A stretch of 54,889 bases of DNA from a virus (Duplodnaviria > Caudoviricetes), in the IMG/VR virus record IMGVR_UViG_3300014656_006066, positions 1-54,889 of that record; one strand, given 5' to 3'. A model generated the notes under the pieces. It made no database searches, was not told the origin of the DNA, and saw only the letters and a list, made by a program, of their open reading frames with translations. This document shows, piece by piece, positions 1-54,889 of this stretch (positions are counted from its first letter, which is position 1; each line of letters starts with the position of its first letter). The translations under genes were made by a program, and so were the position numbers.

Positions 1-255
1 TTACCAATTTAGGTTTTCCGTCTCGTCCGCCTCCATGAGCCCCCTGTATTTATATCCGACGATCATTTCGGCCCATATTTTGAGGCTGTCGCGGGGGCGT
101 GCGCCTTCGAGTTCAAACACTGCCTCTTCGACGCCGGGGGCCCAGGAGGGAATATAATCACTAGGGTTTGGTGTTACCATTCCGGGAGTACGCCCGTCCG
201 CGCACGGGCGCTTGAGCTTTATTGTAATCATTTTAAAAATATCGGCGGCTCGCAT
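1..255 (-). CDS. hypothetical protein
   Basis: 84-aa ORF whose stop is at base 1; no recognisable motif. Confidence 0.45.
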   Translation of the reverse strand: MRAADIFKMITIKLKRPCADGRTPGMVTPNPSDYIPSWAPGVEEAVFELEGARPRDSLKIWAEMIVGYKYRGLMEADETENLNW

Positions 256-267
256 ATACTCATCAAC

Positions 268-525
268 ATGATTATTCGATACAAGCTCCGCGGCGAGGAA
301 CCGACAACCATAGACCTCGCTGGATTTAACGATTTCCGGGTATGGCTACACGACCTCGGGGCAGGGGACGACGTGACCGCGCCGGACATCCTCGCCCGAT
401 GGGCCGTACTCTATCGCGAGCTCGCCGATCCTGATTTTCGGCCCCGTTGCATAGGACTATCGCGGGTCAAATTCGGGGCAGAGATAACACTACTCGGCGG
501 CGAAAAAAACCGAGAAATCGTATAG
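268..525 (+). CDS. hypothetical protein
   Basis: 85-aa ORF, no motif, no clear RBS. Confidence 0.45.
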   Translation: MIIRYKLRGEEPTTIDLAGFNDFRVWLHDLGAGDDVTAPDILARWAVLYRELADPDFRPRCIGLSRVKFGAEITLLGGEKNREIV

Positions 526-532
526 AAATCGC

Positions 533-561
533 TTGCATATACCGCCATATAGCGGTATACT
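533..561 (+). promoter_or_regulatory. sigma70-type promoter with embedded operator ACCGC-CATATA-GCGGT (copy 1)
   Basis: TTGCAT-17nt-TATACT; spacer contains ACCGCCATATAGCGGT, identical to copy 2. Confidence 0.8.
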
Positions 562-640
562 CTCCTTATGGTGATTGAAAGAGATCACCGAATACCTAAG
601 ATCGCCGCCGGGGCACCGGATGAGCGGCAAGGAGAGAACG

Positions 641-1303
641 ATGCGAGAGTCAAGAGAGAACAGGGCGGAGCGTCTAGCAGAGCGGGCGGCGAAGGTCCAG
701 CGTGAGGCCAACGCATCCTTTAATCGCGGTCACGAAATGGCAAGTATTATCCCGCTAGGGCAGCCAATCCTCATCGGGCATTACTCCGAGCGCCGGGACC
801 GCAGCTACAGGGCCAGGATCGACACGCAATATCGCCGCTCCGCCGAGCTATCCAACTATGCCAGCGACCTCGAGCGCCGATCCCGTGCCGCGGCGACGAA
901 TGACACCATATACGCCGATGCGCTGGACCCCGTAGCCGAGATCGACGCAAAGCTCGCCGCCCTCCGGGCCAAGCGCGAGGCTATCAAAGCTCGCCCGCAT
1001 CAATCATACGAGCTATCTAACCTCGGCGCTAATATCCGCCGGTACGAGGCTCGCCGCGAACAACTCGCCGCCCTGAAATCGTCAGCGCGCACCGAACGCC
1101 AGGTCGGCGATATTACCGTGATCGAGGATCCCGAGCTTGCCCGTATCCAGCTTGTTTTCGAGGGCAAGCCCGCGCCCGAGATTCGCGACGTACTCAAACA
1201 GCACGGGTTCAGATGGGCGCCCTCCGTCGGGGCATGGCAACGTCAGCTTAACAACGCCGGGCGGTATGCTGCACGTCAGGTGCTAGAGAAGCTAGCACAG
1301 TAA
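641..1303 (+). CDS. DUF3560-family protein
   Basis: IPLGQPILIGHYSERRDR and C-terminal LKQHGFRWAPSVGAWQR motifs; RBS AAGGAG before ATG 641. Confidence 0.8.
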   Translation: MRESRENRAERLAERAAKVQREANASFNRGHEMASIIPLGQPILIGHYSERRDRSYRARIDTQYRRSAELSNYASDLERRSRAAATNDTIYADALDPVAEIDAKLAALRAKREAIKARPHQSYELSNLGANIRRYEARREQLAALKSSARTERQVGDITVIEDPELARIQLVFEGKPAPEIRDVLKQHGFRWAPSVGAWQRQLNNAGRYAARQVLEKLAQ

Positions 1304-1374
1304 GAATAAGGGGCCTCCGGGCCCCGCATAACCTAAGATCGCCAGCCCCCAGGGCAAGGCGGCAAGGAGAGAAT

Positions 1375-1956
1375 ATGTCGATTATACACGCCGAGGATCA
1401 ATTCAAACGCGCCAACCCCATACAAGAATTTGCGGTAACGGCCGCGTCCGCGATTCTTCAAGAGCTCGATCGCGCTATCGCGCAACGAATCGAGCCGGCG
1501 TCTCCGGCCGCACCGCCCCTCCCGGCCGGGGTAACGAAAACCGGCGCCGCGGGCGCTGCCCAGGCGATCCGGGCCGAGCTTCGGGCGGCCTATCCAGGTA
1601 TCAAATTCAGCGTTACGTCTGAGCGTTTCGCGGGCGGCGATAGTGTCAGTATTCATTGGACCGACGGCCCGTTGACCCGCGAGGTCGAGCAGATTGTCAG
1701 TCGGTACGAAATGGGCCACTTTGACGGCATGACCGATATGTACGAGTATGACAATCGCGACCCGAACTTACCCCAGGCGAAATACGTGTCGGCCGAACGC
1801 TCGCATAGTCCAGAGGCTAAGGCTCGCGCGAGATCCGAGATCGAAGAGCATTACGGGATAGACCTCTCGGACGAGCGAGCTATACGAGATAAATTCAACC
1901 AATGGCCCGATAGCATGATACGCTCACGACTCGAGCAAACGGGCAATTATTTTTAA
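1375..1956 (+). CDS. LPD29 (large polyvalent protein-associated domain 29)-like protein
   Basis: IRAELRAAYPGIKFSVTS...IHWTDGP...FDGMTDMYEY; RBS AAGGAG. Confidence 0.75.
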   Translation: MSIIHAEDQFKRANPIQEFAVTAASAILQELDRAIAQRIEPASPAAPPLPAGVTKTGAAGAAQAIRAELRAAYPGIKFSVTSERFAGGDSVSIHWTDGPLTREVEQIVSRYEMGHFDGMTDMYEYDNRDPNLPQAKYVSAERSHSPEAKARARSEIEEHYGIDLSDERAIRDKFNQWPDSMIRSRLEQTGNYF

Positions 1957-1963
1957 TATTCGC

Positions 1964-1991
1964 TTGACAAACCGCCATATAGCGGTATAAT
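1964..1991 (+). promoter_or_regulatory. consensus sigma70 promoter with the same operator (copy 2)
   Basis: TTGACA-16nt-TATAAT with ACCGCCATATAGCGGT in the spacer. Confidence 0.85.
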
Positions 1992-2067
1992 AGATTGTGG
2001 CGATCGTATGATCGCCAACCACCTAAGCGCGCCAGCCTCCAAGGGGCAAGGCGCCGAGGAGAAGACC

Positions 2068-2442
2068 ATGAAGACCACCCTGAAAATCGAATCGGGCCGC
2101 ATCCGCAAGCAGTACCCCGGGCAGACCAGCGCGCAGCCTGTCGTCGCAGATATCTCCGCCGACGGCGAGGTCTACGTCCATTACAACCCCGAGATCGGCA
2201 ACGCGGTCCCGATGGATATCGGCCACGGGATCCGCCGACGGATCACGCTCCCCGTCACGACTAAGGCCCAGGCCCGCGCATGGTATCAACTCAATAAAAC
2301 TGACCTCGAGGCTCTCGTCGCGGGCATGGGCGAGCGATGGGACGGTAATAATACCGTCGGCACGCTAACCGAGGACGCCCGCGCGGCCCTCGACGCCCTC
2401 GAGTATGACGTCTACGCCAACGCTGACGAGTACAATCGATAA
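2068..2442 (+). CDS. hypothetical early protein
   Basis: ATG 2068 after GAGGAG and the repeated leader element. Confidence 0.7.
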   Translation: MKTTLKIESGRIRKQYPGQTSAQPVVADISADGEVYVHYNPEIGNAVPMDIGHGIRRRITLPVTTKAQARAWYQLNKTDLEALVAGMGERWDGNNTVGTLTEDARAALDALEYDVYANADEYNR

Positions 2443-2449
2443 CCTACCA

Positions 2450-2474
2450 AGCCCCGCTCCGGCGGGGCTCTCTT
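2450..2474 (+). terminator. putative intrinsic terminator/hairpin
   Basis: AGCCCCGC-TCCG-GCGGGGCT followed by CTCTT. Confidence 0.5.
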
Positions 2475-2529
2475 AATGCGGGGAGCCGGTCCCAACCCCG
2501 GCGGCGGATGCAGAGGGGGAGGAGTAACA

Positions 2530-2952
2530 ATGGCCGAAAAGACCAGTATCTATGTCAACGAAACGCTATCTACGCGTATCGCCCCGATTCTCAAGCGCCT
2601 CGCGGCGGCCGAATCTGACAAGCCCCGCGGGATCTCGGCGGCGATTACCCTTGTAGCCGATCGGTACGGCTCGCTCATGGCCCGCGAGCGCCGTGCCCTG
2701 CGCGACCTGTTCAACAAAAGCGAACGGAATCTTATGCTCAGTAACGCGCTATCCACAATATACGAGCCGGCCGATATAATCCCTGGCGCGGTGCTTGCGG
2801 ATACCGAAGACGAAGAAGACCACGTTTTCGAGGTCGACGGCATAGACCGCGCCGCGCTACTCGATAAGCTCCGCGGGCTGAATCTAGGCCAGCAATACGC
2901 GCTCGTTGACTGGCTCGAGGAAATGCGGGCGAACCTTAACCCTGAAAACTAA
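2530..2952 (+). CDS. putative regulator (RHH-like N-terminus) of the early cassette
   Basis: GGAGGAG RBS; N-terminal KTSIYV strand then helices; last gene of the cassette. Confidence 0.5.
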   Translation: MAEKTSIYVNETLSTRIAPILKRLAAAESDKPRGISAAITLVADRYGSLMARERRALRDLFNKSERNLMLSNALSTIYEPADIIPGAVLADTEDEEDHVFEVDGIDRAALLDKLRGLNLGQQYALVDWLEEMRANLNPEN

Positions 2953-3635
2953 TGAACCTCTCCGGCCAGCGCTTCGGCCGCCTCCTTGTCATCGAGAAGA
3001 CGGCCGAGAAATATAAAACTGAATATCTCTACCGATGCCAATGCGATTGCGGCGGCGAAAAGCTCGCCAGCTCATCGCTCCTGAAATCCGGGGTTATTCG
3101 TTCCTGCGGTTGTCTCCAGGCTGAGAGTCGCCTACACGACGTAACCGGCCAGCGGTTTGGGCGCCTCGTCGCCATAGAGGCAACCGGGCGTATCGAGGCG
3201 GGGTCGATGGTCTGGCGCTGGCGGTGCGATTGCGGAAACTTGATCGAGGCGAGGCTCAAGACCGTCAGTAGCCATTGCCGGGTCTCCTGCGGATGCGCCG
3301 CCCGAGAGCAGAAAAAGCGACAGGCGATCGCCGCGCAAGAGGGCTGCGGGCGTATTGACGGGACTAACATATCGAAGCTCCGTGCGATGACACCCGCCAG
3401 CAATAACACGTCGGGCCGGCGCGGCGTGAGCTACCACGCCAGAGTCAGGAAGTGGCAAGCACGGATTATGTTCAAGGGAGTTTCGTATAACCTTGGGTAT
3501 TACGAACAGAAAGAAGATGCGGTCTCCGCTCGGGAGCGTGCCGAATCGATGATGTACGAGCCATTTGTCGAATGGTATGAAGCGGGGCAAGTAGTGCCCG
3601 GCGATGGCCAGTCGCCCCGCACCGCCGGAGTATAA
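2952..3635 (+). CDS. phage AP2-domain protein with two CxCxCG...SCGC repeats
   Basis: Two 'GQRFGRL...W/YRCxCDCG...SCGC' units plus NNTSGRRGVS...KWQARI...LGYY AP2 domain. Confidence 0.8.
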   Translation: MNLSGQRFGRLLVIEKTAEKYKTEYLYRCQCDCGGEKLASSSLLKSGVIRSCGCLQAESRLHDVTGQRFGRLVAIEATGRIEAGSMVWRWRCDCGNLIEARLKTVSSHCRVSCGCAAREQKKRQAIAAQEGCGRIDGTNISKLRAMTPASNNTSGRRGVSYHARVRKWQARIMFKGVSYNLGYYEQKEDAVSARERAESMMYEPFVEWYEAGQVVPGDGQSPRTAGV

Positions 3636-3639
3636 ATCC

Positions 3640-3965
3640 CACATTTACACTTCAATGTGTAAAATCGGCTAAAGTGTAAAAAAATAAATCTAACCACCAT
3701 AACGGATTACACACTTTTACACACATAACGCCGGAAACGACAGGATATAATACATATATACACGACTACGTTTACTACCTTTACTAGGCTTACTACCTAG
3801 CAAAGGGAGTAAACCTAGTAAACCTAGTAAATGAACCTCGCCATGAATACTATCCCGTTTTAAGTGTAAAAGAGTAAAATATAATAATAATAATAATAAT
3901 ATAATATATTATTATATATTATATATATACTTATTTTCTTTACACTTTATTTTACACTTCGATTT
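3640..3965. repeat. AT-rich region with TTTACAC/GTGTAAA and TTACTA/TAGTAAA repeats; candidate replication origin
   Basis: Many short repeats in both orientations around an almost pure A/T tract (~3877-3940) in a GC-rich genome. Confidence 0.6.
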
Positions 3966-4040
3966 TTTCAACTTACCAGACGTTAAGGCGTAAACTGTCA
4001 AATTAAGCCGCTCCGGCCTGAAAAACGCTTGGCTCGACTA

Positions 4041-4074
4041 TACGTTTATCCGTCCGTTCGCTCACAATCTCCGC
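4041..4074 (+). promoter_or_regulatory. late-promoter motif variant TACGTTTATC
   Basis: Motif starts 34 nt before ATG 4075; CACAAT at -12..-7. Confidence 0.6.
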
Positions 4075-4872
4075 ATGGACGACTTCCACGCATCGACTGA
4101 TATGCGAGCCCTTGAAAAAATGTTTCTCATCGCGCCAGCAGAGACTCGCAAGGCTACGGCGAGATTTCTTAATGACGAGGCGTTCGCAGACAAGACGCTA
4201 TCCGAGCGCGTATTGTCCGAGCGGTATATCGTGAGGAATCGTGCATTCGTCCGGGCCATGCTACGCGTAGAAAAAGCCGATCCTGCGAGGCCGCCCTCGA
4301 ACCAGGTCGCCATAGCAGGGTCAATTCGCACGAACAGATTTACCGGATGGGCTGAGGTCATACCAGGCGGACCGGATCCCGAGCGCAACCGGACGCTAGG
4401 CCTCAATGCACGCGGGGGAGACTCTACTAAAAAAGCGCTCCAAGGTAGCCGCCTGCTATCAGGGCTCACATTCGAGAGGCCGTCGAACTACGACGAGATA
4501 CCCGAGCGTATGCGCATACCCGCTATGATATCGATACTAGCCAGGTGCCCCGACTATACGGCAGATGGCAGGGGTATGTTCATCATTCAGGGCGGCAACT
4601 GGGTACACGGGCTCTACAAGTTCAAGAACAAGGGGCAGGTGGCTAAGTGGCGCAAATCTCGCAAGGGTGCCTATACCCTCGTGGACAAGAGGGACACGGC
4701 TACCTACGACAGGCCCGCGGTGCAGCGCGTGCAGACATTCGACAAGGCGCCCAAGGGGCAGCAGTTCAACTGGCCTCAGATCACTATCGATCGTCTCAAG
4801 GTATGGTTCAATCCTCTCGATACATGGGCATCATACTTCGGGGAGATCGTGCGCAAGGCTAATAATAAATAA
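4075..4872 (+). CDS. phage late protein (possibly minor tail/neck gpZ-like)
   Basis: Basic 265-aa ORF just upstream of the cos/terS region; function from position only. Confidence 0.5.
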   Translation: MDDFHASTDMRALEKMFLIAPAETRKATARFLNDEAFADKTLSERVLSERYIVRNRAFVRAMLRVEKADPARPPSNQVAIAGSIRTNRFTGWAEVIPGGPDPERNRTLGLNARGGDSTKKALQGSRLLSGLTFERPSNYDEIPERMRIPAMISILARCPDYTADGRGMFIIQGGNWVHGLYKFKNKGQVAKWRKSRKGAYTLVDKRDTATYDRPAVQRVQTFDKAPKGQQFNWPQITIDRLKVWFNPLDTWASYFGEIVRKANNK

Positions 4873-4882
4873 TTATGTTAAT

Positions 4883-5020
4883 AAAAAGGTACTGTGCGGC
4901 AGGGGGTGGCCGGTGAGGGCGTCATGTCGCGGCGCCCTTTAAACACCAACTGCCAGACTTTTGTAACATTGTAACATTAGGGGCTTGCGTCTCCATAGTT
5001 ACAATGTTACAATGTTACAC
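4883..5020 (+). other. putative cos/packaging initiation region
   Basis: AGGTACT (cosQ-like) 4887-4893; dyad AGGGCG-N11-CGCCCT 4916-4938; TGTAACAT x2 and GTTACA x3 repeats; TTGCGT-17-TACAAT promoter before terS. Confidence 0.5.
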
Positions 5021-5022
5021 GT

Positions 5023-5688
5023 ATGGCAACGATCAATGCGACACAAGCTGAAAAACTCTACGGTACACCACGGATGACGATTCGCCGATGGATAAATTCT
5101 GGCAAGCTCCAGGCCGACAAAGCCGGGTATTTCGAGCCCGCCGACCTCGAGGCATGTCTCGATAAAAAGCGCCCGCACGCGACCAAGGCGGACAAAGCGG
5201 CGGCAACACCCGCGGCCCGTAAGGCCCCGCGGCGGCAGGCCCCGAGCGCTCCGGCGACGGATCCCGATATCATAGACCCGGCGTCCATCGGGGCGCGGGC
5301 GCCGGCAGCGAGTAAACCCGGCGGCACGGTAGGGGCTTCGGCAGGTCGCGAGGCGGCGCGCGCCGGTGCAGATCAAATCGCTATCGGTAAGCAGATCGAT
5401 AACAAGCTCAAGTACACCAAGGGCCAGATCGAAGAGCTGAAGCTCATGATGATGCTTAAGCAAGTGCTGGATTATAACGCGGTCTCGTCCGCGTTTAGCC
5501 TGTTCGCCTCCGCGCTCGAGGAGCAATTCGGGGCATTCGACGAGCGCGAGGGGGCGGCGCTTCATGCCTTGGCCCAGAAGGCGACCGTATCAGAATTCAA
5601 CGCCGAGCTCCGCGACAAGATCGAAAAAGCCCGCAGCTCAATGCTGGCGCTAATCAAAAAAGAGCTGGCGAATCTTAAAAAGGATTGA
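5023..5688 (+). CDS. terS: terminase small subunit (Nu1-like)
   Basis: N-terminal wHTH (ATQAEKLYGTPRMTIRRWINSGKL), C-terminal helical region; upstream of terL. Confidence 0.7.
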   Translation: MATINATQAEKLYGTPRMTIRRWINSGKLQADKAGYFEPADLEACLDKKRPHATKADKAAATPAARKAPRRQAPSAPATDPDIIDPASIGARAPAASKPGGTVGASAGREAARAGADQIAIGKQIDNKLKYTKGQIEELKLMMMLKQVLDYNAVSSAFSLFASALEEQFGAFDEREGAALHALAQKATVSEFNAELRDKIEKARSSMLALIKKELANLKKD

Positions 5689-5720
5689 CGTTTATAGGGC
5701 GCGAGAAGTAAGGAGTATGT
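5687..5720 (+). promoter_or_regulatory. late-promoter motif GACGTTTATA
   Basis: TTGACGTTTATA; motif starts 34 nt before ATG 5721. Confidence 0.7.
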
Positions 5721-6218
5721 ATGCAGGTGCGAGCGTTATCGATTAAGAACCCCGTCTCCTACCTCGTCGCGGCCGGCGTCAAGGACGTCGAGAACCGAAC
5801 GTGGCAGACCGAGTATCGGGGGCGACTATATATCCACTCGTCGGGGGCGAAGGATTTCTTCTTCTTCTCCGAGCGTTGCGCCCGCGACCTCGATAACTTC
5901 GACCGGATCGCCGACCTGCCTGACGATCACTGGTCGTCGATCGCCATGGAGCGATTTTTCAACTGGCAGGCAGCGCGATATGGCCTGCCGAATTTCGACG
6001 ACCGCGAGGCAAACCTCGCCGCGAGCAAGGCGCGCGGACTCCAACTCGTCGCGCGATCGATCATCGGGGCCGTCGATCTCGTAGATATAGTCCAGGACAG
6101 CCCGAGCGAGTGGGCACTCCCTGGTCAATATCACTGGATTCTAAAAAACGCCGAGCTGTTCGACAAGCCCATAGGGGGCGTCGAGGGCCGGCTCAAGATT
6201 TTCCAGGTCGATATCTGA
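5721..6218 (+). CDS. ASCH domain protein
   Basis: LSIKNP...GVKDVENRTW...YRGRLYIHSS (GxKxxExR). Confidence 0.9.
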   Translation: MQVRALSIKNPVSYLVAAGVKDVENRTWQTEYRGRLYIHSSGAKDFFFFSERCARDLDNFDRIADLPDDHWSSIAMERFFNWQAARYGLPNFDDREANLAASKARGLQLVARSIIGAVDLVDIVQDSPSEWALPGQYHWILKNAELFDKPIGGVEGRLKIFQVDI

Positions 6219-6236
6219 CCTGGGGGAGGGTAACGA

Positions 6237-6314
6237 ATGCGTAAACAGTGGCGGGGCGTCGACATAACGCCGAGTGGCCGGGTCTCTCGCGCGAGCGGGA
6301 GCGGCAGGGGCTAG
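6237..6314 (+). CDS. 25-aa Arg/Gly/Ser-rich peptide MRKQWRGVDITPSGRVSRASGSGRG
   Basis: Strong RBS GGGGGAGG; fills the gap exactly and its TAG abuts the next ATG; not in the ORF track. Confidence 0.6.
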   Translation: MRKQWRGVDITPSGRVSRASGSGRG

Positions 6315-6962
6315 ATGCTGGTTCAATCGGCCGAAACGGTCCTAAGGGCGCTCGAAGGGGCGCCCTTTTTGCTCGCCTTTTCTGGCGGCAAGGACTCCGT
6401 AACGATGCTCGACATCGTGGCGCGTGCGCAAATTCCCGGCGCCCGCGTCGTTCACTTCTACCTCGCCCCCGGCATCCCCTCGCGCGAGCGCCTACTCTCG
6501 TATTACGAATCCCGCTATGGCATCAAGATCGATCGCCGCGAGTCCTGGTATGGCGCCACGCTCCGTACCGGCCGGAAGGTGAAACAGGGCGAGACGTTCA
6601 AGGCCCTCCGCGAAGAGTTCGGCGTCAAGTATATCGCCGAGGGCATCAAGCCGACAGACTCGATAATCCGCTGCGCGCTCATCAAGCGGGCGATGGCCGG
6701 AATAAATCACGATATGGGCGCCGTGTACCCGATCTATCGCTGGTACGACTCCGCGGTCATGGCATATATCCGGCAGCATAAACTTCTGTTGCCGCCCGAA
6801 TATCAAGCGAACATGAAACACGACCTCTCGAATGCGACGCTCGAATCGCTCGAGTGGATGAAACATAACTTGCCGGCGGACTATCGCGTGATCCTGGCAA
6901 CGTACCCGAAGCTTGCCGACCGAATGATTCAACGGGAAATGTACGCGGAGGAAGCCCGATGA
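6315..6962 (+). CDS. PAPS-reductase-family PP-loop (adenylating) enzyme
   Basis: AFSGGKDS PP-loop, GIKPTDSIIR, YPIYRWYDSAV; only one Cys, so no Fe-S motif. Confidence 0.85.
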   Translation: MLVQSAETVLRALEGAPFLLAFSGGKDSVTMLDIVARAQIPGARVVHFYLAPGIPSRERLLSYYESRYGIKIDRRESWYGATLRTGRKVKQGETFKALREEFGVKYIAEGIKPTDSIIRCALIKRAMAGINHDMGAVYPIYRWYDSAVMAYIRQHKLLLPPEYQANMKHDLSNATLESLEWMKHNLPADYRVILATYPKLADRMIQREMYAEEAR

Positions 6963-7201
6963 AAGAGAAGCGAGGAATCGTAATACATAAGACAGGAGCG
7001 ATCGGGCCATCGTGCGTTGGCTTGTTCCCAGCGAAGATGGTTTTACCTGATGGTCGAGTAGAACCGCTTATAGTTCGGTGGGACAATCGCGATAGCTTTA
7101 CTTCACCAATGGGGACATTCACTCGCGATCATGAGGGAATATATCGATGGTCATACGATAATCGTGTGACAATGGTGTTACATGAGGTAGCCGTCAACTA
7201 A
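6959..7201 (+). CDS. hypothetical protein (lower GC)
   Basis: ATGA overlap with the upstream gene, GGAGG RBS. Confidence 0.55.
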   Translation: MKEKRGIVIHKTGAIGPSCVGLFPAKMVLPDGRVEPLIVRWDNRDSFTSPMGTFTRDHEGIYRWSYDNRVTMVLHEVAVN

Positions 7202-7247
7202 GCCTAATTTTCCAATCTGACCGTCGTGATGACAGGACAGGGAGACC

Positions 7248-8027
7248 ATGGGAGCCAACAAACTCGAGAAGTTCACCCACGAGCAGGTGAACCGTAAAGA
7301 CATCCACGGCGCCGAGTATAACCCTCGCCGCATAGACTCCGAGACAGAGAAGCGCCTCCGAGCCGACCTCCGCGACGTCGGACTCGTTCAGCCTGTCGTC
7401 GTGAATCGCCAAACCATGAACATCGTTGGCGGGCATCAGCGCGTCAACGCCATGGACGCGATCCTCCGCCGTGACGATTACGACCTAACCGTCGCCATGA
7501 TCGACGTGGACGAACGGGAAGAAGTTAAGATAAATATCCTCCTCAACAATCCCGCAGTGCAAGGCGAATGGGACACGTTCAAGCTCGCGGATCTGAAGCT
7601 CGAGTTTGATTTCAACCCCGACGAATTAGGCTTCAACCTTCAGGACGCCCTCGTTCTTTTCGACCTGAGCGAGTCCGATCCCACGCGCGAGCAGGACGTC
7701 GAGGAGGAGCCGCCCGAGGAATCCGAGGAGCCAGAAGACCCGGACGAGCTCGGCGAGGAACCGAGCGAACAAACGAAACAGAATCGGCTCCACGCCGCGG
7801 CTGCCAGGGCGCAGAACAAGGGGCGGCTCGACGACTACGACGAGAAGGAAAACGACACGCTCCTGACGTTCGTCTTCCCGACAGCCCGAGAAAAACACGA
7901 AATGATGAAGCGCCTCGGAAAGGATATCCGGGAGACGCATCTCCGTTCGTCCGTCCTGTTCGATATCGCAACCGGAAAATATAACTTCACGGACCCGATA
8001 GAGATCATCGAAAATAATGCCCGCTAG
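7248..8027 (+). CDS. ParB/Srx N-terminal domain protein with acidic linker
   Basis: YNPRRID...GLVQPVVVN...IVGGHQR. Confidence 0.85.
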   Translation: MGANKLEKFTHEQVNRKDIHGAEYNPRRIDSETEKRLRADLRDVGLVQPVVVNRQTMNIVGGHQRVNAMDAILRRDDYDLTVAMIDVDEREEVKINILLNNPAVQGEWDTFKLADLKLEFDFNPDELGFNLQDALVLFDLSESDPTREQDVEEEPPEESEEPEDPDELGEEPSEQTKQNRLHAAAARAQNKGRLDDYDEKENDTLLTFVFPTAREKHEMMKRLGKDIRETHLRSSVLFDIATGKYNFTDPIEIIENNAR

Positions 8028-9966
8028 CCTTCTCGAGCAGGTACGAAAAACTAGTTACGACGGGCTTCTGCTCCTGTTCGATTCTCTGGCCGCGCGTACG
8101 ACCCAAGAGGCCCCGTCGGCATGGACTGAGGGTCACCGCGTCTTGCCTCGCGGCACGCCCTTCCCGGGCACCTGGGACAATGCTCGTACTCCGTACCTCA
8201 AAGAGCTCATGGACAACATGGGTCCGCGGTCCCCGGTCCAACATCAATCGTTCGTCAAGGGCGCGCAGCAGGGCGCCACCGCGAGCGCCGAGAACGTCAT
8301 CCTGTATTGGATGGCCGCAAACCCCGCTGCGATCATGTATGTATCCGCGACCGACGACCTCCTCGATAAGTGGGTGAATAAGCGGCTTGAGCCCGCGATT
8401 GATTCCTGCGGGCTCCGCGGGCTGTTCAGCTCACCGACCATCAATCGCTCGAATAGGCGAACGGGCGACAAGACGTTCCTGAAACAATTCCCTGGCGGAT
8501 CCCTAACGATGACGAGTGCGCAGTCTCCGGCCGGCCTTCGCGGCGATACCGTCCGCGTCCTCATCCGCGACGAGATTGACGGCTGTCCCCGAATGCTGAC
8601 CACGGGCGAAGGCGATTGGCTCGAGGTCTCGCGCGTGCGTACGAATGGCTTCGGGCACCGCCGGAAGATATTCGACCTCTCAACCCCGACCCTGTTCGGC
8701 GAGTCCGCAATATGGGACCAATTCGAGGCGGGCGACCAGCGTTATTTTTTCGTACCGTGCCCGATATGCGGAAAGTACCAGGTCTTGAAATGGGACAACA
8801 TCCGCCCCGATTCAAAGGCCGGCCAGCTCCTCGACGCATACTACCTCTGCGAGTATTGCCACGAGGCTATATTCCACGACCAGAAAGCCGCAATGTTAGC
8901 CGCCGGGCGATGGGAGCCCGCGAAGCCGTGGAGCGACGAGGATCGCTCGTACCAGCTCTCGACCATGTACTCGCCTCACGGCATGGTCGACTGGAAGGAT
9001 ATGTATTCCGAGTCCGTCCGTCACCAGGAAAAGAACGACATGCGTTCGTTCGTGAACCTGTACCTCGGCTTGCCGTTCAAGGATGAAGGTTCGCGGCCAG
9101 ACCTGAAAACCGTTATCGAGCTACGAGGGTCGTATAAGCAGGGCGCCGTTCCAGAAGGCGTTTTATATCTCACTGTTGGCGTTGACGTGCAGCGCGGATC
9201 GGAAAAGGACGAGAAAAACCCAGCCCGATTAGAACTTGAAGTCCTCGGGCATGGAATTGGGTATCGCACCTGGTCGATTGACTACCAGCGAATCGAAGGG
9301 TCGATTAATGACCCGTATTCGGGAGCCTGGGAGAAGCTTCACCAATGGGCAACGGATGGCGGACTTACATATAAGCGTCGCGACGGGACTGAATTCTCAG
9401 CTAAGTGCATATTTATCGATTCTGGCGATGGCGAAAGCATGGAGGTCGTCTATCGATTCTGTAGTCGATGGCGGAATACCTACCCGAGCAAGGGATTCCC
9501 GTTTGTTAAGGTCGACCCGAAGAAACGAGAGAAGGGGGATATCCCCGGCGGCGAGTACAAGAAATACCGTTATGCGAACGTAGGCGGAGACCAATTTATT
9601 TATGAGATCAACACCCGTTTCTATAAGCGATTGATTTATAACAACTTAAAAGTACGCCGTGTCGAGACCCAGCTACAGCCTCCCGGATTTTGTGAATTCC
9701 CATACGATTATGACGAGCAACATTTTGAGGGATTGCGTTCAGAAGAGCAACGAAGCGATGGCAGTTTCTATTGTCCAAGTGGCCGAAGGAATGAACAGCT
9801 TGATACCAGGGTCTACGCGCTATGTGCCGGTGATGTATGGCTTAATGCCGAGACTGAACGGGTACGGAAGTATTATCGCGACCAAGGGCTAGCCGTCGAG
9901 CAAGTCCAGCAGATCACCGGCCGCGTCGTCCTCGATATGCTCGCCGCAAGGCTCGCGGCGAAATAA
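8017..9966 (+). CDS. terL: terminase large subunit, lambda gpA family
   Basis: RTPY, KGAQQGAT Walker A, RDEID Walker B, STPT, CPICG..CEYC, GVDVQ nuclease, RNEQLD. Confidence 0.95.
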   Translation: MPASLLEQVRKTSYDGLLLLFDSLAARTTQEAPSAWTEGHRVLPRGTPFPGTWDNARTPYLKELMDNMGPRSPVQHQSFVKGAQQGATASAENVILYWMAANPAAIMYVSATDDLLDKWVNKRLEPAIDSCGLRGLFSSPTINRSNRRTGDKTFLKQFPGGSLTMTSAQSPAGLRGDTVRVLIRDEIDGCPRMLTTGEGDWLEVSRVRTNGFGHRRKIFDLSTPTLFGESAIWDQFEAGDQRYFFVPCPICGKYQVLKWDNIRPDSKAGQLLDAYYLCEYCHEAIFHDQKAAMLAAGRWEPAKPWSDEDRSYQLSTMYSPHGMVDWKDMYSESVRHQEKNDMRSFVNLYLGLPFKDEGSRPDLKTVIELRGSYKQGAVPEGVLYLTVGVDVQRGSEKDEKNPARLELEVLGHGIGYRTWSIDYQRIEGSINDPYSGAWEKLHQWATDGGLTYKRRDGTEFSAKCIFIDSGDGESMEVVYRFCSRWRNTYPSKGFPFVKVDPKKREKGDIPGGEYKKYRYANVGGDQFIYEINTRFYKRLIYNNLKVRRVETQLQPPGFCEFPYDYDEQHFEGLRSEEQRSDGSFYCPSGRRNEQLDTRVYALCAGDVWLNAETERVRKYYRDQGLAVEQVQQITGRVVLDMLAARLAAK

Positions 9967-10025
9967 AAGAGCCGGCCCGGGTAAGGAGGAGGAACCCCGG
10001 GCCGGCAACTCGAAGGAAACCGTCA
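9961..10025 (-). ncRNA. candidate ~65-nt small RNA with anti-Shine-Dalgarno loop, ending in an intrinsic terminator
   Basis: 11-bp stem 9971-9981/9996-10006, loop GUUCCUCCUCCUUA, U-tract UCUUUUAUUU on - strand; inverted promoter motif upstream. Confidence 0.5.
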
Positions 10026-10031
10026 ATCCAT

Positions 10032-10060
10032 ACGATATAGGGAGTGCATATAAACGTCTA
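10032..10060 (-). promoter_or_regulatory. late-promoter motif TAGACGTTTATA, inverted copy
   Basis: Plus-strand TATAAACGTCTA 10049-10060; TATCGT -10-like at 10037-10032. Confidence 0.6.
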
Positions 10061-10105
10061 GGATATTTTTCTTGAGTTATCGACCGGGCGTTTTTGATTT
10101 TACGC

Positions 10106-10141
10106 TAGACGTTTATACGGCTCCCGGTGCATTCGTTGATT
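10106..10141 (+). promoter_or_regulatory. late-promoter motif TAGACGTTTATA...GCATTCGTTGATT
   Basis: GACGTTTATA 10108-10117 starts 34 nt before ATG 10142. Confidence 0.75.
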
Positions 10142-10417
10142 ATGACCGCCGATCAATATGCCCGGTACCAGACGCGCCGCGACGACTACATAGCCAAGCG
10201 AACGAAGGTATCCAAGTCCCTCGATTCCGCCCTCGAGGTAGCCGACGTTCAGACGTACTCGGTAAACGATCCCGAGGGTGGGCAGTCCGTAACGCGGCGA
10301 AAGATCGATGAATTAACTAAACAACTAGAGTATTACGATCGCCAGATTGATAACCTCGACAGACTTCTCGGCACCGGCGGCGGCCTCGTATCGGTGAATA
10401 TGCGGAGGCGCCTGTGA
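10142..10417 (+). CDS. head-tail joining protein (gpW-like)
   Basis: Small helical protein between terL and portal; QTYSV...SVTRRKIDEL. Confidence 0.65.
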   Translation: MTADQYARYQTRRDDYIAKRTKVSKSLDSALEVADVQTYSVNDPEGGQSVTRRKIDELTKQLEYYDRQIDNLDRLLGTGGGLVSVNMRRRL

Positions 10418-12084
10418 CCATCCTCGACAAAGTATTCCCGAAGACGGCTGCGCGAATGCGGAACGAATCCGCCAGGATTGCGGCAACCGCGATTGCGAAC
10501 AGCCTCAAGGCTTCGGAGTTCGGGCGTAGCGGCTCGCTCTACTACGGCCAGAAATGGGAAGGCGGACTCGCTTCTTCCGCACCGTCGCTCATGATTGACC
10601 ATTCGCGGATGCGCAGGCAGGCCCGGACGATCGAGCAGACGAGCCAACAGGCTAGGGCAATAATAAATCGTGACGTCGATACCGTTGTCGATTCCGGCAT
10701 GGTACTCGCACCTGAACCGAAATATGAAACGCTTGGTATCACCGCCGAGGAAGCCGAGCGCTGGGCCGCTCGCACCGCCGAGGGGTTCGACCTATGGGCG
10801 CAATCCAAGACATCCTCGAGATCAAATTCCTATAATTTCTACCAGGGCCAGCGCCTCATGCGTCGTTACCGCGGGCGCGACAATGAGTGTTTCGTCCGTC
10901 AGTATTACTCCCAAGGCCCCGGTCTTATATCCCCGCTTCAATTCGAGATCCTTGACCCCGACCAGATCCGAGGCGAAGGCTACACCCTGACCTCAGGGAA
11001 TTTCGCACAGGACGATGGCATCGAGCGAGACAGCCAGGGCCGGGAATCCGGCTACAAGATATGGCATCAAGTACCGGGGACGCTACGCTTTGAAGCCATT
11101 ACGATCCCGCGCGTAGGCCCGAAGTCCGGCCGCGTGTTCATGACCCATGGATTTGACCCCGACTTCGCCGGGCAGACCCGCGGGTTCTCCTCGCTCGGTA
11201 TATCCGTCCAGGAACTCGAGAACCTTCTCGATTTTACGAGCGCGCAGATCAAGAAGGCGATCAACCAATCGAATATATTCATCGTCGGCGAATCGAATAA
11301 TGACAACCCCGTTGTCAACCCATTCGATTCCATGGGGAAGGCCGGGCCTGTTCCGAGCGAAGTATTCGGATCCACCCCGACAGTCTACCCCGATGGCGAA
11401 AATCCTGAATCTCTGGCGACATACCTGAATATCCCCGAAGCCGCGGTCTCGTCGCCCGGTAGCGTTGGCATTTTCAACATGCCGGGTAGGCAGTCCGCGA
11501 AACCATTCGCGAACACTGCCCCTTCCGATTCCTACGACAAGTTCGTCGATGCTTATTTCGCGTATATCGCCGCAGCGCAGGGCACGTCGATCGAAGTCGT
11601 TCTCATGCGGTTCTCGAATAACTATTCCGCTAGCAGGGCGACCCTCATCCTCGCGTGGCGCATCGCCGTTCAGCGCCGGTATCAGCTCGCGTGCGATCAC
11701 CTGGACCCGCTCTATGAAGCGTGGATATCCGAAGAGATCGCCGCAGGTAGAATCAGCGCCCCGGGCTGGTCAGACCCCCGCCTGCGCGCCGCGTGGCTCG
11801 CGCACCGCTGGGTAGGTTCGTCCATGCCGAACATCGACCCGGTGCAGACGGTTAAGGCGACGGAACTCGCCGCCAAGCTAGGCCTCACGACTCTAGATGA
11901 CTCCTCGATGGAATACAACGGCTCGAGCGGTAAGTCGAACCGCGCCAAGCTCGCCCGCGAGTATGCCGAACTGCCGAAGGTTCCATGGGAGATCGCGAAG
12001 CCTGGAGCCGAAGAGAACGAGCCTCCGGCTGGCGAGGGACAATCGGACCGCGACGAGAAGAAAAAAGCAGGAGGCAATAAGTAG
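10414..12084 (+). CDS. portal protein, lambda family
   Basis: DGIERD..GR..GY, GQTRG, NYSASRA, IDPVQ motifs. Confidence 0.92.
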   Translation: MTILDKVFPKTAARMRNESARIAATAIANSLKASEFGRSGSLYYGQKWEGGLASSAPSLMIDHSRMRRQARTIEQTSQQARAIINRDVDTVVDSGMVLAPEPKYETLGITAEEAERWAARTAEGFDLWAQSKTSSRSNSYNFYQGQRLMRRYRGRDNECFVRQYYSQGPGLISPLQFEILDPDQIRGEGYTLTSGNFAQDDGIERDSQGRESGYKIWHQVPGTLRFEAITIPRVGPKSGRVFMTHGFDPDFAGQTRGFSSLGISVQELENLLDFTSAQIKKAINQSNIFIVGESNNDNPVVNPFDSMGKAGPVPSEVFGSTPTVYPDGENPESLATYLNIPEAAVSSPGSVGIFNMPGRQSAKPFANTAPSDSYDKFVDAYFAYIAAAQGTSIEVVLMRFSNNYSASRATLILAWRIAVQRRYQLACDHLDPLYEAWISEEIAAGRISAPGWSDPRLRAAWLAHRWVGSSMPNIDPVQTVKATELAAKLGLTTLDDSSMEYNGSSGKSNRAKLAREYAELPKVPWEIAKPGAEENEPPAGEGQSDRDEKKKAGGNK

Positions 12085-12381
12085 ATGGCGAAGTTCATTG
12101 AAGCCATGATCGTAGCGGCGGCTGGATCGTTAATCGCTGGGGTAATTATTGCTATTAAAACATTGCTAACAATGAGCCGGGATATCAAGGGCTTCTCCCC
12201 TTCTCTTCAGGCCCTCGCAGCGATCCAGCCTCTCATGATTCGCGCAACCCGACATCAGAACGGGGCGCTCAGGGAAATAGGTGCTAACGGGGCGACCCAT
12301 AAAGCTGACGAATGCCTCGATGAGGCTGAGTCGGTCTTGAACGAGCTTCTTGTCAAGAAAATCGGAGGCGAGACGAAATGA
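12085..12381 (+). CDS. single-TM protein, putative holin/antiholin
   Basis: N-terminal TM; directly upstream of the putative endolysin. Confidence 0.5.
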   Translation: MAKFIEAMIVAAAGSLIAGVIIAIKTLLTMSRDIKGFSPSLQALAAIQPLMIRATRHQNGALREIGANGATHKADECLDEAESVLNELLVKKIGGETK

Positions 12382-13007
12382 AAGTCTACAACCTCTCTCC
12401 GACGAAAGAAAACTATTACCGCCAGAACAATAACGAGCTAGACCCCGATATCGTATGTAAGCCGACAGCAACCATCGAAGCCCTCGCCCTTGCAGGCTGG
12501 CCGTTTCCATCAGGCAAGTATCCTCAGCCCGAGGACAACCTCACCGAATTATGCCTTACGGGCGAGGCCTATACGGTTATGCTTGGCATTGACGCCAGCC
12601 TCGCAGGAATACGCCCGAACGAAGTATGGGGCGTCATTGCCTGGGCGATTAACGAGCGATGGTATCCAACGTATCGCCCACTGATCGGCCCGCCCTGGAA
12701 TTGGGGACTTCGCGAGGTTCTTTATGGCATATCCCGCGGCGTCCCGTTCGCGACCTCGACGCGGCTCACGAAAGGCGGTCACGTTGTCAACCTCGTCGGG
12801 TACGTGACGAAACAGGACAAGGCCCCGCGCGTATGGGCCGACATCGACTTCGATGCGATTACGGAATTCATCATCGATGACCCGTACGGCGATCGCACAA
12901 GCGGCCGCTACGACACCACGAAATCAGGATGGAACAACCACTATCCGAAAGACGAATGGCTACGCTTATGGCGTGGCGTGGGCGTCCAGGTGCGCCCGAA
13001 GGAGTAG
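12378..13007 (+). CDS. peptidase C39-like putative endolysin
   Basis: YYRQ..C, GGHVV, IDDPYG papain-fold Cys-His-Asp pattern. Confidence 0.7.
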   Translation: MKVYNLSPTKENYYRQNNNELDPDIVCKPTATIEALALAGWPFPSGKYPQPEDNLTELCLTGEAYTVMLGIDASLAGIRPNEVWGVIAWAINERWYPTYRPLIGPPWNWGLREVLYGISRGVPFATSTRLTKGGHVVNLVGYVTKQDKAPRVWADIDFDAITEFIIDDPYGDRTSGRYDTTKSGWNNHYPKDEWLRLWRGVGVQVRPKE

Positions 13008-13009
13008 CC

Positions 13010-13258
13010 ATGTTCTCGATGTTCCGCGAAGCCCCGCTCCCCGACGGAAAGCCCGGTCCGGTATCGATGCGCCGCATTCTCGCGCTGTTCTTCTCCCTCG
13101 CGGCCGTCGCCCTGTTCTTTTCGGCGATCCCCGGCGCGTCGGCCGGATGGTACGGCTTCATCCCCGGCGGGCTCTGCCTTGTAGCCGCGCTCGCGCTCTT
13201 GTTCCTCACGACGGCCGGCGACATAGCGACGGTCATATCCGCGGCTCGGAAGTCGTGA
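13010..13258 (+). CDS. two-TM membrane protein, putative holin
   Basis: SMRRILALFF..., two hydrophobic segments; AAGGAG RBS. Confidence 0.6.
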   Translation: MFSMFREAPLPDGKPGPVSMRRILALFFSLAAVALFFSAIPGASAGWYGFIPGGLCLVAALALLFLTTAGDIATVISAARKS

Positions 13259-13632
13259 AACGGTATGTCGCGACGGCTCTTATCGCTCTTGCTTGCGGCA
13301 TCCTTCTTGGCCTCACCATTGGTAGCGGAGCCGGTTCGGACGCCGAATTGGAGAACCGAGCTCGCCGTGCTGAAATCATTCTCGAAAAAGCTGTCGACGG
13401 AAGTCGCCGCGCAGGCCTCGCTCTTGCAGTCGTCGAGCGACGAAATCGAGAGCTTGAAGCAGAAGCTCGCGGACTCCGAGAAGAGAATCGAGAGCATCGA
13501 GAAGCTCTTGAGCGAATCGACGGAATCAACGCTGACCTTACGGCAGGAAATGGACGACTTGCGGACATCGCTCGAGGAATTGCAGGAAGCATTCAACGAT
13601 TGGAAACTGGCCTCGGAATCGAAAATCCGTAG
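13255..13632 (+). CDS. N-anchored coiled-coil protein (i-spanin-like)
   Basis: GTGA-coupled start, MKRYVATALIALACGILLGL TM then heptad-rich helix. Confidence 0.5.
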   Translation: MKRYVATALIALACGILLGLTIGSGAGSDAELENRARRAEIILEKAVDGSRRAGLALAVVERRNRELEAEARGLREENREHREALERIDGINADLTAGNGRLADIARGIAGSIQRLETGLGIENP

Positions 13633-13810
13633 GCTTGAAATCGAGCGATCAATATATCGTGCCTCCGCCCTTATCGCAGCGGGCGCCGCCGCCGGCGCAT
13701 TGATTGCGGATTGGCCCGGGGCAGGAATTGGCACAGGTGTAGGAATAGTAATTACCGCGATTATCGAAATCAAGGCTAGACGTTTATACGCGTTAAGGGG
13801 CATTCGTTAA
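13265..13810 (+). CDS. signal peptide + coiled-coil + C-terminal TM protein (spanin-like), overlapping +1 frame
   Basis: MSRRLLSLLLAASFLASPLVA signal, long coiled coil, Gly-zipper TM hairpin. Confidence 0.55.
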   Translation: MSRRLLSLLLAASFLASPLVAEPVRTPNWRTELAVLKSFSKKLSTEVAAQASLLQSSSDEIESLKQKLADSEKRIESIEKLLSESTESTLTLRQEMDDLRTSLEELQEAFNDWKLASESKIRRLEIERSIYRASALIAAGAAAGALIADWPGAGIGTGVGIVITAIIEIKARRLYALRGIR

Positions 13811-13812
13811 TT
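13777..13812 (+). promoter_or_regulatory. late-promoter motif TAGACGTTTATA...GCATTCGTTAATT
   Basis: GACGTTTATA 13779-13788 starts 34 nt before ATG 13813. Confidence 0.75.
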
Positions 13813-15144
13813 ATGCGGGAAATCTTGTATGCGGCCGAACCAGAATACATTCGCTCGTATCTCGAGGCGCGTCTCAATACGCGTCCCGAAGATATGGCTG
13901 CCGCGCGCGAGCTGTTCCCGAATATCGCCGGCCCCGGTTCGCCCGAGGCAATAGACAAGATTTATTCACGCGATGGCGACGCAGCCGTAATCCGCGTCGA
14001 GGGTCCGCTTTCCATCGAAGGCCCCGACGCCTGGGATATGGCGTATGGCTACGGCGGCGTATCGTATCAGACGATCATCGGCGCTTTCATCCGCGCGGCC
14101 GATGATCAAGGCGTCGCCCGCGTCCGCGTCGAAGCGAATACCCCTGGCGGGACCGTAGATGGCGCCGACGCAACGTATCTCGCCGCTCGCGACCTCGAGT
14201 CCAAGAAGGCAATCGATACCGTCGTTTCAGGAATGCTCGCGAGCGCCGGATACTATGCGCTCTGCCCATCGTCCGAGATATACGCGTCGAACCCGACCAA
14301 CACCGTGGGCAGTATCGGCGTCATCGTCGCCGCCTGGGATTTCTCCGGCGCATACGAAGGCATGGGCATCAAGCGCGTTGAAATCCGATCCAAGAACGCC
14401 CCGAAGAAAGCTGCGAACCCCGGTACGAAAACTGGCCGCGACGTTCTTCAGGAGCGCGTCGACGCCATAGAGCGCGTATTCTATTCCCGCATCAGCGAAG
14501 CCCGCGGCGTCACGCCGGACGAGATCGCCGAACGCTTCGGGCAAGGCGCGCTCCTCATCGCGCAGGATCCGAGCCCCGACGTTCCCGACGCCCTCCGCGC
14601 GGGCATGATCGACGGCATCCTGGAAGGCGCAGGCCTCGGCCGCACCGGGCGCCGCGCACACGCTTCCGAATCGAACAACGCCGAGCCGTTGGCCCAGGCG
14701 AATAACCCCGCGTCAGCGGGAAGTCAACAGGAGGTTCCATCGATGAACCTGAACGAATTCCTGGCGCAGGGCCCCGCCGCGGTCGCTGAGATAGATCGCC
14801 TCAAGTCCGACGCCCGAGCCGAAGGCAAGAGCACCGCCGAGGCTGCGGCTCTGGTGAAGCAGACACGTATCGCCGCCGTAATGGGAAGCGAAGCCTACGC
14901 GAAGGACGCGATTATCGCCACGAAGGCGGCGGCGTGTCTCAAGGGCGATATCAGCCTTGACGCGTTCGAGACCGTAGTCGCCACGGCCGACATGATCGGG
15001 GAGCGCCTGAAATCCCGCGCCGCCGCCGGCGAGACCGGCGACCAGGGCGAGACCCACGGTCAGGCGCCCGCGGGCGAAGCGGCCGAGATCGCCAGCGCCG
15101 CGGCGCTCATCGCGTCCGGCGGCAAGCTCCAGGAGGTGAAGTAA
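13813..15144 (+). CDS. head maturation protease, S49 family (gpC-like)
   Basis: NTPGG, ASAGY, VGSIGV motifs. Confidence 0.9.
   Translation: MREILYAAEPEYIRSYLEARLNTRPEDMAAARELFPNIAGPGSPEAIDKIYSRDGDAAVIRVEGPLSIEGPDAWDMAYGYGGVSYQTIIGAFIRAADDQGVARVRVEANTPGGTVDGADATYLAARDLESKKAIDTVVSGMLASAGYYALCPSSEIYASNPTNTVGSIGVIVAAWDFSGAYEGMGIKRVEIRSKNAPKKAANPGTKTGRDVLQERVDAIERVFYSRISEARGVTPDEIAERFGQGALLIAQDPSPDVPDALRAGMIDGILEGAGLGRTGRRAHASESNNAEPLAQANNPASAGSQQEVPSMNLNEFLAQGPAAVAEIDRLKSDARAEGKSTAEAAALVKQTRIAAVMGSEAYAKDAIIATKAAACLKGDISLDAFETVVATADMIGERLKSRAAAGETGDQGETHGQAPAGEAAEIASAAALIASGGKLQEVK
14743..15144 (+). CDS. nested in-frame scaffold protein (Nu3-like)
   Basis: Internal AGGAGG 14729-14734 plus in-frame ATG (MNLNEFLAQ), as in lambda C/Nu3. 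Confidence 0.7.
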   Translation: MNLNEFLAQGPAAVAEIDRLKSDARAEGKSTAEAAALVKQTRIAAVMGSEAYAKDAIIATKAAACLKGDISLDAFETVVATADMIGERLKSRAAAGETGDQGETHGQAPAGEAAEIASAAALIASGGKLQEVK

Positions 15145-15504
15145 ATGCCCGAAACCTATGTCCCCGATAATCTCGGCCCCGTCGGTAGCTTTCCGGTCAT
15201 CACGGATAGCGTGACCATCCTAACCGGGCAGGGCATCCTCACGCGAGGCACGGTCCTCGGTAAGATCACCGCCTCCGGGAAGTATATCAAGTCACTGTCC
15301 GGCGCCTCCGACGGTTCGCAGACTCCCGCCTGTATCCTCGCCGAGACGGTTGACGCGACGAGCGCCGATGCTCCCGCTGTCGTCTACCTATCCGGCGAGT
15401 TCAGCGGCGCCGCGCTCATCCTCGGCACCGCGCATACCATCGCAACCGTCAAGGCAGCGTTCCGCGCCCTCAGCATCTTCATTAAGACCACGCTCGCCGC
15501 GTAG
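15145..15504 (+). CDS. head decoration protein (gpD-like)
   Basis: GTVLGKITASGKY...DGSQTPACILA. Confidence 0.88.
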   Translation: MPETYVPDNLGPVGSFPVITDSVTILTGQGILTRGTVLGKITASGKYIKSLSGASDGSQTPACILAETVDATSADAPAVVYLSGEFSGAALILGTAHTIATVKAAFRALSIFIKTTLAA

Positions 15505-15517
15505 TCGTTCCCCCGCC

Positions 15518-15560
15518 CAACGTCGTGAGACAGTCGGGCAATTTTTCAACGTCGTGAGAC
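15518..15560 (+). repeat. tandem CAACGTCGTGAGAC GNRA-tetraloop hairpins before the capsid RBS
   Basis: 14-nt direct repeat at 15518-15531 and 15547-15560. Confidence 0.8.
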
Positions 15561-15575
15561 GTAGAGGAGTAGCTA

Positions 15576-16619
15576 ATGGCTATCGACATGTATGATACAC
15601 GGGTCATGCTCCCCGCGCTCGAGCAGATACCGCGTCCCCGGACCTTCCTCCTGGACACCTTCTTCAAGAACGTCCGCAAGTCGGATTCCGAATACATCGA
15701 CATCGACATGGTGAAGAGGAAGCGCCGCGTCGCCGTCTACGTGAAGCCCATCGAGCAGGGTCACGTCGTCGACAAAGGGGGTTTCGAGACGAAGACCTAT
15801 AAGGCGCCGTATATCAAGGAAAAGATGAAGACCACGGCCGGCGACATCATGCGTCGCGCCGCCGGGGAGAACGTCTACTCCGCCTCGACACCGCAGCAGC
15901 GCTTCGCCGCTCGTCTCCGCGAGGAGCTGACCGAACTCGACGACATGATCACCCGCGCCGAGGAAATCCAGGCGTGTCAGGCCATGTTTACCGGGAAGGT
16001 GGTCGCCAAGAACGAGAAGGGCGAAGCTATACAGCAGGTCGACTTTCTTCTACCGGCGAGCCACAACGTCGTGCTCTCCGGTACGGACCTCTGGTCTGAC
16101 GCCGCGTTCAAGAAGAACGCGCTTCTCAAGCAGCTTCGCGACAACCGCCGCCTCCTCGTGAAGGATTCCGGCAGGGCGCCGACCGACCTCATTCTTGGAA
16201 GCGATGCGATGGACAAGTTCATCGACATTCTCGACCCCGATTCTACCACGGCCGGTCTGTCGTCCATGCGCGTCGAGCGTGGACAGCTCGACATATCAAA
16301 CCTCCCCTCCGGCGTCACGTATCTCGGGTACTTCAAGGAGCTCGGCGTCGACGTGTGGAGCTATGACGAGTGGTACCACAACGGATCGGCCGACGTTGCG
16401 ATGCTCGACCCCAAGAAGGTATGGCTGGGCTCCCGGAACGCCCGCTTTGACCGCAACTACGCCGCGATCCAGGACCTCGACGCCCTGTTCGCCGTTGAAC
16501 GCTTCCCGAAGTCTTGGACGCAGGATGACCCCAGCGCGCGCTTCCTCATGCTTCAGTCCGCCCCGCTCATGGCTCCGCACGAAGTCGATAGCTTCTACGT
16601 CGCCCAGGTGCTCGCGTAA
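15576..16619 (+). CDS. major capsid protein (lambda gpE family)
   Basis: FLLDTFF, KAPYIKEK, C-terminal DPSARFLMLQSAPL. Confidence 0.93.
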   Translation: MAIDMYDTRVMLPALEQIPRPRTFLLDTFFKNVRKSDSEYIDIDMVKRKRRVAVYVKPIEQGHVVDKGGFETKTYKAPYIKEKMKTTAGDIMRRAAGENVYSASTPQQRFAARLREELTELDDMITRAEEIQACQAMFTGKVVAKNEKGEAIQQVDFLLPASHNVVLSGTDLWSDAAFKKNALLKQLRDNRRLLVKDSGRAPTDLILGSDAMDKFIDILDPDSTTAGLSSMRVERGQLDISNLPSGVTYLGYFKELGVDVWSYDEWYHNGSADVAMLDPKKVWLGSRNARFDRNYAAIQDLDALFAVERFPKSWTQDDPSARFLMLQSAPLMAPHEVDSFYVAQVLA

Positions 16620-16629
16620 GGCGGCCGGC

Positions 16630-16950
16630 ATGCGCATAGAAGTAATCGAAGGCGCAATCCAGCACGACGGCGGTCTGCACGTTGCGGGGACCGAATCCGC
16701 CGTGTTCGAGATCAAGGACGACAAGGAGGCCAAGCGTCTCATCGACCTCGGGAAGGCCAAGGCCGTCAAGGGCCGCCCGCCCTCCGAGACCGCCGCCGAG
16801 AAGAAGGCCCGCGAGGAAGCCGAGGCGGCTGCCGAAGCTCGCGCGGTTCTCGAGGCCAAGGCGGTTGAGAAGGGCGCGGGTACCGCCGAGGAAGTCGCGA
16901 AGCTCTCCGACGACGAACTCGCCGAGCTCCTGAAGGAGGCCGCCGAATGA
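16630..16950 (+). CDS. small head-associated protein (gpFI-like position)
   Basis: EAKRLIDLGKA motif, Ala/Glu-rich; follows the capsid gene. Confidence 0.55.
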   Translation: MRIEVIEGAIQHDGGLHVAGTESAVFEIKDDKEAKRLIDLGKAKAVKGRPPSETAAEKKAREEAEAAAEARAVLEAKAVEKGAGTAEEVAKLSDDELAELLKEAAE

Positions 16951-17114
16951 TCGTCCCCGCCGGCCAGACCATAAACATCGGCGCCCGCGAATACCAGTCG
17001 GGCGCCGAAATCCCCGACGACATCGCCCGCGCGGCCGGACTCAACATCGAGCCGGCCGCGGCGAAGAAGTCGGTCCGGCAGGCCCCCGACGCGACGGAGG
17101 CGAACGAATCGTGA
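16947..17114 (+). CDS. 55-aa hypothetical virion-cluster protein
   Basis: AAGGAGG RBS, ATGA and GTGA overlaps at both ends. Confidence 0.6.
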   Translation: MIVPAGQTINIGAREYQSGAEIPDDIARAAGLNIEPAAAKKSVRQAPDATEANES

Positions 17115-17509
17115 CCAACGTCCGCGCGCTGGCAGAAAGAGACCTCGGGCACACCCTCGAAAGGGAAATGGGAATTGCGGTCGCATTGATCGCACCCGAT
17201 GGCCTGAAAATCTCCACGACAAACGACGGCCGCCCCCTCGTAGGCCGAGTGCTCTGGAGCCAGCCGCGGACGAATACCGAATCCGGCGAAGTCGTGATCG
17301 TACCCGATCCCGTAGTAGAGCTTCGACGATCATCGCTCTCTCGCGTTCCCCTGACTGGCGAACACTGGTCAGTCATCATACCGTCCGGCCCAACCGCAGG
17401 CGCTCCGCTCGAGATATATATGCTCGACGCCTCGCGCTCGCTCGAGGGCGGCCGGAACCTCGGGGTTATCAAGCTCCCGCTTCAGCGGGTAAAGCAGGCG
17501 GTACCGTAA
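17111..17509 (+). CDS. head closure/head-tail adaptor
   Basis: Beta-rich 132 aa in neck position. Confidence 0.55.
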   Translation: MTNVRALAERDLGHTLEREMGIAVALIAPDGLKISTTNDGRPLVGRVLWSQPRTNTESGEVVIVPDPVVELRRSSLSRVPLTGEHWSVIIPSGPTAGAPLEIYMLDASRSLEGGRNLGVIKLPLQRVKQAVP

Positions 17510-18144
17510 TGGAATTCGAGAACATCAAGGACGCCCTCGACACTCTCCTCGAAACCAACGCCGCCGGCCGCTTCGCTGTCCTCGGTACCCGTAAACGTAG
17601 CCACGACGCCGAGGTCGTGCATAACCGCGCCCAGGTCACGACGTACTACGCGAACGGTGATTTCCCGAAATCCGGCGGATCATACGGCGGCCCGTTCCAG
17701 CACGACGTCATCTTGAAAATAGAATTCCTCGTATCGGCTGCCGCACGTGCCGATCTCGCAATCCTCAATAATCCCCAGGCAACGGCGCCCCAGCTTACCG
17801 CAGCGCTCGCGGCCTCTACAGACGCAACCGCTGAGGCTGACGCGGCGCTGGACGCCCTGGTATCCACGGTATGGAACATCATCATGAGCCCGGAGAATTC
17901 CAAGCTCGGCTTGTCCTACAACCCCCAGCGTTGGATAACCGGATTCCAGAAAAACGATCCCTCCCCGAAGGGCGCCCTCGTCCTACTGTCGGGCTCGATG
18001 ACCATGATCGCATCCGTCCTGGAATATCCGACTCCTGAAGTCGGCGTCCCGGGCGTCTCCGTAGACACGACCGTGAAACTAACCGCCGACGTATCCGGCG
18101 AAACCCTCGACACCGCCGCGCAAGGCGTAAAGGAAGGTGCATAA
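17509..18144 (+). CDS. tail terminator/neck protein
   Basis: Directly upstream of the sheath gene. Confidence 0.5.
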   Translation: MEFENIKDALDTLLETNAAGRFAVLGTRKRSHDAEVVHNRAQVTTYYANGDFPKSGGSYGGPFQHDVILKIEFLVSAAARADLAILNNPQATAPQLTAALAASTDATAEADAALDALVSTVWNIIMSPENSKLGLSYNPQRWITGFQKNDPSPKGALVLLSGSMTMIASVLEYPTPEVGVPGVSVDTTVKLTADVSGETLDTAAQGVKEGA

Positions 18145-19722
18145 ATGAGCATATCCGCTAATAGTCTCGCCGCGGCCGTCGGTTCCGCCGTCAAGAACGT
18201 CGTGCTGATGCCCGGTAGCGAGATCGTCCAGAGGAAGATCCTCGCCATGGCTACGCCTCTCGCCGATAAGGCCGCGGGCCTGCCCCTAAAAACCCCGGTT
18301 CTCATCATGAGCCCCGAAGACGCGAGGGACCGCGCAGGCGCGGGGTCGGCCGCCGCCCGCATCATAGCCGCCGCGTTCAAGGGATCGAATTACAGCGTCC
18401 CCGTATACGCGTTTTTCCAGGCCGAGCCCGTCGGCGCCGTAGCGGCCGCGGGCCAGATGGTCATAACCGTGTCGACCCCGGGCGCGGGTATCCTGTACCT
18501 CTACGTGGCCGGGAAGCTCTACCAGATCACCGTCGCCGCGACCGACACCCCGACGACCATCGGTGCCGCTGTCGTGGCCGCCCTCGCCGCCGACCCCGAC
18601 TGCCCCGTCACCGCCGTCAACACCACGGGCACGGTCGCGTTCACCGCGAAGTCGAAGGGCTTGTACGGGAACGGTATCACGATCGCGGTCAACCAGTGGC
18701 CGCAGAACGACGAGAAGCTGCCCGCCGGCGTCGGCGTTACCATCACCGCGATGACCGGCGGCGCGGGCGTCCCGGACGTCGCGACCGACATCGCAAACGG
18801 CCTCGGTATCGGCTCCTCGGCGAACGAGGGTTTCTATACCGACGTCGTACACGCGTACGGCCAGGACGCCACGGCCTTGAACGCGATCGCCGATTACGTC
18901 GGGCGCGGGAACGAGTTCATAGGCCTGTACGACAAGCTCGTCCACCGCCCGTTCCGCTCCATGACCGGCGACGTCCGCACAGGATCGGCTGGCCTGACCG
19001 CGCTCATCGCGATGACCGACGGCCGCGTTACCGACCGCGCGAACGGCGTCATCTGCCGCCCCGGAAGCCTGACGAACCCCGCCGAGATCGCCGCCGAAGC
19101 CATGGGCAAGATGGCCAAGGAGAACAATGCTCTCGCCGAGGCAAACTACCTCGACCTCATCCTCGTGGGCGTCGATCCGGGGAACGTGGCGCGCATGGCG
19201 GGCCTCGACTGGACGCAGGAGTACACGAACCGCGATATCGCCGTCAAGGCCGGTATATCCCCGACTGTCGTCGAGGGAGGCAGCGTGAAGATGCAGAACG
19301 TCGTATCGTTCTACCGCCCCGCGAACATCCCGGTCGCCTCGAACGCGTTCCGCTCGATGCGGAATATCTCGATTCATCAGAATTTCCTCTACAACTTCTG
19401 GCTTATGTTCTCGGGTCCGCGGTGGAAGCAGTTCACGGTCGTCAAGAACGTCATGAACGTGACCGTGGCCGCGAGCCGCGCGAACGCCCGCGACATCGAT
19501 TCGGTCAAGGATGACCTCCTCGCGCTCATCAAGAGCTTCATGGCGAACGGTTGGCTGTACGACGACCAGTATTCCATCGACGCGCTCAAGAGCGTCGACG
19601 CGGTTACGGTACGCGCGGGCGGCGACGGTTTCGTGAACCTCGTTCCCTTCATCCTCTCGGGCGAAGGCCTCATCCTCGACACCACGGCGCTCGTCGATAC
19701 GTCGATCGCCATAGTCGCGTAA
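18145..19722 (+). CDS. contractile tail sheath protein (Mu gpL-like)
   Basis: GAGS..AR, FTAKSKGLYGNGI, AMTGGAGVPD, GISP motifs; 525 aa. Confidence 0.88.
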   Translation: MSISANSLAAAVGSAVKNVVLMPGSEIVQRKILAMATPLADKAAGLPLKTPVLIMSPEDARDRAGAGSAAARIIAAAFKGSNYSVPVYAFFQAEPVGAVAAAGQMVITVSTPGAGILYLYVAGKLYQITVAATDTPTTIGAAVVAALAADPDCPVTAVNTTGTVAFTAKSKGLYGNGITIAVNQWPQNDEKLPAGVGVTITAMTGGAGVPDVATDIANGLGIGSSANEGFYTDVVHAYGQDATALNAIADYVGRGNEFIGLYDKLVHRPFRSMTGDVRTGSAGLTALIAMTDGRVTDRANGVICRPGSLTNPAEIAAEAMGKMAKENNALAEANYLDLILVGVDPGNVARMAGLDWTQEYTNRDIAVKAGISPTVVEGGSVKMQNVVSFYRPANIPVASNAFRSMRNISIHQNFLYNFWLMFSGPRWKQFTVVKNVMNVTVAASRANARDIDSVKDDLLALIKSFMANGWLYDDQYSIDALKSVDAVTVRAGGDGFVNLVPFILSGEGLILDTTALVDTSIAIVA

Positions 19723-19737
19723 GGAGAAAAACAGAAT

Positions 19738-19962
19738 ATGGTAAGAGCGAAGTTCAAGGTCGATTCGGTCACGGAATTCCCGGATGTTTCTTCGATTGTA
19801 CTATCCGTCGTGACGGCAGGAGCGGGCGAGGAAAACAAGAAGTTTTTTAAATGGACTCCCGGTGGGAAAATTGAAATGGGGGTTGTTAGCAAGGAAACCG
19901 CCGCACGGTTTAGGCCGGGCAGGGAATATTTCGTCGATTTCACTCCCATAGAGGAGGCGTAA
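19738..19962 (+). CDS. small hypothetical protein
   Basis: TAAGGAG RBS; VRAKFKV...ENKKFFKWTPGG...EYFVDFT. Confidence 0.75.
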   Translation: MVRAKFKVDSVTEFPDVSSIVLSVVTAGAGEENKKFFKWTPGGKIEMGVVSKETAARFRPGREYFVDFTPIEEA

Positions 19963-19965
19963 GCC

Positions 19966-20349
19966 ATGGCACAAGACATAGTCGGAACCCCGAATAAAGT
20001 CGGGATCGGCGGCTTCCAGTATCGCGTCGCGGCCGACGCCGATTTCAAGCACGGGAAGCCCGCATACAAGAACGAGGGCGAAGAGACTACGGGCGGCACC
20101 TTCCGCAAGATGACGAAGCAGTCGCAGGAGGTCGAAAGCGTCACCCTCAAGGTCAACGCCGACGAACTCGAGCGCCTGAAGGAAGCCGCCGAATCCAAGA
20201 AGCCGCTCAACCTCTCGTACGAGACGGTCGAGGGCAGCGTATACCGCGGCCAGGGCTTCATCGATTACGACGGACGCCAGACGGCGAGCGGGAAGGTCGA
20301 AGTCAAGATGTTCCCACAGAACGGATGGACGTCGTTTACCGCGAAGTAA
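19966..20349 (+). CDS. tail tube protein
   Basis: 127 aa beta-rich, between sheath and chaperone. Confidence 0.7.
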   Translation: MAQDIVGTPNKVGIGGFQYRVAADADFKHGKPAYKNEGEETTGGTFRKMTKQSQEVESVTLKVNADELERLKEAAESKKPLNLSYETVEGSVYRGQGFIDYDGRQTASGKVEVKMFPQNGWTSFTAK

Positions 20350-20399
20350 CTGTATCGGGGCCGTAGTCCAGCGGCCCTATATTTTCCAGGAGGCACGAA

Positions 20400-20846
20400 A
20401 TGTCCAAGTGGTCCAGCACGACGAAAGAAGTATTCAAGATCAGCGCCGAATCCGCGGAGGCCAGCGTCCGCGAGCTCATCGATTTCTATCGCGTCGACGT
20501 CGACGACATCGAGGACGATACCCAGAAGGCCGGCCTCGAAATGGCCCTCAATCGACTCCAGAAGGCATATCGCCGTGGCGAGCTAGAAAACAAGCGCTCG
20601 ACGGAAGGGTTCCACGTCATTCAGAAGCTCGTTGCCCCTCCCGGAGAGGTCAAGGAAATTGAGTACGCCGAGCTTTACGGCGCTCTCAAGCTCCAGATGG
20701 ACGGCCTCGACCCCAAGGCGCCGACCGCCCGCCAGCACGCGCTTCTAGGGGCGCTCTCCGGCCTCGGCCCGACCGCTATCGGCGCGTTGAATGCCGTCGA
20801 CCTCTCCACGGCGGAGTGCCTGGCGTACGTTTTTTTCATGGCGTAG
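20400..20846 (+). CDS. tail assembly chaperone (gpG-like)
   Basis: Upstream of tape measure; ends at a slippery site. Confidence 0.7.
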   Translation: MSKWSSTTKEVFKISAESAEASVRELIDFYRVDVDDIEDDTQKAGLEMALNRLQKAYRRGELENKRSTEGFHVIQKLVAPPGEVKEIEYAELYGALKLQMDGLDPKAPTARQHALLGALSGLGPTAIGALNAVDLSTAECLAYVFFMA

Positions 20847-20998
20847 GGGTGATGGACCAGATGCTCGGGAACCTGTTTTCGAGGGGACAACAGATAGATG
20901 TTCTCGAGCAAAAATCTTTCCATCAACTAGCGTACTGGAACGAATGGCACGTCATCATGGCCAAAGCAGAGACCCCGAAGCTCCCGCCTAGCTCATAG
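20831..20998 (+). other. -1 programmed frameshift (T TTT TTC) producing a gpGT-like extension
   Basis: Heptamer 20831-20837 in XXXYYYZ phase; -1 frame open to 20998. Confidence 0.75.
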
Positions 20999-21009
20999 AA
21001 AGGAACCCG

Positions 21010-22653
21010 ATGCCCGAGTTCGCCGTCCCGACATACTTCACGGTCGTCGATCGCCTCACGCCCTTCTTTTCCAAGGGCGAGGTCGCGGCGTCGAAGTTCG
21101 AGACGATGGTCAAAGGCGCGTTCGCCCGCACGGGGCACCAGGCGTCTATGTTCAGATCGATTCTCGGCGGCGTCACGTTCGGGAATCTGGCGGCGGGCGC
21201 GATCCGGCGCGCAGGATCAGAAATAAATGAGCTCTTTCAATCTTCGGTTGCTGCAGCCTCCGGGATTGCCGCTCTGAAAACAGCGTATTCCTCGGTCTTC
21301 GGCACCTCCGCTGGCGTTGAAATGGCCTTCGCTCGCAACGAAGCGAACCGCCTCGGAATGGCGATCGATCAAACCGCCCAGTCATACATGAGCATCGCCG
21401 CTGCCGCAAAGGGGACATCGATAGCCGGGGCGACGGTTCAAGAGATTTTTATGGGCGTATCGGAAGCCGCGACCGCCCTCAAGATTCCGAGCGAACAGGC
21501 CTCCGGTGCCCTCCTGGCAATCTCGCAGATGATATCCAAGGGCAAGGTTAGTGCCGAAGAGCTCCGCGGTCAGCTTGGTGAGCGCCTTCCCGGAGCATTC
21601 CAGATTGCGGCCCGCGCTATGGATTTGACTACAGGTGAACTCGACAAGATGATGTCAAAAGGGCTCCTCACTGCGGATGTGTTTCTGCCTCGCTTCGCAT
21701 CCCAAATGCGGAAAGAATTTGGCGTAGGTGCTGCAGCCGCCGCTCAAGATTTCGGGGCGATTCAACAGCGATTCGAGAACGTGCAGTTATCATTTCGCCA
21801 AGGCATCGGCCAAACCATCCTTCCCCTGCTTACGAGGCTGTACGGGGCCGCGACGCCGATTATCGACAAGATGTCTGCATGGGTCGCCGCGAATCAAGAT
21901 TTGATCGCCACCCGGATAGACACCTTCTTCGACCGCGCCGGCCAATTCCTAACCGCGATCAAGCCCGGCCTTCAGTTCGTACTATGGGCCGTCCAGAACC
22001 TCGCCGGTCCTGTCCTGGCGGGAGTCGCCGCCTTCACGGTCTTGAAATACGGGCTCCTGGCCGCCGCGGCCGCCGGGAAGATATTTGGCCTCGTGAATAC
22101 GATCCTGTTCGCCTACCAGGCTTACGCCGGCGGGGCCGCGACCGCGCAGGAGGCCCTTAACCTGGTCATGGCCGCGAATCCCGTCGGCCTCATCGTAGCC
22201 GGGATATCGATCCTCGTCGGCCTGTTCGTCCTCCTCGCCTCGAAGGTAGGCGGCGTCGGCCCCGCGTTTACCGTCCTCGGGCAAACGCTCATGAAGGGGC
22301 TCCTGGCCCCCGTGAATCTCATCATCGACGGGCTTCAATTCCTGTTCGGGCTCCTGTCGAAAATCCCCGGCCTCGGCGGCCTCGCGGACATCAAAGCCGG
22401 CATCCAATCCTTCCAGGATTCTATGAACGCAGCGCTCACGGGATCCGAAGGCGCATACAATTTCGCCCAGCCGTACAAGGACGCCCGCGACAAATCGCTC
22501 GGCCGCGAAGCCCCGAACCAAGCGCAGGTCGACCGCCAGGAAACCTCTGTCAGCGGCCGAATCGACGTGTACGGGCCGCCGCAGACCCGCGTCTCCTCGC
22601 CGCAAGGGAACACGCAGTCGATCCGCCTCGCGTACATGGGGGCCAATCCATGA
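21010..22653 (+). CDS. tape measure protein
   Basis: AISQMISKGKVSAEELRGQLGERLPGA, ANPVG and hydrophobic segments. Confidence 0.9.
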   Translation: MPEFAVPTYFTVVDRLTPFFSKGEVAASKFETMVKGAFARTGHQASMFRSILGGVTFGNLAAGAIRRAGSEINELFQSSVAAASGIAALKTAYSSVFGTSAGVEMAFARNEANRLGMAIDQTAQSYMSIAAAAKGTSIAGATVQEIFMGVSEAATALKIPSEQASGALLAISQMISKGKVSAEELRGQLGERLPGAFQIAARAMDLTTGELDKMMSKGLLTADVFLPRFASQMRKEFGVGAAAAAQDFGAIQQRFENVQLSFRQGIGQTILPLLTRLYGAATPIIDKMSAWVAANQDLIATRIDTFFDRAGQFLTAIKPGLQFVLWAVQNLAGPVLAGVAAFTVLKYGLLAAAAAGKIFGLVNTILFAYQAYAGGAATAQEALNLVMAANPVGLIVAGISILVGLFVLLASKVGGVGPAFTVLGQTLMKGLLAPVNLIIDGLQFLFGLLSKIPGLGGLADIKAGIQSFQDSMNAALTGSEGAYNFAQPYKDARDKSLGREAPNQAQVDRQETSVSGRIDVYGPPQTRVSSPQGNTQSIRLAYMGANP

Positions 22654-23906
22654 GCGACTGGCAGGATCGCGTCCGTCCGTATATAAAGCTCACGTCTCCG
22701 AAAGGCCAGGTATTCAAGCCCGGCTGGAAGGGCGACGAGATCACGGTCGCGAAGCGAGTAGGGCGCCATGCGTACCCCGGCGTCGACAAGGAAGTCGCGC
22801 AGGACATGGGCCTCGACTCCGACGGGTACCCGCTCACGTTGTTATTCGAGGGCCCCGATAACGACCTCGAGTCCAAGCGGTTCCTAAAAGCATGGGCTGA
22901 GCGCGGGGTATGGACGATCGTTCACCCCGTCGACGGGACGCTCTACCTCCAGCCCCTGACCGCGACTCGCGCCAATCAGCCGATACGCTCGGGGAACCTG
23001 ACAACCGTTACCTCGAACTGGATGGAGCCGCTACCCGATTCGGCCGTCGCCTCGAGCGCCGATTCTGCAAGCGACGTGGACGCCGCGGCCGCCTCCGTAT
23101 CCGATGCCTCGGCCGGAGCTCTTGCCGCGTCCATCGTGCAGGATACCGTATCCGAGACCGCCGCGATCAAGGCCGCGTCTGAATCGAGTCTCGCGAAGAT
23201 CAAGAAGGCGGTCGCCGCCGGAAGCGCCCGTATCAATGCGATCCAAGCGCAGATACAAGAGACGATATCCGAGACGCCGATGGACGTCCTGTCGCTCGCC
23301 GGTGAAGTTACCCAACTCATGCAGTCACCTGGGCTCATAGCCGGCGCCGTAGAGGCCCGGGTACAGGCGCTCGTCGGCCTCGGGCGCCAGATCCTCGCCG
23401 ACCTCCCGGCTGCACTCTCGTTCGGGTTCCAGGACCGCAACGCCGCTGAAACCGTCGCGTGTTTCGCGAATGCTGTGACGGTCGCCATAGCCAGTACGAT
23501 TACAAGCGAGCTCCCCGATACCCGTTCGCAAGCCCTGTCGATGCTGTCCGCATTCCGCTCATACGAGTCCGATGTCGTTGCGGCTCTCGACGGGCTCGCC
23601 GCAGAGTCATCGGAAACGTCAATCGACCGCCAGTTTTTCGGTCATGGCGGCGCTGTAACCGACGCCCTGGCCGCCCTGAGAGCATCGGTATCCGCGTATC
23701 TCCTGTCGATCCTGTTCGACCTCAAGACCGAGCGCCGGTTCACCCTCGAGCGCCCCCGCGCCACGTTTGAAATCGCGATTACTGAATACCCGGCGACTGC
23801 CGAGACAGCGGATTATTTCTACGATCTTTTCTGTCGCTCGAATAAGCTAATCGGCCGCCAAGTCCTCTTGCTCCCCGCAGGTTGGGAGGTGGTAGTTTAT
23901 GTCTAG
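22650..23906 (+). CDS. Mu gpN-like DNA circularisation/tail protein
   Basis: HAYPGVD...QDMG...HPVDG N-terminal motif. Confidence 0.8.
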   Translation: MSDWQDRVRPYIKLTSPKGQVFKPGWKGDEITVAKRVGRHAYPGVDKEVAQDMGLDSDGYPLTLLFEGPDNDLESKRFLKAWAERGVWTIVHPVDGTLYLQPLTATRANQPIRSGNLTTVTSNWMEPLPDSAVASSADSASDVDAAAASVSDASAGALAASIVQDTVSETAAIKAASESSLAKIKKAVAAGSARINAIQAQIQETISETPMDVLSLAGEVTQLMQSPGLIAGAVEARVQALVGLGRQILADLPAALSFGFQDRNAAETVACFANAVTVAIASTITSELPDTRSQALSMLSAFRSYESDVVAALDGLAAESSETSIDRQFFGHGGAVTDALAALRASVSAYLLSILFDLKTERRFTLERPRATFEIAITEYPATAETADYFYDLFCRSNKLIGRQVLLLPAGWEVVVYV

Positions 23907-25152
23907 CCTCCCGATCCAGGGCAAGCAGTACATCATCCAACCCGGAGACACGCTCCAAAAAATAGCCGTGCGCGCGTATGGCGATGCGATGAAATGGTCG
24001 AAGATTCACCGCGCGAACCCCTCGATCAAATCCGCCGATTTAATCCGAATCGGGGATATCCTCTATATCCCGCCCGAGGAGGAAATCGCTGCCGCCAAGG
24101 AGACCGCCAAGGCCTCCCGGTTCTCAGGGCGCGAAAAGGGTACATTTACCCTCGTCATCGACGGGCACGAAATCCCGGTCAAGAATGGCCGCTTCAAGTG
24201 CGGTATGGACCTCCTCTGTTCTTCCTGGGTCGCGGATATCGCATGGACACCCGGGGCCGACTCGTGGCTCGACGCGCGAATCCGTCCGTACTCGTATGCT
24301 CCGTCCGAGCTCTACCTCGGCTCGACCCTCGTCGGTACCGGGAAGCTTTACGGCGTCGCCCCGAAACGTACGAAAGACAGCCGCACCAAGTCCCTCGAGT
24401 TCTTTTCCTCGACCGCCGATCTCGTCGACTCGACCATGCGCCCGCCGTATGAATTCTCAGGCGTCACCCTGAAGCAGATCGCCGCCGACCTCTGCGGCGA
24501 CCTCGGCTATCAGCTCGTATTCGATATCCCGGCCGGCCCCAAGTTCGATACCGTGACCGCGAAAAAAACCGAGACCGTAGGCGCGTTCCTCCAGCGCCTC
24601 GCGACGCAACGCGGGACGCTCTGCGCCTGCGACGAGCGGTCGCGTGTCGTCTTCATCCGCTCGATCACGACCGGGAAGCCTGTCGCCACCCTCGACGAGG
24701 ATGCGCCCCCGATCACCGAATGGTCCGCCCGGTTCGACGGTCGCGAACGGTTCAACGTCTACCGCGCCGTCGGGCAGTCCGGCGACGGTGAGGATATAGA
24801 AGCGACGGCCAAGGACCCCGCCGTTCCCGGAACTCGCCAGCTTACGTTCTCGCATTCCGACTCTGACGCGGGCTCGATCAATACCGGCGCAGAATGGAAG
24901 CGCTCGAAGGCCATAGCCGACGCGCTTACGATCCCGTTCCCTGTCTCGGACTGGTACGACCCCTCGGGAAACCTCTGGCGTGCGAACACCCTCGTTACGA
25001 TCAAGGCGCCTTCGATTGACGCCCCGAAGCCGTTCGACTTCCTCATCCGAAGCCCCGAATTCATCTTCGCCCCTGAAGGCCGCCAGGCGATTCTGGGCGT
25101 GGTCCCGCCTGGCGCTCTCGCAGGTGGAGACGTGAAGGAGCCCTGGTTATGA
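23899..25152 (+). CDS. LysM + baseplate hub (Mu gpP/gp44-like)
   Basis: YIIQPGDTLQKIA...ANP...LIRIG LysM; ADLVDS, GNLWRAN. Confidence 0.82.
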   Translation: MSSLPIQGKQYIIQPGDTLQKIAVRAYGDAMKWSKIHRANPSIKSADLIRIGDILYIPPEEEIAAAKETAKASRFSGREKGTFTLVIDGHEIPVKNGRFKCGMDLLCSSWVADIAWTPGADSWLDARIRPYSYAPSELYLGSTLVGTGKLYGVAPKRTKDSRTKSLEFFSSTADLVDSTMRPPYEFSGVTLKQIAADLCGDLGYQLVFDIPAGPKFDTVTAKKTETVGAFLQRLATQRGTLCACDERSRVVFIRSITTGKPVATLDEDAPPITEWSARFDGRERFNVYRAVGQSGDGEDIEATAKDPAVPGTRQLTFSHSDSDAGSINTGAEWKRSKAIADALTIPFPVSDWYDPSGNLWRANTLVTIKAPSIDAPKPFDFLIRSPEFIFAPEGRQAILGVVPPGALAGGDVKEPWL

Positions 25153-25655
25153 TCGGCCGTGTAACCTCCGACCCGTGGGTCTCGCGTGTGAAAAATGGCG
25201 AAGGCCACGCGCTCATGCTCCAGGTCCAGTTCTCCGGCGGCGCGGACGTGCGCACCGTTCAGTATATGCCGCAGGCCGGCGAGGATACCGTGCCGGTACG
25301 CGGTACTCGCGTTGCGGTCGTCGATGTCGGCGGGCTCCTCGTCGCCGTGGCTTCTCAGGACGGCATCAAGAGCACCGGGAAGATGGGCGAGAAGGAGTTA
25401 TACTCGCATAACTCGGCCGGCCAGAAGCTCGCGAGTCTCAGGCTCAAGGACAACGGGCACGCGTGGCTCGGGAATAGGCCGAGCGGGAAAAACCTTAGAA
25501 CGGTACTCCAGAATCTGATTACTGGGATTCAAGGGGCGACCTATATACCATACCCTGGCGGCGTGGCTGGGCCGCCGGTCCCCATAGTCGACACGACAGG
25601 GAAGATCGCTACGGCACTAACCGACCTTGCGTCGGTATTGGATGACACGCCATGA
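25149..25655 (+). CDS. baseplate spike (Mu gp45-like)
   Basis: GEDTVP, GEKELYS; position. Confidence 0.65.
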   Translation: MIGRVTSDPWVSRVKNGEGHALMLQVQFSGGADVRTVQYMPQAGEDTVPVRGTRVAVVDVGGLLVAVASQDGIKSTGKMGEKELYSHNSAGQKLASLRLKDNGHAWLGNRPSGKNLRTVLQNLITGIQGATYIPYPGGVAGPPVPIVDTTGKIATALTDLASVLDDTP

Positions 25656-25765
25656 GGCTTGAAATAAACGGACTCGGCGCGATTCTTCTTGCCGCCGCGA
25701 TGATGTTCGACCTTATCGTTAATATCATTTATGCCGTGGTGTGGATAATCGGAAGGATCCGCTGA
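25652..25765 (+). CDS. 37-aa single-TM peptide
   Basis: MRLEINGLGAILLAAAMMFDLIVNIIYAVVWIIGRIR; ATGA and TGATG overlaps. Confidence 0.5.
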   Translation: MRLEINGLGAILLAAAMMFDLIVNIIYAVVWIIGRIR

Positions 25766-26199
25766 TGACCAAGCCCACCGACCGCTATTCCGGCGACCCC
25801 CGGCTCGTCCTCACGGCCAACGGCGCCGACCTCGATTACCGTGGCGGCCAGCCGGTCATGGATCAAGGCATTGAAAACTGCATTCTCTTGTCCCTGTTCG
25901 TTCGAGAGGGTTGGGCTGGGAATGTGTTCCTCCCGCCCGAGCGCCGCCTGGGCTCGGATTACGAGAAGACGTGCCGAGGGACGATCACCCTGTCGAAACT
26001 CGTCGACGTGGAGAATTCAGCCGAGCGTGCGCTCTCCTCGAAAGTATTCGGGACGGTAAAAGCCTCGGCCTCGAACCCGACCGCCGACCACTTGGCTGTC
26101 GAGATAAAAATAGGCTCCGGCGGCGTCCTGAGCCTCACCCGCGAGCGCGCGCTATGGGTCGCGCAGATCAATGACCCGGCATCAAGGAGGCTTGCATGA
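25765..26199 (+). CDS. baseplate protein (Mu gp46-like)
   Basis: IENCILLSLF..GWAGN..LGS. Confidence 0.78.
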   Translation: MTKPTDRYSGDPRLVLTANGADLDYRGGQPVMDQGIENCILLSLFVREGWAGNVFLPPERRLGSDYEKTCRGTITLSKLVDVENSAERALSSKVFGTVKASASNPTADHLAVEIKIGSGGVLSLTRERALWVAQINDPASRRLA

Positions 26200-26248
26200 C
26201 GACCAGAAGAACCGAGGCCGAAATGATGTCCAGAACCGAGGCCCCCGT

Positions 26249-27445
26249 ATGAGCTACACCGTCCCTTCGACCGCGGCCCTCGTCGCGCGGAACCAAGCTG
26301 CGCTCGAATCCCGCCTCAATCAGACAACTCCGCCCGCGGACAAGGCGTTCAATACAGTGCTCGCGACCATGGAAGGCATGGCGGCGAAGGCTCTCTATAA
26401 GTTCGCCGAGGACCGCATCCTCGCAAGCTCTGCGCTGACCGCCCGCGGCCCGGACCTGGACGCAATCGGCCTCGAATACGAGTGCTACCGCGCCCCTGCC
26501 GTCGCCTGTGTCGCCGTGGCATCGCTAGCCGCCGATGACGGAACCATCCTCGGCGTCAATTCGATATTCGTCGGCGATAACGGCCTTCAGTACCGAGTTC
26601 AGGCCAGCGTAACCGCGCCCTCGGGCGCCCCCGGCTCCGGCGTCGTCCTGTCCCTGGCCTGCGTCGAGGAAGGCACGGCCGGGAACCTGAGCCTCGGCGA
26701 CACGCTCACAATCCAAACCCCAGTCGCCGGTGCGGGCCGAGTCGCTACCGTTTCGAGCGTCGCGACCATAGGCACCGAGGCCGAGGGCGACGAAGGGTAT
26801 CGTATCCGCGTTCTCGACATCGAACGCGCCGACGGCGGCGGCGGGAACCCTTCAGATCATCGAACCTGGGCGCAGTCCGTCCCCGGCGTCAAGCGCGCGT
26901 ATCCCCTCAACGGCCCATATGTCGGTTCGGGGCTCACCCCGACGCCAGCAATGCGTACAATATACGTAGAGGCGGCAGAATCAGTAGACCCCGACGGTAT
27001 CGCGCCGGCGGGCCTCCTCGATCAGGTCCGGGACGCGATTCTAACGGATACCGAGACTGGTATCGCACGGCAGATACTCGGATTTACTGGCGATTATCTC
27101 TATATCCGACCGATCATCCGCACGCCGATATACGTCAAGATCGTCGGGCTCACTGTGAAGACGGGAACCATGGCCGCGGCGCAATCGGATATTGAAAACG
27201 CGCTTTCGACGGTGCTCCGGCTTTTCTCGGCGTTCGTGCAGGGGCTCGACCCGGATTTCGATCGCATGGATGAAGTCACGTCGTCGGTCCTCCAGAGCGA
27301 GGCCCAGAGTGTTATTCGGGGCTATGGCGGAACTATTCAGAACATTCTGTTCGGACTCACTGTAGGCACGTATCTCGGGAAGTACCCCGTGGCGGCGAAT
27401 GAAAAACTGAAGCTCGGCGGCATCGTATGGGAGGCCGTGACGTGA
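26249..27445 (+). CDS. baseplate J / Mu gp47-like protein
   Basis: GTAGN, E.DEGYRIRV...GG..SD..WA..VPGVKRA. Confidence 0.88.
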   Translation: MSYTVPSTAALVARNQAALESRLNQTTPPADKAFNTVLATMEGMAAKALYKFAEDRILASSALTARGPDLDAIGLEYECYRAPAVACVAVASLAADDGTILGVNSIFVGDNGLQYRVQASVTAPSGAPGSGVVLSLACVEEGTAGNLSLGDTLTIQTPVAGAGRVATVSSVATIGTEAEGDEGYRIRVLDIERADGGGGNPSDHRTWAQSVPGVKRAYPLNGPYVGSGLTPTPAMRTIYVEAAESVDPDGIAPAGLLDQVRDAILTDTETGIARQILGFTGDYLYIRPIIRTPIYVKIVGLTVKTGTMAAAQSDIENALSTVLRLFSAFVQGLDPDFDRMDEVTSSVLQSEAQSVIRGYGGTIQNILFGLTVGTYLGKYPVAANEKLKLGGIVWEAVT

Positions 27446-28287
27446 GCGAATCCGTATACATGCGCCAGGTAGTCGACGCCCTCATGCCCGAGGGCTCGAT
27501 CCTGACCCCGGCGGCTGGCGGCTACCTTGATAGGCTCCTTGACGGCATTGCGGACAACGAGCAGGCAATCCTTGAAGCCATGGAATCGCTCGCGAATATC
27601 CGGAACCCGTGGAAGTGTGCGATCGAACTCTTGCCGGATCTCGAACGCGAATTCGGCATCACCCCGAACCCCGCGCTGACAGAGAAGGACAGGCGCGCAA
27701 ATCTCGCTCTTGTCCGATACAAGCGCCGCAGTCTCGGAACCGTAGCCAAGCTTCAGCGCGCGCTCGACCGCGCCGGATTCGGGGCAGGAGGGTATGGGCT
27801 CATCGTGACCCCGAACGCGAGTCCCGCGACCGATCCAGCCCCGATCGTCGATAACTCGTACCAGCTCACGGCTCACGCGATTGGCGATGAGTCCGGCGCG
27901 GTCGCGGGGAACATGGGCGCATATGCGGCCCGCCGGGGCGGGTATTACCTCGTCAATGGTGACTCCTACGCGGCACGTCCCGAGTACCCCCAGGCCGGGC
28001 AGATATGCGCGCGCGCGTTCGATGGCACGGATACGCTCTCGGGGAAGGAGTGCGCGGGGCACTATACCGGATACGCGCTGTATGAAAACGAGTACGCATC
28101 GCCAGGAGCTGCGTTGTGGCCGCTCGTTTTTTTCGTCGGCGGGATTGTTGCCCGGAATGCAGATGGATCGATTGCCGCAGTCTCACCTGTTACGATCCCG
28201 GCGACAAGGCGGCAAGAGCTACACCGACTCATCTTGCGAATAAAACCCATGGGAATATGGGCGGCAATGATTATACAGTATACATAG
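27442..28287 (+). CDS. baseplate wedge (Mu gp48/DUF2313-like)
   Basis: ALMPEG, ELLPDLEREFGI, RIKP. Confidence 0.75.
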   Translation: MSESVYMRQVVDALMPEGSILTPAAGGYLDRLLDGIADNEQAILEAMESLANIRNPWKCAIELLPDLEREFGITPNPALTEKDRRANLALVRYKRRSLGTVAKLQRALDRAGFGAGGYGLIVTPNASPATDPAPIVDNSYQLTAHAIGDESGAVAGNMGAYAARRGGYYLVNGDSYAARPEYPQAGQICARAFDGTDTLSGKECAGHYTGYALYENEYASPGAALWPLVFFVGGIVARNADGSIAAVSPVTIPATRRQELHRLILRIKPMGIWAAMIIQYT

Positions 28288-28395
28288 CGGCGGAGAAGCC
28301 CGGGCCGGTTGCGGGCCTGAATCTCGCGGGAATAAACCCAGGCGCCGGCCCGGGACCAAACGAAATACCAACGTCGAGATGACGCAGGAGGAACG

Positions 28396-29178
28396 ATGAA
28401 AGATTTTAAGACTACGTACGGCGGGCTCGTTATTGGAGACTGGCCGAACTCGATTCCGAAAAACGCGAGTGGCCCGAGCGCCAGCGACGGAACGCCATTT
28501 ACTGCTGACCTCATAGCCGACCTATGGGGCTGGCAGAAACGTATTATGACCCTCGCGGGGATGACGCCTAACGGGGCATGGGACGATTCCTCCGCATCGC
28601 AGATTGTCACGGCGATCGAACGCGTGATTCGCGGGCCGGGGGAGTTCGTTCACTCTGCGCTCAACCCGGCCGAGCTCGCCCTGCGTAGACTCCTACCCAT
28701 GAACGGGCAGGTGGTTCTGATCGCGTCATATCAGCGGGCTTGCGATTCCGTGTACGTGGGCGACGCGAACAACGCGGCGGCGTTCGGATTCTATAAGACC
28801 AGCGACTCGAGTGGCGTCACGAGGTCGACCACGGGCGCGTATATGGTCATGCCGGACTGCCGGGGCATATTCCTCCGCGGCCTTGGCGTGAGTGCGATCA
28901 GGCAAGCGGCGAACGGGAATTATTTCACCGGCGGGTCGATCATGGCGAACTATATGATCGATATGATGGGGGGGCATCATCATAATTTGTATTCAGAAAA
29001 TGGAGGATCGGATGGAAATTACTATCATGCTCCTTCAAATAGTGGCAATGCGCTTCCACTTTTGTTCGTAGGGCCTGATGTTAAAGAAGCTGTCTCCGAC
29101 GGCGCCAACGGCAACCCCCGCTTCGGCTACGAAAACCGCCCGGCCTCCGTCAGCGGTCAAATCTGCCTCACATACTAA
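28396..29178 (+). CDS. tail fibre/collar-domain protein
   Basis: PMNGQ, PDCRGIFLRG, HHH, ENRPASV collar and tip motifs. Confidence 0.78.
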   Translation: MKDFKTTYGGLVIGDWPNSIPKNASGPSASDGTPFTADLIADLWGWQKRIMTLAGMTPNGAWDDSSASQIVTAIERVIRGPGEFVHSALNPAELALRRLLPMNGQVVLIASYQRACDSVYVGDANNAAAFGFYKTSDSSGVTRSTTGAYMVMPDCRGIFLRGLGVSAIRQAANGNYFTGGSIMANYMIDMMGGHHHNLYSENGGSDGNYYHAPSNSGNALPLLFVGPDVKEAVSDGANGNPRFGYENRPASVSGQICLTY

Positions 29179-29191
29179 GGAAGGAATCACA

Positions 29192-29995
29192 ATGAAAACC
29201 GTAGTCCATGAAAACGTCGACGGGTATGAGATCGTCCGCTATTTCGGCGACGCGCAGGTCGACCCCGTAGCCACGTGGTCGAAGATACAGGATAAAATCC
29301 TCGCACTCCCCGAACTAGCGCAAATGAACTCCGTCAAGGCGAAGATAACCGCGCAGGCTCAGACGGGGCAAGATGCGTTCAATCTCGCGGCCGCCGCAGA
29401 GAAGTCCGGGAACTTCAAGGCCGCCACGTCCTACCAGGCGCAGTACCAAGCCGCTGTCGCCGCGATCCCCGTACTCGAGGAAGAACTCACGCCCCTCGCC
29501 GCCGCTTTCGACGCCGCCCGATCGGCCCTGTTCGAGGCGAACGCCGCATACTTCACCCCCGGCCCTGGCGAATCGATCATCAGCGATGCGGATTACGAGG
29601 TACTGAAAGCCAAGGCCGACGCACTCGCGTCGAACCAGCAGCTTACGGTCTCAGGAACGTACGTCGCCGATAACCGCGGGAAGGCCTGGTGGGCCAAGGA
29701 CGGTACATGGAAACGCGAGACCACGGAACAGCTCGGCGTCCCGATCCCGCCCGGCGCCATCCTCGAGGAGAAGCTATCCGAATCGCAGAAGCTCGAGATC
29801 GCGGCCGAGTCAGCAGCCGCGAGGCTGGCCGGGTTGACGGTCGAGGAGCGCGAGGCCGAAAAGACGGGAGCCCTGAAGGCAGCCGCGCAGGAAGCCGCGA
29901 ACCAGAAGACGCTCGCCGAGATCACGGGCGAGAAATTCGACGCCGCCGCGTGGTACTCCGCGAAGAAGGCCGAGATCGAGAAGATATATAAGTAA
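29192..29995 (+). CDS. putative tail fibre assembly protein
   Basis: Last late gene; ADNRGKAWW, LGVPIPPGA. Confidence 0.5.
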   Translation: MKTVVHENVDGYEIVRYFGDAQVDPVATWSKIQDKILALPELAQMNSVKAKITAQAQTGQDAFNLAAAAEKSGNFKAATSYQAQYQAAVAAIPVLEEELTPLAAAFDAARSALFEANAAYFTPGPGESIISDADYEVLKAKADALASNQQLTVSGTYVADNRGKAWWAKDGTWKRETTEQLGVPIPPGAILEEKLSESQKLEIAAESAAARLAGLTVEEREAEKTGALKAAAQEAANQKTLAEITGEKFDAAAWYSAKKAEIEKIYK

Positions 29996-30044
29996 GGTGA
30001 TATAAAAATAGGCGAGCCCCTGGACAGGCCCGCCGTGCTTCCTT

Positions 30045-30077
30045 GGCCCCCGGTTGTGAGCCGGGGGCCTTCTTATT
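30045..30077 (+). terminator. intrinsic terminator at the convergence point
   Basis: GGCCCCCGG-N7-CCGGGGGCC then TTCTTATT. Confidence 0.65.
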
Positions 30078-30330
30078 TGCCGAAGAACACCAGGAAAGCG
30101 CCCACGGCCGCGGCCATGGCGATGATGGTTCCGATAAACCACTTGCGATTGCTAGAACTTGCCGACGCCCGTGAGGCGAGTACCGCTCGTATTTGGTTCT
30201 TCCCAATCGGGTCACCAAAACAAGCGTCATCGGGGAGATCGGGCCGTTTTAATTGCTTCCTAAGTTGCCTTGAAGAGACGTATTGAAGCTGGTCTATGCT
30301 TTTCAGGTTCTCGAACTTGATTCTAGCCAT
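30073..30330 (-). CDS. small C-terminal TM protein
   Basis: 85 aa, hydrophobic C-terminus. Confidence 0.5.
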   Translation of the reverse strand: MARIKFENLKSIDQLQYVSSRQLRKQLKRPDLPDDACFGDPIGKNQIRAVLASRASASSSNRKWFIGTIIAMAAAVGAFLVFFGK

Positions 30331-30395
30331 ATTCGCCCCGTCCTACTTCCCTTACCCGGTACAAAACAGTACAAGCTTGTACCGGGACGACCATT

Positions 30396-30548
30396 TTACG
30401 TGGATGCGGCCGCACGGCGTCTGGCGGACGCGGCTGCTCGTATTTTCTTGTCGAAGAGAAACCCAAATTCTCCCCGTTGCATACATAGCGCGATCGCGAA
30501 TTCTTCCACGAAACGATTGTACTTTTTCTTCCTTATTCTCCGCTTCAT
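30396..30548 (-). CDS. 50-aa basic hypothetical protein
   Basis: MKRRIRKKKYNRF...AAASARRRAAAST, read by hand. Confidence 0.4.
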   Translation of the reverse strand: MKRRIRKKKYNRFVEEFAIALCMQRGEFGFLFDKKIRAAASARRRAAAST

Positions 30549-30730
30549 TGGGCCGCCGCACGGCGCCTGGCGGACGCGGCCTCGGCTCTTTCGCGGTTGG
30601 CCTTGTCGCGGTTTACTTGCTGGCGAACTGCCCTGCGGATATAGTCCGAGGGGAGCCGTATCGCCTGGTCAGTCCATCTCGATTCGCATATCCCGATCGA
30701 GGTCGGGCGCGAGGGTTATTTCGGGCATGC

Positions 30731-30958
30731 TTAGGGCGCCTCGATTCGCACTGTCCCGCATATCGGGCAGGCGAAGAGCTTTGTAGATTTTCCATGTAGA
30801 ATCTTTTCGCCTTTGTAGAACTGCTTTATCTCCCCTTCTTGGTCGAACGGGGCACGTTCTAGGCTACGAAGCTCGATGAACTTTTTCGAGCTATCGTTAT
30901 GGTAAGCCCTAGGGTCTATCGAATCCTGATCTGCATAATTACAGGCATAACATCGCAT
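30731..30958 (-). CDS. small zinc-ribbon protein
   Basis: CYAC...CPICG; AGGAG RBS. Confidence 0.65.
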   Translation of the reverse strand: MRCYACNYADQDSIDPRAYHNDSSKKFIELRSLERAPFDQEGEIKQFYKGEKILHGKSTKLFACPICGTVRIEAP

Positions 30959-31006
30959 ATTCTCTCCTTTATAAAGCGCGCCCAGAATTGAGCGCGCCGT
31001 TACTGA

Positions 31007-31201
31007 TTATATAGGTAGTCTCGTGGGCTTTATTTCTCCCTCTATCCTATTTTTTTGAATATCGACAGCCATTATTCCAGGAACATGATCGGGAATATTT
31101 GCACTAAATGCCTCGAATAACCCATTCGTCGCATCGCCCGTGGCCGATATTACTACCCGCCCTCCCTTGAACTTCATAATCGTAACGCGCGGTTGGCTCA
31201 C
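31007..31201 (-). CDS. hypothetical protein
   Basis: GTGA-coupled to the lipoprotein gene. Confidence 0.45.
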   Translation of the reverse strand: MSQPRVTIMKFKGGRVVISATGDATNGLFEAFSANIPDHVPGIMAVDIQKNRIEGEIKPTRLPI

Positions 31202-32682
31202 TGCGTCACCGCCACGACCGCACCGCCAGCATACGCTTCAACGGTCCCGAGCGTCCCCGTATTTGTATCCACGGCCGCGCGGTACGTTCCGGTCGCGTTC
31301 GTATAGAACAGGAGCCCGCCGACGACTGTCCAGGACGTTATCCCGGGGTCCGATACGAGCGTCTTGACCGCGGCCGCGCCGGTACTCATCTGCACGAGCG
31401 CGATCGAGTCCGTGGTATCGGTGGGACCGGCATACACCTCGCCGCCAGCATACGACCAGTTCGAGACGTAGTAGGGTTGCGTCGACCCGTCGGGGAGTTC
31501 ATGCGATACCGGCACCGCGCCGGTATCGAACGACGCAATCGCCGAGGCGCTGACCTTGAACGAGTAGCCGCCGAACGTGAGGATCGAGTCGCCGGTGCGG
31601 TACTTCCATCCTATGTACATGGTCTGCGCCGTCGTGGATCCCGTTAGCTCCGCGTAGGCGATCGGCACCTGGGACAAGGTGAGCGGGCGGTCCAGAGACG
31701 CGTTCAGGGTCTCCTTATAGAGGTGTAGCACGTATCCGCCGGTCTGCTCGAACCCGCCTACCTTGGACGGGTCGTTATCCCATATAGGCCGCCCCCTAAC
31801 GACGTACATGGTCCCGGTCGCGTCATCGTAAAGGGCATGGCATCCCCCGGACACCGAGTACGTCGGTTGCCACTCGTTAAGGGTGTACGCCTCCTCCTGG
31901 AAGCCGAAATCCTTGATCGTGCCGCCGGCCGATATCGCCTGAGCTCGGAAGTCTTGATAGCCGCCCGTGAACGCGAACACGGTTTCCGATAAATCCGCGA
32001 ATATCCACGTATTCGAGTCCCATAGCTTGGTTGCGAGGGTATCGGTAAGGTCGCCACCCATGCCGGAATTCATGTACACCTTGGCGCGTTCAGAAATGAC
32101 GGTCGCGACCCCGCTCGATAGCTGAAGCCGATATATCGATCCGCCGGACACATACCAGGCCTTCTCACCGCGGGCAAATATACGGCCCCAGTCGGAAGGA
32201 ATAGCGGAAACGATAGCCAGGGCTCCCGTGGACAGGTTGAGCGTCGCGGTCTCGCTAGCGGTGCCGCCAGTTATGGGATAGGAATACGTTATCAAAACAT
32301 ACGCATTGGTAAGCTGCGCCGCCCGTGTTATCGAAACGGAAACAGAGGCCCCGTCCGCATCGGTGAATGTTGCGGGCTGAGGTGACCCCGTAGCTGTCAC
32401 CGTGCCGAGAGTAGCGTCGCTCGACGATACGACGGCGCGTGCGGAGGTCGGGCTTGTATATACGATTGCGCGGCTTGCCGGGGCCGCCTGGAGATAGAGC
32501 CCCTTGAGGTTCGATGCTACGAGCTTCTTAGGGGCACCTGGGAGGACTACGGGGGGCGTCGGTTCCACGGGGTTTGTGGCCGCGGGGGGCGTGACTGCGG
32601 GTTCAACCGGCGGCATCACCGTCGTGTCGCATCCCGCGAGCGCTAGAATGAGCGCTAGAGCGAAGGCAAATCTGTTTTTCAT
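31198..32682 (-). CDS. lipoprotein moron, beta-rich (propeller-like)
   Basis: MKNRFAFALALILALAG-C lipobox, Pro-rich tether, GGAGG RBS. Confidence 0.8.
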   Translation of the reverse strand: MKNRFAFALALILALAGCDTTVMPPVEPAVTPPAATNPVEPTPPVVLPGAPKKLVASNLKGLYLQAAPASRAIVYTSPTSARAVVSSSDATLGTVTATGSPQPATFTDADGASVSVSITRAAQLTNAYVLITYSYPITGGTASETATLNLSTGALAIVSAIPSDWGRIFARGEKAWYVSGGSIYRLQLSSGVATVISERAKVYMNSGMGGDLTDTLATKLWDSNTWIFADLSETVFAFTGGYQDFRAQAISAGGTIKDFGFQEEAYTLNEWQPTYSVSGGCHALYDDATGTMYVVRGRPIWDNDPSKVGGFEQTGGYVLHLYKETLNASLDRPLTLSQVPIAYAELTGSTTAQTMYIGWKYRTGDSILTFGGYSFKVSASAIASFDTGAVPVSHELPDGSTQPYYVSNWSYAGGEVYAGPTDTTDSIALVQMSTGAAAVKTLVSDPGITSWTVVGGLLFYTNATGTYRAAVDTNTGTLGTVEAYAGGAVVAVTQ

Positions 32683-32702
32683 GGATTCCTCCATACTAAA
32701 AA

Positions 32703-32731
32703 ATTCTACACCTCCCATACGGGAAATGCAA
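32703..32731 (-). promoter_or_regulatory. sigma70 promoter of the lipoprotein moron
   Basis: TTGCAT-17-TAGAAT. Confidence 0.65.
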
Positions 32732-32820
32732 TAAAAAATCTAAAATCTTCTATAGAATTCATTTCTGCTTATATTGCGAAAATTGAATTCGTCCTGGGGG
32801 TGTCGGGCTAGCGGCGGGTG

Positions 32821-32854
32821 GACGTTTATAGGGCGTGCGGGGCAGATTCGGGGC
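32821..32854 (+). promoter_or_regulatory. late-promoter motif GACGTTTATA
   Basis: Motif starts 34 nt before ATG 32855; CAGATT at -12..-7. Confidence 0.7.
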
Positions 32855-33259
32855 ATGGCAGAACTTGAACGCGAGGTAATGGACCGCCGTCTCCGGGCGC
32901 TGGGATGCGTCGGGGCAGGGGCCGAGTCGAGCCCGTATCGCCGGTTCCGTATCAACGCAGGTTCGGGATGGGTTGCCGCCCCCGGGGATACCCTGCACGT
33001 GAAAAAGGCGATGAGCGTCCGCGTATACCCTGGCGATATGGTGCTCAGGCGCGCCCGTCCGTTCATCGGCGCGCCCGCGGGCTGGGCGGATCTCGTCGGC
33101 TGGGATTCGGTGATCATCGGCGAGGAGATGGTCGGGCAGCGCGTGGCCGTGTTCGCTATGGACGAACTCAAGTCGGCGGGGGTGCGCTTGTCGAAGGACC
33201 AGCGGGACATGGGCGAGCTTGTGACCAGGTGGGGCGGGCGGTTCGAGGTCATACGGTAG
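32855..33259 (+). CDS. VRR-NUC family nuclease
   Basis: GWADLVG...DELK...RLSKDQ...GG. Confidence 0.75.
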   Translation: MAELEREVMDRRLRALGCVGAGAESSPYRRFRINAGSGWVAAPGDTLHVKKAMSVRVYPGDMVLRRARPFIGAPAGWADLVGWDSVIIGEEMVGQRVAVFAMDELKSAGVRLSKDQRDMGELVTRWGGRFEVIR

Positions 33260-33554
33260 GGCTGTCCGAGAGATCCGCGCCGCAGTTGATACAGGCCGTA
33301 GAGTCTCCCGGCGAGATACAGAAGCAAGCCGGGCACATAATCGTTTCGGGCGGTTCTTCGCTCGGGCCGAGCCACGCGCGCTTGATGTTCCATTTATTCG
33401 TGAGCTTCTTGCCCTGCTTTTTTATGGCGGCTTTAGTTAGTCGTTCAAAGTCCCAAGCGCTTATTGGCATCGGACCGATTTGAATAGTGATTATTTCTTT
33501 CGTATCCATGTGCTCTAGTTCAAAGTGCTGATATTCGATCTTTTCATTTTTCAA
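33249..33554 (-). CDS. hypothetical protein with zinc ribbon
   Basis: CPAC...CINCG. Confidence 0.55.
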   Translation of the reverse strand: MKNEKIEYQHFELEHMDTKEIITIQIGPMPISAWDFERLTKAAIKKQGKKLTNKWNIKRAWLGPSEEPPETIMCPACFCISPGDSTACINCGADLSDSPTV

Positions 33555-35332
33555 ACCACTGCCTCCTCTTTCTTCCCTTCCCTGAGTTCCTTGATTTTGA
33601 AATACGCCCAGCCGTTCTTGTAGTTCTTCTGGCGGGCGATCTCATGCACGAGCGGCACATTCACCGTCAACCTGGTAGTCTGCCCGGCCTCCGCGCGCTT
33701 CTTGTTTTCCCTCTCGACAAGCCAGTAATACACCCACATACTCGACCGCCCGAGCTCGGCGGCGACCGCGAGTAATTCCCCGATCGGCCCGGCTTGAATC
33801 ACGCCGTCCTCGGCAAGCGCGGCGTCCGTCGCCCTTCCGATCCTGTCCTGAACCTCGCGCTTCTCCTCGGGCTCGAGGTCGGCCATTCTGACCGGCCCCT
33901 TCCGCTCCTCGAGCTTCGTTTCCACGACGACGAGCGCGCCGCGACGGGCGTCGGTCTCGCCGGGATTCTTGAGGGTGCAGCCGGCGCATGAAATCTTGTC
34001 GCAGTATTGGAAGTCCAGGTGCGGGCAGAGACGGAGGACGATATCGGTAGGTTTAAGTCGCTTGCGTTTCTCGGTACCCTCGAAATTCCATTCGATATCA
34101 TCGATCTTGAATAAGGGGACGCCGGGATAGCGCGGATCCTGGTGCTCCTGAATCAGGTTCGCGTGATCGAAAAATAGCGCTTCTTCCTTGTGGTATCCCG
34201 TGACCTCATCATCGAACGGCCGGAGGATTCGCCCGACCTTCTGGAAGTAGAGCGCGCGCGAGCCCGTGGGCCGGATCGAGGCCCCGTATTCAATCCTCGG
34301 GATATCGAGGCCGTACGTCGCGAGCTCGCAGTTTGTAAGGCCGTCAATTTTACCGTCGCGATGGGCGTTAATAAGGGCCTTGAGTTCGCCGTCGCTCATC
34401 TTCCCTTCGATGCAATGGAAGTTGTACCCGGCGTCGCAGAAGCGCTTCGCGGTCTCGTAGGCCGACTTCACGGATCGGCAGAAAATGAGGGCGGGGCGGC
34501 CCTTGGCATAATTCTTGTTAAGTTCGACGACGGGACGGCCGGGGTTCGATATGCTTGTATGCTTAACGGTTCCGTACTTCTCGTAGTATCCGATGACGTC
34601 GCCGTATACCTTCTTTTTCTCGAGCAACGCCTCGAGTTCGTTCTCGTCGACCTCCGTCCCTCGGCGCGGGAGCTTGTCGAGGCCTTCGATCGGCGGCGCG
34701 TAATAGCGCAAGGGGGCAAGGAACCCGCGGTCCGTAAGCCAGGGGATCGAGGGGCCTTGCACCATGACGTCATACGGCCCGCCCGCACTCGAGGACAGGC
34801 CGCGCCCGTCGGTCTTCTCGGGCGTCGCGGTCTGACCGAGTACGATCATCGGAGGGAGGCCGAGTTCTGCACGGGCGGCGTCGGCGGCGGCCATGATACG
34901 GAGCTGCGCGTCAAGGGCGATATGGCACTCGTCGATGATGAGGAAGTCGGGCCAGTTCTTGATTCGGTCGATCCTGCGGAGGATGGTGTCCTTGCTTACG
35001 CAGTGGACCATATACGCGCGGGACTCCTCGCGCCCGGCCGCGATGTGCGAATGCTTGACGCCCCATTTCGTGAGGTGCCCGGAGGCCTGGCCCCCGAGTT
35101 CGTTCCGGGGGTACATGAACCAAACACGTCGGCCCTTGAGGGACGCGGAGGATATCATCGCCGCCGAAAGGGGGGTCTTCCCGCCGCCCGTCGGGAGCTG
35201 AACGAGTACGGAGCGGACACGCCGTTCAGTTGTCACGGGCACCCCGTAGTCGGTGATCCGGGTCAGGGATATTTTTTTAAGCGTGGCCGCTTGCGCGTCG
35301 GCGTAGAGGCGGCCCTGGTAATCCCTTAACGT
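33551..35332 (-). CDS. SF2 DEAD/DEAH-box helicase (probable ACG start)
   Basis: LRDYQ, PTGGGKT, DECH, TAT, QKVGRILR; the Q-motif lies upstream of the tracked GTG start. Confidence 0.9.
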   Translation of the reverse strand, partial: TLRDYQGRLYADAQAATLKKISLTRITDYGVPVTTERRVRSVLVQLPTGGGKTPLSAAMISSASLKGRRVWFMYPRNELGGQASGHLTKWGVKHSHIAAGREESRAYMVHCVSKDTILRRIDRIKNWPDFLIIDECHIALDAQLRIMAAADAARAELGLPPMIVLGQTATPEKTDGRGLSSSAGGPYDVMVQGPSIPWLTDRGFLAPLRYYAPPIEGLDKLPRRGTEVDENELEALLEKKKVYGDVIGYYEKYGTVKHTSISNPGRPVVELNKNYAKGRPALIFCRSVKSAYETAKRFCDAGYNFHCIEGKMSDGELKALINAHRDGKIDGLTNCELATYGLDIPRIEYGASIRPTGSRALYFQKVGRILRPFDDEVTGYHKEEALFFDHANLIQEHQDPRYPGVPLFKIDDIEWNFEGTEKRKRLKPTDIVLRLCPHLDFQYCDKISCAGCTLKNPGETDARRGALVVVETKLEERKGPVRMADLEPEEKREVQDRIGRATDAALAEDGVIQAGPIGELLAVAAELGRSSMWVYYWLVERENKKRAEAGQTTRLTVNVPLVHEIARQKNYKNGWAYFKIKELREGKKEEAVV

Positions 35333-35574
35333 GACGGGCCTCCGTTGGTATGCCCGAATGCAAAATAGACGATACTATTCACCATCTGCGCTATTCGGGA
35401 TTCGATGCGTGCTTCGATATATTTGCGCAGTAATTCCGTTGAAGTGGGGGGGCAGCCTCCCCCGGGGAGATAGTCTCGGAACACTATTTTCTTGCCATCG
35501 AGTGTGCCCGTGATTTGGCAGTAACCGTCACGGCAATCATTGAGTTCGGGGAGGTCGAGGATCAAGTGTTTCAT
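35326..35574 (-). CDS. hypothetical protein
   Basis: ATGA-coupled in the early operon (MKHLILDL...). Confidence 0.5.
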   Translation of the reverse strand: MKHLILDLPELNDCRDGYCQITGTLDGKKIVFRDYLPGGGCPPTSTELLRKYIEARIESRIAQMVNSIVYFAFGHTNGGPSR

Positions 35575-35852
35575 TTCTTGCCGCCCATGGTAATCAATGG
35601 CTCGGGCGCATATTTCTCCTCGAACGCCACCTTGTCCGCCTTCGCCTCGTGGTATCGCTTCTTGTAAATCGCCTTCGCTTCGACCCGGAACTGGCGCACG
35701 CGATCGGCCAGGATGCGCACGGGATACGCCGGGCTGAATATCCCGATAAACCTTGCCCACCATGGCGCGCGGGTCGGCGTGTGCCGCCGGACGTATTCGC
35801 GGTAATCGGGGTTGTAGCCCTTGCGGAGTTCTTTCCAGGTGCGGTCGCTCAT
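35571..35852 (-). CDS. hypothetical protein
   Basis: Coupled ORF starting MSDRT. Confidence 0.55.
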   Translation of the reverse strand: MSDRTWKELRKGYNPDYREYVRRHTPTRAPWWARFIGIFSPAYPVRILADRVRQFRVEAKAIYKKRYHEAKADKVAFEEKYAPEPLITMGGKK

Positions 35853-36013
35853 GGGCGGGCCGCCTTCTGCTCGATATTCGCCACCACTGACGCCAGTTTG
35901 TCGCGCAACTCCTTCGCCGCGCGAACCGTAAAATAAAGCTCACCTGAAGTTAGTTCGATAATGACTGGGAACTTCTTGGCGTTATTCTTCTTGCTCTCTC
36001 GGACTTCGATCAT
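35849..36013 (-). CDS. 54-aa hypothetical protein
   Basis: MIEVRESKK...; ATGA overlaps at both ends. Confidence 0.5.
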   Translation of the reverse strand: MIEVRESKKNNAKKFPVIIELTSGELYFTVRAAKELRDKLASVVANIEQKAARP

Positions 36014-36159
36014 GATTGTGCCGCCTTGATCCTGTCGTGCTCTATCAGGACCAGCATGTCTTCAATGATCCTCGCGACGTGCTGTTCCTGTTCGGGCGAA
36101 TAATCTATTGGCAGGTAGCCGAGGATTTCCGAGACGGCAGTTTGAGTGCGGTCGCTCAT
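36010..36159 (-). CDS. hypothetical protein
   Basis: Coupled ORF starting MSDRT. Confidence 0.5.
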   Translation of the reverse strand: MSDRTQTAVSEILGYLPIDYSPEQEQHVARIIEDMLVLIEHDRIKAAQS

Positions 36160-36356
36160 GGGCGGGCCGTCCGAGAGGGCGAGAAGTGCTTCCCGCACAC
36201 CTTACACGTCCATCGATTATGGGTGCCCTTCGATCCGCCACGAGGCTTGCAGTCGTGCATAGCTCTCTTCGCTTCGCGTTCAGCGCGGTGTATATAGGGA
36301 GGTTTATTGTCACCCTGATGTTTAACGATGTCCTTGATCTCTCTCGTATCCATCAC
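36156..36356 (-). CDS. small Cys/His protein
   Basis: HDC...WTCKVCG. Confidence 0.5.
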   Translation of the reverse strand: MMDTREIKDIVKHQGDNKPPYIHRAEREAKRAMHDCKPRGGSKGTHNRWTCKVCGKHFSPSRTARP

Positions 36357-36556
36357 GTTCTCCTTCCGAATCGACAGTTCTCTTCATGGGCGGCCCACAC
36401 CGTCCGCCCGTACACCTCCGCGCCGCAGTACCCGCAACGGTATTCGCGCTCCTTTTCCGGCACCTCGAGCCGCCCGAGTGGATACGGGCAATCCCAGGTC
36501 TCGCACGGCCGATCGCATCCTCTACACGGGTCGCCTAGTGGTGTACCCCGAGCCAT
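36353..36556 (-). CDS. small Cys-rich protein
   Basis: CRGC..C...C, CGYC...H...C. Confidence 0.4.
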   Translation of the reverse strand: MARGTPLGDPCRGCDRPCETWDCPYPLGRLEVPEKEREYRCGYCGAEVYGRTVWAAHEENCRFGRRT

Positions 36557-36852
36557 GCCGTACAGACCCGAGCTAGAAGCGGCCCGGGCGTTCTCTGCTC
36601 CGACGGCCTCGGTTCGGGCCGTGCTCGTGGCCGCTCCTGACTCGAGCGCGGGGCGGTCATCGATATCGAGACTCCCCGGACCTCGTTCCGTCCCTTGCGG
36701 ATCGCGTGATACAGGACGTGGTAGGGGATATCCGGCTCGCCCGACATAGTTCTGAGCATCGCTAGCCCCTCGATGATCGATTCGCATTCCAGTCCCCCGA
36801 TCCATACTCGCCGTGTTTTTTCGCCGTAATGGGCGCCTGCGTTTTGATTCAC
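36535..36852 (-). CDS. hypothetical protein
   Basis: GGAGG RBS, coupled start. Confidence 0.5.
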   Translation of the reverse strand: MNQNAGAHYGEKTRRVWIGGLECESIIEGLAMLRTMSGEPDIPYHVLYHAIRKGRNEVRGVSISMTAPRSSQERPRARPEPRPSEQRTPGPLLARVCTAWLGVHH

Positions 36853-37403
36853 GCCGTACCTCCCAGGATTTTGTTCACGTACTCCATGTCCGGCCCGTTA
36901 CTCCGCACGCCGTCCACGCCCTGCCGGTACGCGGCCACGGATAGATCGAGGCTCCCCAGGCGCGCGAGGTTGTCGGCGAGAATTCGCGCGGTTACAGGGA
37001 TCGCCTCGGCGGGGTTCATGGGGTTATACGGAATTCCGTTGTTATACCGTTCCGCGAAATATGCGACGTACTTGGAGTTATGCTGACAAAGCCCGCGGTC
37101 ACGGTGGCCGTCGGATCGGACGGGGGATTCGGCGGCTGGGTTCCAGCGTGTATTTTCAGCGCGAGCGATAAGGTCGCGCAGGACCGTCATCGGGAATCTG
37201 GTCTCCTCGGCGGCTTGAACGAAATAGGCGTAGAACTCGATGGGGATACCCTGAATGCGAGCCGGGGTCACGTCGCGGGGTCGCGTGAGCACGCGGTACG
37301 GTTGCGGCACGAACGGCGTCGGGGCCAGGGTAAGGGCGGCGAGGGTTAGGGCGAGGAGGATGAGGGCCGGGTTGAGGTGGCGAGCCGGGTTGAGGCGGGT
37401 CAC
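36849..37403 (-). CDS. membrane-anchored lytic transglycosylase (SLT domain)
   Basis: N-terminal TM; AEN..WNP.A, DRGLCQ.N, AAYRQG. Confidence 0.8.
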   Translation of the reverse strand: MTRLNPARHLNPALILLALTLAALTLAPTPFVPQPYRVLTRPRDVTPARIQGIPIEFYAYFVQAAEETRFPMTVLRDLIARAENTRWNPAAESPVRSDGHRDRGLCQHNSKYVAYFAERYNNGIPYNPMNPAEAIPVTARILADNLARLGSLDLSVAAYRQGVDGVRSNGPDMEYVNKILGGTA

Positions 37404-38047
37404 TGGTAGGCCTCGCCGATTCGGCAGCTGGGCGCATGAGGGGCTGGATAATGCGAGCCGCACTCGGGGCAGGGACAGGGCTTGGTGATCGGGGGTGTAT
37501 CCGGCTTGGCTTCCAGCGAGGCCCTGAATTTCTTGCAGTCGTCGCACTGGCAAGGCTCAGGTTTCGGGAATCCAAGGAAGTCGAACGAATGGGCCTGAAG
37601 AAAATCAGCGATGGCCTTGACAAGGGTCTCGGGCTTGTTCGCAAGATAGAACGCGTCGGACAATCCCGCGTAATATGCCCTACGCCTCGGGTCATCTTTC
37701 GGGAGGCTCGGATAGGTTGATATCCATTCGGGTTTTAAAACACTCGCCTGTCGCCTCTCCGTCGCCGCGCACTCCTCGCACGTCACGTCGTCGGCGCAAC
37801 CGCAGGCCGGGCAGTGTTCAGCTTGACGCCCGGTTCGGGGCGACACGATCGTTAGGTTAGAAGCAGTGCCGGCCCCCGTTGTCCAGGTTCGCACTTCAGC
37901 GATCGCGGCATCGATGTATTTGGGGGTTTGAAGCGCTGAGTCCGGGGAATCATCCTCCGGCATTCGGATGTACCCGAACTCAATTCCATTGCGAATGAAC
38001 CTTTGAGCCCGATAGAGCGCGTCTAACACTTTTGCTACGTTCATCAT
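37400..38047 (-). CDS. hypothetical protein with several CxxC motifs
   Basis: GGAGG RBS; mosaic-looking. Confidence 0.55.
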   Translation of the reverse strand: MMNVAKVLDALYRAQRFIRNGIEFGYIRMPEDDSPDSALQTPKYIDAAIAEVRTWTTGAGTASNLTIVSPRTGRQAEHCPACGCADDVTCEECAATERRQASVLKPEWISTYPSLPKDDPRRRAYYAGLSDAFYLANKPETLVKAIADFLQAHSFDFLGFPKPEPCQCDDCKKFRASLEAKPDTPPITKPCPCPECGSHYPAPHAPSCRIGEAYQ

Positions 38048-38056
38048 TCCCTCCCG

Positions 38057-40873
38057 TTAAAATGGAATCTCATCGGTCTCGAGGACGCCCGACAGGATCG
38101 TGCATCGCCGAGGCTTGTCGCCATATTTCGCGAAACTCACCGTCCGCGATCGGTCCTCGATACAGGCGTGCCGCCACAACAGCGGCGCGTACCCATGTCC
38201 CAGTCCTGAAATCCGTGCGATTTGATGGTGCTTATTTACGATCGCGAGGTTCCCGTCGGAATCGACGCCGAGCCCGTATTGAATCGCCGTCGTCGCGTAC
38301 GCCTGAACCTCGGCCGCCGTCAGGTCGCGGAGCCCGTCGAGCGTCTGCGAGGTCTCATCGCCCACGAGTGGCCCCTTGCGGAACTTGACGCCGTACAGGA
38401 TCCGCCTCAGTGGGTACGTGCGGCCGCGGTCGCCCAGGACCGGCACGGCCTCGTCGAGGATGCGGTCGACGATTGCGTCGGCGTCGTCTTGCTTCTCCTC
38501 GGGCGCCTGGACCTTGAATGCCTCGGCTACGAATACCGCGAGCTCGTCGTCACTCGGGGATCGGTTCTTGAAGCAATGCCAGAAGGCAGCGAACAGGATC
38601 GCGTCGAGGTATGCGTCGCGGCTCGATTTCCGGCCGACGTCCTCGACGACATCGGTTATTCGCTCGGCCTCCGCGATAATCTCGGCCAGGTGCGCCCATA
38701 CCCAGGACCGGACGGCGCGACAATTCTGGTCGGTGAACGCGGCAATTAAACGCGCCTTGATTGGTTTCCAGGGCTTCGTGCCCTTGATCATGTTTATGAA
38801 AAACAGGCGGTTCTTGTCGGCTGCCGAATTGACGACGGGGTTGATCGCCGCAAAGATGAACATTTTCTCGAGGTCGAAGGTCTGCCCCTGGCCGTCGATG
38901 GTGCCCTTCCATGCAGGAGGTGCATCTTGCCCGGTTGATTGTCGCATGAGCGAAAAAATCTCGTTTCGATTCCTGAGGGCTTTTTCTGAATCGTCCCCGG
39001 CCTCTTCGATTCCAACGGCGCGGCTCGACCAACGTGTTCGCTGTCGAATGCCGGCCGCGGTCGAATCCATCCCCGAACATATTTCGATATCGCCAAGTTT
39101 GCGTACGATGAAATTCATCGCAGACGACTTCCCGGACTGCGACTCCCCAGTAATGAATCCCGCGGGACGCCAGTCAAGCGCGCCCCCGAACGGGGCAAGA
39201 ATTGACCATGCCAGGAGCCGGACCACATCGGCTTTCGTCTCGAAACTCATCTGATCGGCGGCATTGAACATTTCCCGCCTTACCGCGAACGACGCCGGTT
39301 CATCGTCGAGCCCGATGTCGTGTTCGGCCCGCCGGAGGTACAGGCGTATCGGGTCAGGCTCGCCGTAGACCTTGCGGCCCGTGTTGTAGCAGAGGCGCCC
39401 GTCAGGTTCGCGCCAGGCACCGACGCCGCGTATCACCTCGGGGTCGAAGTCAACCGACTCGGCGGCGCGGATCACGAAATCGGTCGCGTTATCCCAGTCT
39501 GTTTTCCCCTTGTGTCCGAATTCCGAATACCACCACGGGAGCGGCGCGAGAACGAGTAGCTGGCCCTTGGTGAGGCTGGAAAGCTTGAGGCGTTGGAGGC
39601 GTTCGCCCTCGTCGATAAAATAGGTTAGTCCGTCATCCGCGGTGCCGAGGATGCGGAAGGGGATGTCGCCGGGTGTACGTATTGGGGTAGGGCCGCGGGG
39701 AGGCCGGGGCGGGGAGACTGGCAGAATAGACTGGCCAGGAACGGCTTCAAGAGACGGAGTTGTTCGGTTTGCCTCAGGTGAATCGGCGGCAGGTACGGGC
39801 TCCAGTTCTGGACCAGTTCTAATGTACTCCGCCATTTCTTCCGGCGTTCGTACCTGTAAAGCCTCGATGATGTCCGCGCCTGCCCTGGCGTCCGGCGCCT
39901 CAGCGAGCGGCTTAACGATTCGGACCGTACAGCCGAGGTCGCGTAGAATCCCTGCGACCCGGAACGCGGTTGCGACGCCCTCGCCGAGTGGTTGCTTGTC
40001 CGTTGGCTTGTCATCGTCGGGATAGAAGTAACCATTTCGCCCCCTTAAATCTTCAAAATCACATTGACTGAATTTCTTCCCGCCAGAGTTCCAGCCGGTC
40101 GGGATCATACCCGGAATTGATTCCGCGCCTTGGATATCACCGAGCCCGAATATGGATTTCGGGCCTTCGTGGATACAAAAATCCGCGTCTGGGTTGGCCG
40201 CCAGCTTGTCCCGGTTATACAGTTTGATCGGCGGGTTCGCGGCGCGCAGATGCTGCCCGTCGAACCAGAATGTCAGGTACTTCTTTTTACCATCCTCGAA
40301 AAACTTGGCGGCGAACCGGCACTCGACGAACGCGAGCTTTCCGTCGGGATCGAAATTCTTCCACGTTCCCTCGATCTCGGTAACGGAGGCATGGAGCGAT
40401 TTGCTCGCGAGGTTCAGGATGGTCGACTTTATGTAATAGGTCCACGACTCCTCGAGTTCGAGAGGGATGTATGCCGGGCGTGCGGGTTCTGGCGCGGGGT
40501 CGGCGGCCGGGGGTAGTGGTACGGCGGCGCGCGCTGGCGCGGGGGCTGAACCGGGGATCTCGCCAAGCGCGGATTGAACCTCGGCGAGGACCTGGGGGAA
40601 TGAATCGCGGGAATCAGGTAGCCCCAGGATGAGGCGCGCGGCCTCGAAGATGTCGAGCAGGGTTTTAGGTTCCATGCAGACGGGGCAGTGAAGGCCTGTC
40701 TTGAGACCTTTTTTTACACCTTGTTCATAGAGAATCATCGACGGGTTATCGTCCGCGTGGAGCAGGCACCGAATTCGTGGTTTGTCGGTCGTCTTGATCG
40801 TGATACCGCGGGCGACGAGGTATTCACGGAGGCGCGGCTTGTAGAGGGCGAGGTTGGTGCGGGCTTGCGTCAT
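38057..40873 (-). CDS. primase-helicase (Zn finger + TOPRIM + P-loop)
   Basis: CLLH..CPVC, HEG...PDDD, GESQSGKS. Confidence 0.85.
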   Translation of the reverse strand: MTQARTNLALYKPRLREYLVARGITIKTTDKPRIRCLLHADDNPSMILYEQGVKKGLKTGLHCPVCMEPKTLLDIFEAARLILGLPDSRDSFPQVLAEVQSALGEIPGSAPAPARAAVPLPPAADPAPEPARPAYIPLELEESWTYYIKSTILNLASKSLHASVTEIEGTWKNFDPDGKLAFVECRFAAKFFEDGKKKYLTFWFDGQHLRAANPPIKLYNRDKLAANPDADFCIHEGPKSIFGLGDIQGAESIPGMIPTGWNSGGKKFSQCDFEDLRGRNGYFYPDDDKPTDKQPLGEGVATAFRVAGILRDLGCTVRIVKPLAEAPDARAGADIIEALQVRTPEEMAEYIRTGPELEPVPAADSPEANRTTPSLEAVPGQSILPVSPPRPPRGPTPIRTPGDIPFRILGTADDGLTYFIDEGERLQRLKLSSLTKGQLLVLAPLPWWYSEFGHKGKTDWDNATDFVIRAAESVDFDPEVIRGVGAWREPDGRLCYNTGRKVYGEPDPIRLYLRRAEHDIGLDDEPASFAVRREMFNAADQMSFETKADVVRLLAWSILAPFGGALDWRPAGFITGESQSGKSSAMNFIVRKLGDIEICSGMDSTAAGIRQRTRWSSRAVGIEEAGDDSEKALRNRNEIFSLMRQSTGQDAPPAWKGTIDGQGQTFDLEKMFIFAAINPVVNSAADKNRLFFINMIKGTKPWKPIKARLIAAFTDQNCRAVRSWVWAHLAEIIAEAERITDVVEDVGRKSSRDAYLDAILFAAFWHCFKNRSPSDDELAVFVAEAFKVQAPEEKQDDADAIVDRILDEAVPVLGDRGRTYPLRRILYGVKFRKGPLVGDETSQTLDGLRDLTAAEVQAYATTAIQYGLGVDSDGNLAIVNKHHQIARISGLGHGYAPLLWRHACIEDRSRTVSFAKYGDKPRRCTILSGVLETDEIPF

Positions 40874-41418
40874 GCGCGGCTAGCCTCACCGTATGTATTG
40901 ACCAGAATTCCGGTACTGTTTCCGCTCGCGTAGCGACGGAAGGCATGAGCCGCTAGATCCCGCTCGGTATGTACGTCGGGCCGCCACTTCTGGCTAGCCC
41001 GTTTGAGCGTGAATTTTCCGACCCTGTACCAATACAGGCCCCAACCTTCAGGGAGCTCGTCGGGCTTGATTAGATCGGTCTCGCAGACGAAATATCGATA
41101 GGCGCCAAGGTGTGGCTTCTGGATGTAGTAGATTTCGGGGTTTTGGTTAATCCATAAAAGTGTGTCTTTTCTGGTGTCCCAGTCCGGTATGTTTCGTATA
41201 TAGCCCTTCGGCTTCCATTTCTGCCGAGCGTCCTTTTTTGCGTCAGCTAGAAAGTCAGCGCGACTCATCTTGATTTCGTAGAGCACCGTGCCGCCACTAC
41301 TGAAAGTGAGCACGTCGGGGAATTCTCCGCTGGCGTAGGACTGATATTCGTAGAGTGCTAGCCACGCTTTCTTGATGAAACGCTCGGCGGTTACTCGGCA
41401 CAATTCAGGGTGCGTCAT
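40870..41418 (-). CDS. PD-(D/E)XK nuclease-like (MmcB-like)
   Basis: EFPDV...YEIKMSRADFLADAKK...ELPEGWGL. Confidence 0.7.
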   Translation of the reverse strand: MTHPELCRVTAERFIKKAWLALYEYQSYASGEFPDVLTFSSGGTVLYEIKMSRADFLADAKKDARQKWKPKGYIRNIPDWDTRKDTLLWINQNPEIYYIQKPHLGAYRYFVCETDLIKPDELPEGWGLYWYRVGKFTLKRASQKWRPDVHTERDLAAHAFRRYASGNSTGILVNTYGEASRA

Positions 41419-41624
41419 GCGCGGCTAGCCTCGCCGGAATCGAAACCGAACATGAATTGGTACCGCTCGCCGCCGCCCTTCTTCCAGCATTCGGGGCCGA
41501 CTTCACGTGCGACGGACTCCGGGTCCGGGAGCCGTCGCTTGCATGATTTACACCGGCACGCGTCGGGGTGGAACAGGAGGAGGATCGGTTTTTCTTCTTG
41601 CGTGTTGCCGTGTTGGTTGTTCAT
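41415..41624 (-). CDS. DUF6011-like zinc protein
   Basis: CKSCKRRLPDPESVAREVGPECWKK. Confidence 0.7.
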   Translation of the reverse strand: MNNQHGNTQEEKPILLLFHPDACRCKSCKRRLPDPESVAREVGPECWKKGGGERYQFMFGFDSGEASRA

Positions 41625-41639
41625 GTCCTCATACCTCTC

Positions 41640-41722
41640 GGGGGCGGCGGGAGTCGAACCCGCTCATGCGCCGCGTGGCGTCGAACGATCCAGCCCGCGC
41701 AATGCGCGTCCTTCTCGCCCCC
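41640..41722 (-). ncRNA. tRNA-like RNA (acceptor stem + T arm, atypical core)
   Basis: GGGGGCG/CGCCCCC stem; GCGGG-TTCGACT-CCCGC T arm. Confidence 0.6.
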
Positions 41723-41751
41723 ATGTCGCCCGGATCGCTCCGGGCTTATCG

Positions 41752-42921
41752 CTAGAAAATTGGCTCCGGCTCTCCTTCCGGGAACGCGGACGCTGGCGGC
41801 GGCGCGGCCGGTTTCGGTGCGGTCGCGGGCCTCGGATTCGCTGCGACCAGACTGGTATTCAGATACGCGGCCGGCCTGGTATTCGCCGCTGGTTTCGTCG
41901 CGGGCGGGGTCGCCGGTCCTCGCGCGGGCGCGACGGGAGCGGACTGAGCCGGTGCCGACTCCTCGAGGCCGAGTTCGCCTGAGTCGGTGCCGACGGGGAT
42001 TGCTTCGACGTCCTCCGCCTCGGCGCGGGCTGCCAGCTTCGCGGACAGGTCGTCCGCCCCGGTTCCCTTCTCGGGGCGTTCAGGCGCATCGTTCGCGTAC
42101 GAGTAGAACTCGGCCTCGACGTCCTCGGGCGCGTCGGTATCATCGAGGAATCCCGACTTCACGGCCTCGGCTTCGGCCTTCGCGATGTCGTACCCGAGCA
42201 GCTTCCGGGATTCCCGCTCGTCGATAGCGAGCCGCCTGAGCCCCCGGATCTCCTCGCCGTCGATGACGACGGTCGCGTAGTTGATATTCCCGTGCTCCTC
42301 GGTCGTCTTCTTCACGAGGACGAGCTTCAAGGGCATACCCTGGAGAATCCCGCCCGTCTGCTCGGCGAAGTATTCGAGGGCGCCGAGGATCGAAGACACG
42401 CCGTTCCACGAATGGGTCCGGTACTTGTAGACGCCGCCTAAGTCGCCGGACTGCGGGAGGAAACACGAGAGGATGCCAGACACCTTGCACTTGCCGGCCT
42501 GAGCGATCGGACACGTCTCATAGTCGCACTCCACGGACGCGCGATCCTCGCCGACAGTCTCGAGCCTGTCGCCCTTGACCGTAACGACCCCGCGCCGTTC
42601 AGCCGTCTCGCCGTCGCCCGCGCAGAGCTTCACCCCGCCAGAGTAGGCCTGATACTGCGTGAAAAAGTTCTTGTCGATCGAGTCGAACGGAAGCCGTATC
42701 TTGAGCTCGCGCGGCTCCCCGCCGAGCTTCGTCATAACCTCAGCGTTCGGGATGAGGTTGCCCGTTTTGGGGTCGCGTTCGGTTGTGGTGACCATGAAGA
42801 AATCGAACTTCTTCGGGGGCTGGAAGGTGGTCCCGGATTTGGCCGTGATTTTATCGCCCTTGAATCCGGTCTTGATCTTGCCGACTTCGGCTAGGGTTTT
42901 GTGGAGGCCGCGTTTGATCAT
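41752..42921 (-). CDS. recombination protein (Gp3-like/RDF-like, probable annealing partner of the exonuclease)
   Basis: EVGKIKTG...PKKFDFF; C.GDG; next to YqaJ. Confidence 0.6.
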   Translation of the reverse strand: MIKRGLHKTLAEVGKIKTGFKGDKITAKSGTTFQPPKKFDFFMVTTTERDPKTGNLIPNAEVMTKLGGEPRELKIRLPFDSIDKNFFTQYQAYSGGVKLCAGDGETAERRGVVTVKGDRLETVGEDRASVECDYETCPIAQAGKCKVSGILSCFLPQSGDLGGVYKYRTHSWNGVSSILGALEYFAEQTGGILQGMPLKLVLVKKTTEEHGNINYATVVIDGEEIRGLRRLAIDERESRKLLGYDIAKAEAEAVKSGFLDDTDAPEDVEAEFYSYANDAPERPEKGTGADDLSAKLAARAEAEDVEAIPVGTDSGELGLEESAPAQSAPVAPARGPATPPATKPAANTRPAAYLNTSLVAANPRPATAPKPAAPPPASAFPEGEPEPIF

Positions 42922-43061
42922 GCGTGCCCACCGTTTAGATAGGCAACTCGCTCAGCCGCCGCTTCTGCGGTTTCGTGATCGCTCTCGGGCTCGAACTTTC
43001 CGTCGGGCTTGTAGAAACCGACCGTCCACAGGCTGGGCTCGCTCTGAATGTATACGTACAT
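42918..43061 (-). CDS. 47-aa hypothetical protein
   Basis: MYVYIQSEPSLWTVGFY...RVAYLNGG; RBS and ATGA overlap. Confidence 0.65.
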   Translation of the reverse strand: MYVYIQSEPSLWTVGFYKPDGKFEPESDHETAEAAAERVAYLNGGHA

Positions 43062-43070
43062 GATTCCCCC

Positions 43071-44114
43071 TTACCTAAACGTCTTCCCGTCGAACTGGCC
43101 GAGCTTCTTCCCGGCCTCGTCGCGGAAAATGATTTTCTTCTCGCTCTCCTCGTCGAGCGTCGCGTCCATCTTTCGCGCCCGTGCGAGGATCGTGATCTTG
43201 AGTTCGTCCGCCCGTTTCGCTAGTGGCCCCTTGCCGCCGATCTCCTCCTTGATCGCGTCGCGCTCGGCGAACCAGCGAACCATTTCCTCGTCGCATACAA
43301 GCGTCCCGACTGGCTCCGGGAACGCGCGCTTGATATCGTCATACGTGGAGGGCTCGGGCTCGACGCCGGGCAGGATGTGCTTGTGCCAGAAGTGCGAATA
43401 CCCGTCGAGGAGCATACGGCCCAGGTCGGGCTTGGCGTCGACGGGGTATTGGTGGAAGTAGCCCATCTGCGCGAGGACGCGGGCCCAGTCGCGGCAGGTG
43501 GCGATCATGCCCGCGCCATTCTGGAGAATTACCCACTCTTTCGCGCCGCCCTTCATGACGACCTGCCCGACCTCGAGCCCCATCTTCTCCCAATGGTCCG
43601 CCGTCTCCGGGAACACGAGGACCGATACGATGTTCCGGGTCGCGCCGGTGCATACGCATTGATGTTGACCCTGGACCTGGTACGTCTGCGGGATCTTATC
43701 GGTACCCGGCTCGCCCCATTTCTCGCGGTATGGGAAGGCTGATGTGGTCTTGCCTTCGTGGAGGATTTCTGGTTTTAGAATGCGGCGGTTTGTACTTGGG
43801 AAGAACTCATATGCACCGTCGATATGGCAGGTGACATACGGGTGATATTGCGCGCGGAAAAGCCGCTCGCGGTCGCTTATTTTTTTGCCGGTCGCCTCCT
43901 CCGCGAGCTCGATCACCGCATCCTCGAACGCCTTTCCCCAGCGGATCGGGGCCGAGTCCTTGAACTCGGGGAGGGTGTACCCGCGGCTTGCGTTGAAGCC
44001 TGGCTGGCGCTCCTCCATGATGAGCTGCCAGGTCTCGAACTGCGTCGCGAATTCAGAGAGGCCGAGGATTGAGGCGCCACGGCTGGCGGATATGCCGACG
44101 GGGGTAGAGCCCAT
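43071..44114 (-). CDS. YqaJ/lambda-exonuclease family protein
   Basis: GISAS, WGKAFED, HIDG, EGKT, YQVQGQHQ. Confidence 0.88.
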   Translation of the reverse strand: MGSTPVGISASRGASILGLSEFATQFETWQLIMEERQPGFNASRGYTLPEFKDSAPIRWGKAFEDAVIELAEEATGKKISDRERLFRAQYHPYVTCHIDGAYEFFPSTNRRILKPEILHEGKTTSAFPYREKWGEPGTDKIPQTYQVQGQHQCVCTGATRNIVSVLVFPETADHWEKMGLEVGQVVMKGGAKEWVILQNGAGMIATCRDWARVLAQMGYFHQYPVDAKPDLGRMLLDGYSHFWHKHILPGVEPEPSTYDDIKRAFPEPVGTLVCDEEMVRWFAERDAIKEEIGGKGPLAKRADELKITILARARKMDATLDEESEKKIIFRDEAGKKLGQFDGKTFR

Positions 44115-44374
44115 TATTTAGCCTCCATAGTTAGGCCGGACTCATTTAGCTCAGCTTCGACCTCCTCGTCCGGCGCCTCTTTTTCAAGAGCCCTGGCTAT
44201 TGCCTCTCGGTGGGCCTTAAGGTCTTTCGCTGTACCCCATCGCTTACACTCGAATATCATGTTGCCGAGTTCGACCTTTAGCGCGTATGACGGGCAAGGA
44301 TTAAAACTTCCATCATCGCTTTCGTACTGAACTCTGCGGTGTGGTGGCTGCTCTGTGTCATAAATTATTTTCAC
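44114..44374 (-). CDS. hypothetical protein
   Basis: GTGA-coupled start. Confidence 0.5.
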   Translation of the reverse strand: MKIIYDTEQPPHRRVQYESDDGSFNPCPSYALKVELGNMIFECKRWGTAKDLKAHREAIARALEKEAPDEEVEAELNESGLTMEAK

Positions 44375-44616
44375 GCCCCGCCCCCTGACTGTTCCTTCAT
44401 CGTGTACAGCTCGCCGTAGTAGTCCGGCTGCTTCGGGTCGGTCTTGAATTTGTTTCGCCGGATCGCGACGCCGACCTTCTGGCCCGCGTGGAACGTTACG
44501 TCTGCCGGGATCTCGATATCGAAATTCCCCGTGAGCATGAACGCGCCGTTCGGTTCCTGTTCGTACTTGTCCTTGTCGTCGGTCTTGACCCATAGGGCTA
44601 GTGCGCGGATTCCCAT
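44371..44616 (-). CDS. DUF736-like small (ssDNA-binding-like) protein
   Basis: ALW...LTG...NKFK..KQPDY; TAAGGAGG RBS. Confidence 0.55.
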   Translation of the reverse strand: MGIRALALWVKTDDKDKYEQEPNGAFMLTGNFDIEIPADVTFHAGQKVGVAIRRNKFKTDPKQPDYYGELYTMKEQSGGGA

Positions 44617-44630
44617 TTCGTGCGTCCTCC

Positions 44631-45233
44631 TTATTCGTATGTCAGGGGCATGATGACGGCCTTACGGTCGCCGGATTTGAAGACGATGGCGCGGCTCTGA
44701 TACGGGCCTGGCCCCTTACGCCATTCGACGTCCCATACGGTCCCGCGCCCTAGCGCCTCGAGGAATACGAGGTTGACCGCAGTCGGGTCCGGGCATTCGC
44801 GAAGGAACTTCGCGAGCGTATGCGAACTCCGGCCAATCTCAGCACGAGAGAAGCCCTCGAACGTCATCACCTTGTCGACGGGGCCTTCGGGGATGACCTT
44901 CTTATAGTTCGGGAAGTTTCCGGCCCCGTCCTGAGAGTCCTTGTCGTCGGCTATACGGGCGAGTTGCACGACAGTCGGCGCGCATTTCACGACACGCCAC
45001 TTGCCCGGAACGAGGCCGAGGCCCGCGATACGGCGGTCGATATCGGCCATGTGAAGGCGGCGGCCGTCGGTCGCGACGGCGCGGAGCTTCGATTCGGGCG
45101 TGTCGTCGACCGGCTCGATGAGGATGAAGCGCATGAACGGGCGCGTCTCGTCATCGCCGACCGCACGGGCTACGAAGCGAAGATCGTCGCCGACTCCGCT
45201 TCCCTTCAATTCAACGAAATTCGAATACAGCAT
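44631..45233 (-). CDS. truncated DNA polymerase III beta-clamp-like protein
   Basis: DETRPFM, AVATDGRRL, GNFPNYKKVIP, VIMP. Confidence 0.75.
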   Translation of the reverse strand: MLYSNFVELKGSGVGDDLRFVARAVGDDETRPFMRFILIEPVDDTPESKLRAVATDGRRLHMADIDRRIAGLGLVPGKWRVVKCAPTVVQLARIADDKDSQDGAGNFPNYKKVIPEGPVDKVMTFEGFSRAEIGRSSHTLAKFLRECPDPTAVNLVFLEALGRGTVWDVEWRKGPGPYQSRAIVFKSGDRKAVIMPLTYE

Positions 45234-45255
45234 CTTCGCCTCCTTAAAAACGAAT

Positions 45256-45380
45256 CAGCCCCGGAGGGGATTGAACCCTCGACCTGGTGGAACGCCGGAC
45301 CGTGGCTGGCCGTGTCACAGCCCTTTGGACTCGGTTGCCCGGCGCTTGCTCCACCTGCTCTACCACTGAGCTACGGGGCC
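45256..45380 (-). ncRNA. tRNA-shaped RNA with a 60-nt anticodon region
   Basis: Acceptor GGCCCCG/CGGGGCT, D arm GCTC-AGTGGTA-GAGC, stem GGTGG/CCACC, T arm GAGGG-TTCAATC-CCCTC. Confidence 0.8.
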
Positions 45381-45417
45381 AGGGAGACGCGGCCGGGGTG
45401 AGCGGCCGCGCGGGTGG

Positions 45418-45810
45418 TTACTCCTCGTCGACGGGAGGAATGAAATCGGACTTCTTCTTGGGCTCGACGGCGTTGAAGAAGTCGAAGGATTTTTCACGGA
45501 ACTTTTTGAAGGCGGACTCGAAAGCCTCGACCTTCTCCTTAAGCTTGTCGCGCTCGGTCTCGACCTTGGCCAGCTCCGCCGCTATCCGGTTCGTTTCCTC
45601 GACGACGACCTTGATCGCCTCGTCTTTGCCGACATACGCGGTAGCGTTGCCGATACATCCTCGGCGGTGACCTATCCATTCACTCACCATGAAGATACGG
45701 GGATCGACCCCGCCGCTCCCGCCCGACATCTTGATCTTGTCCTGGTTCTCCTCGATCTTGCGAAGCTCTTCGAAACGCTCGACGGAAATGGTTACGGTAT
45801 CCTCGGCCAT
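45418..45810 (-). CDS. hypothetical coiled-coil protein
   Basis: TAAGGAGG RBS; lies between two tRNA-like RNAs. Confidence 0.65.
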   Translation of the reverse strand: MAEDTVTISVERFEELRKIEENQDKIKMSGGSGGVDPRIFMVSEWIGHRRGCIGNATAYVGKDEAIKVVVEETNRIAAELAKVETERDKLKEKVEAFESAFKKFREKSFDFFNAVEPKKKSDFIPPVDEE

Positions 45811-45855
45811 GCTGGCCCTCCTTAGGTTTTTCTGCCTCCGCATACGCGGTGGCTA

Positions 45856-45967
45856 TGGGAGCGGCGGGATTCGAACCCGCGTTACGGCGCGGCGGGTGGC
45901 TTGCCCTAGGCGGGCGGCGCTGCCGAGCGACGAAAACACCGCGTGCTAACCTCTGCACTACGCTCCC
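45856..45967 (-). ncRNA. tRNA-shaped RNA (Glu-TTC-like) with a 47-nt anticodon loop
   Basis: Acceptor GGGAGCG/CGCTCCC, D arm GTGC-AGAGGTTA-GCAC, stem CGGTG/CGCCG, T arm GCGGG-TTCGAAT-CCCGC. Confidence 0.8.
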
Positions 45968-46235
45968 TCGCGTCCCGTCTCGCCGGGACCACGCTCGCCG
46001 GATATAGCGCCGGGCTTCGCTTATCTTTCGAGGCTCGTAGCCTCTAGCCGCGGACGGCGGCTTATACGGTTGAATTGGCGTGTTTTAGGGCTCGCCAGCC
46101 CGGCTGGACTTCCAGGTCATCTTTCTCCTTGTTATTCGCTCTTCGCGGTTACTGGGTTGTTGCCGCCGGATCTCGGCGGTGCTGTCCAGGGCCTCGAACC
46201 CTGCGCACGCCCATATCGTCACGGTGTTCATGTGG

Positions 46236-46418
46236 TTACTTCTTCCTGTAGATATTCAGGCCGACCGTTACCGGACCGTCATCGGTCTCGACTGCGATGT
46301 TGCCGCTCGTTGTTGAAATGACCATGGATTTCCCGGACTTGCTCGGCTCGCCCTCGACGGACAGGTCAACCTCGATGGTGAGCTTCTGGCCCTTGACGGT
46401 GATCTTCGGAGCGGCCAT
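46236..46418 (-). CDS. small hypothetical protein
   Basis: PSKSGKSMVISTTSGN...GLNIY. Confidence 0.7.
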   Translation of the reverse strand: MAAPKITVKGQKLTIEVDLSVEGEPSKSGKSMVISTTSGNIAVETDDGPVTVGLNIYRKK

Positions 46419-46419
46419 A

Positions 46420-46683
46420 TCAGATTTCCCCCGCGATCGCCGATCGGGGGATCGGATCAGCGCCCTGGTCGCGTTCGATCTCGTCGATTGACCTGACCCG
46501 GAGCCCGTCGGCAGGCTGAGCGGCCTGAGCGATCGGGCCGCCCGGGTTCTCGAGCTTGTCGATCCTCGAGTGCAGCGCGGCCATGTCGTTGAGTAGTTCG
46601 TTCGGCACGTCCGCGTCCATGTCGATCTCGTGCATAATGGCGACCTCGATCGCGGCCTTGATGGCGGTTAGTTCTACGCGCAC
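46420..46683 (-). CDS. hypothetical protein
   Basis: Tightly packed in the operon. Confidence 0.5.
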   Translation of the reverse strand: MRVELTAIKAAIEVAIMHEIDMDADVPNELLNDMAALHSRIDKLENPGGPIAQAAQPADGLRVRSIDEIERDQGADPIPRSAIAGEI

Positions 46684-46685
46684 GC

Positions 46686-46862
46686 TTACTTCCCCTTCCT
46701 GTACTCGTCGATCCAGGTGCCGATACGTTTCTCCGTGGCGGCCGAGGCGTCGAACGTCTTACCGCGGCCGCGCGGCAGCTCGATGTCGAGCGCGTGACAG
46801 GCCTTGCGGACGACGGCGATCGGAACGCCCTTCTTCTCAGCGATCTGCTTACAGGTGGCCAT
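46686..46862 (-). CDS. small HTH-like protein
   Basis: TCKQIAEKKGVPIAVVRKAC; AAGGAGG RBS. Confidence 0.6.
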   Translation of the reverse strand: MATCKQIAEKKGVPIAVVRKACHALDIELPRGRGKTFDASAATEKRIGTWIDEYRKGK

Positions 46863-46912
46863 ACCGTGGCCCTCCTTCTCTGTTCGATTCACGCGTCCCT
46901 ACGGGCGCGGGT

Positions 46913-47332
46913 TTACCGTTGCCCCTCAGCGCAGTACCGATACTCCCGGGCGATCCTCTGGCGATCGAGCCGCGCCCGTTCTTGATGCTCCTCCCGGACC
47001 TGGCGCTCGAGCTGGCGGCGGGCCTTGCGGCGTTTCCCCGCATTCGCCGGACCGAACAGGGCGAACGGGACGAGCTCGGTTTTCGGGGTGCGGCGCATTT
47101 TCTTGATGAGCTTGAATCCGGCGCGGCCGGGGCGGCTGGCCTTCTTCGTACCCTTGCGGCCCGAGCCGCCAGCGCCCGTCGCCTTGCTCTTGAACCGGCG
47201 GACGTGACCGATACCAGCGCGCTCACGGCGACGCTCGTATACGTTCCGGCTCGCCTCCGCGCCGAACATGGCCGCGATCGCCGCGAACAGTCCGATCCTG
47301 GCGAGGGCGCCGTGCTTCTGCATGCTTCCCAT
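46913..47332 (-). CDS. very basic hypothetical protein
   Basis: AAGGAGG RBS upstream; Arg/Lys-rich. Confidence 0.5.
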   Translation of the reverse strand: MGSMQKHGALARIGLFAAIAAMFGAEASRNVYERRRERAGIGHVRRFKSKATGAGGSGRKGTKKASRPGRAGFKLIKKMRRTPKTELVPFALFGPANAGKRRKARRQLERQVREEHQERARLDRQRIAREYRYCAEGQR

Positions 47333-47453
47333 ATTTCATGCCTCCTTTAGTGATGCCCGACGTATTTACGCCAGGCCGAGACGAGTACCCAGGCGCCGAA
47401 CGCGACAGCGCACGCGATGAGTAGCGAGATTAGGACTAGGCGGGGGATGAGGT

Positions 47454-47885
47454 TCATGCCTGTCGCCGATCGGTGATGACGATGCCGTCAAGGTGTTCGT
47501 ACTCGTGCTGGATGCAACGGGCAAGAAGGCCTGCGGCGTCGAGAGAAAAAGGCCGCCCCTTCTTGTCTAGAGCGCGAATAAAAACGCCCGTCGGCCGGCG
47601 AATAGGTACGAACAAGCCAGGGAATGAGAGACATCCTTCTTCGCTTAATTCGGTGTAGTGATGATCGAATCCGATGATCTCTGGATTAACGAATACCCTC
47701 GGCTTGTCTCCGGGGACGTCGGTTACGAACACGCGGAGGGAGTACCCGACCTGAGGCGCGGCAAGCCCGACGCCGTGGTTCTTGCGCATGAGACCGAACA
47801 TCGCGCGTATGAATCCGAACGGAAGGGGGCCTGTAGCAGGCTCGGCTTTCTGCCTGAGCACGATATCGGTGAGTAGTAGGTTCAT
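47454..47885 (-). CDS. def: peptide deformylase
   Basis: GVGLAAPQVG, EGCLS, QHEYEHLDG. Confidence 0.95.
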   Translation of the reverse strand: MNLLLTDIVLRQKAEPATGPLPFGFIRAMFGLMRKNHGVGLAAPQVGYSLRVFVTDVPGDKPRVFVNPEIIGFDHHYTELSEEGCLSFPGLFVPIRRPTGVFIRALDKKGRPFSLDAAGLLARCIQHEYEHLDGIVITDRRQA

Positions 47886-48076
47886 GCGCTCACCGCCGGA
47901 CGCGCCGCCGCGAGTAGAATCGACTGCGCTGTCTCGGGCGCTAGGATCGCGTTCAGGACGAGGCAGGTTGTTCCATCCGCGTACGTGACGCGGACGCCGT
48001 TCGCCTTCTGGTCGAGCGCGGTCTCGCCGTGCATGTAGTGCTCCACGCGGTCTCTCATTTTTGGGTTCTTGCTCAT
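47882..48076 (-). CDS. hypothetical protein
   Basis: AAGGAG RBS, ATGA overlaps. Confidence 0.55.
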   Translation of the reverse strand: MSKNPKMRDRVEHYMHGETALDQKANGVRVTYADGTTCLVLNAILAPETAQSILLAAARPAVSA

Positions 48077-48300
48077 GACGGTTCTCCTTTTCTGGCGGGT
48101 GGGTGGTTCGCGCGCCAAGCGGCGAGAGTCGCGATTACTTGCTCTCGCTCCTCGTCGGTGACGGGGGTAGCTTCAGGGGCGGGGGGGACGTACTCGAGGC
48201 CGACCATGCGCTGGAACTGCGCGGGGGTCATGGCATGATCCTTGACGGCGAGGCGGAGCTCGCGGACGTAGGTCGCGGGGAGGGTGGGGGCAGCGGTCAT
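48073..48300 (-). CDS. hypothetical protein
   Basis: ATGA overlaps. Confidence 0.55.
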   Translation of the reverse strand: MTAAPTLPATYVRELRLAVKDHAMTPAQFQRMVGLEYVPPAPEATPVTDEEREQVIATLAAWRANHPPARKGEPS

Positions 48301-48578
48301 AGTGGGAGCCTTGCGGCCTGCTCGGCCTCAGCGATTAGGGCGTCAATCTTCGCGATGGCCCGATCGCCAGGGACAACGCATTCGCGGAGGTCCCCGCCCG
48401 AGAGAGCGTGGCGTATGTACGCCGCGCCGATTTGGGCGGCCCGCAATAGCCGGTCATTCAGGGGTACATGATTCGCCTCGGCGCGCTCGAGGTCGGCGAA
48501 CAGAGGGCCGATGTCGGCCGGGGCCGTTGGCTTCGACTGAACCGACTTGAATACGGCGGGGATATTTATTTCGGGCAT
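48297..48578 (-). CDS. hypothetical protein
   Basis: GAGG RBS, coupled. Confidence 0.55.
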   Translation of the reverse strand: MPEINIPAVFKSVQSKPTAPADIGPLFADLERAEANHVPLNDRLLRAAQIGAAYIRHALSGGDLRECVVPGDRAIAKIDALIAEAEQAARLPL

Positions 48579-48781
48579 ATTGGGTACCTCTCCTCGGGGC
48601 CGGGCTGGCGAGCGCCCTGCTCGTCGAGGTAGTGGATGAGGGCTTCGACCGTAAGGGCAGCCATGCTCATGTATCGTTTCTTCTCAGCATGGAAGAACCT
48701 GAGGCGCCGGTTTACGTCGGGCGGGAGCGGAGTCATAGGGAGGCGTGTCGCCATTTCGCCGTCTTTGGTAGCGCGTGCCAT
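48566..48781 (-). CDS. RHH-like small regulator
   Basis: LPPDVNRRL...SMAALTVEALIHYL. Confidence 0.55.
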   Translation of the reverse strand: MARATKDGEMATRLPMTPLPPDVNRRLRFFHAEKKRYMSMAALTVEALIHYLDEQGARQPGPEERYPICPK

Positions 48782-48920
48782 GATTACGCCCGTATCCCGG
48801 CCAGGATCGCCCGATACTCGTGGACGGTCGGGAGGCGCCCAGCGTTGAGGCGGAATTCATGGACGGCGACCATGAGCGCGGTACGCCAGGCCGGGTGGGT
48901 CTCGGAACGGCTTGCGGCGC

Positions 48921-49544
48921 TCATACCCGGATCTCCCGCTCGATCGCGTCGATGATGACGAGGGCCTGAGCGTGGGTCGCGATCTCGCCTACCTTGTAGC
49001 GGCGAGTGATCGCGCGGACCGTCGTAATGAGGAGCCCGAAGCTGACCGCGATATCGTCGACGCGGACGGCCGAGCCGAGGTTGTAGAGGAACTTGCGTTT
49101 TTGTTCGAGGTACTTGGCGGAGGGTTTAGGGGTGGAACGGGCCGGGATCTGTAGCGGGGCCGGGGCGGCAGCCGCCGTGCGAGGGTCGAACCCGATTAGG
49201 AAGTCGAACCGCCGGGCGGCCTCGGCGGGGCCGTAGAGCCTTATAAGCCCGGTTATAAGGGCGCCCGAGGGGACGGCCGCGGGCGCCACGGGCTTGTAGT
49301 CATCGTGGCCCTTCGCGTTCTCGGCCAGGAGTGCGGCCATGGTGTGCTTGCCGCCCGCGTTGATGATAGCTAGGACTTCATTGAGCTGGAAATAGGCGGG
49401 TTTCTTCGTGGCCTCGGCTTCGGACATTTTGTCCGATAAACCGGACATTTTGTCCGATGCCTTGTTGATCCATCGCCGAATGGTCTTTTCATCCACCTCG
49501 CATAGGCTGGCGAGCTGGTGTGTGGTCATCGTCTGGCCGCTCAT
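48921..49544 (-). CDS. antirepressor/Rha-like HTH protein
   Basis: MTTHQLASLCEVDEKTIRRWI; second gene of the early operon. Confidence 0.55.
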   Translation of the reverse strand: MSGQTMTTHQLASLCEVDEKTIRRWINKASDKMSGLSDKMSEAEATKKPAYFQLNEVLAIINAGGKHTMAALLAENAKGHDDYKPVAPAAVPSGALITGLIRLYGPAEAARRFDFLIGFDPRTAAAAPAPLQIPARSTPKPSAKYLEQKRKFLYNLGSAVRVDDIAVSFGLLITTVRAITRRYKVGEIATHAQALVIIDAIEREIRV

Positions 49545-49741
49545 CGGGTGGCCTCAGCGGTAGAAGCGGTGTTCCGCCCGAAAGCACCTGAAATGTCTAG
49601 CCCGGCACTGGCGCCGCCCCGCTCTAGGATGTATGTTATCTCTTGAGAAAGGGAGCGGTGATTTTTGGCCGCATCGGCCTTGAGCTCCTTATACATTTCT
49701 TTGGAGACGCGGACGGAACAGATTTTATCGGTCGACGGCAT
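49541..49741 (-). CDS. Arc-family ribbon-helix-helix regulator (Cro-like position)
   Basis: SVRVSKEMYKELKADAAKNHRSLSQEITYIL. Confidence 0.85.
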   Translation of the reverse strand: MPSTDKICSVRVSKEMYKELKADAAKNHRSLSQEITYILERGGASAGLDISGAFGRNTASTAEATR

Positions 49742-49879
49742 TTAAAGGCCTCCTTGTTACTTACCGATACTTATATTGCAAGCATCCGTAGGTATTGTCA
49801 AGAGGCAAATTCACGATTTTATTGATTAAATGCTGACAATAGATTACAATGTAGGTATTAGTAGATAAGGGGGTATGCT
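49742..49879. promoter_or_regulatory. divergent switch promoters/operators
   Basis: - strand TTGACA-17-CAATAT; GTAGGTATT repeated at 49788 and 49851. Confidence 0.55.
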
Positions 49880-50158
49880 ATGAAGACTGAGAAGAACGGC
49901 GACAAGATTGTTTCGGTGAGAATGCCGGAGCAGATGTATTTAACCCTTACGAAGGATGCCGAGGACCAAGAGCGCTCGCTCGCCCAGGAGATTCAATTCG
50001 TCCTTAAACTAGGATGGGCTGCGAGGGCGCGAGAGCTTGATGTCATCGACGCAGCGGGCGATTATATTGATACCGGCCGTGGCGCAAGGGAGCCCCTGCA
50101 CTTAGTAGCAGAAAAGACAGGAGCATATACCCCGAAGGATGACGGCAAGACTGATTAG
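49880..50158 (+). CDS. Arc-family ribbon-helix-helix regulator (repressor position)
   Basis: SVRMPEQMYLTLTKDAEDQERSLAQEIQFVL. Confidence 0.85.
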   Translation: MKTEKNGDKIVSVRMPEQMYLTLTKDAEDQERSLAQEIQFVLKLGWAARARELDVIDAAGDYIDTGRGAREPLHLVAEKTGAYTPKDDGKTD

Positions 50159-50177
50159 CACGTGCCAGCGTCCAATA

Positions 50178-50405
50178 CTAAGCGCTGGCCTTACCGCATA
50201 GCCGCCCTTCGTTCTGGCGACTGAGATAATCCTCAATTTCGCATACCCTGAACCTTACCATGGTCCCATACTTAACGAACGGAATCTCCGGGGTAGCCCT
50301 TAGGCACATAAGCCTAAGGGTTCGCGCCGAGACGCCTATCATGGCCGCGGCCTCGATGGTGTTGATTTCGGTTACGATTGGCGGCAGTCTATTTGATTCT
50401 TTCAT
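50178..50405 (-). CDS. excisionase-like HTH_17 protein
   Basis: EAAAMIGVSARTL...IPFVKYG..VRF...IEDYL. Confidence 0.75.
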   Translation of the reverse strand: MKESNRLPPIVTEINTIEAAAMIGVSARTLRLMCLRATPEIPFVKYGTMVRFRVCEIEDYLSRQNEGRLCGKASA

Positions 50406-50545
50406 ATCGGGTTTCTCCTTAATGCTACCATAGCAGGAGCCACCAGAAATGCAAGAAATGAAATCTATTTCTAGTCGATAGAATTCTATCGCATCGGAAT
50501 ACCGCTTGTAGACAAATGTCTACAAGGGTTTTCGAGCGAATTCGC

Positions 50546-51265
50546 TCAAGTATTTTCGATTATGTAATTCGCCAGGTAGAACGACAGGCCGTTGCGTCCC
50601 TCGACATTCAGTTTCTTATATATGGACGACAACCGATTGTCAACGAACGAGGCGCTATGATCGCCGCTCAAAGCATCGGCGATCGCCTTAGAGTGAGAAT
50701 CAATAATAAAGAGGCGAATAATTTCTTTATCAATTTCGTCGGTTATGCCATTATTATTAAAGTCAAATACTGGTTTCATCTTCGCGCCGAGGGTGTCGTA
50801 GAAGAGGAGATAGATGAAACTAAAGATGATTATGTTGAATGCAAGCGGGGAGCTTATTGACTGAAAGTCTGCACTGTGGAAATAGGCAGAGATAGTGGTT
50901 ATAGTTATAAAAACAATTATCGACCCGACAACCTTTATTTTAAAATTACGGTTTAGATAATTATATGCGTATAAGTTGAGCAAGAAGATTCCGAAGAATA
51001 CATACCCGTATGAATGAACAGGATCGGAAACGATGTTTATCGCCGAGGATGCTGCAAGTGCGATCGGATGAAGAATCTTCAATCGTTCGAGTTGAGGGAG
51101 ATAGCATAGCGCCATCGGGACCGTTAAAATAAAGATCGCTGCGATATTGAAGGCTACTCCAAAACCGAAGCTGCCAGCGATCGCACTGTTGATGAGATTT
51201 TGAAGAATTGCAAACGCACCAACGATGGGGAAGAACAGCGCGATGCGTTCGAAATTCTTCTTCAC
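50546..51265 (-). CDS. multi-TM protein with C-terminal LuxR-type HTH
   Basis: About six TM segments; SKAIADAL...VDNRLSSIYKKLNVEGR. Confidence 0.8.
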   Translation of the reverse strand: MKKNFERIALFFPIVGAFAILQNLINSAIAGSFGFGVAFNIAAIFILTVPMALCYLPQLERLKILHPIALAASSAINIVSDPVHSYGYVFFGIFLLNLYAYNYLNRNFKIKVVGSIIVFITITTISAYFHSADFQSISSPLAFNIIIFSFIYLLFYDTLGAKMKPVFDFNNNGITDEIDKEIIRLFIIDSHSKAIADALSGDHSASFVDNRLSSIYKKLNVEGRNGLSFYLANYIIENT

Positions 51266-51275
51266 CCAGCACCCC

Positions 51276-51845
51276 TTAAAACCAGAAACTTAGCGCCTCC
51301 AGATCCCCCGCGAGCTCCGCGAGTTCAGGCGCCGGGTTATCGGCGAGGGTGTCCATAAGGCTCGCCCTCGTCGCCTCGAAATCCCACGCGCCGGATACAA
51401 GCGCGTTATACTCACCGCTCGCGCGGTCCTTCTCGATATCGGTCCGGTATCCCTGGACCATGTTGAGGGCTAGGAGCGCCATGCCGTGCGCTATCACGCC
51501 CTCGTCGCCGCCCTCGAATCCCGCGATCGACCGTAGCCTGGCGTATACGTCCAGGTCATCGGCCGCCTTGTGGTCGAACTGGAACCGGGCGAACCCGTCC
51601 TTGCTCGCCATGACGTACGTCGCCAGGTGCGCGAGAGCCGTACGCTCGGGATCGACGCATCCCGCTATGAACGGAATCGCCCCGATGATCCGCGCGGTCG
51701 TGGACCCCGATAAGCGCTTCGCCTCCGCGTCCGTCATCCTGAACGCCGCCGCGATCGCGGTCGTTAGCTCCATCCAGGTCGCCAAGAACCCGGATGCCGT
51801 GATGCCCTTACCCTGCGCCTTGGGCGCTACCATTGTGTCACTCAT
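51276..51845 (-). CDS. hypothetical helical protein
   Basis: 189 aa, co-oriented with LuxR and 10 bp from it. Confidence 0.7.
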   Translation of the reverse strand: MSDTMVAPKAQGKGITASGFLATWMELTTAIAAAFRMTDAEAKRLSGSTTARIIGAIPFIAGCVDPERTALAHLATYVMASKDGFARFQFDHKAADDLDVYARLRSIAGFEGGDEGVIAHGMALLALNMVQGYRTDIEKDRASGEYNALVSGAWDFEATRASLMDTLADNPAPELAELAGDLEALSFWF

Positions 51846-51894
51846 GCCCGAGAGGGTAGCACCTCGATTGTCTAAACGACAATCAATAATTCGA

Positions 51895-51931
51895 CTACGT
51901 AGATACTACGTAGAAAAATGGGTCTTGTCAA
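51895..51931 (-). promoter_or_regulatory. promoter overlapped by two CTACGTAG palindromes
   Basis: TTGACA-17-TAGTAT; CTACGTAG at 51895 and 51906. Confidence 0.65.
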
Positions 51932-51934
51932 GGC

Positions 51935-51970
51935 AAAAAAAAAGAGTTCGCCCCTTGAAAGGACGAACTC
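51935..51970 (-). terminator. intrinsic terminator
   Basis: GAGTTCGTCC..GGGCGAACTC followed by T9. Confidence 0.85.
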
Positions 51971-51997
51971 AATTGAAAACTGTCATATATACGCTAG

Positions 51998-52192
51998 TTA
52001 ATCAGTATCGGGCCACTCCTTGGTCTGGCTGGGCGATTTTACAATGATAATCTTCTCGCCCTCCTCATATATATCAACCCATGGCTCATCTTTGTCAAGC
52101 TTTCTTTTTTTAAGCATCTTCATCGCCAGGCCAAGGGACCAGGAGGTTCCGCCGCCGACGGGCGTCAGTCTTTTATGGTCTGTCAACTCCAA
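51998..52192 (-). CDS. AbrB/MazE-like small regulator
   Basis: KRLTPVGGGTSWSLGL...VDIYEEGEKIIIVK; GGAGGAGG RBS. Confidence 0.65.
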   Translation of the reverse strand: MELTDHKRLTPVGGGTSWSLGLAMKMLKKRKLDKDEPWVDIYEEGEKIIIVKSPSQTKEWPDTD

Positions 52193-52408
52193 AGCCCCTC
52201 CTCCGGGCGCGTTCTACTATATAACTACGTAGAAAGTACGTAAAGTATATGTAGGCGCGGCGCAACCTGTCAAGTAAAAAATCTACGTAGATATTATCCG
52301 GGATTATGGGGCATGGCAAGGGAAGAAATGGGAGGGGGGGGGCGGATAATGTGGACGAGGGAAAGAAGCAGGTTTACAATAAGAAATCTGAAATTCTAAG
52401 GAGAATAT

Positions 52409-53179
52409 ATGAAAAAGTCAATGAAATATTTTGTCTTCGGCTTACTGGGCCTTGGGGTCATCGGGGCTATCATTGAGAATGGATTCGGTGTTGCCCTTGT
52501 TCTTGCAGCGATAGTGTTGGTTGTGTTTATTGTCATTAAGCTACGAAATTTGCCGCAATCGGCATCCCCCGGAATGTCGCTTCCTGATAAAGATTTAGAA
52601 AAAGATGATTTCATCGACTGGGGCGATGCGAATCAATACCACGTTCTCAATGAAAATGTATCCATCACCTATCAAAACCAAAAAGGGCAAGTATCGGAGA
52701 GGAATATCACGATCGCAAACGTCCTACGGACAGGCGACGGGCAGCTTCTCGTTCATGCTCATTGCCACCTCCGGAATGCAAACCGTACCTTTTACGCGAG
52801 CCGGATCCAGAAGATGGAACGGGAGGGCCAGGAGGTTGATGTCGAATCATTCTTGAACGCCCTTATAGAAAACTCACCCGATCGTGTTTACGAGCGAATC
52901 GAAGAAAATCGCGAGGAAGAATTATTAGCACTCATGTATATCGCAAAGCTAGACGGGCGGCTAACGAAAAACGAGAGAGAAATCCTGGGTGTATATTTCG
53001 GCGTTGATCCTGATATTTTCCCATCTTTCGATATGACGGCCGCGACATATAAAAAGGTTATAAAAACAATTAATGCTTGGGATGAAGAAAAAAAGGCACC
53101 GCTTCGCGCTGCAATGATTCAGCTTATGGGGAAGAAGCCGGACGACATGAAAAAGGCGACGGTTGGAATGCTTAGGTAG
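52409..53179 (+). CDS. membrane-anchored WYL + TerB-like protein
   Basis: Two TMs; ITYQNQKGQVSER...HCHLRNANRTFYASRI; YIAKLDGRLTKNEREI. Confidence 0.75.
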   Translation: MKKSMKYFVFGLLGLGVIGAIIENGFGVALVLAAIVLVVFIVIKLRNLPQSASPGMSLPDKDLEKDDFIDWGDANQYHVLNENVSITYQNQKGQVSERNITIANVLRTGDGQLLVHAHCHLRNANRTFYASRIQKMEREGQEVDVESFLNALIENSPDRVYERIEENREEELLALMYIAKLDGRLTKNEREILGVYFGVDPDIFPSFDMTAATYKKVIKTINAWDEEKKAPLRAAMIQLMGKKPDDMKKATVGMLR

Positions 53180-53192
53180 AATAATATAATTA

Positions 53193-53522
53193 CTATATTT
53201 GCTCAACCTGCGAGCGGAATAAGGCTATCAGTGCAATGATTATAGCAACCACGGCCAAGGCAGTGTTCGTAATACTTAGATAGAAGTTGGTTCGTTCGCT
53301 TTGTTTTGTTGCCCGAAGCTCAAGTTCACCAATTATCATCGCGGCGATCTCCCGATCCTCGGCAGCTCTTGGCTTGTTATGAAGACTCTTCCCGCCTAAG
53401 ATCGAGAGATAATGTCGTAACTCTTTTGTATTGGCCAACCATATTTTAGAAAACCAACCTGGAAGTTCTTCAGTCCTTGAAGCCTCTTCGTCTTCTTCAT
53501 AGTGAGGATTAACATCTTTCAT
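53193..53522 (-). CDS. C-terminal TM protein
   Basis: GGAGG RBS; hydrophobic C-terminus. Confidence 0.6.
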   Translation of the reverse strand: MKDVNPHYEEDEEASRTEELPGWFSKIWLANTKELRHYLSILGGKSLHNKPRAAEDREIAAMIIGELELRATKQSERTNFYLSITNTALAVVAIIIALIALFRSQVEQI

Positions 53523-53662
53523 TATTAGCCTCCGGTTATTTCAAAACAATCATCCCTAATGACTGTCGCCAAATCGCCAAGCCAATAGGCATTATAACTG
53601 ATCGCACGTTGATTCGGTGGAAAATAATCCAAGACTCCAGGCTCGCCGCATCCGCGATTCCG

Positions 53663-54889
53663 CTACCGCTCCTCAATCCTCCCGAGGATATCCCGGACTG
53701 CCAGCGCTGATTCGTGCCGTTCCTCGATGGTCAGGTGCGTATAATGATCGGTCATTTTCGCGGACTTATGGCGGGCGAGCTTCTGCGCGAGATCCTTGTC
53801 CGTCGCGGCGCGGATATGGGTAACGTACCAATGCCGCCAGGCGTGGAACGTGAGGCCGCGGGCGACGCGCTCCTCGTCCGAGATCCCGAGCGCGGTTTTG
53901 ATTGCGCTATTCGATAGCAGCTCCGCTTCCTTTTTCTGGATATGCGTGCCGTGCATCTTCCCCTCGAATAGCCAACCCTCTCGCCAGCGGCTCGACTCAT
54001 AAAACTTCTGCAACTCCTGCCCGAGCGAGAACGGTAGTACCGCCTCGCCGACGGCGCCTTTTTTTGCTTGTTCAACGATCGAGAACGTGTAGTATTCGAC
54101 CTTCCCGTCGGGGGTATCGAACGACTCGAGGGATAGGTATTCGGGACGAGTCGCGCACACCTCGGAGACGCGGAGCCCCGCGAACGCCGCGAGCTGTATG
54201 AGCAGGCGATCCCGTTGCGGCAAGGCTTCAAGCTGGAACACGCGGGCCGCCTCGGCGACCGACAGAATGTCGCGCTCGGTGTCTTCAACAGGGACGTATG
54301 AAACGAGCTTCGCAGGGCTTTTATCCGGCGCCCCGGCTTGATGCCAGAAATCATTCACCGGAACGAACACGGCTTTAATGGCCGAATTCATGGTCGAGTC
54401 CGCTATCCCTTTCGCCTCGAGGTAGGCCTTGTACTCGTTCAAGAGCTTCGGGGTTACTTGCCCGATGCCCATGCCGGCGCGCTTGTGCGCCTCGAGGAAT
54501 GGCTTGAAATGATTCTTAACATTCTTGCGATTGTTGTAGAGGTATTCGCTTGAAAGCCCCGTCTTCTTGCCGCGGCGATCCCGAGCGTAGCGCTTGGAAT
54601 ACTCGCTGCCCTCGAGCCAGAAGGATTCAAGGTAGGGAATAAGCGCCGCCCCAGCCGTAGGGGTATGATTCTCTCGCCAGAGGTCTACGATTGCCCTGGC
54701 GTCGCCCTTCTTGCAGGGGTCCAGGTCTCCCTTGCTAGGGTCTTCAACTTCAGCGAGTAAGCGCCCTACTGAGGAGCGATTTATATACTTCCCGGACGGC
54801 GGAACGGTGGAATCCCAGAACTCGACGTACCACATTCGGCCATTTTTTGCGCCGTCTGGACGCCGGAATAGGATGAACGGCTCTCTCAT
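53663..54889 (-). CDS. int: tyrosine integrase
   Basis: GLRVSE, FHAWRH, ARH, HY catalytic set. Confidence 0.93.
   Translation of the reverse strand: MREPFILFRRPDGAKNGRMWYVEFWDSTVPPSGKYINRSSVGRLLAEVEDPSKGDLDPCKKGDARAIVDLWRENHTPTAGAALIPYLESFWLEGSEYSKRYARDRRGKKTGLSSEYLYNNRKNVKNHFKPFLEAHKRAGMGIGQVTPKLLNEYKAYLEAKGIADSTMNSAIKAVFVPVNDFWHQAGAPDKSPAKLVSYVPVEDTERDILSVAEAARVFQLEALPQRDRLLIQLAAFAGLRVSEVCATRPEYLSLESFDTPDGKVEYYTFSIVEQAKKGAVGEAVLPFSLGQELQKFYESSRWREGWLFEGKMHGTHIQKKEAELLSNSAIKTALGISDEERVARGLTFHAWRHWYVTHIRAATDKDLAQKLARHKSAKMTDHYTHLTIEERHESALAVRDILGRIEER

What the first reader, a model, noticed from the sequence alone, without database searches (positions are those of the whole stretch)
9961..10060. 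Late-motif-driven small RNA displaying an anti-Shine-Dalgarno loop
Seen: a sixth, inverted motif copy (10049-10060) points back toward terL. About 65 nt later there is an 11-bp GC stem plus U-tract that only works as a terminator on the - strand. Its 14-nt loop is GUUCCUCCUCCUUA, containing CCUCCUUA like the 16S 3' end. It is complementary to the tail-fibre RBS (AGGAGGAAC, 28386-28394) and to early-gene RBSs such as TAAGGAGGA before 44616. Inference: an sRNA that occludes SD-led host or early mRNAs while late first cistrons are leaderless, i.e. a translation-takeover circuit. Alternative: the + strand loop AGGAGGAGGA is a CsrA-type site.
Basis: partly seen in the sequence, partly recalled or inferred. 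Interest (0 to 1): 0.82.

Follow-up and report, generated by a model that had tools for sequence, protein, structure and literature searches.

The report
Phage small RNA with anti-ribosome-site loop
Between the terminase and head-tail genes of this prophage lies a conserved gene for a roughly 64-base RNA whose open loop copies the end of ribosomal RNA, so it probably silences selected phage messages by covering their ribosome-binding sites, as some known bacterial small RNAs do.

Summary
On the - strand, 10061->9961, lie the phage's promoter motif (TAGACG, 17 bp, TATCGT), an 11-bp all-GC hairpin with the 14-nt loop GUUCCUCCUCCUUA, and a U-tract over the terL stop codon.

The only close relative found (L066, terL 87% identical) keeps the unit although neutral sites are near saturation (4-fold sites 41% identical). 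The loop is 13/14 identical, the -10 block 9/9, the motif 11/12. The stem has two compensatory changes, plus one change that gives G.U on the - strand and C.A on the + strand.

The same loop caps unrelated stems in two other phages (L124, L128). A terL relative (L086) has an ACCUCCCC-loop RNA unit in the same gap. Rfam's best sub-threshold hits, all on the - strand, are ar14, CcsR1 and LhrC, which are known anti-SD-loop sRNAs.

I read it as a phage one-hairpin analogue of those RNAs. It most likely damps UAAGGAGG-led early genes and the tail-fibre gene. A global translation takeover is unlikely, because at least 10 late genes, including the major head gene, have ordinary SDs.

No RNA data exist and no target is proven. 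This scan has already noted similar phage anti-SD hairpins on other DNA.

The parts
10050..10061 (-). Inverted copy of the phage promoter motif CTAGACGTTTAT; the -35-like hexamer TAGACG is 10060-10055
   Evidence: Exact match. L066 has CTCGACGTTTAT at the syntenic site, 11 of 12 identical. P(>=11/12) = 4e-4 at the neutral identity of 41%.
10032..10037 (-). -10-like hexamer TATCGT, 17 bp after the -35 hexamer
   Evidence: Read. The block TATCGTATG is 9 of 9 identical in L066, while the 12-nt spacer before it is 5 of 12. P = 3e-4. Inferred promoter; no TSS data.
10007..10025 (-). Predicted 5' end (TSS about 10024-10026) and single-stranded CU-rich leader GACGGUUUCCUUCGAGUU
   Evidence: The TSS is inferred from the -10 position and from the 37-nt motif-to-ATG rule of the + copies. 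The leader sequence has diverged in L066 but keeps a CCUCC.
9971..10006 (-). Terminator hairpin with 11 G-C pairs around the 14-nt loop GUUCCUCCUCCUUA (loop 9995-9982)
   Evidence: In L066 the loop is 13 of 14 identical (P = 8e-5). The stem has 2 compensatory pairs and 1 G.U that is valid only on the - strand.
9961..9970 (-). U-tract UCUUUUAUUU, overlapping the terL stop codon (9964-9966)
   Evidence: L066 has UCUUUUUUUAU.
8017..9966 (+). Large terminase (GpA type), convergent with the small RNA
   Evidence: phrog_15, E 2.9e-147; PF05876 and PF20454 on its homologues.
10105..10116 (+). Divergent + strand motif copy, the promoter of the gpW-like/portal operon
   Evidence: Exact match. ATG at 10142, 37 nt from the motif start, with no SD. 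L066 has an exact copy at 6089.
10142..10417 (+). gpW-like head-tail adaptor gene, probably translated from a leaderless mRNA
   Evidence: phrog_118, E 5e-05. Twelve of 36 relatives have a -35-like hexamer 35-37 nt before a start codon downstream of terL.
28298..28396 (+). Candidate target: the tail-fibre leader. It holds a long-range hairpin whose arms repeat the small RNA's stem (CCCGGGCCGG 28299-28308; GCCGGCCCGGG 28344-28354), then AGGAGGAAC (28386-28394) and the ATG at 28396.
   Evidence: Tail-fibre assignment is weak: phrog_26525 at 2.7e-08 and phrog_9370 at 2.1e-07. Pairing is inferred, not shown.
44616..45831 (-). Candidate targets: three consecutive early genes (ATGs at 45810, 45233, 44616), each preceded by TAAGGAGG, the exact complement of the loop's 3' half CCUCCUUA
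   Evidence: All 3 copies of this 8-mer outside the RNA locus sit at these RBSs. 44631-45233 weakly matches a DNA polymerase processivity factor.

Best explanation
This is a real, independently transcribed small RNA gene of the prophage, about 64 nt long, on the - strand from about 10024 to 9961.

Host RNA polymerase, probably helped by the factor that reads the GACGTTTAT motif, starts at a sigma70-like promoter (TAGACG, 17 bp, TATCGT). That promoter stands back to back with the promoter of the leaderless gpW/portal operon. Transcription stops at an intrinsic terminator whose unusually large 14-nt loop displays GUUCCUCCUCCUUA, a copy of the 3' end of 16S rRNA.

The RNA works like the cuckoo (ar14/NfeR1/CcsR) and LhrC-type sRNAs. 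The CU-rich loop, and perhaps the CU-rich 5' tail, pair with purine-rich ribosome-binding sites and keep the 30S subunit off.

The messages hit hardest are those with extended complementarity: the three UAAGGAGG-led genes at the head of the leftward early operon (8-9 bp) and the tail-fibre gene (9 bp, plus a possible 11-bp second contact). The motif-driven first cistrons have no SD and cannot be touched.

Shown here: the anatomy, selective conservation, stem covariation and recurrence of the loop. Inferred: transcription, its timing, the pairing and the targets.
For: (1) Anatomy fits the - strand only: promoter-like elements, hairpin and U-tract.

(2) Selection. Between the window and L066, terL is 87.8% identical in protein (569 of 648 residues) but only 41% at 4-fold sites (116 of 282). 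Even so, the loop is 13/14 (P = 8e-5), TATCGTATG is 9/9 (P = 3e-4) and the motif is 11/12 (P = 4e-4). The promoter spacer (5/12) and the 5' leader have drifted.

(3) Stem. Two pairs changed on both sides (G-C to A-U). One change gives G.U on the - strand but C.A on the + strand. L066 folds to -33.4 kcal/mol on - and -27.5 on +.

(4) Unusual loop. Of the 5 terminator-like hairpins in the window with stems of 9 bp or more, the other four have loops of 3-6 nt and this one has 14.

(5) Recurrence. L128 has it as the apical loop of a hairpin with z = -9.4, preceded by TTGACG-17-TACAGT and followed by CUUUUCUUUUU. L086, a 50% terL relative, has a 10/12 promoter and a terminator with loop ACCUCCCC in the same terL-gpW gap.

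(6) Rfam. The best sub-threshold hits are all on the - strand and all are anti-SD-loop sRNAs: ar14 21.9 bits (E 0.018), CcsR1 20.1 (E 0.0055), LhrC 20.7, Atu_C10 17.1.

(7) Mechanism precedent. Passages read in PMC4615179, PMC10746234 and PMC4132741.

(8) Targets. All 3 copies of TAAGGAGG outside the locus are RBSs of consecutive early genes. The best loop match, AGGAGGAAC, is the tail-fibre RBS.
Against: - No transcript evidence of any kind.
- The promoter is only 8 of 12 to consensus by my count, and the consensus scan did not call it.
- The U-tract is interrupted.
- Only one close relative could be read, and only 10 kb of it, so co-variation of loop and target could not be tested. That 10 kb holds no RBS match to L066's loop.
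- The G-to-A change in L066's loop weakens the match to UAAGGAGG.
- Loop conservation alone cannot tell the strands apart.
- Duplex energies rank many ordinary SDs close to the proposed targets, so specificity is weak.
- L124 has a poor U-tract and lies inside an 81-aa ORF.
- L124 and L128 were picked because they have stems, so the four-sequence covariation count is biased.
- The host is unknown.
Confidence: 0.45

Rival explanations
1. It is a cis-acting by-product or insulator. The inverted motif exists because the regulator of the gpW promoter binds a divergent site pair. The hairpin only stops the resulting antisense transcription before it runs into terL. Alternatively the short RNA acts as a cis-antisense RNA on terL-to-gpW read-through transcripts, in the style of OOP or aQ. 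On this reading the loop sequence has no trans target.
For: The RNA is perfectly complementary to any + strand read-through transcript, and its terminator abuts the terL stop. Divergent motif pairs are kept in L066 although their spacing changes from 43 to 13 bp. Lambda OOP and aQ are precedents for short phage antisense RNAs (passages).
Against: It does not explain why a 14-nt loop is kept at 13/14 when neutral sites are 41% identical. It does not explain why the same loop recurs on unrelated stems in L124 and L128. It does not explain why a terminator needs a 14-nt loop when the window's other strong ones have 3-6 nt. Overlap with the terL ORF is only 6 nt.
Confidence: 0.2
2. The functional strand is the + strand. 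The hairpin is part of the terL 3' UTR or the terL-gpW read-through mRNA. Its SD-like loop UAAGGAGGAGGAAC binds something: a 30S subunit as a standby or decoy site, a CsrA/RsmA-type protein at the GGA repeats, or it serves as a 3' exonuclease barrier.
For: The + strand also folds well (-27.0 kcal/mol, z -2.52; L066 -27.5, z -4.02). The loop carries three GGA. Loop conservation is strand-neutral. In L124 the SD-like strand is preceded by a -10-like GATATAAG, and the anti-SD strand has a weak U-tract.
Against: The L066 stem has a central C.A mismatch on + that is G.U on -. No start codon follows the loop, and the gpW ATG is about 150 nt away and lacks an SD. No CsrB/Rsm family appears even at E <= 10. 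The conserved TATCGTATG and the U-tract make sense only for the - strand. L128 and L086 have a promoter and terminator on the anti-SD strand.
Confidence: 0.12
3. One reading: a global translation takeover. The RNA titrates SD sequences of host and early messages in bulk, so that only leaderless late cistrons are translated.
For: A 16S-like loop and leaderless motif-driven cistrons occur together. Early genes carry very strong SDs.
Against: At least 10 internal late cistrons, including the major head and tail-fibre genes, depend on ordinary SDs, so a bulk block would hurt the phage itself. Only 5 cistrons are candidates for leaderless starts. One short RNA would have to outnumber all SD-bearing mRNAs (inference). 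The known anti-SD-loop sRNAs act on defined regulons, not globally.
Confidence: 0.05

Closest known systems
Cuckoo RNAs of Alphaproteobacteria (ar14/NfeR1, Rfam RF02344; CcsR1-4/RSs0680, RF02791; Atu_C10, RF02497)
   Same: Hairpins with highly variable, compensating stems whose loops display an ultraconserved anti-SD motif CCUCCUCCC. The last hairpin is the terminator. They silence mRNAs by covering the RBS (PMC4615179 and PMC10746234, passages read). The loop here holds CCUCCUCC, and the best Rfam hits, though sub-threshold, are to these families on the - strand.
   Different: One hairpin instead of 2-4. The motif ends in UUA (like the 16S 3' end) rather than C. Scores are far below gathering (21.9 vs 58.8; 20.1 vs 65.3). 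It is encoded by a prophage and driven by the phage's own promoter motif. The host phylum is unknown.
LhrC of Listeria monocytogenes (RF00616) and the UCCC-loop sRNAs RNAIII, RsaE, SprD, FsrA
   Same: CU-rich motifs in loops, including the terminator loop, pair with the SD region of targets and block initiation. In LhrC the terminator loop itself was shown to bind lapB mRNA (PMC4132741, passages). There is a weak Rfam hit of 20.7 bits on the - strand.
   Different: No membership (gathering score 110 bits). The motif is CCUCC rather than UCCC. It is single-copy and phage-borne.
c4 RNA of phages P1/P7; OOP and aQ RNAs of lambda
   Same: Short phage-encoded RNAs that control phage genes. c4 pairs through loop sequences around an RBS (review PMC12197685, passages).
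   Different: Those RNAs have gene-specific complementarity to one locus. Here the exposed sequence is a generic rRNA-like anti-SD, and the RNA sits in the late region under a late-type motif.
Similar phage anti-SD hairpins noted earlier by this scan on other DNA (e1-6039474, e1-6053476, e1-6051444, e1-6018617)
   Same: Phage RNA hairpins whose loops mirror the RBS of the phage's own early genes. Those reports also named cuckoo RNAs as the closest known kind. They are AI notes, not checked by me.
   Different: Those sit at the ends of early operons or in 3' UTRs of giant or actinophage genomes. This one is a stand-alone unit with its own promoter in the terL-gpW gap of a temperate phage, paired with leaderless operons.

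Membership tests
Cuckoo RNA family (ar14 RF02344 / CcsR1 RF02791) | Rfam covariance-model score at or above the gathering threshold | tested here: not met
   ar14 21.9 bits against 58.8; CcsR1 20.1 against 65.3; Atu_C10 17.1 against 60. No hit at gathering thresholds.
Cuckoo RNA family (ar14 RF02344 / CcsR1 RF02791) | 2 to 4 adjacent hairpins, each carrying the motif in its loop (PMC4615179 abstract) | tested here: not met
   The fold has one strong hairpin. The 5' 18 nt form at most a marginal 2+2-bp stem.
Cuckoo RNA family (ar14 RF02344 / CcsR1 RF02791) | Loop motif CCUCCUCCC, loop 9-27 nt, variable compensating stems | tested here: inconclusive
   The 14-nt loop holds CCUCCUCC followed by U, which is 8 of 9. 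Stems compensate between the window and L066.
Cuckoo RNA family (ar14 RF02344 / CcsR1 RF02791) | Alphaproteobacterial host | not testable with these tools
   The window is a provirus record without host flanks. The protein look-ups gave no names.
LhrC (RF00616) | Rfam score at or above gathering (110 bits) | tested here: not met
   20.7 bits, E 0.39.
Intrinsic (Rho-independent) terminator | G+C-rich stem immediately followed by a U-tract on the transcribed strand | tested here: met
   On the - strand, 11 G-C pairs are followed by UCUUUUAUUU; the + strand has no U-tract. The tool's scan missed it because it allows loops of 3-8 nt only.
Sigma70-type promoter | -35 and -10 hexamers 16-18 bp apart, with A at position 2 and T at position 6 of the -10 | tested here: inconclusive
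   TAGACG-17-TATCGT is 8 of 12 by my count, below the scan's 9 of 12. Both hexamers and the spacing are kept in L066 while the spacer drifted. No TSS data.
CsrA/RsmA-sequestering RNAs (CsrB/RsmZ type) | Several hairpins with GGA in short loops, on a discrete transcript | tested here: not met
   There is one hairpin. The + strand has no promoter or terminator of its own. No Csr/Rsm family appears at E <= 10.
Cis-antisense RNA (OOP type) | Substantial overlap with the coding or RBS region of a gene on the other strand | tested here: not met
   The overlap with terL is 6 nt (9961-9966). The RNA lies otherwise in the intergenic gap. It would still be antisense to read-through transcripts.

The most novel reading that the evidence does not exclude
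Phages of several unrelated lineages carry a small RNA that mimics the 3' tail of 16S rRNA in an open terminator loop. In this phage it belongs to a two-part design. The operons fired by the GACGTTTAT promoters begin with leaderless cistrons that need no SD. The same promoter type makes an RNA that competes with ribosomes for extended SDs. Translation is thereby shifted from UAAGGAGG-led early (and perhaps host) messages to the late programme. This would be an RNA-based temporal switch at the level of ribosome recruitment. A still bolder variant is that the loop is a decoy for a host factor or toxin that recognises or cuts the anti-SD tail of 16S rRNA.
Probability: 0.12. Interest if true: 0.85.

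Novelty: new variant of a known kind. Interest (0 to 1): 0.55.

Why it matters
Anti-SD-loop sRNAs are well studied in Alphaproteobacteria and Firmicutes as regulators of defined host regulons. My literature searches (listings and named passages only) found no paper describing a stand-alone phage version.

Such a unit would be especially notable here. It is under strong purifying selection, it uses the phage's own promoter motif, and it sits beside operons that start leaderless.

If the pairing is real, it gives a simple and testable way for a temperate phage to time early shut-off, or to tune tail-fibre synthesis, through ribosome-binding-site occlusion. It would also link two features that are usually discussed apart: leaderless mRNAs and anti-SD RNAs.

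The same 13-14-nt loop on unrelated stems in other phages suggests a recurrent design rather than a one-off.

Tried and rejected
Expression: no RNA holder is listed for this DNA. There are only 2 DNA runs, from groundwater metagenomes, and they may be the source of the window. Laying their contigs on 9500-28600 showed no variant, indel or joint, so nothing was learnt about the RNA or about microdiversity.

Relatives:
- blastn against 50,697 phage records: no match.
- terL in viral contigs: only 2 distant loci, at 50% and 41%.
- Two genome-contig scans: nothing.
- The motif 15-mer in viral contigs: 61 loci with a single hit each, taken as chance.
- Hairpin-plus-loop 19-mer: 0 hits.
- GC-flanked loop patterns: 2 and 1 hits, adding nothing beyond L124. 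L222 is an RBS and L235 looks coding.

terL-gpW gaps of the window plus 36 relatives, scanned for terminators: only the window and L066 share this element. L075, L089 and others have unrelated hairpins.

Small ORF inside the RNA, rejected. The 45-aa TTG ORF 9889-10026 is not kept in L066, where the frames through the loop differ (my reading).

cos or pac site, rejected on position. Established knowledge, recalled: GpA-type phages have cos upstream of the small terminase subunit.

Cofolding of the RNA with 11 start regions was uninformative, because nested folding cannot show loop-RBS kissing.

Census of terminator loops in 1.79 Mb of fetched phage loci: of 572 hairpins, 8 hold CCTCC against 3 with GGAGG, and 22 hold CTCC against 5 with GGAG. 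This is suggestive only, because part of the loci were fetched with the loop 14-mer.

Host taxon: not obtained.

Supplementary files of papers were not opened. They may hold cuckoo-family member lists that bear on prophage-borne copies.
Full report
WHAT IS THERE. The window is a complete IMG/VR provirus record of 54,889 bp. The GpA-type large terminase gene runs 8017-9966 on the + strand (phrog_15, E 2.9e-147). After a 175-bp gap come a gpW-like head-tail adaptor gene (10142-10417; phrog_118, E 5e-05) and the portal gene. On the - strand the gap holds, in order:
- The 12-mer CTAGACGTTTAT at 10061-10050.
- TATCGT at 10037-10032, which is 17 bp after the TAGACG inside the 12-mer.
- An 18-nt CU-rich stretch.
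- A hairpin of 11 G-C pairs (10006-9996 with 9981-9971) around the 14-nt loop GUUCCUCCUCCUUA.
- UCUUUUAUUU (9970-9961), which overlaps the terL stop codon.

The + strand has no U-tract after the hairpin. A second, exact copy of the 12-mer points the other way at 10105-10116.

IS IT MORE THAN CHANCE. The motif has 8 matches with up to 2 mismatches, against 2.10 +/- 1.54 in shuffles; 0 of 100 shuffles reach 8, and 3 matches are exact. Five of the 6 + strand matches (4038, 5684, 10105, 13776, 32818; not 12569) have an ATG exactly 37 nt from the motif start. The 67-nt - strand RNA folds to -29.9 kcal/mol (z -3.81; 0 of 200 shuffles as good), against -27.0 (z -2.52) for the + strand. Among the window's terminator-like hairpins with stems of 9 bp or more, the other four have loops of 3-6 nt and this one has 14. 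The tool's consensus scan called neither the promoter nor the terminator. By my count the promoter is 8 of 12 where 9 are needed, and the scan's loop limit is 8 nt. I report that as a limit of the scan, but it also means the promoter is a modest match.

THE ONE CLOSE RELATIVE. Searches of phage records, viral contigs and species genomes found only distant kin. A metagenome scan gave 47 loci, of which only L066 (terL 87%) is close. L066 keeps the whole architecture:
- A hairpin directly after the terL stop.
- A U-tract on the - strand.
- An inverted motif (CTCGACGTTTAT) and an exact + strand motif.
- The two motifs are 13 bp apart there, against 43 bp in the window.

To calibrate, I codon-aligned terL. 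Protein identity is 569 of 648, but 4-fold degenerate sites are only 116 of 282 (41%) identical, so neutral sites are close to saturation. Against that background:
- The loop is 13 of 14 identical (P = 8e-5).
- The block TATCGTATG is 9 of 9 (P = 3e-4).
- The motif is 11 of 12 (P = 4e-4).
- The 12-nt spacer between the -35 and -10 elements is 5 of 12, and the 5' leader has largely diverged.

This is the pattern expected of a promoter and a functional loop.

The stem differs at three pairs. Two changed on both sides (G-C to A-U). The third is U-G on the - strand, which reads as a C.A mismatch on the + strand. L066 also gains a pair at the base. Accordingly L066 folds to -33.4 kcal/mol on - and -27.5 on +. 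The promoter, the U-tract and the wobble pair all point to the - strand as the functional RNA. There are no RNA data: the only holders of this DNA are two DNA runs, and their contigs show no variants.

THE + STRAND MOTIF AND LEADERLESS STARTS. In L066 the motif copies are syntenic and again 37-38 nt before ATGs, in 4 of 4 + copies. In 12 of 36 terL-relative loci a -35-like hexamer TNGAC[AG] lies 35-37 nt before an ATG or GTG that opens an ORF of 60 aa or more downstream of terL. Most of these are TTGACA-17-(-10)-6/7-ATG before a gene of about 90-110 aa. Starting the gpW-like gene on, or next to, the first transcribed base therefore looks like a family trait. The motif core GACGTTTAT is centred near -30 relative to the ATG. 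That recalls activator boxes such as the T4 MotA box; this is recalled, not tested.

THE LOOP ELSEWHERE. Two cases differ.
- L124 has it as the loop of an unrelated 12-bp stem, next to another hairpin and a further CCUCC. The U-tract is weak, and it lies in an early region near a replication initiator.
- L128, from a 159-kb phage contig, has it as the apical loop of a long hairpin (z -9.4). It is preceded by TTGACG-17-TACAGT (9 of 12) and followed by CUUUUCUUUUU. Two more CCUCC lie in the 5' end and an internal loop. It sits downstream of a Rha/Ant-like regulator gene.

L086, a 50% terL relative, has a 10-of-12 promoter and a terminator with loop ACCUCCCC in the same terL-gpW gap, on the + strand. 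A four-sequence pair count gives 9 of 12 pairs with changes on both sides. It is biased, however, because L124 and L128 were chosen for having stems, and they need not be homologous.

WHAT IT RESEMBLES. At gathering thresholds Rfam finds only two tRNA-like hits in the window. At relaxed thresholds the best hits over this locus are all on the - strand: ar14 (21.9 bits, E 0.018), CcsR1 (20.1, E 0.0055), LhrC (20.7) and Atu_C10 (17.1). These are the 'cuckoo' RNAs. They have 2-4 hairpins with variable, compensating stems whose loops all carry the anti-SD motif CCUCCUCCC. NfeR1 has been shown to silence mRNAs by covering the RBS (PMC4615179 and PMC10746234, passages). LhrC's CU-rich terminator loop binds the SD region of lapB (PMC4132741, passages). 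The scores are far below threshold and the RNA has one hairpin, so it is not a member. It has the same design.

TARGETS. Matches of 8 nt or more to the loop's complement number 19 in the window. Four of them lie at RBSs:
- AGGAGGAAC before the tail-fibre-like gene (28396; weak PHROG support).
- TAAGGAGG before three consecutive early genes on the - strand (ATGs at 45810, 45233, 44616).

These three are all the copies of that 8-mer outside the RNA locus. In addition, the tail-fibre leader holds a long-range hairpin whose arms repeat the small RNA's own stem (CCCGGGCCGG at 28299, GCCGGCCCGGG at 28344), 31 nt before the RBS match. By my estimate such an 11-mer within 60 nt of a given site has a chance of about 1e-4. 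It could give a second contact by strand exchange. This is unproven.

Against a bulk effect, at least 10 internal late cistrons, the major head gene among them, use ordinary SDs. Duplex energies do not separate the proposed targets sharply from other strong SDs.

VERDICT. A - strand small-RNA gene is well supported by comparative evidence; I put it at about 0.75. That it acts by loop-to-RBS pairing on a subset of phage messages is the best reading, at 0.45 for the whole statement. The rivals are a cis-acting insulator or antisense role (0.2), a + strand function (0.12) and the global takeover (0.05).

It is a new variant of a known kind of regulator, not a new kind. This scan has already recorded similar phage anti-SD hairpins on other DNA. 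Those are unchecked AI notes and I do not count them as evidence. I found no paper on such phage RNAs in the searches.

Noticed in passing
window 28298-28355: A long-range hairpin in the tail-fibre leader reuses the small RNA's stem sequences (10-mer and 11-mer identical to 9996-10005 and 9971-9981), 31 nt upstream of the RBS that best matches the loop. It may be a second pairing site or a shared origin.
   Followed up: partly
L128 about 290-407 (- strand): An independent small-RNA-like unit in a 159-kb phage contig. It has promoter TTGACG-17-TACAGT, a long hairpin (z -9.4) with the same apical loop, three CCUCC motifs and a strong U-tract. It lies downstream of a Rha/Ant-like regulator gene.
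   Followed up: partly
L086 4506-4598 (+ strand): A terL relative (50%) has a 10/12 sigma70 promoter and a terminator with loop ACCUCCCC in the same terL-gpW gap. The predicted RNA is about 55 nt and CU-rich.
   Followed up: partly
L124 575-672 (+ strand): A two-hairpin element whose second hairpin (12-bp stem) carries the identical 14-nt loop. It lies in an early region near a replication initiator gene, has a weak U-tract and lies inside an 81-aa ORF.
   Followed up: partly
terL-relative loci L004, L066, L071, L078, L079, L088, L090, L091, L093, L094, L097, L102: A -35-like hexamer lies 35-37 nt before the start codon of an ORF of 60 aa or more after terL (mostly a gpW-like gene of about 90-110 aa; 12 of 36 loci). 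A leaderless start looks like a family trait of these GpA-terminase phages.
   Followed up: partly
window 45256-45380 and 45856-45967 (- strand): Two Rfam tRNA hits (50.3 and 54.9 bits) span 125 and 112 nt, and ARAGORN calls no tRNA in the window. They are tRNA-like genes with large insertions, lying next to the UAAGGAGG-led early genes.
   Followed up: no
window 47454-47885 (- strand): A phage-borne peptide deformylase (PF01327, E 8.5e-38). This is another translation-related gene in this prophage.
   Followed up: no
window 1310-1325 (- strand): A GC hairpin (GGGGCC cgga GGCCCC) with a U-tract on the - strand only sits between two + strand early genes. It has the same odd orientation as the element studied here.
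   Followed up: no
window 4995-5022: The direct repeats GTTACAAT GTTACAAT GTTACA lie immediately before the ATG of the HTH_17 gene (5023). This may be an operator or a TACAAT -10 for another short-leader start.
   Followed up: no
L072, L094, L103 downstream of terL: In several relatives the gap after terL appears, by eye, to hold tRNA-like sequences (not checked with ARAGORN or Rfam). Other relatives appear to carry extra inserted genes there (methyltransferase- or HNH-like by eye; not tested). The terL-gpW gap seems to be a hot spot for inserted small genes.
   Followed up: no

What the first reader, a model, noticed from the sequence alone, without database searches (positions are those of the whole stretch)
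45256..45380. Natural tRNA scaffold carrying a structured 53-nt insert in place of the anticodon loop
Seen: textbook acceptor, U8-A9, D arm with GG, variable loop AGGTC and T arm. The anticodon stem continues into nested helices (CGCCGG/CCGGCG, ACCG/CGGT, GGCTG/CAGCC) over 60 nt, with no U33 and no encoded CCA. Intact pairing argues against simple decay. It is too short for a group I/II intron. Inference: a tRNA-chaperoned functional RNA (aptamer/antisense), or a decoy for tRNA-sensing or tRNA-cleaving defences.
Basis: partly seen in the sequence, partly recalled or inferred. Interest (0 to 1): 0.8.

Follow-up and report, generated by a model that had tools for sequence, protein, structure and literature searches.

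The report
tRNA-shaped carrier of conserved phage RNA
A prophage gene shaped like a tRNA has its anticodon loop replaced by a small folded RNA unit that recurs almost letter for letter in hundreds of uncultured phages, so it is a real and apparently undescribed functional RNA whose job is still open.

Summary
Rfam's tRNA model matches window 45256-45380 (minus strand) at 50.3 bits, with 60 nt where the 7-nt anticodon loop belongs.

The centre of the insert (45302-45332) is a copy of a conserved 31-nt RNA module. The module has a variable closing helix P1, an invariant 10-nt 5' junction, a 5-bp helix P2 with a 9-nt loop (UGNNANGGC), then AC.

I found 207 distinct contexts of it in viral, metagenome and MAG contigs. 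Both helices covary strongly. G-U against A-C counts place the RNA on the tRNA strand.

It matches no Rfam 15 family and is absent from the GenBank phage, plasmid and E. coli collections. No paper in the searched library holds its sequence.

About one context in eight sits at the tip of the anticodon arm of a complete tRNA-shaped body. None of the four I inspected keeps a usable anticodon loop.

So tRNA1 is most likely a non-decoding carrier for a trans-acting module. Its function is not shown. My leading, inferred guess is a double T-loop platform that docks the tRNA elbow.

The parts
45256..45380 (-). tRNA1: complete tRNA-shaped body (acceptor, D arm, anticodon stem, variable loop, T arm), 125 nt, no encoded CCA
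   Evidence: RF00005 50.3 bits, model 1-71, E 7.2e-08; sequence read
45291..45350 (-). 60 nt between the two halves of the anticodon stem (53 nt more than a normal loop); it extends the stem as an irregular helix of about 18 bp with two 5' bulges (GCAA, GCA), capped by the module
   Evidence: cmscan alignment shows 60 nt where the model has 7; fold
45339..45345 (-). 5' strand of helix P0 (GCGCCGG), pairs with 45292-45298
   Evidence: MFE fold; related flanks in L230, L340, L375, L333
45292..45298 (-). 3' strand of helix P0 (CCGGCGU)
   Evidence: MFE fold
45333..45335 (-). 5' strand of P1 (ACC; continues into G1 of the core)
   Evidence: P1 covaries across the family: 33, 59 and 60 sequences of 122 with changes on both sides at the three pairs
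45299..45301 (-). 3' strand of P1 (GGU)
45302..45332 (-). 31-nt conserved module core (G1 to C31)
   Evidence: My covariance model R1 scores 45290-45344 at 65.4 bits, E 1.3e-16; next best hit in the window 11.3 bits. Exact 27-mer in 13 genome and 56 viral loci
45323..45332 (-). invariant 5' junction GAGUCCAAAG (core 1-10); candidate first T-loop A2-G3-N-N-(N)-A7
   Evidence: Where left free by the search (one search set), 7 of about 64 real members differ at one or two letters. The T-loop reading is inference
45318..45322 (-). P2 5' strand (GGCUG, core 11-15)
   Evidence: All five P2 pairs show compensatory changes (14, 29, 38, 30, 9 of 116 sequences); 97.8% of cells paired
45309..45317 (-). 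P2 loop UGACACGGC (core 16-24); family consensus UGNNANGGC; candidate second T-loop U16-G17-N-N-A20
   Evidence: Only core positions 18, 19 and 21 vary among 115 loci in which core positions 18-31 (the rest of the loop and the 3' half) were left free
45304..45308 (-). P2 3' strand (CAGCC, core 25-29)
45856..45967 (-). tRNA2: neighbouring Glu-like tRNA-shaped gene with a C-rich insert of about 40 nt after UUUUCG; not a member of the module family
   Evidence: RF00005 54.9 bits; no R1 match; a 20-mer of its insert has one chance coding hit in genome contigs

Best explanation
tRNA1 is not a decoding tRNA and not a decayed one. It is a tRNA-shaped carrier RNA. Its anticodon arm is lengthened to about 18 bp and capped by one copy of a widespread, almost invariant phage RNA module: P1, the 5' junction GAGUCCAAAG, a 5-bp P2 with loop UGNNANGGC, then AC.

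Shown here: the module is a real structured RNA family, read on the tRNA strand. It is single-copy per contig in every pattern scan. It occurs on many unrelated stems and tRNA-like bodies, often inside phage tRNA gene arrays.

Inferred:
1. The gene is transcribed with the minus-strand replication genes, because no promoter or terminator is nearby. It would then be cut out by the host tRNA-processing enzymes (RNase P and a 3' end-processing nuclease). The tRNA body would supply processing and stability.
2. The module acts in trans by binding a partner that is the same in all bacterial phyla. That would explain why its loops are identical in phages of very different hosts.
3. My most likely partner is tRNA itself. 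[quoted passage not shown] T-box Stem I, RNase P and the ribosomal L1 stalk use that platform to stack on the tRNA elbow. The layout also matches T-box Stem I: a 5' bulge, a short helix, an apical loop and almost no 3' bulge.

I put about 0.85 on the carrier-plus-conserved-module architecture. I put about 0.3 on tRNA-elbow docking as the mechanism. The confidence given below is for the whole statement.
For: Family and structure
- The exact 27-mer occurs once each in 13 genome-contig loci from 13 differently named lineages and in 56 viral contigs.
- 17-mer anchors found 115 and 69 viral loci.
- After removing duplicates there are 207 distinct contexts.
- P1: 92.6% of cells paired against 79.5% in shuffles; 33 to 60 of 122 sequences changed on both sides per pair; 0 of 500 shuffles reach the observed covariation score.
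- P2: 111 of 115 hits pair 5/5 although those ten letters were free. All five pairs show compensatory changes, 0 of 500 shuffles reach the observed covariation score, and slid controls pair at 30-38%.

Strand
- In the two P1 pairs next to the core there are 29 G-U against 1 A-C.
- 50 of 51 neighbouring tRNA genes lie on the module's strand.

Carrier
- 19 of 119 contexts (12 with 7/7 acceptor pairs) and 13 of 107 have a T arm plus an acceptor stem enclosing the module.
- Their acceptor and T-arm sequences differ, and arm lengths range from about 10 to about 25 bp.
- No 7-nt loop with U33 can be made in the window copy, nor in L128, L162 or L185.

tRNA link
- 19 of 70 loci have separate tRNA genes within 400 nt.

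Operon context
- No promoter-like site and no terminator within the tRNA1 region.
- A Shine-Dalgarno sequence and ATG follow 25 nt after tRNA1.

Double T-loop lead
- The pattern and its six invariant residues are described in PMC3664808 (passages) and PMC4810234 (passages).
- The Rfam T-box consensus has an 8-nt 5' bulge ending AGAGA, a 6-bp helix, an 11-nt loop ending UGaaA and no 3' bulge.
- In the module the only variable loop letters are positions 18, 19 and 21.
Against: - No expression, processing or binding data. The only runs that hold the DNA are DNA runs.
- The searches anchored parts of the core, so its apparent invariance is partly by design. In the metagenome scan, the junction, U16, G17, A20, G22-C24 and A30-C31 were fixed.
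- Double T-loop reading, weakness 1: the first pentamer needs an extra residue (C6), as in the L1 stalk.
- Weakness 2: its N letters (U4, C5, C6) are as conserved as the key letters. A bare T-loop does not predict this.
- Weakness 3: both pentamers follow their helices, whereas in T-box Stem I they precede them. The register therefore differs, and I could not model the fold in 3D.
- Weakness 4: the residues that should form the stacking platform lie inside helices here.
- A six-letter pattern match found after the fact is weak evidence.
- Most copies are plain hairpins with no specifier-like loop, so any tRNA binding would lack anticodon specificity.
- The enrichment near tRNA genes was not compared with a control.
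Confidence: 0.35

Rival explanations
1. The module is an aptamer for a small molecule that is universal in bacteria, such as a nucleotide second messenger or a cofactor. Phages would express it on stable scaffolds as a sponge, or use it as a sensor.
For: Small size, variable covarying helices, and invariant junction and loop letters are typical of small riboswitch aptamers. A pseudoknot G3-U4-C5 with G22-G23-C24 is possible by reading the sequence. A universal ligand would explain identical loops across hosts. Stable scaffolds suit a stoichiometric sponge.
Against: No match to any riboswitch family at E up to 10. No consistent position ahead of genes: the flanking-gene orientation classes number 17, 15, 13 and 10 among the 61 loci examined. 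There is no conserved neighbouring gene. A T-rich tail follows the stem in only 7 of 207 contexts, so there is no terminator-type expression platform. No ligand is suggested by context.
Confidence: 0.17
2. The module is a decoy or binding site for a conserved protein. Candidates are a tRNA-cleaving or tRNA-modifying enzyme, a ribosomal protein or an RNA-processing enzyme. In some phages it is presented at the anticodon position of a tRNA body.
For: Near-invariant single-stranded letters. Placement at the anticodon end of tRNA bodies in about 12% of contexts. Association with phage tRNA arrays.
Against: Most copies are plain hairpins, not tRNA bodies (100 of 119). Arm length varies from about 10 to 25 bp, so there is no fixed geometry relative to the tRNA body. 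No partner protein gene is linked. No similarity to the E. coli rRNA operon above shuffles (76 of 300 shuffles score as high).
Confidence: 0.18
3. The module is a small self-cleaving ribozyme or a processing signal that cuts polycistronic phage transcripts and tRNA arrays.
For: Phage tRNA genes are known to carry adjacent small ribozymes (theta ribozymes, PMC10879173, abstract and passages). In several arrays the module stem starts within a few nt of the preceding tRNA's 3' end (L057, L083, L092, L103). The invariant core and variable helices resemble ribozyme conservation.
Against: No match to hammerhead, twister, pistol, hatchet or HDV-like families. An HDV-like topology would need an invariant upstream strand, and the flanks vary. 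A cut inside the anticodon arm would destroy the carrier. At about 40 nt it would be smaller than any natural self-cleaving class I know (recalled).
Confidence: 0.1
4. tRNA1 is an intron-bearing tRNA gene. The insert is removed and the exons are joined to give a working tRNA.
For: Inserts in phage tRNA anticodon loops have been reported as unexplained introns (Lak phages, PMC6784885, passages). Other viral contigs have tRNAs with short inserts that do leave a good loop (L007, L005, L006). The tRNA body is intact.
Against: No choice of 7 letters from the ends of the insert gives U33. Both bulges lie on the same strand, so there is no bulge-helix-bulge motif. No splicing endonuclease is encoded in the record, and the phage looks bacterial (peptide deformylase, SLT transglycosylase). 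At 53 nt it is too short for group I, and there is no Rfam intron match. The module mostly occurs outside tRNAs.
Confidence: 0.05
5. The insert is a selfish hairpin repeat or decay product that disrupted a tRNA gene. Neither the tRNA nor the insert has a function for the phage.
For: Small palindromic repeats do colonise tRNA genes (earlier notes of this scan). tRNA2 next door carries an unrelated, unconserved insert.
Against: A mobile repeat would carry its own conserved arms. Here the arms differ in nearly every copy while the loops stay fixed, and pairing is kept by compensatory change. There is one copy per contig. The rest of the tRNA is intact at 50.3 bits. The same grafting recurs on different tRNA bodies.
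Confidence: 0.04

Closest known systems
Head-to-tail (interdigitated) double T-loop module of T-box Stem I, RNase P J11/12-J12/13 and the 23S L1 stalk (PMC3664808, PMC4810234; passages read)
   Same: Two pentamers in the order AG..A then UG..A with all six key letters invariant. The variable letters fall at the N of the second pentamer. The layout is a 5' bulge, a short helix, an apical loop and almost no 3' bulge, as in the Rfam T-box consensus. There is a link with tRNA genes. A universal target would explain conservation across hosts.
   Different: The first pentamer needs an extra residue. Its N letters are conserved. Both pentamers follow rather than precede their helices. The helix is 5 bp rather than 6, the loop 9 nt rather than 11, and the 5' junction 10 nt rather than 8. 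There is no specifier loop, K-turn or antiterminator. No Rfam T-box or RNase P match. Fold and binding are untested.
Engineered 'tRNA scaffold' for recombinant RNA, with the insert in place of the anticodon loop (concept recalled; papers using it seen only in the listing, e.g. PMC3753655)
   Same: Same design: an intact acceptor, D and T arms, with a foreign structured RNA replacing the anticodon loop on an extended stem.
   Different: This one is natural, recurrent on many different tRNA bodies, and carries one particular conserved module.
Phage T4 species 1 and 2 RNAs (RNAC, RNAD) in the T4 tRNA cluster
   Same: Stable non-tRNA small RNA genes that sit inside a phage tRNA gene array and have no known function.
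   Different: No sequence relation was tested. The module is absent from 50,697 GenBank phage records, a collection I would expect to hold T4 (not checked).
Bacterial Y-RNA-like YrlA: a tRNA-like domain joined to a protein-binding (Rsr/Ro) stem (recalled)
   Same: A modular RNA in which a tRNA-like part is joined to a separate binding module. Such RNAs are also found in some phages.
   Different: In YrlA the RNA ends lie at the binding stem, not at the acceptor. No Rfam Y RNA match here. No Ro gene was looked for.
'Enigmatic' introns in tRNA genes of Lak megaphages (PMC6784885, passages)
   Same: Short conserved inserts in phage tRNA anticodon loops without a known splicing route.
   Different: Those genes are reported to give a tRNA type and anticodon after removal of the insert. 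Here no anticodon loop remains, and the insert is a module that mostly lives outside tRNAs.
Archaeal bulge-helix-bulge introns and bacterial group I introns in tRNA
   Same: Position in the anticodon arm.
   Different: No BHB geometry, no endonuclease in the record, a bacterial-type phage, and 53 nt against more than 200 nt for group I.

Membership tests
tRNA (Rfam RF00005) | Cloverleaf body scoring above the gathering score | tested here: met
   50.3 bits against a gathering score of 29, model 1-71
tRNA (decoding) | 7-nt anticodon loop with U33 and a purine at 37 on a 5-bp stem | tested here: not met
   60 nt between the stem halves. Position 33 is G for all 8 ways of keeping 7 end letters. 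The arm is about 18 bp long
New module family (my model R1) | P1, GAGUCCAAAG, 5-bp P2 with loop UGNNANGGC, then AC | tested here: met
   65.4 bits, E 1.3e-16, full length; identical to the commonest core variant
Archaeal/eukaryal-type tRNA intron | Bulge-helix-bulge: two 3-nt bulges on opposite strands, 4 bp apart | tested here: not met
   Both bulges (GCAA, GCA) lie on the 5' strand, 7 bp apart
Archaeal/eukaryal-type tRNA intron | Splicing endonuclease available | tested here: inconclusive
   PF01974 is absent from the 54.9-kb record, and the control rings in 4 archaea. The host genome is not held
Group I intron | P3-P9 core of about 200 nt or more; Rfam match | tested here: not met
   53 extra nt; no match at gathering score or at E up to 10
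Known small self-cleaving ribozymes (hammerhead, twister, pistol, hatchet, HDV-like) | Match to the family model | tested here: not met
   No such match in the window region at E up to 10, nor in 40 related loci at gathering score
Double T-loop tRNA-elbow platform | Pattern AGNNA ... UGNNA with six invariant letters | tested here: inconclusive
   UGNNA is exact, with both N variable. AG..A is present only with one extra residue, as in the L1 stalk, and its N letters are conserved
Double T-loop tRNA-elbow platform | The two pentamers interdigitate and present a stacking platform; binds the tRNA elbow | not testable with these tools
   No RNA 3D or binding tool was available. The register differs from the T-box consensus
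RNA anti-CRISPR / solitary CRISPR repeat mimic | The same sequence occurs as tandem repeats in host CRISPR arrays | tested here: not met
   All 13 genome and 56 viral loci hold a single match. In the sequencing runs the contigs that share it are 186-2360 nt long, not repeat-spacer sized
Mobile palindromic repeat (REP/MITE-like) | Copies share their arms and occur many times per genome | tested here: not met
   62 distinct flanks among 70 copies; one copy per contig

The most novel reading that the evidence does not exclude
The module is a fourth, phage-borne class of natural RNA that grips the tRNA elbow with interdigitated T-loops, after the ribosomal L1 stalk, RNase P and T-box leaders. Phages of many bacterial phyla would express it on hairpins or on tRNA bodies. 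Its purpose could be to capture, shield or titrate tRNAs during infection, for instance against tRNA-targeting defences or to blunt the sensing of uncharged tRNA.
Probability: 0.3. Interest if true: 0.9.

Novelty: new variant of a known kind. Interest (0 to 1): 0.8.

Why it matters
The finding has three consequences if it holds.

1. **A new widespread phage RNA family.** A 31-nt RNA unit is kept almost identical in over 200 different uncultured phage and prophage contexts, from hosts as far apart as Bacillota, Actinomycetes, Planctomycetota and Acidobacteriota. It is absent from Rfam 15 and from every cultured-phage record searched. That points to a common phage function that has been missed because it is non-coding and lives in environmental phages.

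2. **A natural tRNA scaffold.** Nature repeatedly uses the trick that RNA engineers invented, putting a functional RNA in place of the anticodon loop of a tRNA.

3. **A concrete case for a recurring puzzle.** 'tRNAs with enigmatic inserts' keep turning up in phage genomes. This one gives a testable example.

If the double T-loop reading is right, phages manipulate the tRNA pool through an RNA that recognises the shape of tRNA. That would be a new layer of phage-host conflict. The module is small enough (about 40 nt with P1) for direct biochemical and structural tests.

Tried and rejected
**Searches for relatives of the phage**
- Close relatives of the neighbouring proteins: none in viral contigs or genome contigs.
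- The 200-aa neighbour has 5 homologues, one at 87% identity.
- Six distant loci (Treponema and other MAGs) hold no Rfam match.

**Searches for relatives of the insert**
- A pattern built on the insert-stem junctions gave 0 viral hits and 32 genome hits. All 32 are chance matches in coding sequence.
- A pattern for long-gapped tRNAs gave 12 loci. Most were adjacent tRNAs in arrays, not gapped genes.
- blastn of the 3-kb region against GenBank phages: no match.

**Sequencing runs**
- No RNA holder is listed; 3 DNA runs hold the stretch.
- Laying the contigs gave no joined form. That call is what revealed the shared 30-33-nt core.

**Ideas considered and dropped**
- CRISPR-repeat mimic: dropped because there are no arrays.
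- rRNA mimic or antisense RNA: the best local score of 20 is reached by 76 of 300 shuffles (sense), and 16 by 267 of 300 (antisense).
- Second copy or complement in the window: none of 11 nt or more.
- tRNA2 as a divergent member: no match.
- Conserved neighbour protein: none. The clusters found were artefacts of translating the RNA itself. Pfam of 85 flanking ORFs is heterogeneous.
- Terminator role: a T-rich tail in 7 of 207 contexts.
- 'GUCCAAA' as a Trp-like anticodon loop: about one 7-mer in eight fits N-U-NNN-R-N, and the flanks do not pair, so I treat it as chance.

**Literature**
- No paper holds the sequence.
- The 10,006-candidate IMG/VR RNA catalogue (PMC10690425) may contain this motif. 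It was absent from the 6 supplement files that could be searched; 3 others were not searched.

- The genome search cannot draw relatives for a virus record.

Full report
**1. What the window is**

The window is a complete IMG/VR provirus record of 54,889 bp. It carries the genes of a contractile-tailed phage: large terminase, portal, head protease, major head protein, tail sheath, tape measure and baseplate. It also carries a replication block and an integrase at its end.

A peptide deformylase, an SLT transglycosylase and Shine-Dalgarno sequences point to a bacterial host. The best terminase matches among GenBank phages are below 34% identity. The only sequencing runs that hold the DNA are groundwater and other metagenome DNA runs.

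**2. The observation**

On the minus strand, Rfam's tRNA model matches 45256-45380 from end to end at 50.3 bits. There are 60 nt where the 7-nt anticodon loop should be.

The three nested helices are in the sequence and in the minimum-free-energy fold.

No 7 letters taken from the two ends of the insert give U33; position 33 is always G. ARAGORN with default settings finds no tRNA in the window.

A second insert-bearing tRNA-model match lies at 45856-45967 (54.9 bits). The two genes sit in intergenic gaps of the minus-strand replication operon. Each lies 25-45 nt ahead of the next start codon, with no promoter-like or terminator-like site nearby.

**3. The turning point**

I laid the contigs of the runs that hold the DNA onto the region. 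The middle of the insert, about 45300-45334, had six-fold the depth of its flanks: 65 and 75 against 11 and 9.5. Several other contigs shared it, each with different flanks.

I then searched a 27-mer from this stretch. It occurs exactly, once each, in 13 genome contigs. These come from MAGs labelled Thermodesulfovibrionales, Bacillota, Dormiibacterota, Actinomycetes, Chthoniobacterales, Blastocatellia, Planctomycetota, Brocadiia, Phycisphaerales, Bryobacteraceae, Rhodopila, Gemmatimonadaceae and an 'uncultured archaeon'. It also occurs once each in 56 viral contigs.

The 70 copies have 62 different flanks, and the flanks pair with each other.

**4. The family**

- Two 17-mer anchors found 115 and 69 viral loci.
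- After removing duplicates across collections there are 207 distinct contexts. IMG/VR contigs and metagenome contigs overlap.

The consensus is P1 (variable), GAGUCCAAAG, P2 (5 bp), loop UGNNANGGC, P2', AC, P1'.

P1 covariation:
- 33, 59 and 60 of 122 sequences are changed on both sides at the three pairs next to the core.
- 92.6% of cells are paired against 79.5% in shuffles.
- 0 of 500 shuffles reach the observed score.
- Slid controls pair at 26-39%.

P2 covariation:
- 111 of 115 hits pair 5/5.
- The four that do not are L369 and L371, which look like chance matches, and L360 and L407.
- All five pairs show compensatory changes, in 14, 29, 38, 30 and 9 of 116 sequences.
- 97.8% of cells are paired.

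Strand:
- G-U outnumbers A-C by 29 to 1 in the two P1 pairs next to the core. The structure is therefore read on the strand of the tRNA.
- 50 of 51 neighbouring tRNA genes share that strand.

Where the searches left the core letters free, only positions 18, 19 and 21 vary commonly. Position 21 is C, U or A.

One caveat applies to all of this. Each search fixed part of the core, so its invariance is partly by design.

My covariance model finds one copy in the window, at 65.4 bits and E 1.3e-16. It does not match the tRNA2 insert.

**5. Is it known?**

- No Rfam 15 family other than tRNA matches the region at E up to 10.
- None matches the module in 40 related loci at gathering score. The only hit that spans it is the tRNA model on L070.
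- blastn finds nothing in 50,697 GenBank phage records, 72,556 plasmids or the E. coli genomes.
- No paper in the searched library holds the sequence.
- A catalogue of 10,006 candidate RNAs from IMG/VR (PMC10690425; abstract and passages) could contain it. It was absent from the six supplement files that could be searched, and three were not searched.

**6. Where the module sits**

Most copies cap an irregular stem with a median of 15 bp. P1 itself is 3-5 bp in 124 of 207 contexts. It is often followed by a 2-5-nt bulge on the 5' side.

Only 7 of 207 stems are followed by a T-rich tail, so the stems are not terminators. Flanking genes are heterogeneous, with no shared neighbour. Their orientation is mixed, and in 13 of 61 loci both point the other way. 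Many copies therefore look like separate small RNA genes.

19 of 70 loci have separate tRNA genes within 400 nt, and several lie inside large phage tRNA arrays. I did not compare this with a control.

A simple test for a T arm plus an enclosing acceptor stem is met by 19 of 119 viral and genome contexts, 12 of them with 7/7 acceptor pairs. It is met by 13 of 107 metagenome contexts with 7/7 pairs.

Read in detail, L128, L162, L185 and L268 have canonical D and T arms like the window's. Their acceptor sequences differ. Their arm lengths range from about 10 to about 25 bp. L128 and L185 encode CCA. None of the four inspected (the window copy, L128, L162 and L185) keeps a 7-nt anticodon loop once the hairpin is set aside.

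The grafting of this module onto a tRNA body is therefore recurrent. The fixed element is the module, not the body.

**7. What it is not**

- It is not an archaeal-type intron. Both bulges are on one strand, there is no endonuclease in the record, and the phage is bacterial in type.
- It is not a group I intron or a known small ribozyme.
- It is not a CRISPR-repeat mimic, because it is always a single copy.
- It is not a mobile palindromic repeat, because the arms differ in nearly every copy.
- It is not an rRNA mimic or antisense RNA, judged against the E. coli rRNA operon.

**8. How it may work**

Steps 1 and 2 rest on data. Steps 3 to 5 are inference.

1. The module is a selected RNA structure.
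2. tRNA1 cannot decode.
3. tRNA1 is co-transcribed with its operon and released by tRNA-processing enzymes. The body gives stability.
4. Loops that are identical in phages of unrelated hosts imply a partner common to all bacteria.
5. The best structural lead I found is the double T-loop.

The lead rests on the following. The module's invariant A2-G3 .. A7 in the 5' junction and U16-G17-N-N-A20 in the P2 loop reproduce the 'AGNNA ... [quoted passage not shown] That module stacks on the tRNA elbow in T-box Stem I, RNase P and the L1 stalk (PMC3664808, passages; PMC4810234, passages). The second paper expects further examples to be found.

The variable letters fall exactly on the two N of the second pentamer. 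The layout resembles the Rfam T-box consensus, which has an 8-nt 5' bulge ending AGAGA, a 6-bp helix, an 11-nt loop ending UGaaA and no 3' bulge.

Against it:
- The first pentamer needs an extra residue.
- Its N letters are conserved.
- Both pentamers follow rather than precede their helices.
- Nothing here tests the fold or the binding.

I give this mechanism about 0.3. The main alternatives are a small-molecule aptamer, a protein decoy and a ribozyme.

**9. Verdict**

The insert belongs to a widespread, apparently undescribed phage RNA family. That makes this far more than an odd tRNA.

Noticed in passing
window 45856-45967 (minus strand): Second tRNA-model match (54.9 bits). The body looks Glu-like (my reading), the loop starts UUUUCG, and a C-rich insert of about 40 nt with no convincing fold follows (z -1.65). 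It is not a member of the module family. A 20-mer of its insert has only one chance hit, in a coding region of a Pseudarthrobacter genome.
   Followed up: partly
L007 1492-1605 (viral contig of 44.8 kb): A 114-nt tRNA-model match (58.1 bits) with encoded CCA. Removing a 42-nt insert near the start of the anticodon loop would leave a Trp-type loop (CUCCAAA). It is a possible true intron-bearing phage tRNA and is unrelated to the module.
   Followed up: partly
L005 932-1034 and L006 945-1058: tRNA-Thr(UGU)-like genes with 31-nt and 42-nt inserts at the canonical 37/38 position, inside tRNA arrays. One locus with equal-scoring array tRNAs (L008) comes from a contig labelled as a giant-virus MAG, so these may be eukaryote-type introns.
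   Followed up: no
L061, L083, L092, L103 (about 1478-1624 in L083): In four phage tRNA arrays the module hairpin is followed by a T-arm-like hairpin and a short acceptor-like closure, but there is no D arm. This looks like a reduced tRNA-like carrier sitting between ordinary tRNA genes.
   Followed up: partly
L055 and L098 (also L111, L117), about 60 nt on each side of the module: These copies share conserved sequence beyond the module: a hairpin upstream and a C-rich/G-rich hairpin downstream. In some phages the module may therefore be one domain of a larger RNA.
   Followed up: no
window 45339-45350 and 45336-45338: The arm under the module carries two 5' bulges that can both be read as GCAA, 7 bp apart. 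Related flanks (GGGCAACCGA ... ACGGUCC) recur in L230, L340, L375 and L333. Across the family the first interruption below P1 is biased to the 5' strand.
   Followed up: partly
window 45381-45417 (minus strand): A GC-rich hairpin (GCGCGGCCG ... CGGCCGCG) without a T run lies between the stop codon of the 141-aa ORF and the 5' end of tRNA1.
   Followed up: no
window 50001-54889: G+C drops from about 0.60 to 0.48-0.51. The stretch holds a WYL-domain protein (52409-53179) and the tyrosine integrase (53663-54889), whose start coincides with the end of the record.
   Followed up: no
window 47454-47885 and 6315-6962: The phage encodes a peptide deformylase and a PAPS-reductase-like protein.
   Followed up: no
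L426 2000-2130: A c-di-AMP riboswitch (93.3 bits) lies near a T-box leader in the Bacillota MAG that also carries a module-bearing prophage. I saw it only while fetching T-box examples.
   Followed up: no
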